Shown: positions 1 through 64,000 of the stretch, piece by piece | Numbering within the stretch: the stretch's first letter is position 1 | How the letters are laid out: each line of letters starts with the position of its first letter | Source: Gammaproteobacteria bacterium | GTDB taxonomy: Bacteria; Pseudomonadota; Gammaproteobacteria; Steroidobacterales; Foliamicaceae | Assembly: GCA_009844425.1 (NCBI GenBank) | Contig: VYBN01000033.1 | Location: forward strand, 146,263-210,262 | Direction: 5' to 3' | DNA length: 64,000 nucleotides | The notes under the pieces: model-generated | The model's database searches: none | What the model was told of the DNA's origin: nothing | The model's input: only the letters and a program-made list of their open reading frames with translations | Program-made: the position numbers and the translations under genes

Positions 1-830
1 TGGACGACCTGGACGAGGGCGAGGTGATGCGCGCGATGCTGCATCACTATCAGCAGCGCACCGGCCTGGAGTTCCTTCCTCCCATTCAGCACAAGGTGGT
101 GGCGATCGGAGTCGTGCTTCGCAATGACGAAGGGGTGCGGCCGCTGGTGCTCGGCAAGGAGGATGCCAAGGAATCGGAACTGATCATGCGATTTTTCCGG
201 GGTCTCGGGCACTACGTTCCCGACCTGGTGACCTGGAACGGCGCCGCTTTCGACCTCCCGGTGCTGAACTTCCGCGCCCTGCGCCACGAGATCCAGTCCA
301 AGATCTACTGGGAAACCGGAGTCAACGACCGGGCCTTCCGCTTCAACAACTACCTGTCGCGTTTCCACTGGCGTCATACCGACCTGATGGATGCGCTGTC
401 GGGCTTTCAGGGCCGCGGGCGGCCCAGTCTGCGCGAAGCCTGCGCGCTGCTCGGCCTGCCGGGCAAGAACCTGATGGAAGGATCGAGCGTCATGGAAGCC
501 TATCTTGAAGGGAGGATCGGTGACATTCGACGCTATTGCCTCGAGGACGCGCTGAATACCTATCTCGTGTCCATCCACTTCGACTACCTGCGGGGGAACC
601 TGTCGCAGGACAGCCTGGATGACGAATACGGTTTGCTGATCGATGTGCTCAAGGCAAGCGGCGAACAGCACCTGACGGATTTTGCCCACAAGCTGGAGGC
701 CGAACCCGAGGATCAGAAAGAGGAAGAGGACGCGGAATCTGCCGGGGAAGCGGACTCCGATGAAGATCAGCCCGCTGCGGACCCGCAGCCGGGAGAAGCC
801 GCCAGGGAAGAATCGGCGACCGTTCACTAG
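1..830 (+). CDS. Predicted 3'-5' exonuclease, PolB-exonuclease-like / RNase H-fold (COG3298-type). 5'-partial: the frame is open to the window edge.
   Basis: The translation carries family-typical blocks TWNGAAFDLPVLNFRAL, HTDLMDALSGF, LLGLPGK and IRRYCLEDALNTYLV. It ends in an acidic tail. The frame stays open upstream of the first ATG back to position 3. Confidence 0.6.
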   Translation, partial: DDLDEGEVMRAMLHHYQQRTGLEFLPPIQHKVVAIGVVLRNDEGVRPLVLGKEDAKESELIMRFFRGLGHYVPDLVTWNGAAFDLPVLNFRALRHEIQSKIYWETGVNDRAFRFNNYLSRFHWRHTDLMDALSGFQGRGRPSLREACALLGLPGKNLMEGSSVMEAYLEGRIGDIRRYCLEDALNTYLVSIHFDYLRGNLSQDSLDDEYGLLIDVLKASGEQHLTDFAHKLEAEPEDQKEEEDAESAGEADSDEDQPAADPQPGEAAREESATVH

Positions 831-842
831 TTAACACGAACG

Positions 843-1325
843 ATGGCGGCTGAAGTCCTCATCGGGATATCGCGGCAAACCCTGCAACTTCTCGAGGGCG
901 GCAAGGTTGTCGGTGAATGGCCCGTATCCACGTCCCGTTACGGTCCCGGCGAGCTGACCGACAGCATGGGAACGCCCCGCGGGCGGCATCGCATCCGGGC
1001 CTGCATCGGGGACGGGCAGCCGCCGGGCGCGGTATTCGTGGGCCGTCGCGCAACCGGCGAGATCTACTCCGAGGAACTGGCTCGGCAACACCCCGGCAGG
1101 GACTGGGTGCTCAGCCGGATCCTGTGGCTGTGCGGTGAACAGCCCGGATACAACAGGCTCGGCCGCGTGGACAGCATGCGCCGCTATATCTACATTCACG
1201 GCACGCCCGATTCGGAACCGATGGGCGTGCCGCGCTCGCACGGCTGCGTGCGGATGCGCAATGCCGACGTAATTTCGCTGTTCGATCTGGTCGGCCCCGG
1301 TTGCCGCGTCGATATCCGGCCATAG
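843..1325 (+). CDS. L,D-transpeptidase (YkuD domain) family protein
   Basis: The catalytic motif SHGCVRM follows YIYIHGTP. The 160-aa size fits a single-domain YkuD protein. Confidence 0.8.
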   Translation: MAAEVLIGISRQTLQLLEGGKVVGEWPVSTSRYGPGELTDSMGTPRGRHRIRACIGDGQPPGAVFVGRRATGEIYSEELARQHPGRDWVLSRILWLCGEQPGYNRLGRVDSMRRYIYIHGTPDSEPMGVPRSHGCVRMRNADVISLFDLVGPGCRVDIRP

Positions 1326-1336
1326 GAGAGCGGGAG

Positions 1337-2275
1337 TTGGGCCCGCTCATGATCGATCTCGAGGGCCTGGCCCTTTCAGCGGCCGAGGCGCAGCTGCTTC
1401 GCCACCGCGCGGTCGGCGGCGTCATTCTTTTCAGTCGCAACTACCGGCACCCGGGCCAGGTGCGCAGCCTGGTCGCCGCCATTCGATCCGCCGCCGGGCG
1501 TCCCGTGCTCGTGGCCATCGACCAGGAGGGCGGCCGGGTCCAGCGCATGCGAACGGGCTTCTCCGCCCTGCCGCCGGCCCGCGTTCTCGGCGAGGTCCAC
1601 GATTCCGATCCCGGCCGGGCCATGGAACTGGCCCGCGCCCGCGGCCGCCTGCTGGCGCTGGAACTGGATGCGGTCGGCATCGATTTCAGCTTTGCGCCGG
1701 TTGTGGACGTGGACCATGGCAGGAGCGACGTGATCGGCGACCGCGCCCTGCACGGCGATCCCGAAGTCGTGTCGATTCTCGGCACGGCCTTCGTTCAGGG
1801 CGCCGCCTCCGGCGGCATGGCCTGCGTGGCCAAGCACTTTCCGGGCCATGGCTGGGTAGCGGCCGATTCCCACGTCGAGATGCCGATTGACGAGCGGGAC
1901 TACTCCGCATTGCTTGCCGATCTCGCGCCCTTCGAGCGGCTGTTCGCGGCCGGCGCGGGCGCGGTAATGACCGCACATGTGCAGTTTCCCGCGGTGGACG
2001 ATCCCACGCCCTGCTATTCGAGTCGGTGGATGCGCGAAGAGCTGCGCGGTCGCATGGGTTTTTCCGGGGCGATCTTTGCCGACGATCTTTCCATGCACGG
2101 CGCGGGTCAGGCCGGCGATCTCGGGCAGCGCGTGGAGGCCGCCCTGGAGGCCGGATGCGACATGCTGCCGGTCTGCAACGATCCCGAGGGCGTGCGCGAA
2201 CTCCTCCGGGACTGGCGTTACGCGGACCGGCCCGATTCCGCGGCCCGCCTCGCAAATTTATGCAGGTCCACTTGA
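1337..2275 (+). CDS. nagZ: Beta-N-acetylhexosaminidase NagZ
   Basis: Contains the KHFPGHG motif and VAIDQEGGRVQR. The N-terminus LGPLMIDLEG aligns with E. coli MGPVMLDVEG if TTG 1337 is the start, with GGAGAG 6 nt upstream. ATG 1349 is the alternative start. Confidence 0.88.
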   Translation: MGPLMIDLEGLALSAAEAQLLRHRAVGGVILFSRNYRHPGQVRSLVAAIRSAAGRPVLVAIDQEGGRVQRMRTGFSALPPARVLGEVHDSDPGRAMELARARGRLLALELDAVGIDFSFAPVVDVDHGRSDVIGDRALHGDPEVVSILGTAFVQGAASGGMACVAKHFPGHGWVAADSHVEMPIDERDYSALLADLAPFERLFAAGAGAVMTAHVQFPAVDDPTPCYSSRWMREELRGRMGFSGAIFADDLSMHGAGQAGDLGQRVEAALEAGCDMLPVCNDPEGVRELLRDWRYADRPDSAARLANLCRST

Positions 2276-2299
2276 TGACCCTTCCCTTCCGGGAGACGC

Positions 2300-3067
2300 A
2301 TGGCGATTGATGGACTGGCGGTGATTTCGGGGGCTCCGCCGGAGCAGCTGGGCATGGGGCCGCCGTCAAGCGTGGCGCCGAAAGGAAATCAGCCCTACGG
2401 TCCGCCGTCGGCGCCGGTGGAGGCACGACCGCTCAATGGAAACTCGGTTCTCTACCTGAACAGGCACGGCGCGGACTACGCGATTGCGCCTCATCGGATC
2501 AACTATCGCGCCAACATCAAGGCCCTGGCCGGGGCCGGGGCCAGGCGCATTCTGGGCGTTCATTCGGTGGGCGGCATCGCCGCGGAGGCCGTTCCCGGCG
2601 CCATCGTCCTGCCGCATGACCTGATCGACTACACCCACTCGCGCGAGACCAGCTTCGCGCAGGACGGCGCGGGCAAGAGCGCGTTCGTCGAGTTCGCGAA
2701 CCCTTTCGACGCGGAAATGCGTAAAGGTCTGGTTGCGGCCGCTGACGGCACGGATTGCATTGTGCGGGGCGTCTACGGCGTCATGCAGGGTCCACGGCTG
2801 GAAACCGCCGCGGAAATCGACCGGCTGGAGCAGGACGGATGCACGCTGGTGGGCATGACCCTGATGCCGGAGGCGGTGCTGGCCCGCGAACTGGGAATTC
2901 CCTATGTTTCCCTGTCACTGGTCACCAACTATGCCGCCGGCCGGAACAGGGCGGGTGAAACGAGGGGCATCATCGATCAGCATGCCGTCTGGCTGGATAC
3001 GGGGCTCGGGCGCGCCCGGGAGTTGCTGGTCCGCTGGCTCGACTCCCCGATCGCGCACCCACGGTAG
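2300..3067 (+). CDS. S-methyl-5'-thioinosine / methylthioadenosine phosphorylase family protein (PNP/MTAP)
   Basis: The blocks PYGPPSAP, LNRHG, PHRINYRANIKAL and VGMTLMPEA match MTAP-family blocks. The nagZ-adjacent position is the same as in Pseudomonas. Confidence 0.8.
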   Translation: MAIDGLAVISGAPPEQLGMGPPSSVAPKGNQPYGPPSAPVEARPLNGNSVLYLNRHGADYAIAPHRINYRANIKALAGAGARRILGVHSVGGIAAEAVPGAIVLPHDLIDYTHSRETSFAQDGAGKSAFVEFANPFDAEMRKGLVAAADGTDCIVRGVYGVMQGPRLETAAEIDRLEQDGCTLVGMTLMPEAVLARELGIPYVSLSLVTNYAAGRNRAGETRGIIDQHAVWLDTGLGRARELLVRWLDSPIAHPR

Positions 3068-3089
3068 CGCCCAAAGAAGCGGTCAGCGC

Positions 3090-3737
3090 TCAGTCATCCG
3101 CTTCCGGACGCGGACGGTGGCGGAACAGGCGTGCGATGACGCCGAACCGGGGATGGTCGAAGTAGTGGACTTCCCCCAGCAGGAGACGGCGCCGTTCCCG
3201 GATTCGATACTCGCCGCCGCCCTCTTCAACCGCGGGCATGCGCAGGTCGAGCGCAAGATGCACGAACCGTTCCTCTTCCAGTGACGCCAGTCCGCTGAAG
3301 GGCAGCGCCCCGGCCGCAAGCGTGGACAGCCGCAACGGTATCGGTTCGCCGGTCCACTGCGCCGGCATGGCCCAGGCGAAGTGCGCCAGTGGCCGGTACC
3401 CGGCGCTGCGGCGCATCGACACCCAGATGCCGTCCAGGGCGAATTGCGCACGGGTCAGCGCCAGAAGACCGGCCGGCGGCCGGGGTGTCGCGGGATCCGA
3501 GTCCGGCAGTTCCAAAGGCGCGGGCCAAACCTCGGCCGGCGGCAGATCCGGGGACGCATGAATGAGGTCCTCGGTGCTTTCCTCCGGGTCCAGTTGCAGG
3601 AAAACGATCATCTCCAGGGCGATCCGGAAGTCGTCATCCTGCGCCTGCACGGGTCCCGCAAGCAGGACGCACGCCGCGAACTGAAGCAGGGCGACGACCG
3701 CCAGGGCAGGGGATCCATGCGGCAGGGGACGAGGCAC
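3090..3737 (-). CDS. CsiV-like periplasmic protein (DUF2803-type), conserved neighbour downstream of mfd
   Basis: C-terminal HYFDHPRFGVIARL block and a signal-like N-terminus ending in ...AGPVQAQ. The track ORF (to 3869) would overlap mfd by 128 nt. The in-frame GTG at 3737, just after the mfd stop, is taken as the start. The start is uncertain. Confidence 0.45.
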   Translation of the reverse strand: MPRPLPHGSPALAVVALLQFAACVLLAGPVQAQDDDFRIALEMIVFLQLDPEESTEDLIHASPDLPPAEVWPAPLELPDSDPATPRPPAGLLALTRAQFALDGIWVSMRRSAGYRPLAHFAWAMPAQWTGEPIPLRLSTLAAGALPFSGLASLEEERFVHLALDLRMPAVEEGGGEYRIRERRRLLLGEVHYFDHPRFGVIARLFRHRPRPEADD

Positions 3738-3741
3738 GACA

Positions 3742-6700
3742 CTAGTGTACGGTTTCGGACCGGCGGGCCTCTTCGAGCGATGCAAGGAGGCGTTCCACGT
3801 AACGGAAGCGCCGCTCGGGCCGGGACAGATCGGCCCGGAACCTGAGCGCGCCGCGGGGCCGCAAGGCATATTCTTCCGGCTGCCGCCGGGCCAGTGCGGC
3901 GAGGTGCAGGGGGTCCACAGGCGTATCGTTGTAGAACTCCGCCTCGCCGCCGCGGTCCGCGGCCTGTAGCACCCGTATGCCCAGTTCCCGCATGCGCTGC
4001 TGGATTCGCGTCTGGCGGAACAGGTTCAGCGCCTGATCGGGCGCCGGGCCGAAGCGGTCCACCAGTTCGACCATGAGCGAGTTCAGGCTTGATGCGTCCG
4101 CGGCGGTGGAAACGCGCTTGTACCAGCTCAGGCGCTGGTTGACGTCGGGCATGTAGTCCTCGGGCAGCAGCGCGCCCAGATTCAGTTCGACGTCCGCGCG
4201 CGGCTGGGCGGCGACACCCGCGCGCTCGGCGGGACTGTCGCGCAGCTCCTGCACGGCCCGGCTCAGCATGTCGTTGTAGAGGCTGAAGCCGATCTGCTGA
4301 ATCTGCCCCGACTGCTCTTCGCCCAGAAGTTCTCCGGCGCCTCGGATCTCCAGGTCGTGGGTGGCGAGCAGGAACCCGGCGCCGAGTTCGCCGGCTGCCT
4401 CAATCGCTTCCAGGCGCTTGTGCGCGTCGGCGGTCATCTCCTTTTCGTGCGGGCGGATCAGGTAGGCGTAGGCCTGGTGGTGGGATCGCCCGACCCGGCC
4501 GCGCAACTGGTGCAACTGGGCGAGCCCCAGTCGGTCGGCGCGGTTGATCAGCATGGTGTTGGCGTGCGGAATGTCCAGTCCGCTTTCGATGATCGTGGTG
4601 CAAACAAGCACGTCGAAGCGGCGGTGATAGAAGTCGGTCATCACGCGCTGGAGTTCCGCGTCCGGCAGTTGGCCGTGGGCCACTTCCAGCCGCACGTCGC
4701 CGAGCAACGCCTGCAGTTCGCGTGCGATACGGTCGATGTCCCTGACCCGGTTGTGAACGAAGAACACGGCGCCGCCGCGCCGCAGCTCCCGACCGCAGGC
4801 CTCGCGGATCAGGCTGTTGCGCCACGGCGTGACGAAGGTCCGGACTGCCATGCGCGCGGGCGGCGGCGTGGTGATCAGAGACAGATCGCGCAGGCCGCCC
4901 AGGGACATGTTCAGCGTCCGCGGAATGGGCGTGGCGGTGAGCGTCAGAACGTGCAGGCCCGACCGCAGGCTCTTGATGCGTTCCTTCTGGCGCACGCCGA
5001 AGCGGTGCTCCTCGTCAACCACCAGCAATCCCGGACGCTTGAAGCGCACCTTGGCGTTCAAGAGGCCGTGGGAGCCGACAACGATGTCCGCGCGCCCGTC
5101 GGCTAGCCGCTCCCGCACCTCCTCGTTCTTCCGCCCGGCGCCGAAGCGGGTCAGCATTTCGACTCGCACGGGCCAATCGGCAAAACGGTCGCTGAATACG
5201 CGGTAATGCTGCTCGACCAGCAGCGTGGTCGGCGCCAGGACCGCCACCTGGTGGCCCTGGAATACGGCCGCGAAGGCTGCGCGCAGCGCCACCTCGGTCT
5301 TGCCGAAGCCCACGTCTCCGCAGATCAGCCGATCCATCGGCCGGCCGGCGGCGAGGTCGTCCAGCACCTGCTCCACGGCGCGTTCCTGGTCGTGCGTCAG
5401 CCGGTAGGGGAAGCGGGCCGTGAATGCGCTCATCTCCGCGGGCGGGGCCTCGATGGCCGGCATGGTCCGCGCGGCCCGCTGTGCCTGCAGTTGCAGCAGT
5501 TCGGCGGCGACGTCCCGCAACTGGCGTTCCGCGCGCCGCTTGATCCGGTCCCAGGCGTCCGAGCCCAGCCGATGCAGCGGAGCGTGCTCGGGGCTTCCGC
5601 CGGTATAGCGGGTAATGAGCTGCATGTCGGATACGGGCACGTAGAGACGGTCGCCGCCCGCGTACTGCACGCGCATGAACTCGGCCGGCGCGCCTCCCGC
5701 GTCCATGTGCTGCAATCCCTCGTAACGGCCGATGCCGTGGTCCTCATGCACCACGGGCGCTCCCGGGACAAGGTCGGCCAGGCTTTGCAGAATGGCTTCG
5801 GGCGCCGGCTGCCCCCGCCTGCGGCGCCGGGTAAGCGGACGTTGCCGGCCGAACAGCTCGCGTTCGGTGAGCACCGTCAGCTTTTCGTCGAGCACGATCC
5901 CGTGATCCAGCGGACTTTCGGCCAGGCACAACGGCGCACTGGAGGCCAGGAAATCGCTCCAGGACGCGACGTCCTGCGCCTTGAGCTGCCTGCCGCGCAG
6001 CAACTCGCGAACCAGTTCCCGTTGACCGGCGGTTTCCGCGGCCAGCAGGATGCGCCGGCCGGGCGCTTGCGCGTAGGCTTCCAGTGAAGTGTGCTCGTCG
6101 CTACGGGTCAGCGGCACCATCGGCGCCGGCCGCGCTCCGACGTCCTGCGCCCTGGCCTGCACGGCAATGTCCGCCAGTGACTCGGGCCGGCAGTCGACGC
6201 TTCGCAGGCCCGCCGCGGCGGACCTGTGCAGGTCCGGAGGCGCGAAGAGTTCTTCCGGCGGCAGGCAGGGTTGTTCGAGGTCGCCGTCGCGCTGCCGGTA
6301 ACGTTCCGCTATGGCTTCCCACTCGGTTTCCAGGGCGGTTGCGGCGCCCGGGAGAAGGACGACCGCGCTGTCGGGCGGAAGGTAGTCCCAGAGGGTTTCG
6401 GTCCGCTCGAAGAACAGCGGCAGGTAGTTCTCCGCGCCCTGCGGCGCCACTCCCTCGCCCAGTTTCCGGAAAACCTCCGCCCTCGCCGGGTTTTGCGGAA
6501 ACCGCCGCCGGAAACGTTCCCGGAAGGCGTCGATGCTGTCCGATTCCAGCGGCAGTTCGCGCGCCGGCAACAGGCTGAACGAATCCAGTTTTCCGGTGCT
6601 GCGTTGCGAGGCGGGGCTGAACCGTCGGATGGATTCGACCTCACGGTCAAAGAACTCGATCCGGACCGGCGCCGGGGAGCCGCTGGGAAAAATATCCAGC

Positions 6701-7257
6701 AACGCGCCGCGCACGGCGTATTCTCCCGGGTCATTGACCAGCGGCACCCGAAGATAGGCCGCTTCGTCGAGTCTCCGCCGAAGGTCTTCCGGATCCAGTT
6801 CCTGCCCGGTACGGCAGCTGACCCCCAGCCACTGGCGAAGCTGCGCGCGCGGCGGCAGGCGGTCCAGCAGCGTGGGCGCTGCGACGAACAGTGCCCGCGC
6901 CGCTTGAGGAGCCTCGTGAGTCAGCAGGCCGGACAGCGTCTCCAGGCGCCGCGACGTGATCTCGGGATGCGGGCTGAACAGGTCGTAGGGGAGCGTTTCC
7001 CGGTCGGGCAGCAACGCCATGCCCTCGCCACGCCCCCGCAACCACGCCACCTGCTGCATGAATTGCTCCACGCGTCCCGGCTCGGGCGTGACGACCAGCA
7101 CGCATGGCGAAGCGCCGGCGTCAATCAGGTCGGCGCAGACCAGCGGCGCCGCGCCTGCGCCGACGCCGTGCAGCTTGAGCGCCGGATCGCGCACATCCGG
7201 CCAGACAATCGGCCGGATTGCCGACGAAGCCGCAGCGGGGGCCCGTTCGTCCTTCAT
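3742..7257 (-). CDS. mfd: Transcription-repair coupling factor Mfd
   Basis: Helicase motifs GDVGFGKTEV and DEEHRFG, with full-length Mfd architecture of about 1170 aa. The start is taken at the second Met (MKDERAP); the ORF extends to 7308. Confidence 0.95.
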   Translation of the reverse strand: MKDERAPAAASSAIRPIVWPDVRDPALKLHGVGAGAAPLVCADLIDAGASPCVLVVTPEPGRVEQFMQQVAWLRGRGEGMALLPDRETLPYDLFSPHPEITSRRLETLSGLLTHEAPQAARALFVAAPTLLDRLPPRAQLRQWLGVSCRTGQELDPEDLRRRLDEAAYLRVPLVNDPGEYAVRGALLDIFPSGSPAPVRIEFFDREVESIRRFSPASQRSTGKLDSFSLLPARELPLESDSIDAFRERFRRRFPQNPARAEVFRKLGEGVAPQGAENYLPLFFERTETLWDYLPPDSAVVLLPGAATALETEWEAIAERYRQRDGDLEQPCLPPEELFAPPDLHRSAAAGLRSVDCRPESLADIAVQARAQDVGARPAPMVPLTRSDEHTSLEAYAQAPGRRILLAAETAGQRELVRELLRGRQLKAQDVASWSDFLASSAPLCLAESPLDHGIVLDEKLTVLTERELFGRQRPLTRRRRRGQPAPEAILQSLADLVPGAPVVHEDHGIGRYEGLQHMDAGGAPAEFMRVQYAGGDRLYVPVSDMQLITRYTGGSPEHAPLHRLGSDAWDRIKRRAERQLRDVAAELLQLQAQRAARTMPAIEAPPAEMSAFTARFPYRLTHDQERAVEQVLDDLAAGRPMDRLICGDVGFGKTEVALRAAFAAVFQGHQVAVLAPTTLLVEQHYRVFSDRFADWPVRVEMLTRFGAGRKNEEVRERLADGRADIVVGSHGLLNAKVRFKRPGLLVVDEEHRFGVRQKERIKSLRSGLHVLTLTATPIPRTLNMSLGGLRDLSLITTPPPARMAVRTFVTPWRNSLIREACGRELRRGGAVFFVHNRVRDIDRIARELQALLGDVRLEVAHGQLPDAELQRVMTDFYHRRFDVLVCTTIIESGLDIPHANTMLINRADRLGLAQLHQLRGRVGRSHHQAYAYLIRPHEKEMTADAHKRLEAIEAAGELGAGFLLATHDLEIRGAGELLGEEQSGQIQQIGFSLYNDMLSRAVQELRDSPAERAGVAAQPRADVELNLGALLPEDYMPDVNQRLSWYKRVSTAADASSLNSLMVELVDRFGPAPDQALNLFRQTRIQQRMRELGIRVLQAADRGGEAEFYNDTPVDPLHLAALARRQPEEYALRPRGALRFRADLSRPERRFRYVERLLASLEEARRSETVH

Positions 7258-7331
7258 ACGGCGCGCATTATGAAGGCGAACGGCACTGTTGCTTGCGGAG
7301 AAACGCAACCGGTTCGTGGGACAATGGCGCG

Positions 7332-8576
7332 ATGATCCGGCCCTTAGCGCTTGCCATCGCTTGGCGATACCTGCGTGCGCCCACGCGCAACCGATTCGTT
7401 TCCTTCATCGGCCTGGCTTCGGTCATCGGTCTGGCCCTGGGGGTGGCCTCGTTGATCGTAGTGATTTCGGTAATGGACGGCTTCGCCGCGGAACTGCGCG
7501 AACGGCTGCTCCGGTTTGATGCCCAGGTGAGCGTGCTCGCCGAAGACGGGCTGGGCGACTGGCGCGAAACCGCCGAAGAACTGGCGGCATTGCCCGGAGT
7601 AGCGCGGGTCGGTCCGGTGGTGGAACTGGAAGCCCTGCTGGTCTCCAGGCGGCGCTATGCCGGCGTGCAGTTGTTGGGGATAGCCGCCGACCCCGCCATG
7701 CAGGCGGCGCCGTACGGCCAGTCCGTAGTTGCGGGATCCTTCGCCGATCTGCACGGTAAAGCCGGTGGGCTGGCGCTGGGACGCTACCTCGCGGACACGC
7801 TGGGCGTGCGCGTGGGCGACACCGTCCGGGTGCTGATCCCGCGGCCCAACGGCGCCGCGCCGAGCCTGCGGGACCTTCCGGTCAGCGCGGTATTCGTCGC
7901 GGGCAACGCCGGTCCGGACAGCAGCCTGGCGCTGGCCGGTTTGCCGATCGCTTCGGAGCTCGCCGGCCTTGAAGGCCGGGTCAGCGCCCTGCAGATCAGC
8001 GGCAGCGATCCGTATGAAACGCCGGCCGCGGTGGAAGCCTGGGCGGCCGGCTCCGAACGGGTCGGCGCCGAAGGCCTCAAGACCCGTTCCTGGATGCAGC
8101 AGCATGAGGCGCTGTTCCGCACGGTGGAACTGGAACGCCTGGCCATGGGTGCGCTGCTGTTCACGATCATCGCGGTGGCCGCGTTCAACATCGTTGCAAC
8201 GCTGGTCATGTCGGTCAACGAACGCCGCAGCGAGATCGCCATCCTGGCCACCCTCGGAGCCCGAACGCCCACCATCATGGCGGTTTTCTCGCTGCAGGGC
8301 CTGTTGGCGGGAATCGTCGGAGTGGGCCTGGGAGGCGCGCTGGGCGTCTGGCTGACGCTGAACGTGGACGCCGCGATGCGGTTCCTGGAAAACCTCTTCG
8401 GGTTCGACTTCCTGCCGGCGGAGTCCTTCTATCTCACCGGAGTTCCTTTTGAATTGACCGCCACGCTCGTCGTAACGGTTACCGGGCTTGCGCTGCTGCT
8501 GTCCACGCTGGCGTCCTGGTACCCCTCGCGGCAGGCGGCGCGGGTGGACCCGGCCGGCATCCTTCGCTACGAGTAG
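7332..8576 (+). CDS. lolC: Lipoprotein-releasing system permease, LolC-like
   Basis: The N-terminus IAWRYLRAPTRNRFVSFIGLASVIGLALGV resembles E. coli LolC (GLRYMRG..DRFGRFVSWLS). It has an FtsX-type C-terminal TM bundle. ATG 7332 is taken as the start rather than the ORF start at 7218. Confidence 0.8.
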   Translation: MIRPLALAIAWRYLRAPTRNRFVSFIGLASVIGLALGVASLIVVISVMDGFAAELRERLLRFDAQVSVLAEDGLGDWRETAEELAALPGVARVGPVVELEALLVSRRRYAGVQLLGIAADPAMQAAPYGQSVVAGSFADLHGKAGGLALGRYLADTLGVRVGDTVRVLIPRPNGAAPSLRDLPVSAVFVAGNAGPDSSLALAGLPIASELAGLEGRVSALQISGSDPYETPAAVEAWAAGSERVGAEGLKTRSWMQQHEALFRTVELERLAMGALLFTIIAVAAFNIVATLVMSVNERRSEIAILATLGARTPTIMAVFSLQGLLAGIVGVGLGGALGVWLTLNVDAAMRFLENLFGFDFLPAESFYLTGVPFELTATLVVTVTGLALLLSTLASWYPSRQAARVDPAGILRYE

Positions 8577-8580
8577 GCCC

Positions 8581-9822
8581 GTGCGCGCGTTCGAATTGTG
8601 GATGGCGTCGGCGCAGCTCAGGGCGAACCGCCGCGGGGGGTTCGTTTCTCTGGTATCGATGCTCTCGATGCTGGGAGTCGCGACCGCGGTAGCCCTGCTG
8701 GTGGTCGTGCTGTCGGTCATGAACGGTTTCGACCAGGTCGTGCGCGAGCGAATACTCAGCGTGCTGGCCCACGGCAGCTTTCACGGCCCCGCCGGAGAAT
8801 TGGGCGAATGGCGTGAACTGCGCGACGCCGCCCTGATGCACCCGGAGGTCGAGTCGGCGGCGCCGTATATCGACGGTCAGGGCGTGCTGAGCGCGCCGAA
8901 TGCCGTTGCGGGCGTGCAATTGCTGGGCTTTGCACCCGATGAGGGGGCATTTCGCGCTCTGGGCGGTCTCACCGGGGATACGGCGCTTGAGACGCTGGGG
9001 GCCGGTTCGTGGCGGATCGTGCTGGGCAGCGAACTGGCGAGGCGCCTGGGCGTGGGCGAGGGCGACGATGTCCTGCTGCAGGTGCCGCAGGGCTGGAGCA
9101 CGCCGGCGGGAATCGCGCCGCGCATGCGCCGCCTGGAGGTCGCGGGCGTCTTTCACGCCGGAATGAATGACTTCGACCGCTCGCTGGCCTGGATGCATTA
9201 CGAGGACGCGCGCCGTCTTTTTGGCTTGAACGAGGCCGCCAGCGGGCTGCGGGTGATGCTCAGGGATCCGTGGCGGGTGGAAGCGGCGATGCCGGAAATC
9301 GCGGGCGAAAGGGCCGGGAATCTGTTTGTTCGCTACTGGACCTGGGAACACGCCAGCTTTTTCTATTCCATCGCGATGACCAAGCGCATAACCATTATCA
9401 TTCTGACGCTTCTTGCGGCGATCGCCGCTTTCAACATTGTCTCCACCCTGGTCATGATCGTGCGCGAGAAAACCCCGGACATCGGCATCCTGAGGACGCT
9501 CGGGTCCACCCCCCGCTCGGTCATGGCGATTTTCGCGGGGCACGGGGGATTCGCGGGCCTGCTCGGCATCGTGCTGGGGCTCGCCGTGGGGATCCCGCTG
9601 GCCGTGTGGGCCGGGCCGCTCACTTCGGCCGTCGAACAGTTTCTGCAAACCACCATCGTCAGCCCGGGCTACAGCCTGGATGAAATGCCCAGCCGGATCC
9701 TGGTTCCCGAAGTCATCGCGGTGTGTGCGCTGGCCTTGCTCCTGTCCCTGATCGCAACCGTCTATCCGGCGCTGCGCGCCGCCCGCACCGACCCGGCAAG
9801 GGCCACCCGCCTGGACTCCTGA
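8581..9822 (+). CDS. lolE: Lipoprotein-releasing system permease, LolE-like
   Basis: The block RANRRGGFVSLVSMLSMLG resembles E. coli LolE (RGRRRGGMVSLISVIS). The start is GTG 8581, 4 nt after the lolC stop; ATG 8602 is the alternative. Confidence 0.8.
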   Translation: MRAFELWMASAQLRANRRGGFVSLVSMLSMLGVATAVALLVVVLSVMNGFDQVVRERILSVLAHGSFHGPAGELGEWRELRDAALMHPEVESAAPYIDGQGVLSAPNAVAGVQLLGFAPDEGAFRALGGLTGDTALETLGAGSWRIVLGSELARRLGVGEGDDVLLQVPQGWSTPAGIAPRMRRLEVAGVFHAGMNDFDRSLAWMHYEDARRLFGLNEAASGLRVMLRDPWRVEAAMPEIAGERAGNLFVRYWTWEHASFFYSIAMTKRITIIILTLLAAIAAFNIVSTLVMIVREKTPDIGILRTLGSTPRSVMAIFAGHGGFAGLLGIVLGLAVGIPLAVWAGPLTSAVEQFLQTTIVSPGYSLDEMPSRILVPEVIAVCALALLLSLIATVYPALRAARTDPARATRLDS

Positions 9823-9823
9823 C

Positions 9824-10531
9824 GTGAACGAAACGAATTCCGCGACCCACGCACCGCCGCTGTCCTGTCACGGGCTGGTCAGGCACTTTCGCGAGCAGGG
9901 CCGGGTTCTTGAGGTGCTGCGCGGCGTGGATCTCGAGATTGCCGCCGGCGAGCGTCTGGCGGTCGTGGGCGCCTCGGGTTCCGGGAAGACCACGCTGCTT
10001 CAGTTACTGGGCGGCCTGGACACGCCCACGCGCGGCTGGGTCCAGCTGAACGGCAGGAATTTCAGCGCGATGCGGCCCGCGGAACGCGGAAGCCGTCGCA
10101 ACCGCCACATCGGTTTCGTTTACCAGTTTCATCACCTGCTGCCCGAGTTCAGCGCCGAGGAGAACGTCGCGATGCCGCTGCTGATCCGTCGGTCGGATAC
10201 AACCGAGGCACTGGCGAATGCACGCGCACTGCTCGAGCAGGTGGGGCTGGGCGAGCGGCTCATGCATCGTCCGGCAAAACTCTCCGGGGGCGAGCGTCAG
10301 CGCGTGGCGGTGGCGCGCGCGCTGATCACCCGCCCGTCGGTCGTGCTTGCCGACGAACCGACCGGAAACCTGGATCCCGAATCCGGCGAACAGGTGTTCG
10401 AGCTTCTGTTGAAACTGAATCGGGACACCGGGACTGCGCTGGTCGTCGTGACCCATGACTTCAAGCGCGCCCGGCGCATGGACCGGGTCCTCGCCCTGCG
10501 CGACGGCCGGCTGGCCGAAGCGGGCAACTGA
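9824..10531 (+). CDS. lolD: Lipoprotein-releasing system ATP-binding protein LolD
   Basis: Walker A GASGSGKTT, ABC signature LSGGERQR and Walker B VVLADEPTGNLD. The GTG start lies 1 nt after the lolE stop. Confidence 0.9.
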   Translation: MNETNSATHAPPLSCHGLVRHFREQGRVLEVLRGVDLEIAAGERLAVVGASGSGKTTLLQLLGGLDTPTRGWVQLNGRNFSAMRPAERGSRRNRHIGFVYQFHHLLPEFSAEENVAMPLLIRRSDTTEALANARALLEQVGLGERLMHRPAKLSGGERQRVAVARALITRPSVVLADEPTGNLDPESGEQVFELLLKLNRDTGTALVVVTHDFKRARRMDRVLALRDGRLAEAGN

Positions 10532-10550
10532 ACACCGTTCCCGGCTGCTG

Positions 10551-12908
10551 ATGTTGCGGCTGGGCATGGCGTGGCTGGCCGGCGTCTGCCTGGCGTTCCT
10601 GGTCCTTCCGCCGCCGCCCGATCCGTATCTTTTCGCCGTCATGCTGGCCATCGCGGCGCTGACCGCATGGGTCATGCGCGGCAGGCTCATCGGCGTTGCG
10701 CTGCTGGGCGCCGCCGTCGCCCTTTTTCTGGGCGGGCTGCGGCTGGAGCAGCGCATGCCGGATTCCGCGGGGCGGGTGGACCGGATCCTGACCGGGGTGA
10801 TCGACGACTTTCCGAGCGTCGGCGATGGAACCTGCCGTTTTCGGCTCCGGGTGGGCGATATGGAGGACCGGGGTCCGCGGCTCGAGCGCATCCTGGTGAC
10901 CTGGTACGAATGCCGCGAGCCGCCCCGGGCCGGGGAAACCTGGCGCTTCAAGCTGCGCGTGCGCGCTCCCAGGGGGCTGTTCAACCCGGGCGGATTCGAT
11001 TTCGAGCAGTGGGCGTTCCGCGAGAACCTGAGCGCAACGGGCTACGTGCGAGATGAACTCGCCCCGCATCGCCTGGCCGGCTGCGAAGCGGGTCCGCGGC
11101 TGCTCTGCGCCCGGGCCGGCCTCGTGGAGCGGTTGCGGGCCTGGCTTGACGGCAATCCCGGACTGCCCTACGTCATCGCCCTGACGACCGGAGCGCGGCA
11201 TTTGCTGACCGACGGAGACTGGGAGGCGCTGCGACGGACGGGGACCGCGCACCTGTTTGCGATATCGGGTCTGCACGTGGGTGTCGTGGCCTGGTTCGCC
11301 TGGCTGGTGGGTTCCGCCCTGGGCCGTATCGCCCAACACCTGTCCGGCGGGATTCGGGTGCGTCATACGGCGGCCGGAATATCGTTCCTGGCGGCCCTGG
11401 GCTACGCGGCGCTGGCCGGCTTTGCGGTATCCACGCTGCGCAGCCTGGCGATGATCACGGCGGTGCTGGTTTTCACGCAGATGCGGCGCTACGGGGGACT
11501 CGGCGCGTCCCTGGGCGCCGCCCTGCTCGTGGTCCTCGTGCCCGATCCGTTTGCGGTGCTTTCGCCCGGCTTCTGGTTGAGTTTCGGCGCCGTGGCTCTT
11601 CTGGCGCTCAGCGTACTCGGACTGCGCGAACCGGCTGCCGGTTCCGACGGGTTGGCGGCTTCGTCCGCATCCTCCAGGGTACGCCGGCTGGCCGTGGCCC
11701 AGTGGCGCATTTCACTGGGACTGGCGCCGCTGGTCCTGGTCTTTTTCGGCGAGGTTTCGGTGATCGGGGCGGCCATCAACCTCATCGCGATTCCGCTCTT
11801 TTCCCTGCTGATCGTGCCGGGGCTGCTGGCGGCCCTGCTGTTGAGCGTCGTCTGGCCTGCCGGGGGCGTTTTCCTGCTGGACAACGGCACCGGCCTGCTC
11901 GCGGCCTTGATGTCCATGCTGTCGCAGCTTTCCGTTCTGGATATGGCCGCCTGGTCGCCGCCGGATTTCGGATTCCTGCCCGCCATACTGGCCGTTGCCG
12001 GGGTCGTATGGCTGCTGGCGCCCAGGCCGGCCCCGGCGCGCTGGGCCGCGCCGCTGCTGCTCGTTCCGGCGGTACTGGGGATGGACCGGAATCACGACCA
12101 GACCGAACTGGCGGTCACCGTGCTGGATGTGGGCCAGGGCCTGGCCGTGCTGGTGCAGGCGCCCGAATACAACCTGCTATACGACGCCGGCCCCCGGTAT
12201 TCCTCCAGTGACGCGGGCGACAGCGTGGTCCTGCCCGCCATAGGCTCGCTGGGCGTAAGACGCCTGGACGCGCTGGTGGTCTCGCACGGCGACAGCGATC
12301 ATGCGGGCGGAGCGGCGAGCGTCCTCAAGGCGCACCCCGAAGCGGAACTGATCGCCCCGGCCCTTTACGGACTGGAAACGGACCGCTACCGGCGCTGCGT
12401 TACCGGAGTGCAGTGGGCCGCCGGTGCGGTGCGGTTCCGGGCTCTGAACCCCGACCCGGGCTCGGGATCGCGGGGGAACGACGATTCCTGCGTCCTGGTC
12501 GTCGAGGCGCCGGGCGTGCGGGTGCTGCTGCCGGGCGACCTGGAATCCCGCGGCGAGTCCCGGTTGGTCGACCGGGCGCTGGACGGACCCTTCGACCTGG
12601 TCCTTTCGCCGCATCACGGCAGTTCAAGTTCCTCCTCAAGCCGGTTCGTGCAGGCCGTGCGCCCACGCCTGGTGGCGCATTCCACCGGATTCTTCAATCG
12701 CTGGGGATTCCCCAGGGATACGGTGGTCGCGCGCTGGACCGGGGCAGGCGCCCGGCAGTGGGACACGGGCGCGAGCGGTGCGCTGCGATTCGAATCGCGC
12801 GGCGGTATTCCGCTGGAACTGGCGACGGAGTGGCGCCGCGACAGGGCGCGGCTCTGGACCTATCCCGCACCGGCCGAAAGTGATTCGCAATTGCCCGGCG
12901 CCGGGTAA
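10551..12908 (+). CDS. comEC: DNA internalisation-related competence protein ComEC/Rec2
   Basis: Multi-TM competence domain plus a C-terminal metallo-beta-lactamase block (VLDVGQGLAVLV, VVSHGDSDHAGG). The start is taken at ATG 10551 (MLRLGMAW). Confidence 0.85.
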   Translation: MLRLGMAWLAGVCLAFLVLPPPPDPYLFAVMLAIAALTAWVMRGRLIGVALLGAAVALFLGGLRLEQRMPDSAGRVDRILTGVIDDFPSVGDGTCRFRLRVGDMEDRGPRLERILVTWYECREPPRAGETWRFKLRVRAPRGLFNPGGFDFEQWAFRENLSATGYVRDELAPHRLAGCEAGPRLLCARAGLVERLRAWLDGNPGLPYVIALTTGARHLLTDGDWEALRRTGTAHLFAISGLHVGVVAWFAWLVGSALGRIAQHLSGGIRVRHTAAGISFLAALGYAALAGFAVSTLRSLAMITAVLVFTQMRRYGGLGASLGAALLVVLVPDPFAVLSPGFWLSFGAVALLALSVLGLREPAAGSDGLAASSASSRVRRLAVAQWRISLGLAPLVLVFFGEVSVIGAAINLIAIPLFSLLIVPGLLAALLLSVVWPAGGVFLLDNGTGLLAALMSMLSQLSVLDMAAWSPPDFGFLPAILAVAGVVWLLAPRPAPARWAAPLLLVPAVLGMDRNHDQTELAVTVLDVGQGLAVLVQAPEYNLLYDAGPRYSSSDAGDSVVLPAIGSLGVRRLDALVVSHGDSDHAGGAASVLKAHPEAELIAPALYGLETDRYRRCVTGVQWAAGAVRFRALNPDPGSGSRGNDDSCVLVVEAPGVRVLLPGDLESRGESRLVDRALDGPFDLVLSPHHGSSSSSSSRFVQAVRPRLVAHSTGFFNRWGFPRDTVVARWTGAGARQWDTGASGALRFESRGGIPLELATEWRRDRARLWTYPAPAESDSQLPGAG

Positions 12909-12917
12909 ACTCGAAGC

Positions 12918-14672
12918 ATGCAGCCCGAATCTCCAATGCGACGACTTGGATCGCTGGCCGTCCCGTACTGGCGCGGCTTTCTGCTCGCGGTACTGGCCAT
13001 GGCCGTATTCGCATTGACCGAGATCGGGTTCGCGATTGCCGTCGAACGGCTGACGGGACTGCTGGTCAACGATGGGGGTCCCTGGGCGCGATGGTTGCCG
13101 GCCGGCGTGCTGGGCCTGTTTCTGATACGCGGCGTTTCCGGGTTCGTTTCGGCGCATCAACTGGGGAGGATCGGCCGCTCGGTGGTGGGGCAGCTCAGGG
13201 CCATGCTGTTCGAGCGGTTCCTGCACATGCCCGTGCGGGCGGTGGAAAAGCGACCGCGCGCGCAGTTGCTCTCGCGCATGCTCTACGACGCCGAGCAGGT
13301 GGCGGACGCGGCCTCGACGGTCATCACGACCATCGTTCGCGACAGCCTCACGGTGCTCGGTCTGGTTGCCTACATGGTCTACGCCAGCGCCGGACTCTCC
13401 GCGGTGGTGCTCGTCGTGGCGCCGCTGATCGCATTGACGGCGCGGGTGCTGTCGCGGCACTTCCGCCGCTACAGCAGCCGGATCCAGGAAAACATGGGCG
13501 AGGTTTCGCGGATCACCGACGAGGCCTTGCGCGGGCTCCGCATCATCAAGGTGTTCGGAGGCGCGCGGCGGGAGAGCGAACGCTTCGCCCGCGCCAACGA
13601 AGGCAACAGGAGGCTGCATCTCAAGCTGATCATGGCGCGCGCCGGCGGCGACGGCGTCACGATGCTGCTGGCTGCCGTGGGCGTTGCATCGGTAGCCTGG
13701 TTCGTGGCCCAGTATTCCGTCAGCGACGGGCTCGAGGTGGAGAAATTCACCGGCTTCATGGCGGCGATGCTGTTGCTGATGACGCCGCTTAAGCACCTCA
13801 CCAACGTCAATGCCTCGCTGCAGCGGGGCCTGGCGGCCGCGGAATCGGTATTCGGCCTGCTGGACAGCGCAGTGGAGTCCGATGACGCTGCAACCCCGGC
13901 CGTGCCGACCATGGCGCGCGCCCGGGGAGAGCTGGAATTCGCCCGCGTGTCGTTTTCCTATGACCGCGAGGGCGCGGCGGCGCTGCGCGACGTGACGCTC
14001 GGGATCGAGCCTGGGGAGAGGGTGGCGATCGTGGGGCGATCGGGAAGCGGCAAGTCCACACTGGTCAGCCTGATCCCGCGCTTCTTTGAACCGGACGCCG
14101 GGGAACTGCGGCTGGACGGACGCCCCCTGAACGAGTGGCCGCTGCCGGCCCTGCGTGCGCAGATCGCTCTGGTGACGCAGGACGTCATGCTTTTCAATGA
14201 CACGCTGGCGAACAACATCGCCTACGGCTCGCTGTCCGGCGCCGGCGCGGGCGCGGTGGAAGCGGCGGCCCGGGCCGCCCACGTCATGGAGTTCGTGGAA
14301 TCCAGGCGCGACGGCCTGGACGCGCTGGTGGGTGAAGGGGGCCTTAGCCTGTCCGGCGGGGAGAGGCAGCGGGTGGCCATCGCCCGGGCCCTGCTGAAGG
14401 ACGCCCCGGTCCTGATTCTCGACGAGGCCACCTCGGCGCTGGACAGCCGCTCGGAGCGTCACGTGCAGGTAGCCCTGGACCGGCTGATGCGGGGCCGCAC
14501 CACGCTGGTCATCGCCCATCGGCTAAGCACGGTGGAACACGCGGATCGCATCGTGGTCCTGGAGCGGGGCCGAATCGTGGAGGCGGGGCCGCACGCGGAA
14601 CTGCTTGCGAAAGGCGGGCATTACGCCAGCCTGCACCGGCTGCAATTCCGAAACGGCGGGAATGCCAGCTGA
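12918..14672 (+). CDS. msbA: Lipid A export ABC transporter permease/ATPase MsbA
   Basis: N-terminal 6-TM ABC exporter domain, Walker A GRSGSGKST, signature LSGGERQR and Walker B LILDEATSALD. It lies in the msbA-lpxK-kdsB context. Confidence 0.9.
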   Translation: MQPESPMRRLGSLAVPYWRGFLLAVLAMAVFALTEIGFAIAVERLTGLLVNDGGPWARWLPAGVLGLFLIRGVSGFVSAHQLGRIGRSVVGQLRAMLFERFLHMPVRAVEKRPRAQLLSRMLYDAEQVADAASTVITTIVRDSLTVLGLVAYMVYASAGLSAVVLVVAPLIALTARVLSRHFRRYSSRIQENMGEVSRITDEALRGLRIIKVFGGARRESERFARANEGNRRLHLKLIMARAGGDGVTMLLAAVGVASVAWFVAQYSVSDGLEVEKFTGFMAAMLLLMTPLKHLTNVNASLQRGLAAAESVFGLLDSAVESDDAATPAVPTMARARGELEFARVSFSYDREGAAALRDVTLGIEPGERVAIVGRSGSGKSTLVSLIPRFFEPDAGELRLDGRPLNEWPLPALRAQIALVTQDVMLFNDTLANNIAYGSLSGAGAGAVEAAARAAHVMEFVESRRDGLDALVGEGGLSLSGGERQRVAIARALLKDAPVLILDEATSALDSRSERHVQVALDRLMRGRTTLVIAHRLSTVEHADRIVVLERGRIVEAGPHAELLAKGGHYASLHRLQFRNGGNAS

Positions 14673-15648
14673 CACGGTACTTGAGGCGTGGGAGCGGCGC
14701 GGCTGGCTCAGCGCCTTGCTCCGTCCGGCGGCAGGCCTGTTCGCCGCCGCCGCCGCCATGCGGCGGACCGCCTACCGCAAGGGCTGGGCGCGTTCCTTTT
14801 CGGCGGGCGCCCCGGTAGTGATCGTCGGCAATATCACCGTGGGAGGGACCGGCAAGACGCCGGTTACCGGCTGGCTCGCACAATCGCTGGCGCAGGCAGG
14901 CCGAAGTCCAGCCATCGTAAGCCGCGGCTACGGTGGGCGCAGGCAGAACACTCCGGTGCGCGTCACGCCGCTTTCCGACGCCGGCGAAGTCGGCGATGAG
15001 CCGGTCCTGCTGGCGAAGCAGGCCGAGTGTCCGGTCTGGGTCTGCATCGACAGGGCAAGCGCCGCGCGCACGGCGGTAGCGGAAGGCGCGGAGATCGTGT
15101 TGTCGGACGACGGACTGCAGCACTACCGCATGGCGCGGGATTTCGAGATTTGCGTCGTCGACGGTGACCGTGGCCTGGGAAACGGTCTTCGGCTCCCGGC
15201 CGGTCCTTTGCGCGAGTCCTCCCGGCGTCTCGGGGAAGTGGATGAAGTGCTGGTCCAGGGCATGCAAAGCGAGTTCCCGGGGTGCAAATTCGAATTGCGG
15301 ATCGACCGTGCGGTGCGGCTGGACGGCGCCGGGGAGCGGCCGTTGACGGATTTCGCCGGCCGGCGCGTCCTGGCGCTGGCGGGTATTGGCTTCCCGCGGC
15401 GCTTTCATGCGGCGCTAAGGGCTTATGGTCTTGAAGTGGAACCGATCCGGGCGCCGGACCACGGCCGGGTTTCTCGGGCGGCGCTGCTGAAACGCGGTCT
15501 TCCCGTGATCATGACGGCCAAGGACGCCGTAAAGTACTCGGACCCCGCTGGAGGTGATCTGTGGTGGACTCCCGCAACGGTGTACATGCCCGAAAGCTCC
15601 CGCGAGAGAGTCCTCCGCAGGGTTCTCGCTTTGCTCGACAAGGACTAG
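14662..15648 (+). CDS. lpxK: Tetraacyldisaccharide 4'-kinase LpxK
   Basis: P-loop GNITVGGTGKTP and SRGYGG. ATG 14662 overlaps the msbA stop by 11 nt. Confidence 0.9.
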   Translation: MPADTVLEAWERRGWLSALLRPAAGLFAAAAAMRRTAYRKGWARSFSAGAPVVIVGNITVGGTGKTPVTGWLAQSLAQAGRSPAIVSRGYGGRRQNTPVRVTPLSDAGEVGDEPVLLAKQAECPVWVCIDRASAARTAVAEGAEIVLSDDGLQHYRMARDFEICVVDGDRGLGNGLRLPAGPLRESSRRLGEVDEVLVQGMQSEFPGCKFELRIDRAVRLDGAGERPLTDFAGRRVLALAGIGFPRRFHAALRAYGLEVEPIRAPDHGRVSRAALLKRGLPVIMTAKDAVKYSDPAGGDLWWTPATVYMPESSRERVLRRVLALLDKD

Positions 15649-15663
15649 TGTAAACAGGCCCTG

Positions 15664-16401
15664 ATGACAGCCGTCTTTCATATCGTCATTCCCGCGCGTT
15701 ACGCGTCCGCCCGCTTGCCCGGCAAGCCCCTGACACCGCTGGCCGGGCGGCCCCTGGTGGAGCATGTGTGGCGCCGGGCACGCGAGGGCGGGGCGCAAAC
15801 CGTTGTGGTCGCCACCGACGACGAGCGCGTGGCCTCCTGCGTGGAGAACTTCGGCGGCCGTGTCTGTCTGACCCGCGCGGATCATGCCTCGGGATCGGAC
15901 CGGGTAGCGGAGGTGGCCGAACAGTCCGGGTTCGGGCCGGACGAGGTGATCGTCAATCTCCAGGGCGATGCGCCGCTGGTTGATCCCGCGCATATTCGCG
16001 CCGTGGCCGCCAGGGCGCTTCGCGACGATCTGGCCACGCTGGCTTCGCCGCTGCCCGACGCGGCCGAGGCCGCCAACCCCAATGTGGTCAAGGTGGTTCT
16101 GGATGCGGCCGGAAGGGCCCTGTATTTCAGCCGCGCGCCGATTCCCGGCAGCCACCCGATCAGGGCCACCCGGCCCCGCTTCCTGCGCCATACCGGCCTG
16201 TATGCCTACCGCGTTCGGATTCTGAAGCGGCTGACGGACGAGCCGCGCTGTGAGCTGGAACTCAGCGAGGGGCTGGAGCAGCTTCGCGCCCTTTGGCTGG
16301 GCATGAGCATCGGCGTGGAAGTGGTGGACCCGCCACCGGGACCGGAAGTGGACACGCCCGAAGATGTGCGCAAAGTAGAACGGATCCTGCGCTCCGTATA
16401 A
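15664..16401 (+). CDS. kdsB: 3-deoxy-manno-octulosonate cytidylyltransferase KdsB
   Basis: IPARYASARLPGKPL and NLQGDAPL blocks, 245 aa. Confidence 0.9.
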   Translation: MTAVFHIVIPARYASARLPGKPLTPLAGRPLVEHVWRRAREGGAQTVVVATDDERVASCVENFGGRVCLTRADHASGSDRVAEVAEQSGFGPDEVIVNLQGDAPLVDPAHIRAVAARALRDDLATLASPLPDAAEAANPNVVKVVLDAAGRALYFSRAPIPGSHPIRATRPRFLRHTGLYAYRVRILKRLTDEPRCELELSEGLEQLRALWLGMSIGVEVVDPPPGPEVDTPEDVRKVERILRSV

Positions 16402-16439
16402 TATTTTCCCCTGCCACCTACCACTCAGCGAGGGATTCC

Positions 16440-17075
16440 ATGAGCGTTCAAGCTTTGCGAAAAGAAACCGAAACCATGCCGGGAGCCCGGCCTGCAGCCG
16501 CCGGCGGGCCTCCGCCCGGAGTAGCGGGTGGCCCTCCGCCGCATGCGTGGACCGGCGTCGACACCGGCGTCGAAGGCCGTGAGGAGGAGTTCGGCAAGTC
16601 GGTGGCGGTGGTGCTCAAGACCCTCAAGAACACGAAACCCTATCCGCACGAAATCAACGACGCCCTGATCAAGGCGCGGCTTCAGGCCATGCAGTTCGCC
16701 AAGGACCACGGTTTGATGGAGGAATACGTGGCCCACGACATCAAGACCATGACGCCGCTGACCAACCTCATGAAAGGTCTGGTCGAGAAGTCCGGGCAAG
16801 CCGAGATTGCCCTGATCGGCATCTTCGACCGCACGGCCTGCCACTACCAGTTGTGCCTGGAAACGGAGTCCGGTCCCGGAATGCGCCGCTGGCGCTCACC
16901 GTTCGCCCGCGTGCTTGCAGCCACTCACAGGATCGGACAGTTTGATCTGACCGAGGAGTGGATTCACGAGAACTGGACCCGGCCGCGGCTGCTCGGATAC
17001 GCCGAAGCCATAGGCGTGGAGATGCGCGTTTCGCACTGGCAGCCCGACGGCTGGCTGACCGCCGAAGTCGACTGA
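16440..17075 (+). CDS. Hypothetical protein with a Gly/Pro-rich N-terminus; no family recognised
   Basis: Strong third-position G/C bias in this frame. ATG 16440 is taken as the start (the track ORF starts at 16293 inside kdsB). No recognisable motif. Confidence 0.5.
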   Translation: MSVQALRKETETMPGARPAAAGGPPPGVAGGPPPHAWTGVDTGVEGREEEFGKSVAVVLKTLKNTKPYPHEINDALIKARLQAMQFAKDHGLMEEYVAHDIKTMTPLTNLMKGLVEKSGQAEIALIGIFDRTACHYQLCLETESGPGMRRWRSPFARVLAATHRIGQFDLTEEWIHENWTRPRLLGYAEAIGVEMRVSHWQPDGWLTAEVD

Positions 17076-17083
17076 GCGCCTGA

Positions 17084-19096
17084 TCAGGAGGGCGGCTGCG
17101 AGTCCGCGGCCGGCCTTCTGCGCCGTCTGCGGCGCCTGCGGCGCGGTGCCTGGCCGCCGGCCGCTTCGCCGTCCTTCTTCGCCGCAGCCGGATTCGGCGG
17201 AGCTTTTGCCTTGCCGTCTCTCTTTTTCTGCTTCTGCTGGCCCTTGGGCCGCGACTCCGCTTTCGACTTCTGACCGCCTCTTGCCCTGGAGTCGCCCTGT
17301 TTTCTTCCCTTGCCGCTGCTTTTGCCCTTCGACGGATGCCTGGAACGCGTCCGTTTGGGCGGCTGGGCCTTCTGCTTCTTCTTCCGGGCGTCCGCCTTCT
17401 TCTTCCTGTCCAGCCCGAAAAGCCTTGCGAAGAAACCAGCCTTCGGCTTCTTCCTGTCCTTTTGCTTTCTCGCGGCCTTGACCTTGCGCTCGGGTGGCGC
17501 CGTGTCCGGCAACGTCCGTTCCACGGCGGGTCTCTCGGGCGGCTTGGGGCTGCTGGGCGTCAGCAGCGCAGGCGGCGGCGCCGTCACCGTCGTCATTTCG
17601 TAACTCGGCGTGTCTTCGTCGTCGTCCTTGCCCCGAACACGGCGCAACGCGAATTCCGGTGTCTCCATGGCGGAGTTGGCCACCAGCACCACGCTGACCT
17701 TGAACACGTCCTCGATCTGCGAGAGCACGGACCGCTTTTCGTTAAGCAGGAAATTCGCGACAACCAGCGGTAACTCGGCGACCACCTTGGAAGTGCGTTC
17801 CTTGCCCGCTTCCTCACTGATCATCCGCAGGACGTGCAGCCCAAGCGACTCCACGCCCCGGATTCGCCCGGTGCCGCCGCACCTCGGGCAGGTCTCGTGG
17901 GTCGCGTCCACCAGCGAAGTGCGCAGGCGCTGGCGCGACATTTCGAGGATGCCGAAGCGCGAAATCTGTCCGATCTGGATTCTCGCCGGTTCGTTGCGCG
18001 TGGCCTGGCGCAGCCGTTCCTCCACTTGCCGGTTGGCGCCGGAGGAACGCATGTCGATGAAGTCGATCATGATGAGCCCCGACAGGTCGCGGATGCGGCA
18101 CTGGCGGGCGATCTGGTCCGCGGCCTCGAGGTTGGTCTGGAGCGCGGTCTGTTCGATATCGTCGGCGGACGTGGCGCGCGCGGAGTTGACGTCTACGCAG
18201 ATGCCCGCCTCCGGCTGGTCGATGATGATCTGGCCGCCGGAAGGCAGGTTTACCCGGCGCCGGTACGCCGAGTCGATCTGGCTCTCGATCTGGTAGCGGT
18301 TGAACAGGGGGCCGTCGCCTTCATGGCGCCGCAGCCGGTTGAGGAAGTGCGGCATGGTGTGCTTCATGAAGCTGCGAATGCTCTCGTAGGCCTCGTCGTC
18401 GTCCACCACGACCTCGCCGATGGAGTCGGACAGGTAGTCGCGCACCGCCCGCAGGATCACGCTGGATTCCTGCACCACCAGGAACGGGCCGTCACGATCC
18501 AGCACCGCGAGCTTGATGGCCTCCCAGATCCGCAACTGGTTGTCGAGGTCCCACTGCAGTTCCTCGGTGCTCCGATCATGCCCCTGGGTGCGGATGATGA
18601 CGCTCATCCCCTTGGGGATATTGAGCTTCCCGAGCCTCTGCTGCACGGCCTGGCGATCCTCGCCGCGCACCTGGCGGGATACGCCGCCGCCGCGCGGATT
18701 ATTGGCGTTCAGCACCAGGTAGCGGCCGGCCAGCGAAACGTGGGTGCTGAGAGCAGCCCCCTTGTTGTCCCGCTCGTCTTTCTCCACCTGCACCACGAGC
18801 TGCTGGCCTTCGTCCACCAGCTCGGCGATGTTCAGCGGCTTGCCGGGCTCCGGAGTACGCAGGAAGTACTCGCGGGATATGTCTTCCAGAGGGAGAAAAC
18901 CATGGCGCTCCGCGCCGAAATCCACAAAGGCAGCCTCCAGGCTGGGTTCTATGCGCGCGATGCGCCCCTTGTAGATGTTGCCCCTCTTTTCTTCCTTTTC
19001 CCTGTGTTCAATGGCAAGGTCATAGAGTTCTTGCCCATCGACCAGGGCAACGCGCACCTCTTCGTGCTGGGTGGCGTTTACAAGCATTCTTTTCAT
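17084..19096 (-). CDS. rne: Ribonuclease E (short form, about 670 aa)
   Basis: The N-terminus MKRMLVNATQHEEVRVALVDGQ...NIYKGRIARIEPSLEAAFVDFG (S1 domain) is followed by the catalytic core. The C-terminal tail is Lys/Arg/Pro-rich and includes a run of 9 Arg. rluC lies divergent, as in E. coli and Pseudomonas. Confidence 0.9.
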   Translation of the reverse strand: MKRMLVNATQHEEVRVALVDGQELYDLAIEHREKEEKRGNIYKGRIARIEPSLEAAFVDFGAERHGFLPLEDISREYFLRTPEPGKPLNIAELVDEGQQLVVQVEKDERDNKGAALSTHVSLAGRYLVLNANNPRGGGVSRQVRGEDRQAVQQRLGKLNIPKGMSVIIRTQGHDRSTEELQWDLDNQLRIWEAIKLAVLDRDGPFLVVQESSVILRAVRDYLSDSIGEVVVDDDEAYESIRSFMKHTMPHFLNRLRRHEGDGPLFNRYQIESQIDSAYRRRVNLPSGGQIIIDQPEAGICVDVNSARATSADDIEQTALQTNLEAADQIARQCRIRDLSGLIMIDFIDMRSSGANRQVEERLRQATRNEPARIQIGQISRFGILEMSRQRLRTSLVDATHETCPRCGGTGRIRGVESLGLHVLRMISEEAGKERTSKVVAELPLVVANFLLNEKRSVLSQIEDVFKVSVVLVANSAMETPEFALRRVRGKDDDEDTPSYEMTTVTAPPPALLTPSSPKPPERPAVERTLPDTAPPERKVKAARKQKDRKKPKAGFFARLFGLDRKKKADARKKKQKAQPPKRTRSRHPSKGKSSGKGRKQGDSRARGGQKSKAESRPKGQQKQKKRDGKAKAPPNPAAAKKDGEAAGGQAPRRRRRRRRRRPAADSQPPS

Positions 19097-19345
19097 TGTG
19101 AATCTCGTCCGTATTCGGGCGGAGCCACGCCGCAGCCGTGCCCGGCGCCCACCCATGGGGGCGCCGGCGGCAAAGCATGTAGAGGTAAATCATCAGGAAA
19201 ACGTCAGGTGCACGTTCGGGTCCTTGAAATTCATCCGGAAAGACCGGCGTTCCTCCGCCGCAATTGGAAACAGTTCCGGCAGGTCAGTCCTGCCGATTGC
19301 GCAAACGGTTGCGCGGGCGCGTGTCAGCAGCGCCGACGCATAATA
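19097..19345 (-). promoter_or_regulatory. Candidate structured 5' leader of rne, with an AT-rich -10-like box near 19341-19347
   Basis: The gap to rluC is about 270 nt and untranslated. It holds four GC-rich hairpins at 19142-19167, 19277-19295, 19299-19314 and 19316-19334. E. coli rne has a long autoregulatory leader. No homology to that leader is claimed. Confidence 0.3.
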
Positions 19346-19367
19346 TAGCACGGTCCGCCATCCGGCC

Positions 19368-20351
19368 ATGCATGGCCTAATACCCTGGGGGCATCGCCAT
19401 TTGCCGATAAAAGACAACGTTCTTATCGTTTCCGGAGACGATGCCGGACGGCGCCTGGACAACTTTCTGGCGGGACGCCTCAAGCGCATGCGGCTGGCGC
19501 GGGTGCATCGGATGATACGGCGCGGCGAGGTGCGGGTGAACCGGGGCCGGAAGTCCTCGGGCCACCGCCTGCGCGCGGGCGACGAGGTTCGACTGCCGCC
19601 GTTTCTTCAGCGGCGGCCCCCGCCGCCCGTGGCGTCGCGGGCGCGGTGGATAGAGCAGCGCGTGCTGTACGAGGACGAGGGTCTTCTGGTTCTTGACAAA
19701 CCGGCCGGGCTGGCCGTGCACGCGGGGGGATCCGTCAACCTCGGGGCGGTTGAGTTGCTCCGCGCCGCCCGCCCCCGCGATGGCTTTCTGCAATTGGCGC
19801 ACCGGCTGGACCGGGGTACCAGCGGCTGCCTGCTGCTGGCCAGGAAACCCCGTGCCCTGCACGCCCTGCACAGGGCCTTTCGCGCGAATGAGGTCCGCAA
19901 GACCTATATCGCCCTGCTGGCCGGGCGTCTGAAGGGCAGGGAGCGCCGGGTTGACCTGCCCCTGGACCGATCGCGCAGCACGGGTTCCGAGCGGAGGGTC
20001 CGGGCAGGGTCGGGCCAGCCGGCGCAGACCCGCTTCATGCCTCGCCAGGAGTGGCGGGAGGCCACGCTGGTGCGCGCCGTGCCGGTTACGGGCCGCACCC
20101 ACCAGATCCGCGTTCACGCCGCCGCCATCGGCCACCCGGTGCTCGGCGACGACCGCTACGGCCAGACCCGGAGCGGACCCGATCGGTCACTCGGCCTCAA
20201 GCGTCTGTTTCTGCATGCATCCGGGCTGGAATTGCGTCATCCGCTCACCTTGCGGACAGTGCGCCTGCATGCGCCCCTGCCGGACGAGCTGCGCACCGTT
20301 CTGGCGCGCCTCGGTCCCCCCGAGTTTGGCGCGCCGGCCCGAAAAACATAA
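19368..20351 (+). CDS. rluC: 23S rRNA pseudouridine synthase RluC (RluA family)
   Basis: S4 domain (RLDNFL...IRRGEVRVN) and catalytic block AHRLDRGTSGCLLLA. It is divergent from rne. The start is uncertain; TTG 19401 is an alternative. Confidence 0.85.
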   Translation: MHGLIPWGHRHLPIKDNVLIVSGDDAGRRLDNFLAGRLKRMRLARVHRMIRRGEVRVNRGRKSSGHRLRAGDEVRLPPFLQRRPPPPVASRARWIEQRVLYEDEGLLVLDKPAGLAVHAGGSVNLGAVELLRAARPRDGFLQLAHRLDRGTSGCLLLARKPRALHALHRAFRANEVRKTYIALLAGRLKGRERRVDLPLDRSRSTGSERRVRAGSGQPAQTRFMPRQEWREATLVRAVPVTGRTHQIRVHAAAIGHPVLGDDRYGQTRSGPDRSLGLKRLFLHASGLELRHPLTLRTVRLHAPLPDELRTVLARLGPPEFGAPARKT

Positions 20352-20363
20352 AATGCCGCGCTT

Positions 20364-21050
20364 TTGGGAACTGCGTTGGAAATAAAGCAATTTCTCTGCC
20401 TTGCGCGCTACGAAGCCGAAGGCGGTTTCCGGGTGGCCGCGATACATTTCGACGGCGAAATACTGGGCCCCTGGGCGCGTCTTCACGGCGCGGGAAAGGG
20501 TCGAGCGTTGTCGCTAAACGCCGTGCGTTACCGCAACAAGTCCCCGGCCCGCCCGCTGGATATTTTCATGGCGCCGGTCGAAGCCGCCACGCCCAAGCCT
20601 CCGCAGAACGAGAATCTTCTTGTCGCCGAGCGCCCCCGCTGGCGCAAGGTCGGAACCTATCCCCGGGAGCTGTTGGGCGATCTGTGTTCATCTCCGCTGG
20701 AGCTGTGGTCGGACAAGACCTCGACCAAGGCCGGTTCCTACGACCGCGTGCTGGCGCCGGAGGCCATGGAACTGGATTCGTCGCTGGTGCTGATCGAACT
20801 CGACCGCTACACCGTGGACGTGACGCGGCGCCCGGTGTCCGACGAGCACGTTGTGAGGGTGCGCTTCAGCCACCTGGAACGCGAGTACCGGCTGCTGCTG
20901 TGCGAAGATGTGATGCGCCGCCGCTACGCGCGTTATTCGGTCGGCGAGTATGAAATCGAGCGCCCGACCGCGGCGTGCATCACGCTGGGCCCGCCGGGCA
21001 AGCAGGGACGCATCAAGCGGATCGCGGCGCTGATACCGCTGGAAGACTGA
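20364..21050 (+). CDS. Hypothetical protein; no family recognised
   Basis: G/C-rich third codon positions in this frame (17 of 20 in the stretch checked at 20520-20579). This favours it over the overlapping 20051..20953 ORF. The TTG start is uncertain. Confidence 0.45.
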   Translation: MGTALEIKQFLCLARYEAEGGFRVAAIHFDGEILGPWARLHGAGKGRALSLNAVRYRNKSPARPLDIFMAPVEAATPKPPQNENLLVAERPRWRKVGTYPRELLGDLCSSPLELWSDKTSTKAGSYDRVLAPEAMELDSSLVLIELDRYTVDVTRRPVSDEHVVRVRFSHLEREYRLLLCEDVMRRRYARYSVGEYEIERPTAACITLGPPGKQGRIKRIAALIPLED

Positions 21051-21103
21051 ACGTCGGGACGAGGGCGTCTGGTCCTCCACGAAGGCGGGGTGCCTTCCTT
21101 GCG

Positions 21104-21892
21104 CTAGAAGAAGAAAAAGCGCCGCCGCCGCTGTTCCTCATCGACCTGCTCGCCCGGAAAGTTCGTGGCGAGCATCTGCTCGGCGTCCGTCGCCAGCTCA
21201 TCCAGCCCGATCCTCCGGTACGCCTTGACCAGGATCTTGAGCGAACCGGCAATCTCGGGCGAGCCATGGTAGTTGTCGATCGCGAACCGCGCGCGGTTCG
21301 CGGCCGCGATCCAGGCGCCCCGGCGGAGGTAGTAGTCCGCGACGTGGTTCTCGTAGCGGGCCATGCGGTTGCGCAGGTAAACCATGCGGCGCCGGGCGTC
21401 CGCGGCGTATTCGCTGTCGGGATATCGCGTCGTCAATTGCGTGAAGGCATCGAACGATTCGCCGGCGCTCAGGACGGGACGCCGGGAGTAGTCGATCCGG
21501 AACAGGCGGCCGAAGCGTCCGGGCTGGCGCGCAAAAAGGGCCAGGCCGCGCATGTAGATGGCGTAATCGACGTTCGGATGGCGCGGGTTCTCGCGTTCGA
21601 ACTCGCGCGCCGCCTCCACCGCGCTGTCCTGGTCGTTCAGCCGATAGTGGCAGTAGATGATCTCCAGTTGAGCCTGGCGGGTTTGCGGGTTGAACGGAAA
21701 GCGCGCCTTGAGCGTGCCGAGGAAACGCAAGGCCTTGCGGAAGTCGCCGCCTTCCAGCGCGGCGTGCCCGCGTTCGTAGAGCACGTTGGCCGCCGACAGT
21801 TCGTCGCGCTCGTCGCCGCGGCCGCAACCGGCCAGGGCGGCGCAGGCCGCCGCCACCAGCAGAATCCCGGCGAGGTTGCGAGTTGTGATCAT
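21104..21892 (-). CDS. bamD: Outer membrane protein assembly factor BamD
   Basis: Lipobox LAGC and TPR-like blocks (YERGHAALEGGDFRKA, YCHYRL, HPNVDYAIYMRG). It is divergent from rluD, as in E. coli. Confidence 0.9.
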   Translation of the reverse strand: MITTRNLAGILLVAAACAALAGCGRGDERDELSAANVLYERGHAALEGGDFRKALRFLGTLKARFPFNPQTRQAQLEIIYCHYRLNDQDSAVEAAREFERENPRHPNVDYAIYMRGLALFARQPGRFGRLFRIDYSRRPVLSAGESFDAFTQLTTRYPDSEYAADARRRMVYLRNRMARYENHVADYYLRRGAWIAAANRARFAIDNYHGSPEIAGSLKILVKAYRRIGLDELATDAEQMLATNFPGEQVDEEQRRRRFFFF

Positions 21893-22008
21893 TTCGGTGC
21901 GCAGGAACTGTCGCGGTACCAACAAGCGTGCAGTATAACGAGCGCCCCCGCAGCATGTCAGCCCCGCCCGTTTTCTGCGAAGATGCGGGGCATGCGGAGC
22001 GTGGTTCG

Positions 22009-22947
22009 ATGAAGCGCCTGGTGCGGGAACGCGTCGTGATCCCCGAGAGTCTCGCCGGGCGGCGGCTGGATGTGGCGCTGGCCAGGCTGTTGCCGGATTA
22101 TTCGCGCAGCCTGATCAAGGCCTGGATAGAGCGCGGTCAGGTTACGGAGGAAAGCGGCGATTCCCTGAGGCCCCGCTCGCCGGTGCAGGCGGGACAGGAA
22201 TACGAGATCCGCGGGGAACTGGCCGCGGTGGGATCGGTGGAGCCGGAGTTCGTGGAATTCGACCTGGTTCATGCCGACCCGGACCTGATCGTGGTGAACA
22301 AGCCCGCCGGGCTGGTCGTGCACCCCGGCGCCGGGAATCCCGGCGGCACGCTGCAGAACGGTTTGCTGCACCGGTTCCCGGAACTCGAGGCCGTGCCGCG
22401 CTTCGGGCTGGTGCACCGGCTGGATGCGGGCACAACGGGGCTGCTGATCGTGGCCCGCACGGTCGCCGCCCACCAGCGGCTTACCGGGGACCTGCAGGAC
22501 CGGCGGATTCGCCGCGAGTACCGGGCGGTCACCCGGGGGTGCCCGGTGGCCGGCGGGACCATGGACCAGCCCCTGGGGCGCCATCCCCGCGACCGGCTGC
22601 GCGTGGCGGTTCGTCCGGGAGGGCGCAGCGCCGTTACCCACTATCGCGTTCTTGCACGTTTTCCCTCAAATGCGCTTGTCGCGGTCCGCCTGGAGACGGG
22701 GCGCACGCACCAGATACGCGTGCATCTGGCTCACGCCGGGTATCCGCTGGTCGGGGACTCGCTGTATTCCCGGAGCAGGGACGGATTCGACCGTCCGGCC
22801 CTGCATGCCGCCCGGCTCGGGGTGCGGCATCCCGCAACTGGAAGCGAATGCAATTTCCGGGCTCCATTGCCGGAGGACATGCGCTGTCTGCTGACGCGCC
22901 TGGCCGGGGAGGAGCGCGACTGGGACGGTTTTTCGTGGAGCGGCTGA
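22009..22947 (+). CDS. rluD: 23S rRNA pseudouridine synthase RluD
   Basis: S4 domain (RLDVALARLL) and catalytic block VHRLDAGTTGLLIVA. The start is taken at ATG 22009; ATG 21955 is the alternative. Confidence 0.9.
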   Translation: MKRLVRERVVIPESLAGRRLDVALARLLPDYSRSLIKAWIERGQVTEESGDSLRPRSPVQAGQEYEIRGELAAVGSVEPEFVEFDLVHADPDLIVVNKPAGLVVHPGAGNPGGTLQNGLLHRFPELEAVPRFGLVHRLDAGTTGLLIVARTVAAHQRLTGDLQDRRIRREYRAVTRGCPVAGGTMDQPLGRHPRDRLRVAVRPGGRSAVTHYRVLARFPSNALVAVRLETGRTHQIRVHLAHAGYPLVGDSLYSRSRDGFDRPALHAARLGVRHPATGSECNFRAPLPEDMRCLLTRLAGEERDWDGFSWSG

Positions 22948-23609
22948 TCCGCCCCGATTGGCCGGCGCCCCGGCCGGTTCGCGCCGCCAGTACGCTGCGC
23001 GGCCTCGAGCCCCGCGAGGCATGGCGCTTGCTGGAGATCCCGGGCGAACCGCGCTGGCTCTCGCAGATGCACGGCCGGGACGTGGTTTGCGCCGACGCGG
23101 ACTGGACCGAAGTGCAGGCGGATGGCTGCGTGTCGTATACCCCTGGGCGCGCGTGCATGCTGCGCACGGCCGACTGCCTGCCGATCCTGTTTTGCGATGC
23201 CGCCGGAAGCCGCGTCGGAGCGGCCCACGCGGGCTGGCGCGGCCTGGCTTCGGGCGTGATCGAGGCGACCGTGGCCTCATTGTGCGGGGGCGGCTCCGGG
23301 GTGATCGACCCGCGGAACCTGATGGCCTGGATCGGTCCCGGCATCGGCGGTCCCGCGTACGAGGTCGGCGCTGACGTTTTTTGGGCCATTTCCACGAGTA
23401 CGCCCGATGCGGCGCAGTTCTTTACCCGAAGGGACAGCACCCACTGGCTCCTCGACCTGGCCGGCCTTGCGCGGCATCAGCTGCGCAGGCTCGGAATCAT
23501 GGACATCTACGGCGCCCACTGGTGCACGTTCTCGGACCCCGCCCGGTTCCATTCATATCGCCGCGATGGCAGCTCGGCCCGCCACGCCACATTCATCTGG
23601 CTGCTGTAG
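22935..23609 (+). CDS. pgeF: Peptidoglycan editing factor PgeF (YfiH / laccase-domain protein)
   Basis: The block DCLPILFCD...AAHAGWRG and the C-terminal SYRRDG. The GTG 22935 start overlaps the rluD stop. The conserved rluD-pgeF-clpB order supports the call. Confidence 0.8.
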
Positions 23610-23715
23610 CCGTCTCTTTGCTTCCTTCTTCTGGGAGTATTGGAGGCAGGGATGCCGGAACAAGCTCCATGGATGGATTTATGCGTCTCCCGGAAGAAGG
23701 AAGCAAAGAGACGGC
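23609..23715 (+). repeat. Nested-hairpin element, copy A (29-bp outer stem, inner GGGA-loop hairpin, GGATG...GCGT tract)
   Basis: Left arm GCCGTCTCTTTGCTTCCTTCTTCTGGGAG (23609-23637) pairs with right arm 23687-23715 through 28 Watson-Crick pairs and 1 G-T. The inner hairpin is GGCA-GGGA-TGCC (23645-23656). The core is shared with copies at 48154-48264 and 48302-48407. Confidence 0.8.
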
Positions 23716-23759
23716 GGAATCGAAGCGCCGCGCCAATGCCGATGAGATAGGCGAACCTG

Positions 23760-23787
23760 GTTGAATTCGCGCCGCCGGACGCCATAT
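23760..23787 (+). promoter_or_regulatory. Candidate sigma-32 (RpoH) heat-shock promoter of clpB
   Basis: GTTGAAT (23760-23766), a 13-nt spacer, then CGCCATAT (23780-23787). The E. coli consensus is CTTGAAA-N13-15-CCCCATnT. The -10 element ends only 7 nt before the clpB ATG, which would imply a leaderless or near-leaderless mRNA. Confidence 0.3.
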
Positions 23788-23794
23788 CGAAGTC

Positions 23795-26386
23795 ATGGAC
23801 CAATTCACCAATCGTGTGCGGGAAGCGCTGTCCGAGGCGCGCGCGGCCGCCGTGGATGCCGACCACCAGTTCCTCGAACCGCTGCACGTCCTTCGGGCGC
23901 TGCTGGAGCAGGACGGAGGCGCCGTGCTGCCGCTCCTGCGCCGCGCGGGGGCCGACACAGGAAAGCTGCAGGCCGATCTGGCCGAAGCGCATGAGCGCAT
24001 GCCCAGCGTCCAGGGGCAGGAGGGCGATCTGCACGCTTCGGCGGCGCTCGCACGGGTACTCAACCTGGCCGGCAAGCTGGCGCGCAAGCGCGGCGATACG
24101 CTGGTCAGCAGCGAGATCCTGCTGCTGGCCGCGGCCGGCGACAGGGGCGAGCACGCGCGGCTGATTAAGGACGCCGGCTTGGACCCGGCGCGACTGGAGG
24201 CGGCAATCGACCAGGTTCGCGGCGGAGAAACCGTCGACGAGGCGGGTGCGGAGGAACTGCGGGGCGCGCTGGAGAAATACGCGATCGACCTGACCCGCAG
24301 CGCCGAGGAAGGCAAGCTCGATCCCATCATCGGCCGCGACGAGGAGATTCGCCGCACGATGCACATCCTGCAACGGCGGACCAAGAACAACCCGGTGCTG
24401 ATCGGGGAACCGGGCGTCGGCAAGACCGCGGTGGTCGAAGGGCTGGCGCAGCGTATCGCCAACAGGGAGGTGCCCGAAGGGCTCAGGAACAAGCGCCTGC
24501 TGGCCCTGGATCTCGGCGCGATGATCGCGGGCGCCAAGTACCGCGGCGAGTTCGAGGAGCGGCTGAAGGCGGTTCTCAAGGAACTGGCGAAGCAGGAAGG
24601 CCGGATCATCCTGTTTATCGACGAGCTGCATACGCTGGTCGGCGCCGGCAAGGCCGAGGGCGCAATGGACGCCGGCAACATGCTCAAACCCGCCCTGGCG
24701 CGCGGCGAATTGCATTGCGTGGGCGCAACGACTCTTGACGAGTACCGCAAGAACCTGGAGAAGGACGGCGCGCTGGAGCGGCGCTTTCAGAAGGTGCTGA
24801 TCGAAGAACCCAGCGTGGAGGACACAATCGCCATCCTGCGCGGCCTGAAGGAGCGCTACGAAGTGCATCATGGCGTCACGATTTCGGACGCCGCCATAGT
24901 GGCCGCGTCCACTCTCTCCCAGCGTTACATCACCGATCGCAAGTTGCCGGACAAGGCCATCGACCTGATCGACGAGGCCGCGGCCCGCATACGCCTGCAG
25001 ATGGACTCCAAGCCGGAAGCCATCGACCGGCTGGAACGGCGGCTCATCCAGTTGAAGATCGAACGCGAGGCCCTGAGCAAGGACGAGGACGAGGGAGCGC
25101 GGCAGCGGCTGGCGGACCTCGATGTCGAGATTGCCGAGCGGGAAGGGCAACACGCCGAACTGTCGGAGACGTGGAAGACGGAAAAGGCCCGCACCCAGGA
25201 AGCCGCCGGACTCAAGGAGCAGCTGGAACAGGCCCGCCTGGCGCTGGAGAAGGCAGGCCGCGGGCAGGACCTGCAGCGCATGTCCGAGCTTCAGTACGGC
25301 GTCATCCCGGAGCTGGAACGCAAGCTTGAGGACGCGCAGGAAAACGAGCCGGAACACGCGGCCGACGCCATGCTCTCCAGCCGCGTCGGGGAAGCCGACA
25401 TCGCCGCCGTCGTGGCCCGCGCCACGGGCATTCCGGTATCCCGCATGCTGACTGGCGAGCGCGAGCGGCTCAACCGCATGGAGGATGAACTGCATCGCCG
25501 CCTGATCGGCCAGGACGAAGCGGTGCGTGCGGTGTCCCGGGCGATCCGCCGTTCCCGCGCCGGGCTCGCCGACCCGGACCGGCCTACCGGCTCGTTCCTG
25601 TTCCTGGGTCCCACGGGCGTGGGCAAGACCGAGTTGTGCAAGGCCCTGGCGGAGTTCCTGTTCGACAGCGAGGGCGCGATGGTGCGCATCGACATGTCGG
25701 AGTACATGGAGAAGCACGCCGTATCAAGGCTGGTCGGCGCGCCGCCCGGCTATATCGGCTACGACGAGGGCGGCCAGCTCACGGAGGCGGTGCGCCGCCG
25801 CCCGTATTCCGTCGTGCTTCTGGACGAACTCGAAAAGGCGCATCCGGACGCACTCAATATCCTGCTGCAATTACTGGACGAGGGCCGCCTGACCGACGGT
25901 CAGGGCCGAACGGTGGATTTCCGCAATACGGTCGTGATCATGACCTCCAATCTGGCATCGGACCAGATCCGTTCGCTGGCCGGGTCCGGGCACGAGGAGA
26001 TCAGGAAAGCCGTGATGGACTCGCTGCGTTCGCACTTTCGCCCGGAATTTCTCAACCGCATCGATGACATCGTCGTGTTCAGGCCGCTGTCACGCGAGGA
26101 GATTCGCGCGATCGTGGACCTGCAGCTCGATCGCCTCGCGGTTCGGCTGGCGGAGCAGGATATGGCGCTTGAGGTCAACGATGCCCTGAAGTTGCGCCTG
26201 TCCAATCTCGGTTACGACCCGGCTTACGGCGCCCGCCCGCTGAAACGGCTAATCTGCGACTACGTGGAGAACCCTCTGGCGGAATGGCTGCTGTCGGCGG
26301 ACGCCAGGCCGGGCGAGACGCTCGAAGTGGCCGACAAGGACGGGGAAACCGTCATTTCCGTGCGTGATCGCCCCAAAGCCGCGTAA
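23795..26386 (+). CDS. clpB: ATP-dependent chaperone / disaggregase ClpB
   Basis: Two AAA+ modules ([18 protein letters not shown]) with a coiled-coil middle domain. 863 aa. Confidence 0.97.
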
Positions 26387-26399
26387 GATTCGGCCCTCG

Positions 26400-29159
26400 A
26401 TGAAGCATCTGACAAAGACGTTCGTGCTGATGCTGCTGGTCCTGCCGGCAGGCGCCGTCGCGGAGGATCCACTGGGCATCTCCGCCGGCGGGGACGGGTT
26501 CGAATACGTCACGAGCGTGGAAGGCATTCACGAGTACTCGCTGCCCAATGGGCTGCAGGTGTTGCTGTTTCCCGACAACGCGCAGGCGCGGGTGACCGTC
26601 AACGTCACTTACCGCGTCGGCTCCATGCACGAAAACTACGGCGAAACCGGGATGGCGCACCTGCTGGAACACCTGCTGTTCAAGGGCACGCCGGACAATC
26701 CCGACATACCGAAGTCGTTCAATGAGCGCGGCATGGGATTCAACGGCACCACCTGGCTTGACCGGACCAACTACTTCGAGAGTTTCGAACCGACCGACGA
26801 CAACCTGGAATGGGCCTTGCGCATGGAAGCTGACCGCATGGTCAATTCGTTCATCGCCTACGAAGACCTGCAATCCGAATTTTCGGTCGTGCGCAATGAA
26901 ATGGAGCGGGGCGAGAACAGCCCGGGCCGGATGCTGGATCAGCGGGTCCGCGCGGCGGCCTTCGAATGGCACAACTACGGGAACTCGACGATCGGCGCGC
27001 GCTCCGACGTCGAGGGCGTGGACATCGGCCGCCTGCAGGCCTTCTACCGGACTTACTACCAGCCGGACAACGCCACGCTCATCGTGGCCGGCGATTTCGA
27101 TCCCCGCGAGGCCACCGCTATCATTGCCGACTCGTTCGGTACGATTCCGGCCGCGGAGCGGGAGCTGCCTCGCATCTATACCGTCGAGCCGGTCCAGGAC
27201 GGCGAGCGCCTGGTGACCTTGCGGCGGGTCGGAAAGCAGAGCCTGGTCATGGCCGCCTATCACATTCCTGCCGGGGCCACGAAGGAAAACACGGCCCTTG
27301 ACGCGGTTTCGCGCATCCTGGCCGATTCAAGCCGCGGGCGCCTGTACCGCAAGATGATCGAACCGGGCATCGCCGCCGGCGCAGGCGCGCGCGCCGATGC
27401 TTTTGCCTTTCCGGGGCTGTTCACGCTGAACGCAACCGTCCCGGTGGACGGCGACACGCAGGAGGTGCTTGACGCGCTTCTGGACGTTTCCGAGGGCGTT
27501 CCCGCGGAGCCGATCACCGAGGAGGAACTCGAGTGGGCGCGGCTTGCCATGGTTTCCAGCTACGACAAAGCCATAAAGAACGTCGGCTCCCTGGCGCGCA
27601 TACTTTCCGAGAGCATCGCCGCGGGAGACTGGCGGTACCTGTTTCTTTACAAGGACCAACTGGACGCGCTGAGCGTCGAAGACCTCAACGCGGCCGCGGC
27701 GAAACACTTCAAGCGCAGCAATCGCACCGCCGGCATGTTCATCCCCACCGAGAGCCCGGACCGGGCCGCGGTGGCGTCCCGGAGCGACCAGAGCGAAGAG
27801 CTGGCGTCCCTGGCGGGAAGACAGTCGGTGAGCGCGGGCGAGGAATTCGTTCCCAGCCCGGACAACATCGCGGCCCGCACCGTCAGGCAGGAGCTGGCCG
27901 GCGGCGGCTCGCTGTGGGCGATCGAGAAGAAATCGCGCGGGGACAGGATCATCGTTTCGCTGAACCTGTTCTTCGGCAGCGAACAGAGTCTGGCAGGAAA
28001 ACACGGCCTGGCCGGATACGCCGCCGGGCAGTTGCAGCGCGGCACCACGCGCTACACGCGCGACGAACTGGCCACCGAATGGGACCGCCTGAAGAGCGAT
28101 CTCAACCTCAGGGGCGGTGGGCAGAGAATCAACGCCTCGCTGCAGACGGACGAGGCCAACTTCGAGGAAGCGCTGGCCTTGATGGCGCATGTGCTGCGCG
28201 AGCCGGTCTTCGATCCCGATCAGCTGGAGGAAGCGAAACGCTCCGCACTGGCGAGTATTGCGGGAGCCCGCGGTCAGCCGCAAAGCGTCGTTTCCATTTC
28301 CCTGTCCAAGGCGCTGAGTCCCTACCCACCGGACCATTTCCGATACGCCATGGATCTGGACGAGCAGGAGGAAATGATCCGGAACATGAACCGGGACGCC
28401 CTGGCCGAATTCTGGAATTCCCATATCGGATACAGGGGAGCGATCGCACTCGCCGTGGGCAACTTCGATACCGCGGCGCTGGCCGGGCGCCTTGACGAAC
28501 TTTTCGGCGACTGGGAGGCGGCCGTGGATTACCTGCCGGCGCCCAACCGGCACCATCCGGTGCAGGCGCGCGAGGAATGGCTGGACACGCCGGACAAGGC
28601 CAACGGGTTCATGGTTGCCGCGCTGCCTGTTCCGCTCAACGTTCGCGATGCCGATTACGCGCCGCTGGTCATCGGCACGCGCATTTTCGGCGGCGGGGGC
28701 TTGAGCAACCGCCTGATCAATCGCCTGCGCCAGAAAGAGGGCTGGTCCTACGGCGCGGGCGGCGGCATGAACGCGTCGGAGCGTTCAGGTGACGACAGCG
28801 GCGCTTTATTCATTCAGGCGATCGCGGCCCCGGAGAACCTCTCGAAGGTCCGGGGCGGGGCGCTGGAGGAATTGCAGCGCGTCATTGATGACGGTTTCAC
28901 CCCCGAGGAGCTTCAGGACGCCGTGGACGGCGCCATTTCGGGCGACCTGAACTCCTGGTCAAGCGACGCAGCCCTGACCGGCATCCTCAGTTCCGGTGCG
29001 GAACACGGACTGGATGCGCTGTGGTACGGCGCACTGCATGAGCAGTACAGGGCGCTGACGCTGGACGACGTCAACGAGACCTTCCGCAAGTACTACGCGG
29101 CCGACGATTTCCTTATCTTCATCGGCGGCGACAAGGCCAGGGCGGAAGACACCGGCTAG
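26400..29159 (+). CDS. M16 (pitrilysin/insulinase) family zinc metallopeptidase, secreted, about 919 aa
   Basis: Signal peptide MKHLTKTFVLMLLVLPAGAVA and the inverted zinc motif HLLEHLLFKG (HxxEH). The length is consistent with a duplicated M16 half-domain architecture. Confidence 0.85.
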   Translation: MKHLTKTFVLMLLVLPAGAVAEDPLGISAGGDGFEYVTSVEGIHEYSLPNGLQVLLFPDNAQARVTVNVTYRVGSMHENYGETGMAHLLEHLLFKGTPDNPDIPKSFNERGMGFNGTTWLDRTNYFESFEPTDDNLEWALRMEADRMVNSFIAYEDLQSEFSVVRNEMERGENSPGRMLDQRVRAAAFEWHNYGNSTIGARSDVEGVDIGRLQAFYRTYYQPDNATLIVAGDFDPREATAIIADSFGTIPAAERELPRIYTVEPVQDGERLVTLRRVGKQSLVMAAYHIPAGATKENTALDAVSRILADSSRGRLYRKMIEPGIAAGAGARADAFAFPGLFTLNATVPVDGDTQEVLDALLDVSEGVPAEPITEEELEWARLAMVSSYDKAIKNVGSLARILSESIAAGDWRYLFLYKDQLDALSVEDLNAAAAKHFKRSNRTAGMFIPTESPDRAAVASRSDQSEELASLAGRQSVSAGEEFVPSPDNIAARTVRQELAGGGSLWAIEKKSRGDRIIVSLNLFFGSEQSLAGKHGLAGYAAGQLQRGTTRYTRDELATEWDRLKSDLNLRGGGQRINASLQTDEANFEEALALMAHVLREPVFDPDQLEEAKRSALASIAGARGQPQSVVSISLSKALSPYPPDHFRYAMDLDEQEEMIRNMNRDALAEFWNSHIGYRGAIALAVGNFDTAALAGRLDELFGDWEAAVDYLPAPNRHHPVQAREEWLDTPDKANGFMVAALPVPLNVRDADYAPLVIGTRIFGGGGLSNRLINRLRQKEGWSYGAGGGMNASERSGDDSGALFIQAIAAPENLSKVRGGALEELQRVIDDGFTPEELQDAVDGAISGDLNSWSSDAALTGILSSGAEHGLDALWYGALHEQYRALTLDDVNETFRKYYAADDFLIFIGGDKARAEDTG

Positions 29160-29983
29160 AGTTGCGCGATGCCGTGCCCGGTGCGGGTGCGGCGCGTGCG
29201 CCGGGTCTCCCGGCGGATTTCGAGATTGGCGGCGCGCACCTGCGGATCGACGTAACCGCGCGGGTGGTCCAGGTGCAGGCAGGTTACCCGGTGGCGAATG
29301 CGCTTGCCGCGGACCCCCGCGTTCTCCAGGCGCTCGCCCAGCTCCCGGTCCTCTCCGCCGTAGCCCATCCGCTCGTCGAAACCGTTTGCCGCGAGGATGT
29401 CGGCCTTCCAGCCGGATGCGTTGTGACCGTTCCAGCCGGCGGTGGCCGGGGATATGCGGTCCAGCACCGCCCCGAAACCTGTTCCCGCAGTGAGTTTGAG
29501 AAGCTTGTAGGTCGGCGGCATGCCGCGGCCGCGCAGCCATGAGGCGGAGAAGCAGCGTCCCGTTGCGATGTCTTCCGGCCGGATGTTGTGGGACAGTCCC
29601 AGCGGCAATCGGAGCAGGCCGCCCGAAAGGAAACGCCGCGGTTCGGCGAGGTCGAGATGACGGGACACGAATTCGGGCTGCGGAATGCAGTCCCCGTCGG
29701 TGAAAATCAGGTATTCGCCCCGCGCCCTGGCGATGGCCTTGTTCAGGATCCGGCACTTGCGAAAGCCGCGATCGTCCTGCAGGACGTGCTCGATCTCAAG
29801 CCCCGTGCTTCTGCGGGCGCTGCGGATGACTTCGGCCGTCTCGTCGCCGGAGCCGTCGTCGGCCACCACCACCTCGAATTCCCGGCAGGTCTGATGGGCG
29901 AAGCCGCAAAGCGTCTTTTCCAGCCATTCGGGCTGCCGGTAGGTGCTGAAAACGACCGTTGCGTCAAACGGCCGTTTGCTCAT
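29156..29983 (-). CDS. Glycosyltransferase family 2 protein
   Basis: VVADDGSGDET and a DxD-type block FTDGDCIP. Confidence 0.8.
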   Translation of the reverse strand: MSKRPFDATVVFSTYRQPEWLEKTLCGFAHQTCREFEVVVADDGSGDETAEVIRSARRSTGLEIEHVLQDDRGFRKCRILNKAIARARGEYLIFTDGDCIPQPEFVSRHLDLAEPRRFLSGGLLRLPLGLSHNIRPEDIATGRCFSASWLRGRGMPPTYKLLKLTAGTGFGAVLDRISPATAGWNGHNASGWKADILAANGFDERMGYGGEDRELGERLENAGVRGKRIRHRVTCLHLDHPRGYVDPQVRAANLEIRRETRRTRRTRTGHGIAQL

Positions 29984-30651
29984 GCTTCACCGGTAGCGCG
30001 CTCCGCCCCGCCGTCCGAATCGACGCGGGGAAGACTGTCCGGGTCCGGGACCACGACGCCCACGGAAACGACCAGCTTGATCGCGTCCTCCACGCTCATG
30101 TCCAGCTCGATCAGGTCCTTCCGCGGAGCCACGACCAGAAACCCGGAGGTCGGGTTGGGCGTGGTGGGCACGAAGACGCACACCGAGTCCGGCGTGTGTT
30201 CGGCAAGCTGGCCCACGGTGCTGGACGTTTGAAAGGCGATGCAGTAGATGCCCCTGCGCGGGTATTCGATCAGCAGCACGCGGCTGAACGAGCCGCGCTT
30301 GCCGCTCAGCACCATCTCCAGAAAGCCCTTGGCGGCCGTGTAAATCGTCCTGACCAGAGGTATCCGCCGCAGGACCGATTCCCAGAGGCCGATGATGCGC
30401 CTGCCGAACACGTTGGCCGCCACCAGTCCGGTCACGAACAGCAGTACCAGGCTGAGCACAAGGCCAAGCCCGGGAATCGGGAACCCGAGGAGCGCTTCGG
30501 GACGATACGGCTCGGGAATCAGCCTCAGCGTCTGGTCGGCCAGGTCGATGAGCAACTGCAGCACCAGCACCGTTATGCCCACGGGAACCCAGACCAGCAT
30601 TCCCGCCACCAGCACGCGCCTCAAGCGCGGCCACCAGCTCTTAAACATCAC
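29980..30651 (-). CDS. DUF502 family membrane protein
   Basis: Two N-terminal TM segments, RIPLVRTIYTAAKGF and VFVPTTPNPTSGFL blocks. A 4-nt ATGA overlap links it to the downstream GT2 gene. Confidence 0.7.
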   Translation of the reverse strand: MMFKSWWPRLRRVLVAGMLVWVPVGITVLVLQLLIDLADQTLRLIPEPYRPEALLGFPIPGLGLVLSLVLLFVTGLVAANVFGRRIIGLWESVLRRIPLVRTIYTAAKGFLEMVLSGKRGSFSRVLLIEYPRRGIYCIAFQTSSTVGQLAEHTPDSVCVFVPTTPNPTSGFLVVAPRKDLIELDMSVEDAIKLVVSVGVVVPDPDSLPRVDSDGGAERATGEA

Positions 30652-30673
30652 TGATGAGGCTGTCAGGCATTGC

Positions 30674-31003
30674 TCACGCGGCGGCTGCGTCGGAAGTCGG
30701 GCTCGCGCCGGATTCCTTGCCCGAGGAAGAGTCCGCCTTGTCCTTGCCGCCGGTGTCGGATGCCGACTTGCCTGCGCCGTTTCCGGCGTCCTTGCCCGCG
30801 CCGTCCTGCTTGTCGCTACCGCTGTTCTTGAAATCGGTCTCGTACCAGCCGCTGCCCTTCAGCCGGAAGTGCGGCGCCGAAACCAGCTTCTTGAGGGCCG
30901 GCCGCCCGCATGCGGGGCAGTCTTTGAGGCGCGGATCGCTCATCTTCTGCAGCGCGTCCAGCCGGTATCCGCACTCGCGGCATTCGTATTCGTAGATAGG
31001 CAT
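30674..31003 (-). CDS. FmdB-family zinc-ribbon protein
   Basis: The N-terminus MPIYEYECRECG...CPACG is a CxxC-N-CxxC ribbon. The C-terminal tail is low-complexity and Gly/Ser/Lys/Asp-rich. Confidence 0.75.
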   Translation of the reverse strand: MPIYEYECRECGYRLDALQKMSDPRLKDCPACGRPALKKLVSAPHFRLKGSGWYETDFKNSGSDKQDGAGKDAGNGAGKSASDTGGKDKADSSSGKESGASPTSDAAAA

Positions 31004-31039
31004 GGGAGCAGGAAATAAGCCTTTGGGCCGCGCGAAATT

Positions 31040-32797
31040 CTATAACGGCCGCAATCCGAGTTCCCGCAATTGCCTCGGTTCGACGGCGGCGGGCGCATCG
31101 GTAAGGGGGCAGGCGCCGGACTGCGTCTTGGGGAAGGCGATCACTTCGCGTATCGATTCGGCCTCGGCCATTAGCATGACCCAGCGGTCCAGTCCGAAGG
31201 CGATGCCGCCATGCGGCGGGACGCCGTAGTCCAGCGCCTTGAGGAAGAACCCGAACTGCCGGTCGGTTTCCTCGGCCGATAGTCCCAGCAGCTCGAACAC
31301 CGCCGCCTGCATCTCGCGCTGGTGTATGCGGACCGAGCCGCCGCCGATCTCGTGGCCGTTCAGGACCAGGTCATAGGCGCGCGACGAGGCCTGCGCGGGC
31401 CGTTCCAGAAGCTCGCCCGGCTCGGTCACGCCGGGAGCGGTGAAGGGATGATGAAGCGCCTTCCAGCGTTTTTCGTCTTCGTCGAACTCGAAGCCCGGAA
31501 ATTCCGTGATCCACACCGGCGCCCAGCCGCCGCCGATCAGGCCCCGTTCCTTCCCCAGCCGGTCGCGAAGGGCCGACAGCGTGCGGTTCACGATCGCGGC
31601 CGCTCCCGCCCCGAACAGCAGCAGGTCGCCCGCGGCCGGCCCGGTCTTTTCGAGCAGCGCCGTGATCTCGTCGTCGGACAGGAACTTCAGCACCGGCGAC
31701 TGCATGCCCTCCCGGCCGGCCGCCGGATCGGCCACCTTGATCCAGGCCATCCCCTTGGCGCCCATCGCCTGCACGAATCCGGTCAGTTCGTCCAGTTCGC
31801 GGCGCGTCATTCCGCCGCCTCCGGGAATCTTCAGCGCCGCCACGCGGCAGCCGGGATCACGGGCCGGCGCCGAGAAAACCTTGAATTCCGAATCCGCGAA
31901 TATGCCGCTCAGTTCCACGAGTTCCAGCGGATTGCGCAGGTCCGGCGCATCGCTGGCGAACCGCTGCATCGCCTCCGCGTAGGTCATGCGGGGAAAGGGC
32001 TCCGGCAGTTCCACGTCCAGCACGCCGGAGAACACTTCGCGCACCAGGGCCTCCATCAATCCCATCACGTCCTCTTCGTCCACGAACGACATTTCCACGT
32101 CGAGCTGGGTAAATTCCGGCTGGCGGTCGGCGCGCAGGTCCTCGTCGCGGAAGCAGCGCACGATCTGGTAGTAGCGGTCCAGCCCCGACATCATCAGCAA
32201 TTGCTTGAACAATTGCGGGGACTGGGGCAGGGCGTAGAAGCGCCCCGGCCGGTTGCGGGCCGGAGACAGAAAATCGCGCGCGCCTTCCGGTGTGGTGCGG
32301 GTAAGCATCGGCGTTTCCACGTCCACGAAGCCGCGCTGGTCCAGGTAAGCGCGTATCGCGGCGAAAACCCTGTGGCGCAGGCGCAGCCTGTCCAGCATTT
32401 CCGGCCGTCGCAGGTCAAGGTAGCGGTATTTCAGCCGCAACTCCTCGCCGGCGCCCTCGCCGTGGTGGAAGGGCAGGTCGCGCGCGCCGGAGAGGATTTC
32501 GAGCGACTCGGCCACCAGTTCGATTTCTCCCGTTTTCAGATCGGGATTGGCCGTGCCCTCGGGGCGAATGCGGATGCTTCCGGTGGCATGCAGCACGCTT
32601 TCCGCGCGCGCCGCTTCCGCTGTCGCGAACACCTCCGGCCGGTCCGGATTGCACACCAGTTGCAGAATTCCCTCGCGGTCGCGCAGGTCGATGAAGATCA
32701 CGCCGCCGTGGTCGCGCAGGCCGTTGACCCAGCCGCATACCTGGACCTGTTGTCCATCGGCATCGGCGCGGAGTTCACCGCAGTAGTGAGATCGCAT
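31040..32797 (-). CDS. aspS: Aspartate--tRNA ligase
   Basis: MRSHYCGELR..., FIDLRDREG, class II motifs FRDEDLRADRQPEFTQLD and GGGSVRIH. The start is taken at ATG 32797. Confidence 0.95.
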   Translation of the reverse strand: MRSHYCGELRADADGQQVQVCGWVNGLRDHGGVIFIDLRDREGILQLVCNPDRPEVFATAEAARAESVLHATGSIRIRPEGTANPDLKTGEIELVAESLEILSGARDLPFHHGEGAGEELRLKYRYLDLRRPEMLDRLRLRHRVFAAIRAYLDQRGFVDVETPMLTRTTPEGARDFLSPARNRPGRFYALPQSPQLFKQLLMMSGLDRYYQIVRCFRDEDLRADRQPEFTQLDVEMSFVDEEDVMGLMEALVREVFSGVLDVELPEPFPRMTYAEAMQRFASDAPDLRNPLELVELSGIFADSEFKVFSAPARDPGCRVAALKIPGGGGMTRRELDELTGFVQAMGAKGMAWIKVADPAAGREGMQSPVLKFLSDDEITALLEKTGPAAGDLLLFGAGAAAIVNRTLSALRDRLGKERGLIGGGWAPVWITEFPGFEFDEDEKRWKALHHPFTAPGVTEPGELLERPAQASSRAYDLVLNGHEIGGGSVRIHQREMQAAVFELLGLSAEETDRQFGFFLKALDYGVPPHGGIAFGLDRWVMLMAEAESIREVIAFPKTQSGACPLTDAPAAVEPRQLRELGLRPL

Positions 32798-32868
32798 GTT
32801 CATTGAATACGCAAGCACCTGAAAGGCGGCCGCAACGCAGCGCCCGGGGTTGAATCAAGCCTGGTGAA

Positions 32869-33783
32869 CTAGCTTGCGCCGAGTTCCTGCTGCATCGCTT
32901 CCATGCGCTCGCGTTCCTTCTTGCCCGCCGGCATGACCAGGCATACCGCCACGACCAGGACCGAGGCGATAGCCACCGCGATCACTTGCCAGCCGTATTC
33001 CTCCAGATTGACGAAGAAATCGTTGACCCATCCCCATCGTCCGACGAATTCGTACGCGTTCCAACTGATGATCGCGGTTGCAATGGAGTAGCGCAACGCC
33101 GTGGCGACTCGCTTGAAGCGCAGCAGGCGCCGCAGCAGGTAGATCGCCCAGACCGCGTTCAGCGCGGCGATTCCGTATGTGACCGGATGCTGGTCGCCCA
33201 GCACGTTCTCGTCGTAAATGATGAGCAGGAAAAGATAGAAGAACCAGATCAGGTAAATGGTCTCCAGTGCGGTTATCGCCGCGAAGTTGCGCTTGTGCCC
33301 CTCCGTGGGTTTGCCGGTCCCCATTCCAAGCCAGCGATGGCACCAGCGGAAGAAATTGCATCGCGTCTCGCGGTTGAACAGGAAATAGACCAGGGTGGCG
33401 AGCATTACCCCCAAAGAAGACATCATCACCAGGTATTCCGCGTTGGTGGCCACTTCGCCGGTTGCGTCCATAAGGTCCGGGACGCCCAGCCAGATCGCGT
33501 AATAGACGAAGGAGAATTCCACCCAGCCGGTCCAAAGCAGCCAGGCGGCGAAGTAGCCGAGCCAGGTTCCGCTCACCTCGCTGTCCTGGCGCATGCCGAG
33601 CCAGAGCAGGAATGCGCCGATCAGGCCCATGATGCCGGCCGCGTAATACATCCCCGGCGCACCGATCGCATGCTCGATCTGGATCATGACCGAGTGCCCC
33701 AGGCCCTGGGACACGAAGAACACCGCAAAGGGGAACAAACCGATAAACGGTGGACGGGCAAACACCCGGGCCAGCGCGTTCAT
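32869..33783 (-). CDS. Hypothetical polytopic membrane protein; no family recognised
   Basis: About 8 hydrophobic segments and an aromatic-rich sequence. GC looks lower than in the neighbours. No motif recognised. Confidence 0.5.
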   Translation of the reverse strand: MNALARVFARPPFIGLFPFAVFFVSQGLGHSVMIQIEHAIGAPGMYYAAGIMGLIGAFLLWLGMRQDSEVSGTWLGYFAAWLLWTGWVEFSFVYYAIWLGVPDLMDATGEVATNAEYLVMMSSLGVMLATLVYFLFNRETRCNFFRWCHRWLGMGTGKPTEGHKRNFAAITALETIYLIWFFYLFLLIIYDENVLGDQHPVTYGIAALNAVWAIYLLRRLLRFKRVATALRYSIATAIISWNAYEFVGRWGWVNDFFVNLEEYGWQVIAVAIASVLVVAVCLVMPAGKKERERMEAMQQELGAS

Positions 33784-33875
33784 GGAGCGACCTCCGGAAA
33801 GCCGAAATAAACTTCTATACTATACCGCTTCGACGGTTTCGACAGGCGTTAATACGGGGCAGTGAGGCACGCGGG

Positions 33876-34334
33876 ATGAAGATCGAAAACCTTAAGGAAT
33901 GGGAGGGCCGCGAGCTCACTCCGTCAGACTGGTTTGACGTGGATCAGGCCCGGATCAACGCCTTTGCGGACTGCACCGTGGATCATCAGTTCATCCACGT
34001 GGATCCCGAACGGGTGGCGCGCGAAACGCCGTTCGGGTCCACCATCGCGCACGGCTTCCTGACGCTGTCGCTTTCGGTCCACCTCGAGTCCCCCGAAATG
34101 TCGGAAATCGAGGGCGTCGGCTTCGTCATCAACTATGGCCTGGACAAACTGCGCTTCGTCAACCCGGTCCCGGTGGGTTCGCGCGTTCGGGTTCACTCCA
34201 GGCTTACCGAGGTTCGGGAACGCGGACCGGGCCGCGTGGTCATCCGGCTGGAGAAATCCATGGAAATCGACGGCCAGGAGAGGCCCGCCTGGGTGGCGCA
34301 ACAGCTCTTCATGCTGATATCCGAAGGCGCCTGA
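33876..34334 (+). CDS. MaoC-like (R)-specific enoyl-CoA hydratase / hot-dog dehydratase
   Basis: NodN/MaoC blocks FADCTVDHQFIHVDPE and TIAHGFLTLSL. The start is ATG 33876. Confidence 0.8.
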   Translation: MKIENLKEWEGRELTPSDWFDVDQARINAFADCTVDHQFIHVDPERVARETPFGSTIAHGFLTLSLSVHLESPEMSEIEGVGFVINYGLDKLRFVNPVPVGSRVRVHSRLTEVRERGPGRVVIRLEKSMEIDGQERPAWVAQQLFMLISEGA

Positions 34335-34347
34335 ACCTCGTCTCGGC

Positions 34348-35115
34348 GTGGACGAACTGTTCAACCTGGAGGGCCGCACGGCGCTGATCACCGGCTCCAC
34401 GCGGGGCATAGGCAAGGCCATTGCGACGCGGATGGCGGAGCATGGCGCACGCGTGACCGCGTCCAGCCGCAAGGCGGAGGCATGCGAGCAGACCGCCGAG
34501 GAACTGAACCTGCGCTTCGGCAAGGGAACCGCCATTTCCGCGCCCTGCAACGTCTATCACAAGGACCAGGTGGAGGACCTCGTGGCGCGCACCCGGGCGG
34601 CCTTCGGCGCCATCGACATTCTGGTTTCCAACGTGGGCGTGAATCCGCATTTCGGCCCCTTGCTCGAAACGTCCGACAGCGCCCTGGAGAGGATCTGGCG
34701 CTGCAACGTCACGGCCAATCTGTGGCTCAGCCAGCTGGTCGTTCCGGACATGCAAAGCCGGGGACACGGCCGGATCGTGCTGATTTCCTCGTACGTGGGC
34801 CAGACGGCGCACGACAAGATCGGCGCCTACGGCATGTCCAAGGCCGCGGAAATCCAGATGGCGCGGAACCTGGCGCTGGAGTACGGCCGCGACGGCATCA
34901 CCGCCAACGCGGTCTGTCCGGGACTGATCAAGACCGATTTCTCCAGGGCGCTCTGGACCGATGCCGATGCCCGCGAGAGCTTTCTGGGCACGACGGCGCT
35001 CGGACGGATGGGCGCTCCGGACGAAGTGGCCGGACTGGTCGTGTTCCTCGCGTCGCCTGCCGGTTCCTACGTGACCGGACAGGCGCTACTGGTGGACGGC
35101 GGCATCCGGGCGTGA
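34348..35115 (+). CDS. Short-chain dehydrogenase/reductase (SDR) family oxidoreductase
   Basis: TGSTRGIG (TGxxxGxG), NVGVN, and the catalytic block YGMSKAA (YxxxK). Confidence 0.85.
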   Translation: MDELFNLEGRTALITGSTRGIGKAIATRMAEHGARVTASSRKAEACEQTAEELNLRFGKGTAISAPCNVYHKDQVEDLVARTRAAFGAIDILVSNVGVNPHFGPLLETSDSALERIWRCNVTANLWLSQLVVPDMQSRGHGRIVLISSYVGQTAHDKIGAYGMSKAAEIQMARNLALEYGRDGITANAVCPGLIKTDFSRALWTDADARESFLGTTALGRMGAPDEVAGLVVFLASPAGSYVTGQALLVDGGIRA

Positions 35116-35122
35116 TCGCATC

Positions 35123-37216
35123 ATGACGGTGAACGTGAGCGATCGCGGCCCTGTCCGGCTGATCGAAATGAATTCGCCGCCCGTCAACGCCCTCGGAGCA
35201 AAGCTCCGGATGCCGCTCATGGACGCGATCCGGTCCGCCTCGCGGGACGACTCCACAGGCGCGCTGCTGATATTGAGCGGCGTGAAGACCTGGTGCGCCG
35301 GCGCCGACATCAAGGAGTTCGGCCTGTCCGCACTGCCCGCGCCCGAAGCTTCGCTTAACGCCATATGCGACGCGCTGGACGCATGTTCCAAGCCGGTCAT
35401 CGCGGTAGTGGACGGGGTCGCATACGGCGGCGGGCTGGAACTTGCGCTGGCCTGCGATTACCGGGCCGTTTCTCCACGCGCCCGCTTCGCCTTTCCCGAG
35501 GTCAATATCGGACTGTTGCCGGGGGCCGGCGGGACCCAGCGGACCCCACGGCTGGTCGGTGTGGAACAGGCCTTGCGGATGTGCCTGGACGGCAAGCCGG
35601 TCAACGCCCGCAGGGCCCTCGAAACGGGCCTGGCCGACCGCCTGCTCGAGGACGAACTGACCGAAGCGGCCTGCGCGTATGCGGAGGAAGTGCTGGCGGC
35701 CGGCGCGGAGGTGCGAAAGATCTCCTCCGGGCCCGGCAAGCTTCCCCGGCCGGGAGAGGCGGCGGAGGTATTCGACGGGGCGCGGCAGCTGATCGCCCGC
35801 AGGATGCGGGGACGCGACTCGCCCGAGCTGATCGTGCAGTGCATCGAGCAGGCCGTGGCCTGCCGGGACGATTTTCGCGCCGGTCTGGCCGAGGAGCGGC
35901 GCCGGTTCGTCCATTGCCTGAAGAACCCGCAGAGCAAGGCGCTTTCGCACGTGTTCTTCGCCGAACGCGCCGCGGCGAAGGGCGCCGGCGGGGCTGACGC
36001 GCGCGCCGTCGAGCACGCCGCGGTGATCGGCTGCGGCACCATGGGCGGCGGTATCGCGATGAATTTCGCGATCGCGGGGATTCCGGTGACCGTGCTGGAG
36101 ACGGGACAGGAGGCGCTGGAGCGCGGTTTGGGCGTGATGCGCAGGAACTTCGAGCGCTCGGAGAAGAGCGGACGCATCCCTCCGGGCGGCGCCGAGCGCT
36201 GCATGGGGCTGATCACGCCCACGACGGACTACGATGCCCTGGCTGGGGCGGATTTCGTCGTGGAGGCCGTCTACGAGAATCTGGACCTCAAGAAGCAGAT
36301 TTTTGCCCGCCTGGACCGGGCCCTGGGCAACGACGCGATCATGGCCAGCAACACCTCGTATCTCGACATCGACCGGATGGCCGAAGCAACCGGCCGGCCC
36401 GGGCATGTGCTGGGCATGCATTTCTTCAGCCCCGCCAACATCATGCGCCTCGTGGAAGTCATCGAGGGCCGGCACAGTTCGGCAGAGACTGTCGCGACCG
36501 TGTTTTCGCTGGCATCGCGCATGAAGAAGATCCCCGTGTGGTCGGCCAACAGCCACGGGTTCATCGGTAACCGCATGTTGTCGGGGTACATGTTCGAGGC
36601 CTTTGAATTGCTGTTCGAGGGCACGCCGCCCGAGTCGGTCGATGAGGCCCTGCGGGATTTCGGGCTCCCCATGGGGCCTTTCCAGATGGCCGACCTGGTG
36701 GGCCTGGACCTGGGTTGGCGGGCCCGGGAGCTGGCCGGCAAGCCGCTTGAAGAGCGAAAGCCGGGTGAGCGCCTGGGCGATGCGCTATGCGAGCGGGACC
36801 GCTTCGGGCAGAAGAACGGCCGAGGCATCTACAACTACAGTCCCGGCAGCCGGGTTCCCGATCCCGATCCCGGGGTCGCCGGCCTGATCGAGGAACTGGC
36901 GGAAGAGCTGGGCTACGAGCGCGGACCGCCCGCGGATAACGAAGAGATCGTCAAGCGATGCATGTACCCGCTCGTGAACGTCGGCTCGGCGCTGCTGGAG
37001 GAAGGCGTTGCCCGGGCGGCATCGGACATCGATATCGTCTATGTCTACGGTTACGGCTTCCCGGCCTGGCGCGGCGGCCCCATGCACTACGCCGAGCAGC
37101 GGGGCCTGGACGCGGTGCTGGCGGACATTCGCGGGTTTCACGAGCGGTTCGGCGCGCGCTGGACGCCGGCGCAAAGGCTTGTTGAAGCGGCCGCTGCCGG
37201 CCGGGGATTCGGCTAG
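35123..37216 (+). CDS. Bifunctional enoyl-CoA hydratase / 3-hydroxyacyl-CoA dehydrogenase (FadB/FadJ-like)
   Basis: N-terminal crotonase fold (GADIKEF, GGGLELALACD), central NAD-binding block VIGCGTMGGGIA, and an HFFSPA block. 697 aa. Confidence 0.85.
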   Translation: MTVNVSDRGPVRLIEMNSPPVNALGAKLRMPLMDAIRSASRDDSTGALLILSGVKTWCAGADIKEFGLSALPAPEASLNAICDALDACSKPVIAVVDGVAYGGGLELALACDYRAVSPRARFAFPEVNIGLLPGAGGTQRTPRLVGVEQALRMCLDGKPVNARRALETGLADRLLEDELTEAACAYAEEVLAAGAEVRKISSGPGKLPRPGEAAEVFDGARQLIARRMRGRDSPELIVQCIEQAVACRDDFRAGLAEERRRFVHCLKNPQSKALSHVFFAERAAAKGAGGADARAVEHAAVIGCGTMGGGIAMNFAIAGIPVTVLETGQEALERGLGVMRRNFERSEKSGRIPPGGAERCMGLITPTTDYDALAGADFVVEAVYENLDLKKQIFARLDRALGNDAIMASNTSYLDIDRMAEATGRPGHVLGMHFFSPANIMRLVEVIEGRHSSAETVATVFSLASRMKKIPVWSANSHGFIGNRMLSGYMFEAFELLFEGTPPESVDEALRDFGLPMGPFQMADLVGLDLGWRARELAGKPLEERKPGERLGDALCERDRFGQKNGRGIYNYSPGSRVPDPDPGVAGLIEELAEELGYERGPPADNEEIVKRCMYPLVNVGSALLEEGVARAASDIDIVYVYGYGFPAWRGGPMHYAEQRGLDAVLADIRGFHERFGARWTPAQRLVEAAAAGRGFG

Positions 37217-37240
37217 TTTTGTGAGACGCAACACTATCGC

Positions 37241-39913
37241 ATGACGGCCGGCGCGCGACCGCTGGCGGGGCATACGCCGATGATGCAGCAGTACCTGCGC
37301 ATCAAGGCAAAGCACCCCGATGCCCTGCTGTTCTACCGCATGGGCGATTTCTACGAGATGTTTTACGGCGACGCCGAGCGTGCGGCCGTGCTGCTGGACA
37401 TCGTTCTGACCACGCGCGGACAGTCGAACGGCGAAGCGATTCCCATGGCCGGCGTGCCGGCGCATTCGGCCGATTCGTACATCGCCCGGCTGGCGCAAAT
37501 GGGCGAGTCCATAGCGATTTGCGAGCAGATCGGCCGCCCCACGCCTTCGGGCGGTCCGGTAAAGCGCGAGGTCGTGCGGCTGGTGACTCCGGGCACGCTG
37601 ACCGAGGAAGCCCTGCTCGACAGCAGTTCCGAGAACCTGGTGGCGGCCCTGTACGGGAAGGACGGCGGTTACGGGCTGGCCTGGATGGAGCTGAGTTCCG
37701 GCAGTTTTTCGATCACGGAATGCCCCGGTCTGGAAGAGCTTGAGGGCGAACTGCAACGATTGCGGCCGGCCGAATTGCTGGTCGGCGAGGGAACGCGGCT
37801 GCCCGAGGCGCTGCCCGGCCGGCCCGCGGTTCATGAGCGGAGGAACTGGCAATTCAGCGCCGCCTCCGCGCGGCGTGCGCTTCAGGACCAGTTCCGCGTG
37901 CATAACCTCGATGGTTTCGGCGTGGAGGGCATGGACCGGGGGATCGCCGCCGCCGGTTGCCTGCTGGACTACGTCAGGGACACGCAGCGCGGCGCCTTGC
38001 CTCACGTGCGCGCGCTCAACGTGGAGCGGCCCGGCGACGCGCTGCTGATGGATGCCGCCACGCGGCGCAACCTTGAACTGGACCGCTCGCTTTCGGGGCG
38101 GGACGAATACACGCTGGCCGGCGTCGTCGATCGCTGCGCCACCCCCATGGGCAGCCGGCTCCTTCGGCGCTGGATCCATCGGCCCCTGCGTTCCCACGAG
38201 GTCTTGCGGCTCAGGTATCAGGCCCTGGACGAATTGCGCGGCGAGCAGGAGGGGTGGCGGGAGTCGATCCGGGAAGTCGGCGATCTCGAGCGGGTGCTGG
38301 CGCGACTGGCCATCCGCACGGCCCGCCCGCGCGACCTGGAGCAGCTGCGGTCCGCCCTGAAGTCCGCGCCGGCGATCCGCGAGCGGCTAACGGCGCTGGA
38401 CGCGCCTCTCCTGCAAACCCTGGCGGAGCGCATGGAAACGCCGCCCGATGGATTGCGCCTGCTGGCGGAAGCGCTGGTCGAGCATCCCGCCCCCAGGATT
38501 CGCGACGGCGAGGTGATCGCCGCCGGATACAGCGCGGAGCTGGATGAGTTGCGCGAAGTCAGCAGCAATGCCGACGCCGCGCTGCAGGACCTGGAGAAGG
38601 AAGAACGCGAAAGCAGCGGCATCGCCAACCTGAAGCTGGGCTATAACCGGGTGCACGGCTACTACATCGAGCTTCGCCGCAGCCAGGCGGAGGAAGCGCC
38701 CGAGCACTACATCCGCCGCCAGACCCTGAAACACTCCGAGCGCTATATCACTCCGGAACTCAAGCGCTTCGAGCACCGGGTCCTGGGCGCGCGCGAACGC
38801 GCCCAGGAACTGGAGGTGAGGCTGTACGAGGAATTGCTGGAGAAGCTGTCCCGCTGGCTCGCGGTCTGGCAGGACCTGGCGACCGCCGTGGCCGAGACCG
38901 ACGTGCTGGTCAACCTGGCCGCCCGCTCGCTGGAGCTGGGCTACGCGAGACCGGAGCTTGTCGATCGGCCGGGGATCAGGCTGAGGGCCAGCCGCCACCC
39001 TGTCGTCGAGCGCGCGCTGGATTCCGAGTTCATCGCCAACGACCTGGCGCTGGACGACGACACCCGCATGCTGATCGTGACCGGCCCCAATATGGGCGGC
39101 AAGTCCACCTACATGCGCCAGGTCGCGCTGATCGTGATCCTTGCGCACATCGGCAGCTTCGTTCCCGCGGCCGAGGCCGAGATCGGGCCGCTGGACCGCA
39201 TATTCACGCGCATCGGCGCGGGCGACGACCTGGCCGGCGGACGTTCCACCTTCATGGTGGAAATGACCGAAACGGCGAGCATCCTGCACAATGCCACCGG
39301 ACAGAGCCTGATGCTGATGGACGAGGTGGGCCGCGGCACCAGCACCTACGACGGCCTTTCGCTGGCCTGGGCGGCGGCCGGCTACATCGCCGAGCGCCTG
39401 CGCAGCTTCACCCTGTTTGCGACCCACTACTTCGAATTGACCGCGCTGGCCGAAACCGCGACGGCATGCGCAAACGTCCACCTGGACGCCGTCGAGCATG
39501 CCGGAACGCTGGTGTTCCTGTATTCCGTGCGCGACGGCCCGGCGGATCGCAGTTACGGGCTTCAGGTAGCGGCATTGGCCGGTGTTCCCAGGCAGGTCAT
39601 CGCGTCGGCAAGAGGGATGCTGGAGGACCTGGAGCAGCGCTCAGGCCGGTTGATCGAGCGCGGGCAGGCGCAATTGCCGCTCACACTCCCTGGGAGCGAG
39701 GGCGTCCCGCCCTCGGTGAAGGAGCTTGCCGGGACGGAGGACATCCCGCCCTCCACGAACGCGGAACGCCTTCGCTCCCGGACGCTTCATTCAAGCGCGG
39801 AGCAATTGCTGGCCGGGGTGGATCCCGAACAGCTCAGCCCGCGCGAGGCGCTGGACCTGCTGTTCGAACTGAAGGCACGAAGCGGGGGAGAAGATGACCG
39901 AGCGGGAAATTAG
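37241..39913 (+). CDS. mutS: DNA mismatch repair protein MutS
   Basis: The N-terminal block [18 protein letters not shown], Walker [10 protein letters not shown], and [12 protein letters not shown]. Confidence 0.95.
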
Positions 39914-40397
39914 CCGTCTTGTAGCCGAACTGGGCGCCCGGTTGCTGGACCGGGGCGAGACGCTGGCGCTGGCCGAGTCCTGCACCGGCGGCTGGGTGGG
40001 GCAGGCGATTACCGGGCTTCCGGGAAGTTCGGGCTGGTTTGACGCCGGGTTCGTGACGTATTCCAACGACGCCAAGAAGCGCTTGCTGGGTGTCAGCCCG
40101 CAAACACTGGACGAGTTCGGCGCCGTCAGCGCCGAGACGGCGGTGGAAATGGCCGCCGGCGCGCTTGAGCGCGGGCGGACGGACTGGAGCCTGGCGGTGA
40201 CCGGCATTGCGGGGCCTACCGGCGGCACGGCGACGCGTCCGATAGGCACGGTGCTTTTCGCCTGGGCGGGCCGCAACGGGCTTCGGGAAGCGGAAGCCAT
40301 GCGCTTTGACGGCGACCGCCGCGCCGTGCGGATGCAATCGGTGGCGCATGCGCTGGAAGGACTGCTGAAACGCGTTGAGGGGACGGCTGGAGGCTGA
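39894..40397 (+). CDS. pncC: Nicotinamide-nucleotide amidohydrolase PncC (CinA C-terminal domain)
   Basis: [18 protein letters not shown] and TGIAGP blocks. It sits in the usual position upstream of recA. Confidence 0.8.
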
Positions 40398-40533
40398 TGC
40401 GAAAGGCCTTTTTCCGGCGGTTTCGGGCGCGTATGTCAATTACCCGCTCAACCCGGAGAATTGCCGCCGTGCAATTCGCCGAGGCTATGGAATAATCTCG
40501 GTACCGGGACCTGAGCGGGAGCACTTGAGCACC

Positions 40534-41554
<1,021 letters not shown>

Positions 41555-41562
<8 letters not shown>

Positions 41563-42028
41563 ACGTTCCGGCCGCCGGGAGCAAGGCCGGCCCGCCCTCG
41601 ACGCGGCCCTGCGCCTGTTGGCCCGGCGCGAACATTCCCGGCGGGAATTGCGAGCCAAGCTTTCTTTGCGCGGCTACGAGACAAGTGAAATCGGCCGGAC
41701 GCTGGACCGCCTGGCCGGGCGCAATCTGATCAGCGACGAACGTTTCGCCGAGGCATTTCTGCGGTCTCGGCTGGAGCGCGGGCAGGGCCCCCTGAAGATA
41801 CGCGCGCAACTGAAGGAGCGGGGCGTGGATGCGCCGTTGGTCGACGCGGTAATGAACGAAGCGGAAGTCGATTGGGACCTGCGCGCGGCGGCCGCGCGCA
41901 GCCGCCGGTTCGGTGAACCGCCACCCGGGAATCGGGAGGACATGGCGCGCCAGGCGAGGTTCCTGCGCGGGCGCGGGTTTTCCGAGGGGCAGGTGGCGCG
42001 CGCCGTACTGAACGAAACCGTGCGATGA
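41555..42028 (+). CDS. recX: Recombination regulator RecX
   Basis: [19 protein letters not shown] and [12 protein letters not shown] repeats. It overlaps the recA stop. Confidence 0.85.
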
Positions 42029-44652
42029 AGACTGCCGAGATACGCACTTCCTTCGTGGAGTTCTTTACCGGGCGCGACCATCGGCATCTGCCCGGCTCGC
42101 CGCTGGTTCCGCGCAACGACCCCACGCTGCTGTTCACCAACGCCGGGATGGTGCAGTTCAAGGACATCTTCCTCGGCCGCGAGCAGCCACCGCACCCGCG
42201 GGCCGTGACCGTGCAGCGCTGCCTGAGGGCCGGGGGCAAGCACAACGACCTGGAAAATGTCGGTTACACCGCTCGCCACCACACTTTCTTCGAGATGCTG
42301 GGCAATTTCAGCTTCGGCGACTACTTCAAGCGGGAGGCCGTCCGTCTGGCCTGGGAATTCGTCACCAGGGACCTGGGGCTGCCGTCCGAGAAGCTTCTCG
42401 TAACCATCTACGAGGACGATGACGAGGCGGCCCGGTGCTGGCGGGAGGAGGCCGGAATCGGGGACTCGCGAATAATCCGGCTGGGCGGTTCCGGCAACTT
42501 CTGGTCGATGGGCGATACCGGCCCCTGCGGACCCTGCTCGGAAATCTTCTACGACCACGGACCGGACGTGTCCGGCGGTCCGCCGGGCAGCGCCGAGGAG
42601 GAAGGCGACCGCTTCGTCGAGATCTGGAACCTCGTGTTCATGCAATTCGACCGTGACGCCGAAGGCCATCTCACGGACCTCCCAAAGCCTTCCGTGGATA
42701 CCGGCATGGGGCTGGAGCGCACCGCCGCCGTGTTGCAGGGCGTCAGCAGCAACTACGAAATCGACCTGTTCCGCGACCTCATCGCCGCCGCCGGCGAAAT
42801 AACGGGCACAAGCGACCTTGGGTCCAACTCGCTCAAGGTCATCGCCGATCATGCGCGCGCCGCGGCCTTTCTCGTGGGTGACGGCGTTTTTCCGTCCAAC
42901 GAGGGGCGGGGCTACGTGCTGCGCCGCATCATTCGGCGCGCGCTGCGCCACGGCCACGATCTGGGCGTCAACGATGCCTTCCTCTATCGGATGGTGGCGC
43001 CCATTGAAGAGGCGATGGGCGCGGCCTTTCCGGAACTGGCGGAATCGCGCGAGCTGGCCGAGCGGGTGCTGCGTGCCGAGGAAGAACGGTTCGCAGCGAC
43101 CCTGGAGCAGGGCATGCGCTACCTGAACCGGACTCTGGAGGACGTGCGCGGCGGGGAGATACCGGGCGAAAAGGCCTTCGTCCTGTACGACACCTATGGT
43201 TTCCCCGTGGACCTCACCGCCGATATTGCGCGCGGCCGCGGCCTTTCCGTGGACATGCCCGGTTACGATGCCGCGATGGCCAGACAGCGCGAGCGATCCC
43301 GCAGCTCTTCCGGCATGGGCGCGCGGCAAACCAATTCGCCCGGGGGCGAGGGCGTCCCGTCCCCGGTTTTTCCCGCGAGCGAGTTTACGGGGTATGAGCG
43401 TCTGGAGAATCCGGCGCGCGTAATCGGAATCCGCATCGGCGACGAGGCGGTGGAGCGGGCGGAAAAGGGCAAAACCGCCGAAATAGTGCTGGACCGCACG
43501 CCGTTCTATGCCGAAAGCGGCGGCCAGGTGGGCGACACGGGAATGCTGGCCGGGCAGGGACTGCGCTTCGACGTCCGGGACACGCAGCTGACATCGGCAG
43601 GACGTGCGCACATCGGCGTGCTTGCCGAGGGGACCCTGAGCGTGGGCGACGAGGTGACCGCCACGGTGGACGCCGTGCGCCGCCGGGACATCGTTCTGAA
43701 CCATTCGGCCACGCACCTGATGAACGCGGCGCTGCGCAGGGTGCTGGGAAAGCACGTGGCGCAGAAGGGCTCCCTGGTGGCGCCGGACCGTCTGCGTTTC
43801 GATTTTTCGCATTTCGAAGCGGTGTCGCCGGAAGACCTGGAGCGCATCGAGGACGAAGTCAACGGGCAGATTCGCGCCAACGAGCCCGCCGTGACCACCG
43901 AGATGCCGATCGACGAGGCGATCGAGGCCGGCGCCTTGTCGATGGCCGGCGAGGACTATGCCGAGAAGGTCCGGGTGCTGAAGCTCGGCGATTACTCCAT
44001 GGAACTGTGCGGCGGCACGCATGTGGGCCGCACCGGCGACATCGGACTGTTCGCCATCGTGTCGGAGTCCTCCGTCGCCGCCGGTGTGCGCCGCATCGAG
44101 GCGCTCACGGGTGCGGGGGCCTTCGAGTGGGTGCGTAAGCTGCGTCACCGAATGGGCCGCCTCGCGGGCCTGCTCAAGGGTGGCGCCGACGATTCGGAAG
44201 AAAAACTCTCGGCCCTCATGAAGCGCGCCAGGGACCTGGAAAAGAAGCTGGCGCAGGCGCGGGCGAAACTTGCCGAGGGCGGTGGCGCGGCGGCCATGCC
44301 GGTCACCCGGGTGGGGGACGTGAACCTGATTGCCATGCGCCTCGACGACGATTCGGACATGAACACGATGTGCAACGCGGTGGACCGCTACCGGGACCGG
44401 TTTTCGCCGGCGGTGGTGGTGCTGGGTACGCGCGACGGCAACGGCAAGGCACGCATCGTGGCCGGCGTGAGCAAGGCGCTGGAGAAGCGGGCGCCTGCCC
44501 GCGACCTGGCGCGCGCCGTGGCCAAGCGCCTGGGCGGTAAGGGCGGTGGCCGGGCCGGCTTCGCGCAGGGCGGGGGGCCGCGGGGAGAAGCGCTGGGCGA
44601 GGCGCTTGACGCGCTTTCCGGCTGGCTGCAGGAGCGTCTGGGCGACAACTAG
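42025..44652 (+). CDS. alaS: Alanine--tRNA ligase
   Basis: FTNAGMVQFKD, HHTFFEMLGNFSFGDYFK, the editing-domain HSATHL...CGGTHV block, and a C-terminal DHHA1-like domain. Confidence 0.95.
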   Translation: MKTAEIRTSFVEFFTGRDHRHLPGSPLVPRNDPTLLFTNAGMVQFKDIFLGREQPPHPRAVTVQRCLRAGGKHNDLENVGYTARHHTFFEMLGNFSFGDYFKREAVRLAWEFVTRDLGLPSEKLLVTIYEDDDEAARCWREEAGIGDSRIIRLGGSGNFWSMGDTGPCGPCSEIFYDHGPDVSGGPPGSAEEEGDRFVEIWNLVFMQFDRDAEGHLTDLPKPSVDTGMGLERTAAVLQGVSSNYEIDLFRDLIAAAGEITGTSDLGSNSLKVIADHARAAAFLVGDGVFPSNEGRGYVLRRIIRRALRHGHDLGVNDAFLYRMVAPIEEAMGAAFPELAESRELAERVLRAEEERFAATLEQGMRYLNRTLEDVRGGEIPGEKAFVLYDTYGFPVDLTADIARGRGLSVDMPGYDAAMARQRERSRSSSGMGARQTNSPGGEGVPSPVFPASEFTGYERLENPARVIGIRIGDEAVERAEKGKTAEIVLDRTPFYAESGGQVGDTGMLAGQGLRFDVRDTQLTSAGRAHIGVLAEGTLSVGDEVTATVDAVRRRDIVLNHSATHLMNAALRRVLGKHVAQKGSLVAPDRLRFDFSHFEAVSPEDLERIEDEVNGQIRANEPAVTTEMPIDEAIEAGALSMAGEDYAEKVRVLKLGDYSMELCGGTHVGRTGDIGLFAIVSESSVAAGVRRIEALTGAGAFEWVRKLRHRMGRLAGLLKGGADDSEEKLSALMKRARDLEKKLAQARAKLAEGGGAAAMPVTRVGDVNLIAMRLDDDSDMNTMCNAVDRYRDRFSPAVVVLGTRDGNGKARIVAGVSKALEKRAPARDLARAVAKRLGGKGGGRAGFAQGGGPRGEALGEALDALSGWLQERLGDN

Positions 44653-44691
44653 TTTCCGAGCGCAAGTTGGAATCTACAAGGAGGATAGGAA

Positions 44692-45540
44692 ATGCCGCTC
44701 AACACAAACATCAAAATCATGTACCTGAATCCGGCGGGCTATTCCTCCGACAATCAAATGTTTGCGGACATGGCCAAAACGTACAAGTACCCTGGAACCG
44801 CGGTGGACATCGTTTCTTTTAACCCCGCGACGGTCCCGCCGAAGATGACCGACCTGGAATTCCGATCATACGAAGCGCTGATAATTGCCGACACGGTCAA
44901 AGCGGCCAGACAAGCGGCCAAGGATGGTTATGACGCGATGGTGATTGGGTGCTTCTACGATCCTGCGTTGCTGGACGCAAGAGAAATCTCGGGCGATACA
45001 GTCATAGTGGGGCCGTGTCAGGCATCGATCAGTCAGGCGCTGACCATTGCCAACAACTTTTCGATCATCATCGGAGAGGACAAATGGTTCGATCAGATGA
45101 GGGATACGGTCTATCAATATGGCTACAGAGACAAGCTGGCATCGTTTGAGTCGGTTGGGCTTCGCGTGGAGGACTTTCAAACCAACCCGGAGCGAACGGC
45201 CTCTCTGATGAAGAGCGCTGGCTGGAGAGCATACGTAGAGCGCCATGCGGAGTCGATCATCCTGGGTTGCACGATGGAGATAGGCTTCTACAGCGAACTC
45301 CAGCAGTTCTTGACCGAAGAAGCCGGCGGCAGGAACGTCCCGGTCATAGATTGCTCCATAGCCTCGCTTAAAGCGGCTGAGGACGCTGCGCTGCGAAGCC
45401 AAATTGGCTGGACCAACAGCCGGGCCTGGGGCATGGAGCCGCCATCAGAGGAAGAACTTGCGAAGTTCGAAATCTTTCAGGACGACTACCAATTTGGAAA
45501 CATAATCCACGTTCCGGCAGACGGAACGGATTGCACTTAG
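44692..45540 (+). CDS. Asp/Glu/hydantoin racemase family protein (HyuE-like)
   Basis: Two catalytic-Cys blocks in family-typical contexts (MVIGCFYDPAL and IILGCTMEIG). A strong SD (AAGGAGG) lies 7-8 nt upstream of the ATG. Confidence 0.7.
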   Translation: MPLNTNIKIMYLNPAGYSSDNQMFADMAKTYKYPGTAVDIVSFNPATVPPKMTDLEFRSYEALIIADTVKAARQAAKDGYDAMVIGCFYDPALLDAREISGDTVIVGPCQASISQALTIANNFSIIIGEDKWFDQMRDTVYQYGYRDKLASFESVGLRVEDFQTNPERTASLMKSAGWRAYVERHAESIILGCTMEIGFYSELQQFLTEEAGGRNVPVIDCSIASLKAAEDAALRSQIGWTNSRAWGMEPPSEEELAKFEIFQDDYQFGNIIHVPADGTDCT

Positions 45541-45552
45541 CAGTCGCAAAGT

Positions 45553-46842
45553 TCAGTTTCCGGCTTGAGGGCCAAAAGCGCCGGAAGAGGATTCACACTC
45601 ATACCCGGCAGGCCCCGGCCCGAAATCGGGCGACTTCGCGTAGAGCAGCATGTTTCCCTGCGAGTAATTTTCCTGGTCGTCGATGTTGTATTCGTAACTC
45701 ACATAAAACAGGTCCAGGAACGTCGAACCGACGAGCAGCCCTCCGATTTGTTCCAGAATACGGAAGGCAACCACCCATTGTCCGGCACGATCACCCACTT
45801 CCACTTGATATGAATACTGCACCGGCGAAAGTGTGACAACCGCTGCACTGCCGGCCACGTTTCCGCAATCCGTTCCAAGTCGAATGGCAATGCCGGGAAG
45901 ATTCTCGTAATCGCCGGGAGATCCGGAAACATAGGCGAGGCCTACCCATTCGCCGTCCTGTAGGATTTCTTCGAAAATCGCGTTTCCTGAAGAGTCCTTG
46001 TACTTCATCAATGTGCTCAGAATCGGAAGAACGTACTTGCTGTCGCCCTTGAAGCGCGAGGAACCGGTGTCAAGAAAGAAGATCGCGCCGCTGAGAGGAT
46101 CAATCACCATATCCCCCACAGCAAGGCTATCCAATTCGGTTCCCCAAACGTCATCGGTTCCGGGCGCGGGTTTCGGCGTCAAGGTCGTTACGGTGTTTGC
46201 GGAGATGTACGCTTCGTTTACGCCGCCCAGAATGAAGTTGCCTGATTTCGCGCCGGGATTCGTAACCTGGGAAAACACGGCCTCGGAGATATAGCCCGCC
46301 TGCATCAGAGCTTTCGGAAAAAACGCGCTTGGAACCGTAGTCCTGTCGCTGCGGGCGGGTAGCCCGATGCCGCCGTCCCATGCCAGATACTGAAACTGGC
46401 TCCCCTGATAATCGACAGACGCAAAGAACGCGAGCGACGGCAATGACCCTGCCGGCGCGCCGAACTGGACGGAGCCTGTCCATGTGGTCATATCGCCCCA
46501 CGGACCAAATGACCGTGTCGTAGGCGTTTTGTCCAGCCACTGAAAACCGGCCTGGGAAGTATCGACCTTTGCATGCGCATTGCAGGCCGGGGTGGTGCAC
46601 TCGTCCGAAGTGGCCCAGATGAAATCGGCCCCATTGTCCAGTGCGAGCTTCAACTGGCTGGAGCTGATCTGGATATCTTCCGTGTACCAGGGAGACGCCC
46701 CGTAATCCGCGATGGGACCAAGCTTCAGATTCATCTCCACGGTTTGTTGCGCCTGGCTCGCGCTCGCAAGCAACAGCGAAGCGGCAATCCAGGGTAAGCG
46801 CGAAAGACAAGATGCAGTGCTGGCCCCGGCGTTGATTTTCAT
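45553..46842 (-). CDS. Secreted pepsin-like (MEROPS A1-type) aspartic peptidase homologue, with first active-site triplet DNG and second DTG
   Basis: LDNGADFIWATSDECTTPACNAH aligns with pepsin FDTGSSNLWVPSxxCxxxACxxH. Further matches are ILGGVNEAYI (pepsin GGxDxxxY), FFLDTGSSRF (second DTGS) and LLVGSTFLDLFYVSYEY (pepsin ILGDVFIRxYYTVFD). The signal peptide ends ...ASASQA-QQ. Confidence 0.65.
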   Translation of the reverse strand: MKINAGASTASCLSRLPWIAASLLLASASQAQQTVEMNLKLGPIADYGASPWYTEDIQISSSQLKLALDNGADFIWATSDECTTPACNAHAKVDTSQAGFQWLDKTPTTRSFGPWGDMTTWTGSVQFGAPAGSLPSLAFFASVDYQGSQFQYLAWDGGIGLPARSDRTTVPSAFFPKALMQAGYISEAVFSQVTNPGAKSGNFILGGVNEAYISANTVTTLTPKPAPGTDDVWGTELDSLAVGDMVIDPLSGAIFFLDTGSSRFKGDSKYVLPILSTLMKYKDSSGNAIFEEILQDGEWVGLAYVSGSPGDYENLPGIAIRLGTDCGNVAGSAAVVTLSPVQYSYQVEVGDRAGQWVVAFRILEQIGGLLVGSTFLDLFYVSYEYNIDDQENYSQGNMLLYAKSPDFGPGPAGYECESSSGAFGPQAGN

Positions 46843-48128
46843 GTGTTTCTTCTTTTGGTTTCAGAATGCGAACCGAACCTTGACGATCCGAATTGCAGCG
46901 CGGCGTAGAGCCCGAACGCGGCGATCAGACCATCGAGCGCCGGAACGGCTGACAGGGTAATGTACTGTTTGCTGGCAATAAAGGAAATCGCCGACCCACC
47001 GAGCCAGGCGAGAATCGCCGAGTAGCCGATTCTCGGCCGGGCCGGCAGATCGCGAAGCTTATAGCGCCGCCGGTTCACAATGAAGTAATCGGCGATATAG
47101 ACACCGGCAATGGGCGTTGCCGCGATACCGATGAAGAGCACGAAGGGAAGGAAAAAGTCCATGATGCCCATCACCGCGGCGCCCGTGCCGAGAACGCTTG
47201 CGCCCAGGGCAAGGCGCTGATCGGATACTTTGCCGAACGACGCGGCCAGCGTGAGCACTGCCGAATAGAGATTGACCGTGTTGGTGGTCCAGGTCGAGAA
47301 CACCAGGATAAACAGCGCCGGAATCGCGATGCCGAGTCCGATCATGATTCGCATGATGTCGGTTTCGCCGAGAGCCAGCGTGGGAATGGCCGAGGCCAGC
47401 ATGATCAGCGGATAGCCCAACGCCAGCCCGGAAACCGATTTAACGCCTTCCCATCCGGTGCGCGCGTACCGGGTCAGATCCGGCCCCGAAACGGCCATCA
47501 GGATATTCGTGCCGATCACCGTGGAAACCGCCATCCCGAACGAAATTCCGCCGGTTCCGGCAGCAGCCAGGATGGTCTGGAAATCGGTTTGCCTCACCAC
47601 GAGGTAAACCACGTAGCACATGAATAGGGCCAAGGCCGGAACCGTCCATCGGGAGAACTTCTCGATCAATCTGAATCCGTACATCGCCGTCAGCGTCATG
47701 GCTGCGCAGCCCGCGGCGGCGCAAAGCGGCCGCGGAACATCCAGCGCGTAGAACGCCAGCAGCGCCTCGCGGATCGCTTTGCCGAATATGTCGCCGGTGG
47801 CCGCGAAATAGCCCACATAGGTAACGGCAAGCAGGGCGTTGACGCAACGCACGCCTGCAGTGCCGAAGGCAAACTGAATCAACATGTAGGTGGACAGCCG
47901 GGTTCGGGCGCCGATGACGGAGGTTACGATCATCAACGCCGCCACCAGGGCGCAGCCGCCTGCCATGGCCAGCGCGGCGGCCCGGAAACCAAGCCCGGCG
48001 GCCAGTTCGGAACCAACGAAGAAAACCGGCAGGGTAACGCCGATTCCGAACACCACCACCGCGATGCGGAAACCACCGACGGTCGCACTGTCGGGAACGC
48101 GGCTGCGCGAATAGTCGTCCTTTATCAA
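46839..48128 (-). CDS. NCS1-family (cytosine/purine/allantoin/hydantoin-type) permease
   Basis: About 12 TM segments and a CodB-like N-terminus (VPDSATVGGFRIAVVVFGIGVTLPVF). TTG start. Its stop overlaps the ATG of the protease homologue (ATGA). Confidence 0.75.
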   Translation of the reverse strand: MIKDDYSRSRVPDSATVGGFRIAVVVFGIGVTLPVFFVGSELAAGLGFRAAALAMAGGCALVAALMIVTSVIGARTRLSTYMLIQFAFGTAGVRCVNALLAVTYVGYFAATGDIFGKAIREALLAFYALDVPRPLCAAAGCAAMTLTAMYGFRLIEKFSRWTVPALALFMCYVVYLVVRQTDFQTILAAAGTGGISFGMAVSTVIGTNILMAVSGPDLTRYARTGWEGVKSVSGLALGYPLIMLASAIPTLALGETDIMRIMIGLGIAIPALFILVFSTWTTNTVNLYSAVLTLAASFGKVSDQRLALGASVLGTGAAVMGIMDFFLPFVLFIGIAATPIAGVYIADYFIVNRRRYKLRDLPARPRIGYSAILAWLGGSAISFIASKQYITLSAVPALDGLIAAFGLYAALQFGSSRFGSHSETKRRNT

Positions 48129-48153
48129 GCCGCCTCTCTCTCGCTAGCCCTTC

Positions 48154-48264
48154 GGTTTCCTGTGTATGCCCTCATCCCGGAAACGCCGGCAAGCACATCC
48201 TTGTGGGCTCTGTGGAGGCGTCCTGCCTCCACAAGTTCCGGGATGAGGGCATACACAGGAAACC
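48154..48264 (-). repeat. Nested-hairpin element, copy B (orientation defined by the GGA-motif strand, here minus)
   Basis: Perfect 29-bp stem: GGTTTCCTGTGTATGCCCTCATCCCGGAA (48154-48182) pairs with 48236-48264. Inner hairpin TGTGGAGGC-GTCCT-GCCTCCACA lies at 48211-48233. The reverse complement of the interior aligns with copies A and C (TGGAGGCAGG..GAGCCC..GGATG..GCGT). Confidence 0.8.
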
Positions 48265-48301
48265 TTTAGCTGGCGCAATTCCCAGCATCGCGCAAGCTAA
48301 A

Positions 48302-48407
48302 GCCCAGTGCTTATCCCTGCCTCGTGGGAGCGTCGGCGGCAGGAGCCGCCGCCGAGCCCCATGGATGGGTTCATGCGTCTCTCACGAGGCAGGGATAAGC
48401 ACTGGGC
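48302..48407 (+). repeat. Nested-hairpin element, copy C
   Basis: The 29-bp stem GCCCAGTGCTTATCCCTGCCTCGTGGGAG (48302-48330) pairs with 48379-48407 through 28 Watson-Crick pairs and 1 G-T. Inner hairpin CGGCGGC-AGGA-GCCGCCG lies at 48334-48351. The tract GAGCCCCATGGATGGGTTCATGCGT follows. Confidence 0.8.
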
Positions 48408-48434
48408 GAGGAAGCAGGCTTGCGGAGAAGCGGG

Positions 48435-50615
48435 CTAGAGCATATAGCGGGCGCGAATGCCAACCTGCCTGGGCTGATTCGGAAACCGGATAAGCGGGTT
48501 GTAGAAGAACACCGTTTCCGCGGCATCTTCATCCGTGAGGTTGCTGGCATATAGCGAAATCGTCCAGTCATCGCTGTACAGCCCGATGCTGGCATCGGCG
48601 AAAAAGCGCGAATCGGATTCGCCGGTCAGATCATTGAAGATATCGAACGACCGAGGGCCCATGGCATTCCCGGAAAGCCGCGCGCGCAGCCATCTGCCAT
48701 TGGCCAGAGGCTGGTTGAAGTCCACGCTGGCCGTGAAGTTGTAGTCGGACACATACGGCATCGTGTTGCCCACCGTTTGGGCCAGATCAAGCCCGGTGTA
48801 CGGGTCGATGCCGCTATTTTTCGTTATTTCGTTATCGATCACGCCAAAGCCGAATCGAAAATCAACGGCATCAGTGGCGCGCAGGACAAGCTCGGCTTCA
48901 AATCCGCTGATTTCCACTTCCTGCACATTCAGGTTTTCCAGCGTGAAGGTAGTGGAGTTGAACCGCGTGAACTGGGCATTGTCCTGGGTAATGTAAAAGG
49001 CCGCCCCGTTCAATGTCAGGCGATCATCCAGCCACGAGGTCTTCACGCCCGCTTCAAAGGTGTCGGACACTTCCTTCCCGTAGAAGCGCGTGACAGTGGG
49101 GGCATATTCGTTGAATCCGCCGGACCGGAATCCGCGCGACCAGGTAAACGAGGCCAGCGCGTTGTCCGCAAACGACCATGCGGCGGACACTTTCGGCTGC
49201 AGTTCGCTGAACGTGTCCTCCACCCTCGAGTCTTCCGTGAAACGAACCCGCTCATCGATCGCCTTGCGCTCCTCCTCGTCGTAACGCAGCGCCAGCGTCA
49301 ACTCCAGAGCATCCGACAGGTCATAGTTGACCTGCCCGAAAAACGCGAACGCGGAAGTGTCCTGGTTGGTTCGTTCACCGTCCGTGGGAAACACGCTAAC
49401 CCACAAATCCGCCGGATCGTGGTCGTTACTGTTAACGAGCAGGGGCTTGGCGTCGGCCAGGGTCACGCGGGCGGTGCCCGGATCGTCAAAGATCTGATCG
49501 AATTGAACGATCCGGTCGCGGGTCTCGAAAAACGCGCCGGCAAGCCAGCGCAGCTGTGCATCGTCGGGCGAACTGATCCGCGCTTCCAGGTTGAGGGAAT
49601 CCTCTTCGATCAGGTTGATCTGGGTGCTCGGGAAGAAGAAATTGGCGTCCACGGCCGGCAGGCTGGTGAAATCCGCATCCGAGAACTGGTCGTCGCGCGA
49701 GTGGTTCAGTCCGGCTATGGCTGTCAGCAGGCCGCCTCCCGGCAGCTCCCGGTCGTATTTCGCCGATACCGTCCAGATCTCCTGTTCGTCGATTCCAACC
49801 GCGTTCTGAGTTGGCCCGATGGAAAAGTCATTCAACTGGCCGAGGGTGATGAAGGACATGTAGTTCGTTCCCTGGGTGGTGTCCCGATAGCGGCCGTGCA
49901 GCGCAATGCTCGATGCCTCGTCGATGTCTACCGCGAGGAGGCCCCGCACGCCAGCGGCGCCATCGACATAGTCCACCTTCTCATCAAGGAAGCCGTTGGT
50001 GATCAGGCCATCGAAATCCCGGTAGTCGGCGGAAAGGCGAAAGCGAACCGAGTTGCCCGCAAGCGGTCCTCCAATGGAAGCCGCAATGCGCCGGTCGTTG
50101 CCTTCCCCGAGGGACAGATCGACATAGCCTTCCAATTCCTCGCCGGGCTGCTTCGTTATGATGTTGATGGCGCCGCCGATGGCGTTTTTGCCGTAGAGCG
50201 CGCCCTGCGGGCCGCGCAGCACCTCGATGCGCTCAATCTGGTCCAGGTCCTGGTTGATGAATTCGAGATTGGGCACGGTCACGCCATCAACCACGAAGGC
50301 GATCGGCGCTTCGCCCACCTGCGGAGTGATCAGCCCGCGGATAGTTACAAAACTCAGTCCCTGCCGGAAGTTGGTCGAAACGTGTAGATTAGGCACCAGC
50401 ACCGAAAAGTCCTTGATGTTGCTGATTCGCGCAACCTCGACAAGGTCGGAGTCAATTACAGTAACTGACTCGGGAATTTCCTGAAGGCTTTCCGAGCGTT
50501 TGCGCGCTGTCACTACTATCTCTTCGAGAGTCTGCTGAGCCAGCGCGGGCTCCAGGATCAATGCCAAGGCAATTCCTGCTGCAGCCAGCTTCAAGACTTT
50601 GCTGATCCGCTTCAT
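48435..50615 (-). CDS. TonB-dependent outer-membrane receptor
   Basis: Signal peptide, plug-domain blocks (EEIVVTARKR, IERIEVLRGPQGALYGKNAIGGAINI) and a long beta-barrel with aromatic-rich strands. Confidence 0.9.
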   Translation of the reverse strand: MKRISKVLKLAAAGIALALILEPALAQQTLEEIVVTARKRSESLQEIPESVTVIDSDLVEVARISNIKDFSVLVPNLHVSTNFRQGLSFVTIRGLITPQVGEAPIAFVVDGVTVPNLEFINQDLDQIERIEVLRGPQGALYGKNAIGGAINIITKQPGEELEGYVDLSLGEGNDRRIAASIGGPLAGNSVRFRLSADYRDFDGLITNGFLDEKVDYVDGAAGVRGLLAVDIDEASSIALHGRYRDTTQGTNYMSFITLGQLNDFSIGPTQNAVGIDEQEIWTVSAKYDRELPGGGLLTAIAGLNHSRDDQFSDADFTSLPAVDANFFFPSTQINLIEEDSLNLEARISSPDDAQLRWLAGAFFETRDRIVQFDQIFDDPGTARVTLADAKPLLVNSNDHDPADLWVSVFPTDGERTNQDTSAFAFFGQVNYDLSDALELTLALRYDEEERKAIDERVRFTEDSRVEDTFSELQPKVSAAWSFADNALASFTWSRGFRSGGFNEYAPTVTRFYGKEVSDTFEAGVKTSWLDDRLTLNGAAFYITQDNAQFTRFNSTTFTLENLNVQEVEISGFEAELVLRATDAVDFRFGFGVIDNEITKNSGIDPYTGLDLAQTVGNTMPYVSDYNFTASVDFNQPLANGRWLRARLSGNAMGPRSFDIFNDLTGESDSRFFADASIGLYSDDWTISLYASNLTDEDAAETVFFYNPLIRFPNQPRQVGIRARYML

Positions 50616-50720
50616 AGCTTTTCTCCGGTATTCCTTTTGAGCGCCAATGTGGAATGCTCTTCAGAATTCCGCATTGATCAATTCATGATAACAGGGCCTG
50701 CAACTGGACTGGCGCGCCTG

Positions 50721-52394
50721 CTACGGCCCGCGGTAGTTGAAATCGCGCCATGCCTGGGCGGGAGCGATATAGCCGTTGCGCAGGTCGTCGGCCAGGGCTT
50801 CAGCGGGCCGCTGCCTCGGGCTGCCCCAGCCGGCGCCGGTGGCCGTGTACAGCCGAACGCGGTCGCCGTGCTTGAGCGCGACCCGGCTTGCCATGGTGAG
50901 CGGCTCTGATTCCGCGCCGCCGGATATGACCACAGCGAAATTGACCGAGCCCGGCATCCCTCCGGCAATGCCGGCGGGCGGCGTTTTGCCGCGGCCGAAG
51001 AATGTAGAAAGCTCGACGCCCTCGTCCCTGATTTCGTATTCCAGCACAGCGCCAAGACCACCGCGGCATTCGCCTGCGCCTGCGCCGGCATCGTGCAACG
51101 CGTATTCGTTTACGCGCACGCCGTAGCGGGCTTCCTGAATCTCCACGGGAATATTCGAGGTCTCGCCGTTGCCCACGCAGAACTGGGCGTTTTCGCCATC
51201 CTTGTCGGCGCCGGCGCCCCAGCCGCCCACCAGCGGCTGCACGAGAATATAGGGATCGCCTCCGCTCGACCGGTTTCCGGACAGCACCATGGAACACACC
51301 GAACCGAACTGGCCCGCCGTCAAACGGCCCGGCATGGCTGGCGCCAGCGCCCGCCGCATTACGTCCGCCGCCGCAACCATGGCTTCGAAATATGAAGAAG
51401 TGGGAGCGGGCCGCGTGGCCGTTAGCACTGAATTCTCGGGACAAAGCACGGACAGTGCGCGGAAGCAGCCGTCATTCGCCGAGATGCCGGCACCCACGAT
51501 GCCCATGAAAACTTCCCGGGCGGCTGATATCAAAGCGGGGCGGGTGCAGTTGATCGGCCCGGGCGCCGCTCCGGCGGTTCCGCTGAAATCGGCCACGAAT
51601 CGCGATTCGTCGATGCGGATTTCCACAGCCACATCGAAAGGGCCGTTGCCCAGCCCGTCGCTGTCAATGCAGTCCCGTGCTGTGAATCGGCCCTTGGGCA
51701 GGCGGTCGAAAGCTTCCTGCACCATCTGTTCGCCGTGGTCGAGCAGCGCGTCTGCTGCCCGCAGGGTTGTTTCGCAGCCGTATTTTTCCAGGAGCGCTGC
51801 CAGCCTCCGCTCGCCAACCCGAAGCGCCGCGATTCCCGACCAGAGATCGCCGAGCGTCATGTCGGGCAACCGCACATTGGCGCGCAGCACGTCCGTCAGG
51901 CCCGTGTTGACCGTGTCCCGGTCGCAGAGTTTGATCACCGGAAACTGAAGCCCTTCCTGGAACACATCGGTGGTGGTGGTGCTGAAGCTGCCCGGATTGG
52001 CGCCGCCCAGCTCGGTCCAGTGCGCCTTGTTCGCCACCCAGGCAACCAGGCGCTTGTCGAAAAACACCGGCTTGAGCAGGGTCACATCGGACAGGTGGGT
52101 CCCCCCTCCGCCATAAGGATCGTTGGTCATGAAAATATCGCCGGCATGAACATCGGCGGCGCCGAACTTGTCGAGAACGTCGCGCACGGCGCCGTCCAGG
52201 GCCCCTACGAAGCCCGGTATGCCCATGCCCTGGGTGATCAGCCGCCCTTCGGCATCGGTGATGCCAATGCCGAAATCCAGGGTCTCGTAGATGACGGGAC
52301 TCATGCTGGCGCGCTTTTGCGCTGCAAACATCTCCTGGCCGATGGTGGCCAGCGCGCCCTTGATGATCTCGCGAGTGAAGATGTCCTGGTCCAT
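50721..52394 (-). CDS. Hydantoinase B / oxoprolinase family protein (HyuB-like)
   Basis: HyuB-type N-terminus DIFTREIIKGALATIGQEMF...SPVIYETLDFGIGITD. The start is taken at ATG 52394, 19 nt after the hyuA-like stop. Confidence 0.85.
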   Translation of the reverse strand: MDQDIFTREIIKGALATIGQEMFAAQKRASMSPVIYETLDFGIGITDAEGRLITQGMGIPGFVGALDGAVRDVLDKFGAADVHAGDIFMTNDPYGGGGTHLSDVTLLKPVFFDKRLVAWVANKAHWTELGGANPGSFSTTTTDVFQEGLQFPVIKLCDRDTVNTGLTDVLRANVRLPDMTLGDLWSGIAALRVGERRLAALLEKYGCETTLRAADALLDHGEQMVQEAFDRLPKGRFTARDCIDSDGLGNGPFDVAVEIRIDESRFVADFSGTAGAAPGPINCTRPALISAAREVFMGIVGAGISANDGCFRALSVLCPENSVLTATRPAPTSSYFEAMVAAADVMRRALAPAMPGRLTAGQFGSVCSMVLSGNRSSGGDPYILVQPLVGGWGAGADKDGENAQFCVGNGETSNIPVEIQEARYGVRVNEYALHDAGAGAGECRGGLGAVLEYEIRDEGVELSTFFGRGKTPPAGIAGGMPGSVNFAVVISGGAESEPLTMASRVALKHGDRVRLYTATGAGWGSPRQRPAEALADDLRNGYIAPAQAWRDFNYRGP

Positions 52395-52413
52395 ATTCCT
52401 GCTTTCGCCGCTG

Positions 52414-54471
52414 TCAGGCTGAGCGCAAGCGCAGATGAAGGCCGCCCCAGGCGTCAACCGATGCGGAAGCGCCCGGCGGCGCCAGAATCACCGAATCAGG
52501 CTCCTCAATAACCGCCGGCCCATGGATTTCCGCACCGGCGCCAAGCGCAGACCTCTCGAATACCGTGGCCTGCAATTCGCCATGCCCGTCGAAATGCACA
52601 GGCCGGCTTCCGGTTGCGGCGATTGAAGCATTGCCGGCCCCGGCGGCATCCTGGGGCTCCGCACTGGCGCTCGGCCCCCGGCTGATGGCGGCCAGATGAA
52701 AATTAACCACCTCGGCCGGACTCTCAAGCCGGAAGGAAAACTCCCGCTCGTGAACGGAGTGGAACCTGTCCAGCAACCGCTCCATGTCGTCCGCCGCAGG
52801 ATCGAATGGCACCTCCACGCTGTGCTCCTGTCCGCGATACCGGACATCCAGGAAGCGGAGGCAGGCAATCTCGCCCGACATGGCCGCGTTGCCTGAGAAC
52901 TCCCGCCGGATGTCACGCTCCATATTGGCGAAAGTATCAACGATCCACGGCAGGCAATCGGCGTTGAGGCGGCGCATGGAAGTCACAATGCGGTCCTGGC
53001 GCGGGTCCAGCGCCAGCATGGCCCAGGCCGAGAACACGGAGCAGTGCGGAGGGATCACCACTTTGCCGATTTCCAGTTCCCCGGCGAGCGACGCGGCATG
53101 CAGGCCTGCGCCGCCGCCGAACGCGATCAGCGTGAAGTCCCTTGGGTCGTGGCCGCGATTCACCGACACCAGTTTCAGGGCGTTCACCATATTGGCGTTG
53201 GCCATGCGAACGGTGCCCAGCGCCACATCAAGCACGTCCACGCCAAGAGGCTCGGCCAGGGTGGAAAACGCCCCGGCCACGGCGGTCAGATCGGGAGGGC
53301 CGTCGCCGCCTGCCAGCTTGCGCGGCTCGATGCGGCCCAGCAACAGGTGCGCGTCCGTGGTGGTGGGCTGCCGTCCGCCGCGCCCGTAAGCCACCGGCCC
53401 GGGTTCCGCGCCGGCGCTTTGCGGGCCCACATGCAGGCTGCCGGCCGGGTCCAGCCATGCGATGCTGCCGCCGCCATTGCCGATCTCCACGATATCTACT
53501 ACAGGAGTGCTGATCGGGTAACCGGCGGTGGCCGGAGTTTTCTCGATGTGGTATTCCCTGGCGATGGTGGCTTCGCCATTGCGAATCAGGGAGCACTTGG
53601 CGGTTGTTCCGCCAATGTCCAGGGTGATGAGATTGCGTTCGCCGATTTTCCGGCCATAGGCCGCCGCGCCCAGCACGCCTGCGGCCGGCCCGGATTCGAC
53701 CAGACTTATGGGGTTGGCGGCCGCGGCTTCCACTGCCGCCAGCCCGCCGTTCGATTGCATGATGAGCATATCGGACTTGAGCCCGGCGGCCGAGAGGTCG
53801 CTCTGCAGCCCGTTCAGGTATGCGCGCACGGCGGGAAGGACGTATGCGGACAGAACCGTGGTGTTGGTGCGTTCGTACTCGCGCCATTGCCGGCACACCT
53901 GATGGGATGCGATCACCTCGATATCCGGCAAGGCGCCGGCGATGATTTCATGCGCTTGCCGCTCGTGTGCCGGGTTCGCATAGGCGTGCAGAAAGCAAAC
54001 CGCAATTGCGCCGACGCCGTCCTGCGCAAGCTGGCGGGCAGTTGAAAGCAGCTCGTCCTGGTTGAGCGGAACCATCACCTGGCCGCGGTGATCGATACGC
54101 TCGGCAACTTCCCGGCGCAGGTAACGGGGCACGAAAGGCGGCGGCTTGCGGTAATAGGCGTTGAAAATGTCCGGCGTGTTGCCCCTGGCGATCTCAAGCA
54201 CGTCCCTGAAGCCGCGGGTTGTGATCAAACCCGTCGTGACGCCTTTGCGCTCGGTCAGGTTATTGATGACCACTGTGGAACCATGGGCAAAAAAATCAAT
54301 GCCCGTTAATTCAACGCCCCCTGCGGCGAGCGCGCTGGCGACGCCTTTCTCGAATTGCCCCGGTGTGCTGCGGCGCTTGATGGAAGTGGCGCGTCCATTT
54401 TCGATATGGAACACATCCGTGAATGTCCCTCCCACATCCGTTGCGATCCGCCCGCCGCCGCCTGCATTCAT
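52414..54471 (-). CDS. Hydantoinase A / oxoprolinase family protein (HyuA-like, ATP-dependent)
   Basis: RIATDVGGTFTDVF and LDIGGTTAKCSLI (ASKHA-type phosphate loops). About 685 aa. Confidence 0.85.
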   Translation of the reverse strand: MNAGGGGRIATDVGGTFTDVFHIENGRATSIKRRSTPGQFEKGVASALAAGGVELTGIDFFAHGSTVVINNLTERKGVTTGLITTRGFRDVLEIARGNTPDIFNAYYRKPPPFVPRYLRREVAERIDHRGQVMVPLNQDELLSTARQLAQDGVGAIAVCFLHAYANPAHERQAHEIIAGALPDIEVIASHQVCRQWREYERTNTTVLSAYVLPAVRAYLNGLQSDLSAAGLKSDMLIMQSNGGLAAVEAAAANPISLVESGPAAGVLGAAAYGRKIGERNLITLDIGGTTAKCSLIRNGEATIAREYHIEKTPATAGYPISTPVVDIVEIGNGGGSIAWLDPAGSLHVGPQSAGAEPGPVAYGRGGRQPTTTDAHLLLGRIEPRKLAGGDGPPDLTAVAGAFSTLAEPLGVDVLDVALGTVRMANANMVNALKLVSVNRGHDPRDFTLIAFGGGAGLHAASLAGELEIGKVVIPPHCSVFSAWAMLALDPRQDRIVTSMRRLNADCLPWIVDTFANMERDIRREFSGNAAMSGEIACLRFLDVRYRGQEHSVEVPFDPAADDMERLLDRFHSVHEREFSFRLESPAEVVNFHLAAISRGPSASAEPQDAAGAGNASIAATGSRPVHFDGHGELQATVFERSALGAGAEIHGPAVIEEPDSVILAPPGASASVDAWGGLHLRLRSA

Positions 54472-54638
54472 TAGATACACCCATCGAGCGTTTCCGCTGC
54501 ATTGTACCTACTACCCTTCACTGAGTGCTTGTCTCCGCACTGCGCGAGGGAACCAGACAGTGTGCACAGTGTAATGAGGCTGCTCGGGAGTAGTAGGCGG
54601 CACTAAAATGGGCGCATTGCGGACGGGAGGCCGACCCT

Positions 54639-55781
54639 ATGAGCCTGCTGAGCGAGCAACCCAGTTTCACGCTGGGCGTGGAGGAGGAGTACCTTCTGGT
54701 TGACGCCGAAACGCTGGAGCTTTCGGTCGATCCGCCCGAGGGTTTCATGCCCGCCTGCCGGGAGCAGGTGACGGGCCAGGTGGTCAATGAATTGATGCGC
54801 GCCCAGGTGGAGACGGCCACAAAGGTGTGCGAGAGTGTCGCGGAGGTGCGCCGGGAACTGACCCGGCAGCGCCGCGAAATCAATGCAGTGGCCGAGCAGT
54901 TCGGGATGCGGATTATCGCCGCTTCCACGCATCCGTCGGCGCTGTGGCGCGACCAGAAGCAGACCCCGTCGCAGCGCTATGTGACCCTGCAGGAGGAAAT
55001 GCAGGCTACCGCCAGACGCATGCTGATTTGCGGCATGCACGTGCACGTGGGGATCGAGGACAAGGACCTGCGCGTGGACCTGATGAACCAGTTCCGCTAT
55101 TTCCTGCCCCATCTGCTCGCGCTCAGCAGTTCCTCGCCGTTCTGGGAGGGTGACGACACCGGCCTGAGCAGCTTTCGGCTGACCATTTTCTCGGGCTTGC
55201 CGCGCACCGGCCTTCCGGAAGAGTTCAACGGCTGGAGCGACTACGAGCGCCACATCGAGACGCTTGTGCAGGCCAATGTCATCGAGGATTCCTCGATGAT
55301 CTGGTGGGACGTACGGCCCAGCGCGCGCTTTCCCACGCTGGAGACGCGCATTTTCGACCTCTGCACTTTCGTGGAGGACACCGTATGCATGACGGCCTTC
55401 ACCGTCTGCCTGATTCGCATGCTGTGGCGCCTGCGGGTCAGCAACAGCCGCTGGCGCAGCTACAACCTGTTGCTGCTGGAGGAAAACCGCTGGCGGGCGA
55501 TGCGCTACGGGCCCACCGACAGCCTGCTGGACTTCGGCAGGGGCGAGATGGTGCCGTTTTCCGACTTGCTGGACGAGCTGATCACGATGATTCGCCACGA
55601 CGCGGAGTTCTTTGACTGCAAGCAGGAAATCGAACACGCGCGCACGATTCTCGAGCGGGGCACCAGCGCCAGCCTGCAACTGGCCGCCTATCGCCGGGCG
55701 CTGGACGAAGGCGCGAGCGAACAGGAAGCGCTGCGCGAGGTTGTGCGCTTCCTGGTCGAGGCCACGATGGATGGCTGCTGA
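54639..55781 (+). CDS. ybdK: Carboxylate-amine ligase YbdK (glutamate--cysteine ligase family 2)
   Basis: FTLGVEEEYLLVD, GMHVHVG and WWDVRP blocks. Confidence 0.85.
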   Translation: MSLLSEQPSFTLGVEEEYLLVDAETLELSVDPPEGFMPACREQVTGQVVNELMRAQVETATKVCESVAEVRRELTRQRREINAVAEQFGMRIIAASTHPSALWRDQKQTPSQRYVTLQEEMQATARRMLICGMHVHVGIEDKDLRVDLMNQFRYFLPHLLALSSSSPFWEGDDTGLSSFRLTIFSGLPRTGLPEEFNGWSDYERHIETLVQANVIEDSSMIWWDVRPSARFPTLETRIFDLCTFVEDTVCMTAFTVCLIRMLWRLRVSNSRWRSYNLLLLEENRWRAMRYGPTDSLLDFGRGEMVPFSDLLDELITMIRHDAEFFDCKQEIEHARTILERGTSASLQLAAYRRALDEGASEQEALREVVRFLVEATMDGC

Positions 55782-56841
55782 TTCGCCATTGTTTCCCGCC
55801 GCCTGCCGCGTTTCGGTGGCGCCGATGATGCAGCGCACCGACCGGCACTGCCGCTACTTCCACCGGCTGCTCGCGCCGGAGGCCGGCCTGTATACGGAAA
55901 TGGTCCATGCGCAGGCCGTCGTCCATTCGACCGACGGTCGCTTCCTGCACCATCATCCCGCTGAGCGGCCCCTCGCCCTGCAACTCGGAGGCAGCGAACC
56001 CGAAACGCTGGCCGAAGCGACGGCGCTTGCCACGCAGGCGGGGATCGACGAGATCAACCTGAACGTGGGCTGCCCCAGTTCCCGAGTCAAGGCGGGCCGT
56101 TTCGGCGCCTGCCTGATGCATGAACCGGAACGCGTGGCCGATTGCGTACGCGCGATGCGCGGAGAGGCCGCGGGCCGGCCCGTAACGGTCAAGACCCGCA
56201 TCGGGACCAATCACCGGCAGGAGTTCTCGCATCTCCTGGCGTTCGCGCGGGCGATGCAGGAAGCAGGGGTCGCGGCCCTGATCGTGCACGCGCGCATCGC
56301 CGTGCTTGAGGGTTTGTCTCCGAAAGAGAACCGCAACGTGCCGCCACTGCGCTACGAGTTCGTTTACCGGCTGAAGCAGGCCATGCCGGAGTTGCCCATC
56401 GTCATCAACGGCGGTATATGCGACAACAGCGAAATCGCGTCGCACCTGCAATGCGTGGATGGTGTGATGCTGGGCCGCGCCGCCTATTCCAATCCCTGGT
56501 TACTCACAGCGCTGTCCGGCGCGCCGCGGCAGCCGAAGACCCGCGCCGGGGTGGTTGAGGCGATGGTGGAGTACGCCCGGCGCGAGGAGCAGAGCGGAGT
56601 GAGACTGGGTGCAATCACGCGTCACATGGCCGGCCTGTATTCGGGCAGACCCGGCGCCGGCGACTGGCGGCGGTCACTGGCGCGGCATGCGGCGGCGCCC
56701 GCGAACGAAGCAAGCGTACTGCTCGACTGCGTTCCCGATCGGTTGCGCTACGCCGCTCCTGGGAGCGAAGGCGTCTCGCCTTCGTGGAGGGCGGGACGCC
56801 CTCCTTCCCGGGTCGAGGACCAGGTGGCCTTTTCCGGCTAG
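55771..56841 (+). CDS. dusA: tRNA-dihydrouridine(20/20a) synthase DusA
   Basis: VAPMMQRTDRHCRYFHRLL, NLNVGCPS and VKTRIG blocks. ATG 55771 overlaps the ybdK stop by 11 nt. Confidence 0.85.
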   Translation: MAADSPLFPAACRVSVAPMMQRTDRHCRYFHRLLAPEAGLYTEMVHAQAVVHSTDGRFLHHHPAERPLALQLGGSEPETLAEATALATQAGIDEINLNVGCPSSRVKAGRFGACLMHEPERVADCVRAMRGEAAGRPVTVKTRIGTNHRQEFSHLLAFARAMQEAGVAALIVHARIAVLEGLSPKENRNVPPLRYEFVYRLKQAMPELPIVINGGICDNSEIASHLQCVDGVMLGRAAYSNPWLLTALSGAPRQPKTRAGVVEAMVEYARREEQSGVRLGAITRHMAGLYSGRPGAGDWRRSLARHAAAPANEASVLLDCVPDRLRYAAPGSEGVSPSWRAGRPPSRVEDQVAFSG

Positions 56842-58583
56842 CCGCCCAGTGCGGCGGCCACGCGGGCGCGTTCGGCGGAGAGTTCGGCGGGTACGCGGTC
56901 GCCGTATTGGGCGAGATACTCGGCAATTTTCCGCATTTCCTCGCGCCAGCCATCCGTATCGACGTCGAGCAGATCGTTCATGGCCTCGGGAGCGATATCG
57001 AGGCCCTGAAGGTTCAGGTCTTCGCGCCGCGGCAGATTGCCCACCGGCGTTTCGCGCGCATCGGCGCGGCCCTTGCGCCGGTCGAGAATCCACTGGAGCA
57101 CGCGCAGGTTCTCGCCGAATCCCGGCCATAGGTATTCGCCCGCCTCGTTCTGCCGGAACCAGTTGACGTGATAGATCCCGGGAAGCCTGTCGCTGCGGCC
57201 GCTGAAACTCAGCCAGTGCTTCCAGTAGTCGGCGAAGTTGTAGCCGCAAAACGGCTTCATGGCCATCGGGTCGCGCCGCAGTCCGTTGTCGGAGTCGCTG
57301 GATGCCGCCGTGGATTCCGAAGCCATGGCGGCGCCCATCAGCACGCCGTGGCGCCAGTCCCGCGCCTCCATGACCAGTGGCGCCAGCCGTGCGCGCCGCC
57401 CGCCGAAGATCAGAGCGGATATGGGCACGCCCGCCTCGTGCTCGGCCATGGGCGAATAGCTGGGGTTGCATTGCGCCGATACGGTGAAGCGGGAGTTGGG
57501 GTGCGCGGCCTTTTCGCCGCTCTTGAACGGTTCCCCCTTCCAGTTCAGCACCGGAACGCCGAACTTGCGGCCTTCCCACCACGGCTCCTTCTCGCTGCTG
57601 AGCCCCACATTGGTGAAGATCGCTTCCCGCTGGAGCATCTCAAACGCATTGTTGTTGGTGTCGCGGTTGGTGCCGGGCACCACGCCGAAATAGCCGGCTT
57701 CCGGGTTGATGGCGCGCATCACGCCGTCGTCGTCGAGATGCAGCCAGGCGATATCGTCACCGACGGTCCGGACCTGCCATCCGGGAAATTGCTCCGGCGG
57801 AATCAGCATCGCCAGGTTGGTCTTGCCGCAGGCCGAGGGAAAGGCGGCCGCGACATAGTGCTTCTCGCCTGCCGGATTCTCGATCTCCACAATGAGCATG
57901 TGTTCCGCGAGCCAGCCTTCTTGGCGCGCCTGCCAGCTTGCGATGCGCAGGGCGTGGCATTTCTTGCCCAGCAGCGCATTGCCGCCATAGCCGGAACCGT
58001 AGCTTCGGATGCTTAGTTCTTCCGGGAAGTGCATGATGTAGCGCCGCTCGGGATCGAGTTCGCCGATCGAGTGCATCCCTTTGACGAATTTACCCTCGCG
58101 CTCGATCCGCTCGAGCGCCTGTGCGCCCATGCGCGTCATCAAGTACATGTTCACCGCGACGTAGGCGCTGTCCGTTACCTCGATCCCGCAACGCGCATAC
58201 GGCGAACCCAGTGGGCCCATGCAGTACGGAATCACGTACATCACACGTCCCCGCATGCAGCCCTCGAACAGCCCGTCCAGCAGCCGGTGCGCCTCGTCCG
58301 GGGCCATCCAGTTGTTGTTGGGGCCCGCGTCCTCGCGATCCGCGGTGCAAATGAAGGTGAGGTTCTCTACCCGGGCCACGTCGGAAGGATCGGAGCGATG
58401 CAGGTAACAATCCTCGAACTGCCCGCCGTTGATGGGAATCAGCCCGCCATCGCGCACCAGTTGCGCTACGAGCGCATCGTATTCTTCCCGGGAGCCGTCG
58501 CACCAGTGGACCCGGTCGGGCCGCGTAAGGCGAGCAACCTCCTCCACCCACTGACGGGCGCTGGAAGCAGTATTGGGAATCAC
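56838..58583 (-). CDS. pckG: Phosphoenolpyruvate carboxykinase (GTP)
   Basis: GTP-type PEPCK blocks VHWCDGSREEYD, FPSACGKTNLAML and WEGRKF...WKGEPF. GTG start. Confidence 0.9.
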   Translation of the reverse strand: MIPNTASSARQWVEEVARLTRPDRVHWCDGSREEYDALVAQLVRDGGLIPINGGQFEDCYLHRSDPSDVARVENLTFICTADREDAGPNNNWMAPDEAHRLLDGLFEGCMRGRVMYVIPYCMGPLGSPYARCGIEVTDSAYVAVNMYLMTRMGAQALERIEREGKFVKGMHSIGELDPERRYIMHFPEELSIRSYGSGYGGNALLGKKCHALRIASWQARQEGWLAEHMLIVEIENPAGEKHYVAAAFPSACGKTNLAMLIPPEQFPGWQVRTVGDDIAWLHLDDDGVMRAINPEAGYFGVVPGTNRDTNNNAFEMLQREAIFTNVGLSSEKEPWWEGRKFGVPVLNWKGEPFKSGEKAAHPNSRFTVSAQCNPSYSPMAEHEAGVPISALIFGGRRARLAPLVMEARDWRHGVLMGAAMASESTAASSDSDNGLRRDPMAMKPFCGYNFADYWKHWLSFSGRSDRLPGIYHVNWFRQNEAGEYLWPGFGENLRVLQWILDRRKGRADARETPVGNLPRREDLNLQGLDIAPEAMNDLLDVDTDGWREEMRKIAEYLAQYGDRVPAELSAERARVAAALGG

Positions 58584-58798
58584 TCCGGTTATGTAACCGT
58601 TCGGCGCGTGAAGAGCGCAAGAATATACGATTTACGCCTCCGGGTGGGCGCCTATTTGGATTTTCGTGGCTTCGGACACTAAACAGCCGGACGGGATGCA
58701 CCCTCGCGGGATTCATTCGTAGCGAGTAAGTCAAATGCCGAATGATCCTGTAGCGTACGATCCTTGACATATTACGCGGCGCATACTAGCGTGGCGGT

Positions 58799-59086
58799 GT
58801 GATCCAGTCGTTTGCCGACGGCGCGACCCGGCGGTTGTTTGAGGATGATCGACATCGCGGCTTTCGCGGCCTCGACTATGAGCGGGCGCTGATGCTGCTC
58901 GACGCGCTTGATGCGGCAACTTCGCTAGCCGCCCTGCGGGCCTTGCAGGCAACCCGCCTTCATGCGCTCAAGGGACCTCGCAAGGGCCACTGGGCGATGG
59001 TCGTTAACGCACGTTGGCGCATCACCTTCAGGTTTCGTGGAGGCGACGCCGGCCAGGTCAGAATCGAGGACTATCACAAAGGCTGA
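58799..59086 (+). CDS. higB: HigB-type toxin (plasmid maintenance system killer protein, RelE superfamily)
   Basis: MIQSF...LDAATSL..LHALKGPRKGHWAMVVNARWRITFRF..G....V.IEDYH matches the HigB/COG3549 pattern. GTG start. Confidence 0.85.
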   Translation: MIQSFADGATRRLFEDDRHRGFRGLDYERALMLLDALDAATSLAALRALQATRLHALKGPRKGHWAMVVNARWRITFRFRGGDAGQVRIEDYHKG

Positions 59087-59100
59087 TTGGAGAGTCCACT

Positions 59101-59400
59101 ATGCCAAGATTAAGAACACATCCGGGGCGCGTCTTGAAGGCCGAGCTTGCGGCGCGGGACATGAGCGCAAACAAACTGGCGCTGGCGCTGCGCGTTCCCG
59201 CCAACCGGATCACGGCGATACTGCGTGGGGAACGCGCCGTTACGGCGGAGACGGCGGTGCGCCTGGGGCGCTTTCTGGGCACCGGCGCCGCATTCTGGAT
59301 GAACCTTCAGACGCTGTATGACATCTCGGTAGTTGAGGCCAGGCAGGGAGAAGCCATCGAGCGGGAACTGGCAGGCGCGATCGGCGCCGGTTCAGCCTGA
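59101..59400 (+). CDS. higA: HigA-type antitoxin (XRE HTH, COG3093)
   Basis: HPGRVLKAELAARDMSANKLALALRVPANRITAILRGERAVTAETAVRLGRFLGT..FWMNLQ matches the canonical HigA pattern. It starts 14 nt after the higB stop. Confidence 0.85.
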   Translation: MPRLRTHPGRVLKAELAARDMSANKLALALRVPANRITAILRGERAVTAETAVRLGRFLGTGAAFWMNLQTLYDISVVEARQGEAIERELAGAIGAGSA

Positions 59401-59428
59401 GACACAGGCCATTCAGCCTTGGAATAGT

Positions 59429-59653
59429 ATGATCCAAAGCATGGTCAACAAGGTTGTGCAATCCGATCCCGAGATATTGCACGGTGCACCCGTGTTCGCC
59501 GGAACCCGGGTGCCGGTACAGAACCTGTGGGATTACCTTGAGAGGGGACATGGCCTTGAGGGTTTTCTTGAAGGGTTTCCTGGAGTAAAAAAAGAACAAG
59601 CGCTTTGGGTAATCGAACGGGCAAGGCGAATAGACTTCGCAGAGTCTGCCTGA
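59429..59653 (+). CDS. DUF433 domain protein (antitoxin-like), without the usual small PIN-like partner
   Basis: DPEILHGAPVFAGTRVPVQNLWDYLERGHGLEGFLEGFPGVKKEQA matches the DUF433 pattern (GxPxxxGTRxxV...G....I...P.l). 74 aa from ATG 59429. Confidence 0.7.
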   Translation: MIQSMVNKVVQSDPEILHGAPVFAGTRVPVQNLWDYLERGHGLEGFLEGFPGVKKEQALWVIERARRIDFAESA

Positions 59654-59715
59654 GGAACAGTTGTTGACGATTATGCCTTGTATATCCGGCATGTAATGCC
59701 TAATATACGATAATA

Positions 59716-60888
59716 GTGATCCCGAGACTCTTGAAGAAAGACGTGGTGGCCGCGCTGGCCCGGCAGTCGGCAGTGATGCTGCTTGGGCCGCGGCAATCCG
59801 GCAAGACCACGCTTGCGCTTGAGATCGCTCGCGATTGCGGCGGCGCATATCTTGATCTGGAAGATCGCGATGATCGCGCCAAGCTGGCTGAACCGCGACT
59901 GTTTCTTGATGCACTGGAGGACAGGCTGGTAGTGCTCGATGAGATTCATCGCACGCCGGAACTGTTCGCCTCACTGCGGGGCATCATTGACCGTGGCAGG
60001 AGGCGCGGCAAGGGCGTGGGCCGATTTCTGATTCTTGGATCGGCATCAATTGCTCTTCTGAAGCAGGCCAGCGAGTCCCTCGCTGGGCGGGTCGAGCAGT
60101 TGGAACTGATGCCTTTTTCCCCACTGGAAGTCGGCGATGGCCGGTCTTCGCGCGAATCGCTCTGGTTGCGGGGCGGGTTTCCGCAGTCCTGGCTGGCCGG
60201 GTCGGATGCGGACAGCCTTGTGTGGCGTAGAAACTTTGTCCGGGCCTACCTGGAGCGCGATGTTCCGCAATTCGGTCCGCGCGTGCCGGCGGCCACGCTG
60301 GAGCGCTTGTGGTCGATGCTGGCCCATCGGCAGGGATCACTGCTGAATTCGTCAAACCTTGCAACGGCGATGGAAGTCAGCGCCCGGAGCGTCAACCGCT
60401 ATGTCGACCTGTTCGTGGACCTGATGCTCGTGCGCAGGTTGCCGCCGCTGCACGCCAACGTCGGCAAGCGGTTGGTCAAGTCGCCGAAGACATATGTGCG
60501 CGACAGCGGGCTCGTTCATTCGCTGCTGGGGATTTCATCCCTGGAAGCTCTGATGGGGCATCCGGTAGTGGGTGCAAGCTGGGAGGGCTTCGCGATTGAA
60601 ACACTCCTCGGTCCGCTGACATGGCCTGCCGCAGCGAGTTTTTTTCGAACGGCCGCGGGCGCTGAAGTCGATCTGGTTATCGATTTTCCCGTCGGCGAGC
60701 GCTGGGCCATTGAGATCAAGCGCTCGCTAACGGCCCGGATGAGCCGTGGATTTCGCACAGCCCTGACGGACCTCAAGCCCACGCGCTCATTTGTCGTTCA
60801 CGCGGGCGCTGAGCGCTACCCGCTTTCCGACACTGTTGAGGCGGTCGGGCTGCAGGAGTTGGCGTTGGATATCTCGCAGGCGCGCTGA
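59716..60888 (+). CDS. AAA+ ATPase (COG1373/DUF4143 type) with a C-terminal PD-(D/E)xK-like nuclease motif
   Basis: Walker A GPRQSGKTT and Walker B LVVLDEIH. The C-terminal block EVDLVID-x9-WAIEIK reads as D...ExK. GTG start. A TTGTAT-N17-TAATAT promoter-like pair lies at 59678-59706. Confidence 0.75.
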   Translation: MIPRLLKKDVVAALARQSAVMLLGPRQSGKTTLALEIARDCGGAYLDLEDRDDRAKLAEPRLFLDALEDRLVVLDEIHRTPELFASLRGIIDRGRRRGKGVGRFLILGSASIALLKQASESLAGRVEQLELMPFSPLEVGDGRSSRESLWLRGGFPQSWLAGSDADSLVWRRNFVRAYLERDVPQFGPRVPAATLERLWSMLAHRQGSLLNSSNLATAMEVSARSVNRYVDLFVDLMLVRRLPPLHANVGKRLVKSPKTYVRDSGLVHSLLGISSLEALMGHPVVGASWEGFAIETLLGPLTWPAAASFFRTAAGAEVDLVIDFPVGERWAIEIKRSLTARMSRGFRTALTDLKPTRSFVVHAGAERYPLSDTVEAVGLQELALDISQAR

Positions 60889-60918
60889 CAATGAAATCAA
60901 GTAAGGAGCGTTAAGGCA

Positions 60919-62277
60919 GTGAAGAGCGCCTTGTACTTTTGCTCCGAATGCGGGGCGGAGAGCCTCAAGTGGCAGGGGCAGTGCGGGGCCTGCGGCGCGT
61001 GGAACACGCTGCGCGAGGCGCCCGCCGCACCCGCGCGATCAGGAGGGAAGACCCGCAAGCCCACCGCCGCCGAGGTGGTGCGACTGAACGAAGTGGCCGC
61101 GCAGCCGGGCCAGCGCATGGCCACTGGACTGGCCGAGTTTGACCGGGTCCTGGGCGGCGGTCTGGTGAAGGGTTCGGTCGTGTTGCTCGGCGGCGATCCC
61201 GGGATCGGCAAATCGACCATCCTGCTGCAGGTGGCCGACGGCAATCCTGCAAGCGCGCAAACGCTCTACGTAAGCGGCGAGGAGTCGCTGGAACAGCTTT
61301 CCCTGCGTTCGCGGCGACTCGGACTTGCTGACGTCGGCGTGCGCGCCATCGCCGAGACATCGCTGGATGCCGTGCTTGCGGCGGTCGAAGCGGAACGTCC
61401 CGCGTGGCTGATCATCGATTCCGTGCAGACCTTGAGCCTGAACGAGGTCAATTCGGCTCCCGGCTCGCCGTTGCAACTGCGCGAATGCACGGCCGCCCTG
61501 GTGCGGCTGGCCAAGACGCGCGGAATCGCCGTCACTCTGGTGGGGCACGTGACCAAGGAGGGACAGATCGCCGGGCCGCGCATGCTGGAGCACATGGTGG
61601 ACGTGGTACTGTATTTCGAAAGCGAATCCGGCAGCAGGTTCCGCGTGCTGCGGTCGGTCAAGAACCGCTTCGGCGCGGTCAATGAACTGGGCGTGTTCGT
61701 CATGGACTCCGCGGGGCTGAAGCAGGTGCGAAATCCCTCTGCGATCTTTCTCACCGGCCGTCAGGCCGGCGCGCCCGGCAGCGCCGTCACGGCCTGCCAT
61801 GAGGGCAGCCGGCCGATGCTGCTGGAAGTCCAGGCGCTGGTCTCCGACGGCGGCGCCGGCATGGCCCGCCGGGTCAGTCCCGGAATGGACCACAACCGCC
61901 TGGCCATGCTGATGGCCGTGCTGGCGCGGCATTCGGGCGTGGCGGCCTACGAGCGCGACGTTTTCGTGAATTTCGTGGGCGGCCTGCGGATCGGCGAAAC
62001 GGCGGCGGACTTGGCGGTCGCCGCGGCGATATGGTCCAGCGTACGCGACCAGCCCTTGCCGGACGGCATGGTCCTGTTCGGCGAACTGGGGCTGTCGGGC
62101 GAAATCCGGCCCGCGCCGTACGGGGAAGAACGCCTGCGCGAGGCGGCCAAGCTCGGTTTCCGGCAAGCCCTGATCCCCGCGGCGAACCGCCCACGCCAGC
62201 CGATAAATGGTATCAAGGTCACCGTCGTGAAGCGCCTGGGCGAAGCGCTGGAAGCCCTGGCGCAATCCGCCGCCTGA
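60919..62277 (+). CDS. radA: DNA repair protein RadA/Sms
   Basis: Zinc ribbon YFCSECG...CGACGAWNT, Walker A GGDPGIGKST, the KNRFG motif and a Lon-like C-terminal domain. GTG start. Confidence 0.95.
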   Translation: MKSALYFCSECGAESLKWQGQCGACGAWNTLREAPAAPARSGGKTRKPTAAEVVRLNEVAAQPGQRMATGLAEFDRVLGGGLVKGSVVLLGGDPGIGKSTILLQVADGNPASAQTLYVSGEESLEQLSLRSRRLGLADVGVRAIAETSLDAVLAAVEAERPAWLIIDSVQTLSLNEVNSAPGSPLQLRECTAALVRLAKTRGIAVTLVGHVTKEGQIAGPRMLEHMVDVVLYFESESGSRFRVLRSVKNRFGAVNELGVFVMDSAGLKQVRNPSAIFLTGRQAGAPGSAVTACHEGSRPMLLEVQALVSDGGAGMARRVSPGMDHNRLAMLMAVLARHSGVAAYERDVFVNFVGGLRIGETAADLAVAAAIWSSVRDQPLPDGMVLFGELGLSGEIRPAPYGEERLREAAKLGFRQALIPAANRPRQPINGIKVTVVKRLGEALEALAQSAA

Positions 62278-62527
62278 AAAATCGCGACGGGCGGTCGCAG
62301 TGACGCAGGGCATGGGCTGGGCGGAGGATTTGACACAGTGTTTGAAGCGCGCAGAGCATTTGGGAGGTGCGTAGGTGAACAGCCGGAAGTGTTATCGAAG
62401 GCGGCAGCTAACTTACCCAGCGTCTGTGCTTGACTGGATCAGACACCACACATAATTGTATAAACTCTGGGTAAGCCTTTCACTCTTGGGCGAGCGGGCA
62501 GGTGCCCGTAGGAGCACAGTCTAATTT

Positions 62528-64000
62528 ATGGAATACCAGCGTCTAGACGTCAATTCAGCATTCCTGCAGAGATTTCAATACGTAGTGCCGAGCTATCAAC
62601 GCAACTACGTATGGACGAGGCAAGACCAATGGGAGCCACTTTGGGATGATGTTGTTAATGTCGCGCAACAGATACTCGACGACGACTCCAAAAAGGAACC
62701 TCACTTTCTTGGAACAATTATCACAAAGCACATGTCGTCCGGCGACAGCTTGCTTCAACTCCGATCAGTTGTTGATGGTCAACAAAGACTCACCACGCTC
62801 CAACTCTTGATCGCTGCGGCACATTCGGCGTTTAGGGAGCTTGAATTAGAAGACTTTGCGGCGACTCTCGGGGGCTACTTGTCCAATCAGGATCACGACG
62901 TGAAGCAGGACCATGATCGGTTCAAAATCCGCCACAAGAGTCGAGACTATGCCGGTTTCTCTGATGTTGTGAATTTTGCTTTAGGAAAATCGAATGCCGC
63001 CGATATTGATTCGCGAGCTAATGGGAAGTTGCCCGAATGCTATGGCTATTTTCGAGAGGCTATGACCGATTGGCTCCGATGTGATGCGGGAGAAAATCTC
63101 AGCAAGCGAGGCAACGCCCTAAGAATAACAATAGTTGATATGCTCGTGGTTTTAGATATTCGGCTGGGAAGCGAAAACAGCCACGCAATATTTGAGGCGC
63201 TGAATGCCCGGGGCGAACCTCTAACCGAGTGGGAGAAAACGAAAAACTATATATTGTCAATTGCTGTCAATGAAAACGATCCCGATGGCGATCAAGCCTA
63301 CGCAAATCATCTTGAGTGCTACGACAGCGATGAGTATTGGGATCAAAGAGTCACGACCCCGCGCTTCTCCGGTAAGCGCATAGATTTGTTCCTCTTTTTC
63401 TTCGCGCAGATCGAGCTTCCCAAGTGGCGACAGGAAATTGCAAGCGGCGAGGAGCTTCACAATCTTCCGCGGCGGCGCCTTTACCGAGAATTCAGATACG
63501 TGGGCGAGCATGTGTACCGGCACTCACGGGAGGAACTCCAAGGCTTGTTAGAGCGGATGGGACGCCACACAGAAATCTACCGGGAGATCGACCCACCAGG
63601 CAGCGATAAATTCTCGGATTATGGCCGGTTAGTCATGCAGCGAAGAGAGACGCTCACCCTTGCTTCTCTCATTCCGGTCTTCATGGTCCTCGTTGACAAG
63701 CTCGGCTACGGTGAAGAGCTTGATTGCGCTCTACGTATAGTGGACAGCTATCTCATGCGGCGTGTGGCGCTCAAGGCGAGCTATTCCAACTTTGATGACG
63801 CTTCATTCGATCACGTGCAAGCTCTGCGTGAAGCACCTCGCGCAGATGTTTGCGCCGTATTAATCGACCGATTTGAGAAGGCAACCAAAGCAAATTATTG
63901 GCCCAGTGACGAAGATGTTGCGTTCCATCTTCGCAAGGCAGACATGTATAACAACATTTCTGCCCCGAAGAAGCGGCTCCTGTTGTCTGGAATCGCGCAG
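62528..64000 (+). CDS. DUF262 (ParB-like NTPase/nuclease superfamily, GmrSD-type N-terminal domain) protein, 3'-partial at the window edge
   Basis: My own translation from ATG 62528 stays open to position 64000. It contains VVPSYQRNYVW, VVDGQQRLTTLQLL and FEALNARGEPLTEWEKTKNYI, which are DUF262 signature blocks. The ORF is absent from the track because no stop codon falls inside the window. The region is markedly AT-richer than radA. Confidence 0.75.
   Translation, partial: MEYQRLDVNSAFLQRFQYVVPSYQRNYVWTRQDQWEPLWDDVVNVAQQILDDDSKKEPHFLGTIITKHMSSGDSLLQLRSVVDGQQRLTTLQLLIAAAHSAFRELELEDFAATLGGYLSNQDHDVKQDHDRFKIRHKSRDYAGFSDVVNFALGKSNAADIDSRANGKLPECYGYFREAMTDWLRCDAGENLSKRGNALRITIVDMLVVLDIRLGSENSHAIFEALNARGEPLTEWEKTKNYILSIAVNENDPDGDQAYANHLECYDSDEYWDQRVTTPRFSGKRIDLFLFFFAQIELPKWRQEIASGEELHNLPRRRLYREFRYVGEHVYRHSREELQGLLERMGRHTEIYREIDPPGSDKFSDYGRLVMQRRETLTLASLIPVFMVLVDKLGYGEELDCALRIVDSYLMRRVALKASYSNFDDASFDHVQALREAPRADVCAVLIDRFEKATKANYWPSDEDVAFHLRKADMYNNISAPKKRLLLSGIAQ

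Follow-up and report, generated by a model that had tools for sequence, protein, structure and literature searches.

Dispersed nested-hairpin repeats resembling the TwoAYGGAY motif in uncultured Gammaproteobacteria

The TwoAYGGAY RNA motif (Rfam RF01731) was described by Weinberg et al. in 2010 (PMC2864571), and CsrA binding was proposed for it by Gardner and Eldai in 2014 (PMC4333381). An extended form of the motif in Pseudomonadota was presented in a 2026 preprint (bioRxiv 10.64898/2026.09.22.753630), in which the CsrA/Rsm proposal was repeated. According to the same preprint, TwoAYGGAY is multi-copy in Pseudomonas, with 68% divergent doublets, and its mobility was inferred only from copy-number variation.

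The stretch of DNA analysed here, hereafter called the window, is 64 kb long and contains three nested hairpins of about 107 nt (copies A, B and C), in each of which an outer stem of 29 bp encloses a conserved core with two hairpins. The initial annotation had recognised no described repeat or Rfam family in these hairpins. Copy A was found to align end to end with RF01731 on the correct strand (model positions 1-168; 32.6 bits, E about 8e-4), and a second family member, at locus L045, scored 29.1 bits, also on the correct strand. The gathering score of the model is 43 bits, which no copy reached, and copies B and C and the copies from Stutzerimonas kirkiae gave no match to it at E ≤ 10 or E ≤ 1. 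A search of the window and 18 loci against Rfam at the gathering threshold returned only tRNAs and a TPP riboswitch. Matches to miRNA precursors at an E-value threshold were discarded as generic long-hairpin matches, occurring on both strands.

What the family has in common with TwoAYGGAY is a specific architecture: the basal stem is about 30 bp long, it is followed by two hairpins in sequence whose loops read A-Y/N-GGA-Y, and a GCGUC junction comes next. The RF01731 consensus has 6+19+1+4 basal pairs (about 30) and the string ..uugCGUCA.... The arrangement of two sequential hairpins on one basal stem was obtained from single-sequence folds, from the consensus fold of 89 copies and from covariation in all three helices. 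Both are multi-copy, with a number that varies between relatives and an excess of divergent doublets. GCTGT and GCCGT at the 5' edge of copy A belong to the TwoAYGGAY 5' repeat set of the preprint, where an upstream GMTBT(T) repeat array is described. The arms of family copies are built of G+Y-run units. The family differs from TwoAYGGAY in several respects: most copies have AGGA, AGGAU or AGGGAU in the loop of hairpin 1 in place of AYGGAY, hairpin 2 has only 3 bp, the stem forms an uncomplicated and almost perfect helix, 27-32 bp long, whose sequence is hypervariable, and the hosts are uncultured relatives of Candidatus Foliamicus. Of the Pseudomonas form, the 3' pseudoknot and three further hairpins appear to be missing, the extra hairpins having no room in the short window copies. 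Judged by sequence and predicted fold, the family is related to TwoAYGGAY but divergent, scoring below the threshold, and it belongs to an already known puzzle rather than being a new kind of element.

Three copies in the window

Copies A, B and C were the three longest inverted repeats found in the window, with 29-nt arms that are 97-100% complementary and lie 48-53 nt apart. Their predicted RNA folds had energies between -66 and -87 kcal/mol, which against dinucleotide shuffles corresponds to z-scores between -10 and -14. When the whole window was scanned with a covariance model of 89 family members, exactly these three copies were returned and no further ones. Their features are as follows.

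23604-23749, plus strand: whole inserted unit of copy A, 146 nt, comprising 5' CTGTA, the hairpin and a 34-nt 3' tail GGAATCGAAGCGCCGCGCCAATGCCGATGAGATA (empty site in four relatives)
23609-23637, plus strand: left arm of copy A, 29 nt, pyrimidine-rich (inverted-repeat search and fold)
23645-23656, plus strand: hairpin 1 of copy A, GGC-AGGGAU-GCC, in which CAGGGAUG fits the CANGGANG type of CsrA/RsmE site (fold, RF01731 alignment, family covariation)
23666-23677, plus strand: hairpin 2 of copy A, UCC-AUGGAU-GGA, with an AYGGAY hexaloop (RF01731 alignment; middle pair C-G or U-A in the family)
23683-23715, plus strand: GCGU junction motif and right arm of copy A, the latter at 23687-23715 (GCGUC aligns to the RF01731 consensus)
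23716-23729, plus strand: conserved 3' flank of copy A, GGAATCGAAGCGCC (common to the same-subtype copies L097, L093, L035, L071, L007 and L109)
23750-23764, plus strand: relic of the original C-terminal codons and stop of pgeF, GGCGAACCTGGTTGA, which reads GACCCGCCCGGTTGA in relatives (comparison with relatives)
48133-48153, minus strand: 3' flank of copy B, GAAGGGCTAGCGAGAGAGAGG in the orientation of B, part of the inserted unit (missing in L015)
48154-48264, minus strand: copy B hairpin, 111 nt, with arms at 48236-48264 and 48154-48182 (fold, inverted-repeat search, covariance model)
48233-48211, minus strand: hairpin 1 of copy B, loop AGGAC (fold)
48205-48194, minus strand: hairpin 2 of copy B, CAC-AAGGAU-GUG (fold; B-type relatives found in the family)
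48265-48301, no strand assigned: palindromic 37-nt spacer of the B/C doublet, formed by both 5' flanks, TTTAGCTGGCGC ... GCGCAAGCTAAA (sequence)
48302-48407, plus strand: copy C hairpin, 106 nt, with arms at 48302-48330 and 48379-48407 (fold, covariance model; orthologous copy in L015)
48331-48354, plus strand: hairpin 1 of copy C, loop AGGA (fold)
48358-48369, plus strand: hairpin 2 of copy C, CCC-AUGGAU-GGG (fold)
48408-48437, plus strand: 3' flank of copy C, GAGGAAGC...GCGGGCTAG (comparison of copies)

The AGGGCTAG motif in the 3' flank of copy B was also present in the B-type copy of L103, and the CTA in the 3' flank of copy C is the stop codon of a minus-strand gene for a TonB-dependent receptor. 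In all three copies, the best drawing of hairpin 2 has three stem pairs (UCC/GGA in A, CCC/GGG in C, CAC/GUG in B) that close a hexaloop A(U/A)GGAU, the loop being AAGGAU in B and AUGGAU in the other two; the hairpin 1 loops are AGGGAU (A), AGGA (C) and AGGAC (B).

The copy coordinates and sequences of the initial annotation proved exact on rechecking, as did the start of copy A on the last base of the pgeF stop codon (the G of TAG, 23607-23609). The reported identity of 15/29 between the arms of A and C was reproduced, and at 14/14 left-arm differences the partner base had changed too. The B arm, described at that stage as essentially unrelated, was identical to A at 14/29 positions, about equal to the A-C value, and to C at 7/29. 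The outer stem is exactly 29 bp in A, B and C, as annotated, but this does not extend to the family as a rule (27-32 bp). The hairpin is not the whole element, since conserved 5' and 3' flanks belong to the element as well. Two GGA sites had been described, the second as a single-stranded GGAUG about 20-25 nt downstream; in the family the two lie about 22 nt apart, and the second is best drawn in the hexaloop of hairpin 2. No T-run follows any of the three copies and an intrinsic-terminator scan found none at the elements, in keeping with the earlier statement that these are not classical intrinsic terminators.

The family and its conserved fold

Related MAGs were sampled as about 0.9 Mb of loci, in 8-kb windows around copies. 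A pattern scan of contigs returned at least 110 loci, and 171 core matches were found in the sampled loci. The hosts form a clade of uncultured Gammaproteobacteria related to Candidatus Foliamicus, which we take, from sample and MAG labels, to be sponge-associated. More distant versions were found in Stutzerimonas, Natronospirillum, Cellvibrionaceae, Alteromonas and Aeromonadaceae, with arms of 29 positions and a 3x3 internal loop in Stutzerimonas kirkiae and Natronospirillum. Copy C had no blastn match among 72,556 plasmids.

The family unit is about 140-155 nt long and comprises a short conserved 5' flank (..GCYGCYGTA or GCGCCAGCTAAA), a basal stem of about 29 bp, the core, and a short conserved 3' flank (GGAATCGAAGCGCC or GAGG..). 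Among 164 cores identified with a core-only HMM, the contiguous stem was 29 bp long in 46, 30 bp in 27, 31 bp in 11, 28 bp in 10 and 27 bp in 6. This tabulation, which the initial annotation had proposed, places the family mode at 29 bp and the next most frequent length at 30 bp, over a range of 27-32 bp, with the stem sequence free. The 5' arm is pyrimidine-rich in every copy, and the innermost pairs are mostly GGGAG/CUCCC. The arms had also been put forward as possible pointers to targets; searched by BLAST against the window and all loci, those of A, B and C matched only arms of other elements.

In the core, a GCGU junction accompanies two short hairpins, whose A(N)GGAY loops lie about 22 nt from each other. 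At least two GGA were present in the core of 128/128 full copies, mostly 21-23 nt apart, and the two GGA loops were the most conserved feature, also in copies chosen without a GGA-containing pattern. Across the family, the loop of hairpin 1 reads AUGGAU, AAGGAU, AGGGAU, AGGAU or AGGA. Two variants (L002:7085-7225 and L084:2275-2403) have an unrelated 28-nt palindrome in place of both GGA loops and keep the outer architecture, and the core has the opposite orientation to its flanks in L065 and L042.

Covariation was counted in an alignment of 89 distinct copies, which had been selected for having a stem. Changes on both sides were seen in 29/29 outer pairs, 5/7 pairs of hairpin 1 and 1/3 pairs of hairpin 2, where the middle pair was C-G in 78 copies and U-A in 10. 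Paired cells made up 97.5% of this alignment, 72% after shuffling and 44-52% with slid partners, and arm complementarity was 98.5% though the arms differ at half their positions. These counts bear out the earlier proposals that the fold is under selection and that the inner hairpin covaries. Part of this covariation reflects copy turnover, because copy C and its orthologous counterpart in CAR4_bin_12 differ by six fully compensated pair changes and by remaining core changes that are exactly those dividing two widespread subtypes, a pattern that resembles replacement by a paralogue and not compensation in place. Stem mismatches read on the core-sense strand were of the G·U type in 41 cases and of the A·C type in 17 (p = 0.002). 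This wobble bias points to a single-stranded form of the core-sense strand, either RNA or ssDNA.

The CsrA/RsmE consensus is CANGGANG. The core loops fit this motif, copy A carrying CAGGGAUG and copy B ACAAGGAUGU, and they are candidate CsrA sites on that basis; the idea is not new and has already been published for TwoAYGGAY. Neither E. coli CsrA nor P. aeruginosa RsmA gave a tblastn match in the window and loci, at about 0.9 Mb too small a sample for this negative to carry weight.

Recent mobility and genomic placement

The ORF 5' of copy A belongs to PF02578 (PgeF/YfiH family) and clpB begins at 23795, in agreement with the annotated location of copy A between pgeF and clpB. The spacer between these genes is 185 nt in the window and 30 nt in four close relatives with PgeF 83-88% identical, from all of which copy A, a 146-nt insertion, is missing. 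The insertion removed the last four pgeF codons and the element supplies a new stop, the PgeF C-terminus being ..WLL* in the window and ..WLDPPG* in the relatives. CTG/GGCTG microhomology leaves 3-5 nt of ambiguity in its boundaries. A candidate sigma-32-like promoter, GTTGAAT-N13-CGCCATAT (23760-23787), assigned by its resemblance to the sigma-32 consensus, lies 3' of the insertion and is also present in the relatives. The insertion appears to lie upstream of a promoter common to the relatives, and no regulatory meaning of the position next to clpB is visible.

Copy B, including its 3' flank, is missing from a sister MAG (L015) in which copy C has an ortholog, and the reverse case was seen in L021, which carries an element where the window has none. 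These two cases are among ten syntenic indels between MAGs with a core match. Closely related genomes thus differ by gains and losses of these elements, which have been mobile recently, contrary to the initial impression that they were not the product of a recent MITE burst.

Individual insertions had 5'/3' flank lengths of 5/34, 18/21, 29/16, 16/18 and 12/24 nt. The longest direct repeats between the flanks of 99 copies were distributed as in mismatched-flank controls, giving no fixed target-site duplication; of two outliers, an 11-bp repeat at L021 looks real, and a 21-bp repeat at L041 is an extra copy of the partner's arm. Among the family copies compared there was no conserved terminal repeat or precise end, and no conserved target tetranucleotide abutting the 5' end. 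The 758 genes near copies (8-kb windows) were called with a codon-usage caller and compared all against all by BLASTP. No recurrent transposase-like, HUH or RAYT-like gene was found among them, the recurrent clusters being transporter and receptor paralogues only. Circular permutation, suggested by a flank sum of 39 nt in two insertions, was rejected when further insertions gave sums of 34-50, and derivation of the arms from the target site was rejected because the empty sites do not resemble the arms. Also considered and rejected were a CRISPR-like repeat, a retron msr/msd, a riboswitch and a ribozyme.

Copies B and C form a divergent doublet, the arrangement typical of the family: close pairs in the sampled loci were divergent in 23 cases, convergent in 2 and tandem in 16, in agreement with the 68% of divergent doublets given for Pseudomonas TwoAYGGAY. 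The spacers from hairpin to hairpin were mostly 26-61 nt (covariance-model coordinates), with a median core-to-core gap of 91 nt, and doublets recur as units at several loci of one genome. With respect to genes, 35 of 77 copies were placed between convergent genes and 1 between divergent genes; units adjoin gene 3' ends and avoid divergent promoter regions. In tandem gene contexts, copies lie about 40 nt past the upstream stop codon in either orientation (19 sense, 22 antisense), and this random orientation argues against a strand-specific cis role on host mRNA. A sigma-70 promoter scan around copies returned nothing relevant. Given the random orientation and the lack of a promoter-like site before copies, sense transcription is not guaranteed. 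As to orientation relative to replication, per-locus GC skew was too noisy to show a bias at the copies listed, a biased sample, in the complete chromosome OZ243929.1.

Interpretation and comparison with known systems

The preferred reading, to which a probability of roughly 0.6 is assigned, is that the copies are a non-coding, high-copy, mobile structured repeat, a TwoAYGGAY relative that spreads selfishly by its fold and has predicted CsrA-type binding. Such an element would spread as a selfish unit recognised by its fold, meaning the core sequence and the fixed-length stem and not a terminal sequence, and the recognised form would be the single-stranded core-sense strand (RNA or ssDNA). Copy A may have arrived by an insertion of this kind into the last pgeF codons, bringing a new stop and leaving the clpB promoter untouched. 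Where a host transcript reads through a copy in the sense direction, a very stable RNA hairpin showing two CsrA/RsmA-type sites would be expected. The most likely molecular interaction of the core would be the binding of a CsrA-family dimer, which could serve the host (by titration) or the element.

The published TwoAYGGAY hypothesis suggests a different emphasis, in which the elements are host-selected CsrA/RsmA-binding modules, acting as a distributed CsrA sponge or placing neighbouring mRNAs under Csr control, and mobility is the mere means of distribution. The invariance across orders of A(N)GGAY loops 21-23 nt apart, even in copies not selected by pattern, is consistent with such modules, as are ACAAGGAUGU in copy B, CAGGGAUG in copy A and the excess of G·U-type over A·C-type mismatches on the sense strand. 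Nevertheless, this reading is considered unlikely: orientation is random, copies lie past stop codons either way and have no promoter or terminator of their own, and the L002 and L084 variants replace both GGA loops with a palindrome yet retain the same outer architecture. In addition, csrA was not seen in the roughly 0.9 Mb sampled, a small sample, and copy number and positions differ between close relatives, as would be expected of a selfish element more than of a tuned regulon. Quite improbable is a selfish palindrome acting at the DNA level with no RNA role, moved by a transposase or recombinase on an extruded or single-stranded hairpin in the style of IS200/IS605, RAYT or REPIN, in which hairpin-templated repair or arm-to-arm copying would keep the arms complementary. 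The 98.5% complementarity of arms that differ at half their positions would be explained in this way, and the flipped cores of L065 and L042 are expected from recombination between arms; doublets recurring as units within one genome, random orientation to transcription, and the lack of both a fixed target-site duplication and conserved terminal inverted repeats also agree with it. Against it are the imprecise ends, a 5' end with no conserved target tetranucleotide, the lack of an HUH or RAYT-like gene in the 8-kb windows, and the architecture of REPINs, whose arms are conserved and whose spacer varies, the reverse of what the family shows. The wobble asymmetry needs a strand-specific single-stranded form, but ssDNA could supply one, so this objection is weak.

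The placement of copies would also suit domesticated 3'-end elements, that is, 29-bp hairpins serving in either orientation as a transcription barrier, mRNA 3'-end stabiliser or RNase III site, as in REP, Correia and ERIC. The hairpins are very stable, copies favour convergent over divergent neighbours (35/77 against 1/77) and lie about 40 nt past the stop in tandem contexts, copy A abuts the pgeF stop, and the flank of copy C overlaps that of the receptor gene. Such a role is nonetheless highly improbable as the explanation, for the U-tract is missing, the conserved core, GGA loops and fixed stem length across orders are left unexplained, and purifying selection against insertions in promoters and genes could explain the placement equally. 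Beyond the preferred reading of a selfish, fold-recognised repeat, it is conceivable, if rather doubtful, that TwoAYGGAY-type elements constitute a distinct class of structure-defined mobile element, with a single-stranded core-sense hairpin as intermediate, machinery that measures a helix of about 29 bp from the two-loop core and ignores arm sequence, and imprecise microhomology-mediated insertion with no fixed target duplication. The intermediate in such a class could be RNA copied back to DNA, or ssDNA.

The comparison of filled and empty orthologous sites gives the insertion junctions, the unit size (about 140-155 nt) and the junction microhomology. A stem-length ruler of about 29 bp, maintained in several orders of Gammaproteobacteria while the arm sequence is free, is a further addition to what is known of TwoAYGGAY, as is the strand-specific wobble bias pointing to a single-stranded sense form. 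Together, the empty sites, the ruler and the bias make the mover of the element and the binder of its GGA loops testable questions. For annotation, a large branch of a TwoAYGGAY-like family is currently missed by Rfam, and such insertions can rewrite gene ends, as in pgeF, which lost four codons and gained an element-supplied stop.

Several other known systems bear a resemblance to the family. A classical MITE was rejected, as arms differ at up to 22/29 positions and flank direct repeats are no longer than in mismatched controls. Integron attC sites are likewise structure-defined recombination sites, forming hairpins of about 60-140 nt with variable arms and used as single strands. The family, however, has a conserved interior and lacks the R''/R' core sites (RYYYAAC/GTTRRRY), extrahelical bases, a cassette array and a nearby intI; an attC identity was rejected, the ends being GCC.../...GGC, the stems perfect, and the copies single or in doublets between housekeeping genes. 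The CsrB/CsrC/RsmX/Y/Z sRNAs also present GGA in the loops of short hairpins, with a spacing that suits bridging by a CsrA dimer, but those are single-copy RNAs with their own promoter and terminator and 5-22 sites, whereas family units have two sites, no promoter or terminator, and many dispersed copies. REP/REPIN elements, which are mobilised by RAYT, are similarly short, non-coding, extragenic, hairpin-forming and multi-copy, with recurrent doublets and no target-site duplication; they differ in having conserved arms and a variable spacer, where the family has variable arms and a conserved interior, and neither a RAYT gene (among the 758 genes near copies) nor the conserved 5' tetranucleotide was found. 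The Correia (NEMIS) and ERIC elements are units of about 100-150 nt next to genes, co-transcribed as long hairpins that are cut by RNase III or RNase E, with changed mRNA stability. Known from Neisseria and Enterobacteria, they carry terminal inverted repeats that are conserved, and a TA duplication, neither of which was found in the family, and they offer a plausible analogue for what a transcribed copy may do.

The three window copies and their family

An inverted-repeat search of the 64-kb window returned, as its three longest inverted repeats, the nested hairpins of the initial annotation, at exactly the coordinates claimed:

23609-23715, copy A: 29-nt arms enclosing 49 nt
48154-48264, copy B, inverted: 29-nt arms enclosing 53 nt
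48302-48407, copy C: 29-nt arms enclosing 48 nt

The arms were 97-100% complementary, and RNA folding energies were -66, -84 and -87 kcal/mol for the three copies (z-scores of -10 to -14 relative to dinucleotide-shuffled sequences). As had been reported, copy A starts on the final base of the pgeF stop codon (the ORF matched PF02578, PgeF/YfiH). The next gene is clpB, and the neighbourhood, bamD / rluD-pgeF-clpB, is the usual one. Copies B and C form a divergent doublet around a 37-nt palindromic spacer. The A and C arms are identical at 15/29 positions, and wherever their left arms differ the pairing base has changed too, in agreement with the earlier claim of full compensation. The B arm had been called essentially unrelated; since it is identical to the A arm at 14/29 positions, this description was not retained (B and C arms agree at 7/29). 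The observation of three nested hairpins itself was confirmed with small corrections only. The covariance model of the family found no further copy across the 64 kb, and its next-best match, within a long ORF (39693-39778), scored 22 bits, with 18 bits on the other strand. The matched sequence forms a nested hairpin rich in GC (GGGAGCGAGGG...CCTTCGCTCCC) within an 890-aa ORF (37241-39913) and is probably unrelated to the family.

One genome per species was scanned with the conserved core pattern GGCAGG..AGCYCCAWGGATG..GCGT, which was found at 110 loci or more. Among the loci listed, the main carriers are a few uncultured Gammaproteobacteria MAGs (OZ243929.1, JAPOTY01 "CAR4_bin_12", JAPYNE01, CBDATM01, OZ220729.1, COS2_bin_9, RHO1_bin_71 and a Candidatus Foliamicus), and minor carriers are Stutzerimonas kirkiae, Natronospirillum, Cellvibrionaceae, Alteromonas confluentis, Aeromonadaceae and Stenotrophomonas. 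The window is syntenic with CAR4_bin_12 and OZ243929.1 at 77-90% identity. A core-only HMM identified 171 cores in about 0.9 Mb of sampled loci, and the covariance model found a similar number of copies, among them subtypes out of reach of the core pattern.

Covariation was assessed in an alignment of 89 distinct copies. In the basal helix 98.5% of cells were paired, and in the whole structure 97.5% (72% when shuffled, 44-52% with slid partners), percentages that are partly built in because copies were selected for the presence of a stem; the number of double changes is not, and two-sided changes occurred at all 29 basal pairs. Hairpin 1 covaries at 5/7 pairs. Hairpin 2 has a hexaloop on a 3-bp stem in which the middle pair covaries (C-G in 78 copies, U-A in 10). 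The constraint on the fold that had been proposed is borne out by this covariation. In copies outside the pattern selection, further hairpin-2 stems were CCC/GGG, UAC/GUA, CAC/GUG and GCC/GGC, the loops were always A(N)GGAY or AGGAU, and canonical AUGGAU was present in some hairpin-1 loops. Stem lengths among the core-only HMM copies were 29 bp (46), 30 (27), 31 (11), 28 (10) and 27 (6), a tight distribution in which the outer stem of exactly 29 bp is not a family rule. In S. kirkiae and Natronospirillum the 29-position arms are retained, with a 3x3 internal loop past the first 5-6 pairs. Pyrimidines predominate in the 5' arm (A about 5%), which usually starts GCC and ends GGGAG. Conserved flanks outside the hairpin are GCGCCAGCTAAA or GCYGCYGTA on the 5' side and GAGG.. 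or GGAATCGAAGCGCC on the 3' side, copy A having CTGTA and GGAATCGAAGCGCC. In one sampled locus, L077 (836-952), about 17 consecutive G in the left arm face no more than 6 C across the stem, through either misassembly or expansion of the homopolymer.

Filled and empty insertion sites

The family is clearly mobile. The window PgeF ends ..WLL*, whereas its four closest homologues, at 83-88% identity, end ..WLDPPG*; the pgeF-clpB gap is 30 nt in the four relatives' contigs and 185 nt in the window. Alignment with these relatives resolved copy A as a 146-nt insertion (23604-23749, comprising CTGTA, the hairpin and a 34-nt tail) between ..TGG CTG and GAC CCG..., the new pgeF stop codon being formed by the element TA and the first G of the arm. 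The former last pgeF codons persist, decayed, at 23750-23764. The host GGCTG at this site overlaps the element 5'-flank consensus, and an identical GGCTGCTGTA is present in sampled locus L037. Upstream of the clpB ATG (23795), all relatives examined share GTTGAAT-N13-CGCCATAT (window 23760-23787), which we take to fit the sigma-32 consensus of a putative heat-shock promoter. The -35 element of this sequence shares bases with the pgeF stop codon in the relatives (GGT TGA A). The insertion lies 11 nt upstream of this putative promoter, whose sequence is intact.

At the orthologous site, CAR4_bin_12 carries copy C and lacks copy B along with about 25 flanking nt. The window is empty at intergenic 55765-55795, where CAR4_bin_12 has a copy (L021 3180-3372) between two tandem genes. 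An 11-bp direct repeat, TGAGCGAAATG, brackets that copy and duplicates the upstream gene's stop codon and the downstream gene's ATG, so that both genes are intact after insertion into a 5-nt spacer. Intergenic 29143-29160 is likewise empty; L059 has a copy there and L050 a tandem triplication. Across the syntenic loci screened there were 17 indels; ten had a core match, and in two of these ten the copy was in relatives and not in the window. Inserts were 137-153 nt, the carried 5' and 3' flanks varied in length between events, and junctions had 3-6 nt of microhomology. No general target-site duplication was found across the insertion events and copy flanks examined, and the genes called near copies included no candidate mobilising enzyme. 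The initial annotation had argued against a recent MITE burst, a view at odds with the absence of copies A and B from close relatives and with the core-containing indels.

Several copies are rearranged. In L065 (5896-6003) and L042 (7460-7566), core and conserved flanks are in reversed relative orientation, an outcome that arm-arm recombination flipping the interior would produce. Tandem core arrays with shortened stems and a period of about 100-107 nt (L050 6290-6630, L012 1429-1797) apparently arose from slippage between the right-arm CTCCCGC and a similar upstream flank. At L026 (4925-5235) of OZ243929.1, and at six similar loci of that genome (L002, L019, L061, L073, L096 and L110), the hairpin lies within a larger repeat of about 310-400 nt with 20-bp terminal inverted repeats, (C)TAGCCCGCATATTGCACCAA ... 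TTGGTGCAATATGCGGGCTA(G), and TTAA or CTAG flanks, a target that is presumably IS5-like. This larger repeat looks like a conventional MITE carrying a unit similar to the Rfam RNA motif TwoAYGGAY (RF01731). Against its CAR4_bin_12 orthologue, copy C shows seven left-arm differences, of which six are fully compensated, and exactly three linked core changes, those dividing two widespread subtypes. From this comparison of sequences we read the difference as a probable paralogous copy replacement, not six in-place compensations.

Placement, strandedness and candidate CsrA sites

For the 77 copies with both neighbours called, 35 were in convergent, 19 in tandem-sense, 22 in tandem-antisense and one in divergent contexts, and in tandem contexts the copy lay about 40 nt past the upstream stop codon in either orientation. 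On this pattern, copies seem to avoid promoters and coding sequence, and the two tandem counts indicate no preference for sense transcription among the copies. Promoter and terminator scans found no promoter-like or terminator-like signals at the window copies. TonB-dependent receptor genes were the commonest neighbours in the sampled loci (12 loci; for example L015 3103-5283, L010 3714-5966 and window 48435-50615), a frequency that may reflect only gene-family size.

Stem mismatches were G·U on the core-sense strand in 41 cases and G·U only on the other strand in 17 (p = 0.002), by a criterion that scores both kinds as mismatches. Because a perfect palindrome has identical arms on both strands, this asymmetry is tied to core orientation; it points to a single-stranded sense form, RNA or ssDNA, and speaks against a purely double-stranded reading. 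At least two GGA were present in the core of 128/128 full copies, mostly 21-23 nt apart, as the claimed GGA-loop geometry had it, and the loops fit CANGGANG, which we take to be the CsrA/RsmE recognition motif. The favoured account is of a selfish mobile repeat recognised by its structure, whose sense-strand hairpin would present a bipartite CsrA-type site. Binding by CsrA in vitro, predicted from the motif, is judged slightly less likely than not. A sponge role selected by the host seems unlikely. In L002 (7085-7225) and L084 (2275-2403), a 28-nt palindrome, CTGCCCGCCAATNGCTTGGCGGGCAG, stands in place of one or both A(N)GGAY loops, with outer stem and junctions retained. The palindrome could be another small element with the loops as its insertion site, and since these variants persist without the A(N)GGAY loops, loop identity is not indispensable for persistence.

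Relation to TwoAYGGAY

Nothing at the window copies reached Rfam gathering scores. Copy A aligned to the full RF01731 model at 32.6 bits (E ~8e-4; gathering score 43): its long basal stem coincides with that of the model (about 30 pairs), the first model hairpin (CAuGGAUG) is occupied by GGCAGGGAUGCC and the second by CCAUGGAUGG, and GCGUC lines up with the model CGUCA. A short L045 variant scored 29.1 bits on the correct strand, and no RF01731 matches were obtained for B, C or the S. kirkiae copies, even with E-value reporting.

TwoAYGGAY dates from 2010, when it was discovered in gut metagenomes, Clostridiales and Gammaproteobacteria (PMC2864571), and its loops were put forward as CsrA sites in 2014, a proposal that predates this analysis (PMC4333381). 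A preprint of September 2026 reports tens to about 200 copies in each Pseudomonas genome, 68% divergent doublets and GMTBT(T) 5-6-mers upstream, and describes a "mobile-element-like expansion" while leaving function unresolved (10.64898/2026.09.22.753630). The divergent-doublet excess is common to both systems, close core pairs in the sampled loci being 23 divergent, 2 convergent and 16 tandem, and the 5' edge of copy A has GCTGT and GCCGT, two of the preprint's 5-mers. Given the full-length alignment and the doublets, we class the family with TwoAYGGAY as a putative divergent variant; with a score below gathering, formal Rfam membership does not apply. Of the initial interpretation, the constrained fold and the GGA geometry stood; the view of an element outside described repeats and Rfam families gave way to a mobile TwoAYGGAY-kind variant that is invisible to Rfam. 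Identity and mobility together are assigned a probability of about 85%. The old TwoAYGGAY question becomes more tractable with these filled and empty sites, a stem-length ruler of ~29 bp maintained in several orders, and the strand asymmetry of the wobble mismatches.

Follow-up and report, generated by a model that had tools for sequence, protein, structure and literature searches.

Organization of the receptor–permease intergenic region

The window analyzed here, the whole stretch of 64,000 nucleotides from a gammaproteobacterial contig (VYBN01000033.1), carries on its minus strand a TonB-dependent receptor gene followed by a permease gene. The gap between the two, 306 nt according to the ORF coordinates, contains two long hairpins, termed copies B and C (Table 1). 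The layout proposed in the first-pass annotation was reproduced in all its coordinates, that is the length of the gap, the 37 nt separating B from C and the 25 nt between the end of B and the TTG start of the permease at 48128, a start which is matched by the homologues of the permease beginning at the equivalent site (M-(x)-N/K-D-D/Y-Y-S). Arm complementarity likewise bears out the perfect 29-bp stem described for B (arms 48154–48182 and 48236–48264, 29 nt each, 100% complementary, 53 nt between them) and the 29-bp stem with one G-T pair described for C (arms 48302–48330 and 48379–48407, 29 nt each, 97% complementary, 48 nt between them), the single mismatch in C being a G·T on the plus strand.

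Table 1. Coordinates of the genes, hairpin units and structural elements (plus-strand numbering of the window)
Feature	Position	Strand	Description
TonB-dependent receptor gene	48435–50615	−	Upstream of the gap; context
Permease gene (PF02133)	46839–48128	−	Downstream of B; context, outside the element
Copy B hairpin unit	48154–48264	−	29-bp perfect outer stem and 53-nt core; type-B subfamily, P2 = CACA-AGGA-UGUG
Approximate full B insert	48143–48280	−	138-nt indel relative to the orthologous locus L087; boundaries ± a few nt (alignments)
B core	48183–48235	−	From sequence, structural alignment and pair counts
B core, J1	48235–48232		CUUG
B core, P1	48231–48225 / 48219–48213		Loop AGGAC 48224–48220
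B core, P2	48210–48191		GAG 48210–48208; CACA 48205–48202; loop AGGA 48201–48198; UGUG 48197–48194; CUU 48193–48191
B core, GCGU	48186–48183
Spacer	48265–48301		37 nt; two abutting 5′ leaders, GCGCCAGCTAAAG (minus strand) and GCGCAAGCTAAAG (plus strand)
Copy C hairpin unit	48302–48407	+	29-bp stem with one G·U and 48-nt core; A/C subfamily
C core	48331–48378	+	From sequence, structural alignment and pair counts
C core, J1	48331–48333		CGU
C core, P1	48334–48340 / 48345–48351		Loop AGGA 48341–48344
C core, P2	48354–48372		GAG 48354–48356; CCCA 48358–48361; loop UGGA 48362–48365; UGGG 48366–48369; UUC 48370–48372
C core, conserved GCGU	48375–48378
Copy A, third member in the window	23609–23715	+	CM 44.6 bits

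Inverted repeats of this kind with 29-bp arms occur in the 64 kb only as copies A, B and C. The stem of copy A begins with the final G of the TAG that ends ORF 22539–23609, and the copy lies 79 nt upstream of ORF 23795–26386. The units in the window are 106–111 nt long, and whichever strand is folded, the energy is −84 to −87 kcal/mol (z = −11 to −14.6 relative to shuffled sequences); their occurrence together with that of the core described below is far beyond chance. Read on the minus strand the insert carrying B consists of the leader GAATTGCGCCAGCTAAA, the hairpin and the tail GAAGGGCTAGC. C is oriented antisense to the receptor–permease operon, and the spacer between both copies is itself a 16-nt imperfect inverted repeat. 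As already noted from the sequence, no U-run and no intrinsic terminator (a G+C-rich stem followed by a U-run) is present at B or C, and a consensus scan revealed no sigma-70 promoter pattern at the two copies. The 29-mers of the arms, taken as possible guides or targets, have no further match inside the window. A small peptide starting from the ATG in the P2 loop was rejected because its frame would cross the non-conserved arm.

The hairpins belong to a family with covarying helices

All units, for which we use the name nested-hairpin module, share the same design: a near-perfect outer stem of about 29 bp with a copy-specific sequence is topped by a conserved core of about 50 nt, which is a three-way junction with two small hairpins and loops of the type C[A-N-GGA-Y]G. 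Together with a short conserved leader and tail the hairpin of about 110 nt adds up to a total of about 140 nt. The arms of A, B and C are mutually unrelated in sequence. The core pattern was observed three times in the window with 0.00 occurrences expected. Among the 117 genome stretches scanned its copies are confined to the Gammaproteobacteria; the exceptions in the family are those carried by the insertion sequence ISXa1, which was found on two plasmids of Alphaproteobacteria and on metagenome or MAG contigs whose host is unassigned.

The covariance-model scan suggested by the first-pass annotation was done with a model, CM R1, that had been trained on other taxa and included no window sequences. 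It detects exactly three copies in the window with 44–57 bits (C 57.5, B 49.5, A 44.6), the next best match having 14 bits, and its matches for B and C lie at 48177–48241(−) and 48325–48384(+). In total CM R1 recognizes 77 copies, spread over 52 loci of many Gammaproteobacteria and arranged as solos, as head-to-head pairs, in tandem arrays and inside an insertion sequence. Among the carriers of the family are the cultivable Stutzerimonas kirkiae, Alteromonas confluentis, Pseudoteredinibacter isoporae and Saccharospirillum salsuginis as well as the complete chromosomes OZ243929.1, CBDATM010000001.1 and OY762064.1. Adjacent pairs are oriented head-to-head in nine loci including the B/C locus, and among the loci found with CM R1 no tail-to-tail pair was seen. 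In some copies (L025, L026) P1 is swapped for a hairpin without GGA, and L071 and L089 contain decayed half-units in tandem.

In a structural alignment of 50 copies 92% of the cells are paired as compared to 36–45% with slid partners; because the alignment was hand-registered to the proposed structure these counts lean towards it, a bias which is partly offset by the slid controls and by the independent covariance model. Changes on both sides were found for 13 of the 20 pairs and in 170 cells, none of 500 shuffles attained the observed score, and covariation is present in all three helices. The G·U in P2 is kept in 40 of the 50 copies. The length of the outer stem peaks at 29 bp and is 28–32 bp in most copies across taxa. 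Mismatches in this stem are, on the sense strand, of the G·T type in 31 cases and of the A·C type in 11 cases (binomial p = 0.003), and these wobble pairs show that only one strand is the folding strand. The nested hairpins thus form a real family with covarying helices. Between C and its orthologue in L087 six stem pairs differ, all of them fully compensated, and the core is nearly unchanged.

Copies come and go and occur in either orientation

The locus L087 (MAG CAR4_bin_12) has flanks which are about 95% identical to those of the window and contains C but not B, the difference being the 138-nt indel. Both copies are absent from the gap in four further relatives whose permease is 78–92% identical. 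The loci L128–L132 have kept the synteny of receptor and permease without any element, with gaps of 108–146 nt between the called genes; in L133 the upstream gene differs and again there is no element. The absence in L128–L133 was checked with the covariance model with filters off. In addition, metagenome assemblies break at the elements. These comparisons show that the copies come and go between close relatives. Of the roles considered in the first-pass annotation it is the structured DNA element spreading between intergenic sites that is borne out, by the absence of B in L087, the absence of both copies in the four further relatives and a family of at least 77 copies in many genomes. The same annotation had named decaying copies of a known mobile repeat as a finding that would refute it, which is half the case: B and C do belong to a mobile repeat, yet both are intact, and the searchable catalogues and papers contain no match.

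Based on gene calls which were crude (ORF length and GC3), the copies are oriented sense to the upstream gene in 29 and antisense in 30 cases. Of the copies lying between co-directional genes, 9 are sense and 20 antisense, and the gaps between convergent (15) and divergent (7) genes are occupied too. The copies are thus found in either orientation relative to the host genes. Sense copies are not better conserved since the CM bits are equal in both contexts (Mann–Whitney p = 0.87). Single-strand transposition of the IS200/IS605 type would predict a replication-strand bias; judged by GC skew the counts are 28 versus 41, which is not significant, and such a bias was rejected. At the insertion junctions of B the filled and the empty sites (L087, L128–L133) are too diverged for reading any target-site duplication, and the empty site of L087 does not support CTA as such a duplication. 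Neither the window nor the loci L001–L134 (117 from the pattern scan and 17 with the permease) yielded a transposase homologue.

Most probable origin of B and C

We consider it probable that B and C arose by two independent insertions and represent two subfamilies of one non-autonomous, structured family of mobile repeats. For the operon the message is negative: the hairpins are recent insertions, passengers rather than a built-in or ancestral control region. The outer stem of about 29 bp is free in sequence provided that pairing persists, and the sequence constraint rests on the apical three-way junction, the two C[A-N-GGA-Y]G loops and the GCGU bulge. As the copies point at random with or against host transcription, the fold specific to one strand is most likely kept by the element's own propagation, and maintenance through a service to the neighboring genes appears less likely. 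A likely route would be that the folded single strand, DNA or RNA, is recognized by a protein which is probably dimeric and reads the two similar loops. Weighing against the mobile-repeat reading, neither a transposase nor any other enzyme could be linked to the solo copies, a replication-strand bias is lacking, and the window copies have no ISXa1-type terminal repeats nearby and no significant similarity of their arms to these repeats. That the core is conserved in several gammaproteobacterial orders is also unusual for an element which is purely selfish, and a host-level RNA function would fit as well. The receptor–permease transcript would carry B in sense and C in antisense orientation, each as a 29-bp helix that RNase III could cut, and B would display two CsrA-type loops 55–80 nt upstream of the SD sequence of the permease.

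Could the core be a CsrA site?

The first-pass annotation had suggested a CsrA/Rsm-type site controlling permease translation. More generally the core could be a bipartite high-affinity site for a CsrA dimer, with sense copies regulating the gene next to them, as B would the permease, or all copies jointly titrating CsrA as a dispersed sponge. The anatomy of the loops fits this part of the suggestion. In the CsrA consensus RUACARGGAUGU the GGA is located in a hairpin loop (PMC4347634), as it is in B and C. Nearly all 77 copies have GGA in both C-G-closed hairpin loops, including copies outside the search-pattern selection, the second hairpin of B (P2, ACAAGGAUGU) is an exact match to the SELEX core ACARGGAUGU, and P1 of copy A reads CAGGGAUG. 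About 21 nt separate one GGA motif from the other, a distance reportedly within the span bridgeable by a CsrA dimer. CsrA is near-universal in the Gammaproteobacteria, the class to which the family is confined save for the plasmid-borne ISXa1 copies and the host-unassigned contigs mentioned above. Judged from these sequence features binding of the module by CsrA is possible.

The proposed regulatory role, unlike the anatomy, is not supported. With random orientation about half of the copies would be transcribed as the antisense with UCC loops, and C is antisense in its own operon. The consensus scan gave no promoter or terminator belonging to the module, no GGA overlaps the SD sequence of the permease, the operon of the relatives does without the elements, P1 is devoid of GGA in L025 and L026, and a regex search did not reveal a csrA gene in the window. 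None of the models of the Rfam Csr/Rsm clan CL00106 matches at gathering score; the best of them, RsmW, gives a weak match of 17.7 bits, which might be counted in favor of CsrA, versus a gathering score of 52. We therefore regard a CsrA/Rsm function as rather unlikely.

A wider version, to which we give equally little credit, sees in the module a transposable RNA–protein interface, that is a mobile bipartite site for CsrA or another dimeric RNA-binding protein on the tip of an RNase III-cleavable helix. If so, post-transcriptional control would be rewired, or the regulator titrated across the whole genome, as the module spreads, and ISXa1 would have recruited it, coupling its own expression or immunity to the regulator. 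Should the GGA loops bind CsrA, this would be a rare case of the binding site of a global RNA regulator spread by transposition, and the module inside both ends of ISXa1 would tie the biology of this IS to CsrA.

Relation to ISXa1

ISXa1 (the name given by NCBI for P0121) is an insertion sequence of the ISAs1 family. In three copies of the ISXa1 clade (L135, L136, L216), whose transposases are 84–100% identical, a module is located at either end, about 24 nt inward from the terminal inverted repeat (IR), and a 10-bp direct repeat borders the IS of L136 on both sides. With the family model these modules score 43–63 bits at the better end, and in two of the three copies the module at the downstream end is degenerate (18–20 bits). 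The compact ISs in L219–L222 (62–66% identity), with the IR CAGGGCAAACGCA, contain no module, and in L217 and L218 (72% identity) there is no module and our script found no IR. A general association with ISAs1-family transposases was rejected, as the module is absent near 79 of 80 metagenome relatives (≤50% identity) and in four closer relatives of ISXa1 at 62–72% identity.

It seems improbable that the family is a classical MITE of ISXa1, with the solo modules being deletion derivatives moved in trans by an ISAs1-family DDE transposase. Such an origin would agree with the modules inside both ends of the three copies, with the head-to-head arrangement of B and C, minus then plus, which is also that of the two IS ends, and with the 100%-identical transposase being present in Marinobacterium too. 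A 480-bp element of Stutzerimonas kirkiae (L054, 4748–5228) has ISXa1-like termini, CAGGGCAATCGTGCTA, and one module, and it is the only case in which we met a terminal IR matching the IS ends. The window copies, however, have no transposase gene, a spacer of just 37 nt and no ISXa1 IR nearby (≤3 mismatches), and nearly all solo copies lack this IR as well. A derivation of the arms from the IR is suggestive by eye (CAGGGGCAAGCAC versus CAGGGCAATCGCAC), but the similarity is not significant, with 20 of 300 shuffles scoring as well. No transposase homologue accompanies the copies in the window or in L001–L134, B inserted alone beside a pre-existing C, and in another repeat (L029, L109, L126) the geometry is opposite with the 5′ side of the module facing the TIR. 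The lack of the module in the IS relatives at 62–72% identity argues that it was acquired by the IS and not derived from it.

RNase III and mRNA stability

A helix of about 20 bp or longer is a substrate for bacterial RNase III, and the Correia elements of Neisseria are processed likewise. Cleavage of any perfect 29-bp RNA helix, B and C included, is therefore plausible. There is only a slight chance, however, that the helices serve the operon by uncoupling the receptor and permease mRNAs or by stabilizing 3′ ends: their near-perfect pairing, folding energy on either strand and conserved length with free sequence would suit such a role, but it leaves the conserved strand-specific core unexplained, five related loci have the operon without elements, and the elements occupy all intergenic contexts including the convergent and divergent ones. 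Cleavage, if any, would be a side effect of insertion.

Comparison with known families

The repeat family, which occurs across marine Gammaproteobacteria, is uncatalogued. No Rfam family was reached at gathering or lenient E-values, the lenient matches being generic long-hairpin ones to miRNA precursors and weak antisense ones to Ysr224 (23–26 bits versus a gathering score of 70). IMG/VR and the phage records gave 0 matches. The core was unmatched in 5,426 E. coli genomes (blastn, "distant" sensitivity), a search which tested the core of the module and not the ERIC consensus. In the searchable literature on CsrA with REP or MITE, on REPIN/RAYT and on ISXa1 we found no description of the module. 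The family nevertheless matters in practice as in metagenomes it breaks up the assemblies of sponge symbionts and of marine Gammaproteobacteria, and with six compensated stem pairs between orthologues in flanks of about 95% identity it offers a natural system for compensatory evolution.

Integron attC sites were rejected because the stem bases are GCC...GGC and not the R″/R′ core sites (RYYYAAC ... GTTRRRY), and because orientations are mixed with no same-orientation arrays flanking cassettes. The CsrB/RsmY/RsmZ-type RNAs resemble the module in that they display A-N-GGA-Y loops on short hairpins. TwoAYGGAY (RF01731), probably an RNA and not cis-regulatory, from γ-Proteobacteria (PMC2864571), likewise has a pair of adjacent loops of this type, yet its model stayed below listing even at E ≤ 10, 5 or 1. 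In contrast to these RNAs the module has no promoter or terminator of its own, sits atop a 29-bp helix and behaves as mobile DNA.

With REP, BIME and REPIN sequences the module shares the intergenic location, the multiple hairpin-forming copies in both orientations, the inverted doublets and clusters, and the single folding strand with imperfections of the G·T type. REPs, however, are 20–40 nt long with a conserved 5′ tetranucleotide of the GTAG type, whereas the module has about 110 nt and 5′ flanks of CTAAA or GTA. REP arms are near-identical within a genome and REP classes are genus-specific, whereas the arms of the module differ between copies and its apical core is conserved across orders.

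Insertion polymorphism between related genomes, a generic feature of MITEs, is evident from the empty sites in L087 and L128–L133. ERIC/IRU, Correia (CREE/NEMIS), RUP and BOX elements are likewise imperfect palindromes of 100–150 nt which are dispersed intergenically, polymorphic for presence and absence and co-transcribed with their neighbors as long RNA hairpins that can be cut by RNases. Correia elements have TA duplications, whereas for the module no duplication was seen, the flanks at B being too diverged for such a reading. In ERIC, Correia, RUP and BOX elements it is the terminal inverted repeats that are conserved, around a center which is variable or mosaic; in the module this is reversed. 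Its inside-out design, a conserved structured center on freely co-evolving 29-bp arms, is unlike that of classical MITEs and REPs and points to the recognition of a folded single strand.

Two copies of the hairpin module in the receptor–permease gap

The genes of a TonB-dependent receptor and a cytosine/purine-type permease are 306 nt apart, and this gap holds copies B and C of the nested-hairpin module, which consists of an outer stem of about 29 bp and a core of about 50 nt with two hairpins, P1 and P2. The first-pass annotation had described the gap, the arms and the stems from the sequence, and this description was confirmed by ORF, inverted-repeat and fold analysis. In the whole 64 kb only A, B and C are inverted repeats with a long stem and separated arms. 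The sole mismatch in the stem of C is a G.T on the plus strand, and the 37-nt spacer between B and C is itself a 16-nt imperfect inverted repeat. On either strand the three copies have fold energies of -62 to -87 kcal/mol each and z-scores of -10 to -14.6 against dinucleotide shuffles. No sigma-70-type promoter pattern was found at A, B or C and no terminator pattern either, bearing out the earlier observation that the hairpins lack a U-run.

In copy A the stem begins within a stop codon, its first base being the final G of the TAG of an upstream ORF. In many other members of the family, too, a TAA or TAG stands directly at the 5′ foot (CTAAA-G, GTA-G), and the 3′ foot has a purine-rich tail, GAGG or GGAA; these could reflect a target preference or be part of the unit.

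The surrounding genes look like a hydantoin or cyclic-amide utilisation locus. One of them, a 429-aa ORF with a match to the eukaryotic-type aspartyl protease family, shares 4 nt with the permease ORF at its stop; this eukaryotic-like protein of a sponge-associated bacterium is kept in the relatives L001, L128 and L130.

Coordinates of the features discussed (window positions unless a comparison locus, L-number, is named)
Feature	Location	Strand	Remarks
ORF upstream of copy A	22539-23609		TAG stop 23607-23609
Copy A	23609-23715
alaS	42025-44652		adjoins the cluster
Gene cluster	44692-54480		hydantoinase A and B, TonB-dependent receptor, cytosine/allantoin-type permease, aspartyl protease, divergent Asp/Glu/hydantoin racemase
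Aspartyl protease ORF	45553-46842	minus	PF00026, E = 9.5e-18
Permease ORF	46839-48128	minus	PF02133
Copy B arms	48154-48182 and 48236-48264		29 nt each, 100% complementary
Copy C arms	48302-48330 and 48379-48407		29 nt each, 97% complementary
Receptor ORF	48435-50615	minus	Plug and beta-barrel domains
ISXa1-clade IS	L135 1048-2621; L136 ~166-1777; L216 ~721-2268		~1.57 kb; L135 is pDCA, NZ_KU922118.1
480-bp element	L054 4748-5228		Stutzerimonas kirkiae
~420-bp repeat	L109 ~1610-2050; L126 ~4915-5350; L029		MAG OZ243929.1
Half-unit arrays	L071 1452-1797; L089 1511-1926	L071 minus	decayed, tandem
P1 variants	L025 7845-7904; L026 4725-4805		L025 is Stenotrophomonas maltophilia
Module	L125 1812-1907	plus	Rheinheimera MAG
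RNase P RNA gene	L125 1962-2321	minus	RF00010, 321.7 bits
Ysr224 matches	L044 2914-3040; L095 4614-4714; L125 1831-1925		antisense, 23.5-26 bits

Probable stepwise insertion at the locus

The orthologous receptor–permease junction of MAG CAR4_bin_12 (L087), whose coding flanks are about 95% identical, contains C and lacks B, the difference being a clean 138-nt indel corresponding roughly to window positions 48143-48280. The inserted unit reads on the minus strand GAATTGCGCCAGCTAAA, then the hairpin, then GAAGGGCTAGC. Loci L128, L130, L131 and L132 share the synteny with permeases 78-92% identical and gaps of 108-146 nt between the called genes, and the covariance model of the core, CM R1, finds no element in them even with filters off; at L133 (permease 80% identical) the upstream gene differs and the element is likewise absent. 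Since the relatives lack the elements and L087 has C only, the most parsimonious order of events is that C entered an empty site first and B followed.

Between the orthologous C copies six stem changes are each compensated on the opposite arm, and two further stem positions are uncompensated (G.U in the window, A.C in L087); in their cores the only differences are a single joiner base, an indel of 2 nt in a loop and one other base. A leader, GCGC(C/A)AGCTAAAG, occurs within the window only beside B and C, and as it recurs beside copies in other sponge MAGs we assign it to the unit.

The source organism is sponge-associated, and the exact permease protein is found on 19 contigs of sponge metagenome assemblies, several of which terminate within the B/C region. 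Seven independent assemblies with the identical permease (L004-L010) begin 55-309 nt upstream of it, inside or beside B/C. Metagenome assemblies are broken by these repeats.

Core structure and folding strand

When A, the reverse complement of B, and C are aligned, the centre is common and the arms are unrelated. The core starts with a joiner of 3-4 nt (CGU or CUUG), followed by P1 with a variable 7-bp stem ending GGC/GCC and the loop AGG(G)A(Y), a 2-nt linker, P2 with the sequence GAG-(C/CC)-CCCA/CACA-[U/A]GGA-UGGG/UGUG-UUC/CUU, and 2-4 nt before a conserved GCGU that leads into the outer stem.

We aligned 50 distinct copies over 67 columns, with N-padding so that MAFFT held the register. In this alignment, which was made to fit the proposed structure and has some columns fixed by the search pattern, standard pairs occupy 92% of the cells as against 36-45% when the partners are slid by 1-3 columns. 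Both sides have changed at 13 of 20 pairs (170 cells), compensated variation is present in all three helices, and none of 500 shuffles reached the observed covariation score. A G.U pair in P2 is conserved in 40 of the 50 copies, and outer-stem mismatches on the sense strand are of the G.T type 31 times and of the A.C type 11 times (binomial p = 0.003); we therefore conclude that the fold belongs to one strand alone.

In L025 P1 is replaced by a palindrome, GCAGGCGCC-AU-GGCGCCUAC, without a GGA loop, and in L026 by a longer insert. As both variants retain P2 and the GCGU bulge, P2 is the more constrained half.

Orientation and possible roles in mRNA

Neighbouring copies are arranged in tandem or, like B and C, head-to-head (L020, L025, L026, L039, L058, L072, L089, L116); no tail-to-tail pair occurs among adjacent copies in the CM R1 loci. 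Two loci carry decayed half-unit arrays: L071 has four copies of 5′ arm and core with a period of about 96 nt and a 3′ arm on the last only, L089 three copies of core and 3′ arm plus an opposed fourth copy. GGA is retained in these decayed units even where the loops have drifted, from AUGGAU to ACGGAC.

According to crude ORF calls, elements between co-directional genes are antisense in 20 cases and sense in 9, while 15 lie between convergent and 7 between divergent genes; relative to the element, the upstream gene runs in sense in 29 cases and in antisense in 30. CM R1 scores do not differ between gene contexts, and GC skew reveals no replication-strand bias. Random orientation together with equal scores means that a role in host mRNAs does not account for the strand-specific fold and its conservation.

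This bears on the CsrA/Rsm-type binding site that the first-pass annotation had proposed. The loop motif does match well: P2 of B, ACAAGGAUGU, equals the CsrA consensus ACARGGAUGU, with GGA in the hairpin loop as required (PMC4347634). B would add two CsrA-type loops to the transcript. However, orientation to genes is random, C is antisense to the operon, the permease Shine–Dalgarno sequence has no GGA and relatives do without the elements, and we consider this role unlikely. Helices of 29 bp in RNA are as a rule RNase III substrates, and the receptor–permease transcript would carry two of them; a dedicated RNase III function of the stems nevertheless appears improbable, as it would not account for the conserved, strand-specific core, related loci have the operon without the elements, and copies lie in every kind of intergenic context. 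The consequences of B and C for this operon would be side effects.

Distribution of the module

A single scan of 185,579 species genomes with the exact core pattern matched at least 117 stretches. Among the matches listed, at least 56 in about 50 stretches have the full core and a flanking long stem, all from Gammaproteobacteria, and the remainder, inside genes of other phyla, are matches by chance. Among the hosts are Halieaceae, Spongiibacteraceae, Cellvibrionaceae, SAR86, Pseudoteredinibacter, Saccharospirillum, Natronospirillum, Stutzerimonas kirkiae, Alteromonas confluentis, Rheinheimera, Aeromonadaceae, Methylomicrobium, Stenotrophomonas, a Lamellibrachia symbiont and several sponge-symbiont MAGs. 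The lengths of the outer stems peak sharply at 29 bp, with 28-32 bp in most copies and a short 6-bp proximal stem or 44-49 bp stems in a few lineages.

As an independent check, CM R1, trained on 11 equal-length copies from other taxa, finds in the window exactly A, B and C (44.6-57.5 bits; next match 14 bits) and across the loci 77 matches in 52 loci. About 20 of these had escaped the exact pattern and keep A-N-GGA-Y loops with C-G closure (AGGGAU, AUGGAC, AAGGAU, AGGGAC). The module was not found in the viral contigs or phage records searched. In a Rheinheimera MAG one copy and the RNase P RNA gene are convergent, with about 55 nt between the copy and the 3′ end of the gene. Weak matches to the Yersinia sRNA Ysr224 of Rfam, well below its gathering score of 70, may be a generic hairpin effect, or Ysr224 itself may be a repeat-derived hairpin.

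The module within ISXa1 and other mobile elements

On plasmids, blastn with the consensus core as query matched pDCA of Ancylobacter novellus and Xanthobacter flavus. Here an annotated ISAs1-family transposase gene (PF13808 and PF01609), named ISXa1 family by NCBI, has a complete module on either side, in the order minus, plus (43.0 and 42.8 bits), and 24 nt separate each module from a perfect 17-bp terminal repeat, TCAGGGCAATCGCACTA, that lies outside it. The identical transposase also occurs in Marinobacterium ramblicola. The layout recurs in L136 and L216, whose transposases are 84% and 88% identical. In each of the three ISs one full module is found at either end, about 24 nt inward of the terminal inverted repeat (CAGGGCAATCGCACTA); the 10-bp direct repeat GAAATATTAC flanking the ends of the L136 copy shows target duplication. 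Compact ISs of about 1.2 kb at 62-66% identity (L219-L222) have a related terminal repeat CAGGGCAAACGCA and no module, a 72% relative (L217, L218) has no module and no terminal repeat was found in it, and none of 79 transposase relatives at 50% identity or less has the module. From these relatives without the module we conclude that the ISXa1 lineage acquired it.

The 480-bp non-coding element of Stutzerimonas kirkiae, with ISXa1-like 19-bp terminal repeats, one module, a second 18-bp subterminal inverted repeat and an unrelated 21-bp hairpin, looks like an ISXa1-derived MITE. A strict ISXa1-MITE origin of the solo modules is nonetheless very doubtful, as neither the window nor the other 134 loci contain an ISXa1 transposase homologue or, L054 excepted, its terminal repeat beside the module, and the module arms have no significant similarity to that repeat. 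MAG OZ243929.1 contains at least three copies of a repeat of about 420 bp bounded by a 19-bp TIR (AACCCGCATATTGCACCAA / TTGGTGCAATATGCGGGTT), in which the module lies 15 nt inside the left TIR with its other side facing the terminus, opposite to ISXa1. Found in ISXa1, in this repeat and solo, the module acts as a unit that can be nested in different mobile elements.

The module is mobile, structured, strand-specific and independent of orientation. The earlier interpretation is thus upheld in part: a structured DNA element spreading between intergenic sites fits mobility, structure and the absence of B from L087, and the CsrA proposal retains its motif match and is weakened by context. We are inclined to regard the module as a non-autonomous, structured mobile repeat that would spread through recognition of its folded sense strand; the CsrA, RNase III and MITE readings are less likely. 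The recogniser would probably be a dimeric protein reading the two like loops, and stem sequence would be neutral provided that pairing is kept.

Comparison with known systems

Our literature search, of partial coverage, found no description of the module, and an earlier one elsewhere is possible. No Rfam model is reached, including those of Csr/Rsm RNAs and the TwoAYGGAY motif, whose loop sequence resembles that of the module, and the E. coli genomes searched hold no counterpart. Like REP/BIME/REPIN, ERIC and Correia elements the module is dispersed, palindromic and co-transcribed, but it lacks their defining features, as arms and termini are not conserved and there is no GTAG. To sum up, it is a bacterial interspersed palindromic mobile repeat, of a known kind, set apart by a conserved junction with two GGA loops, by a 29-bp stem whose arms co-evolve, and by having been recruited into ISXa1 at both ends.
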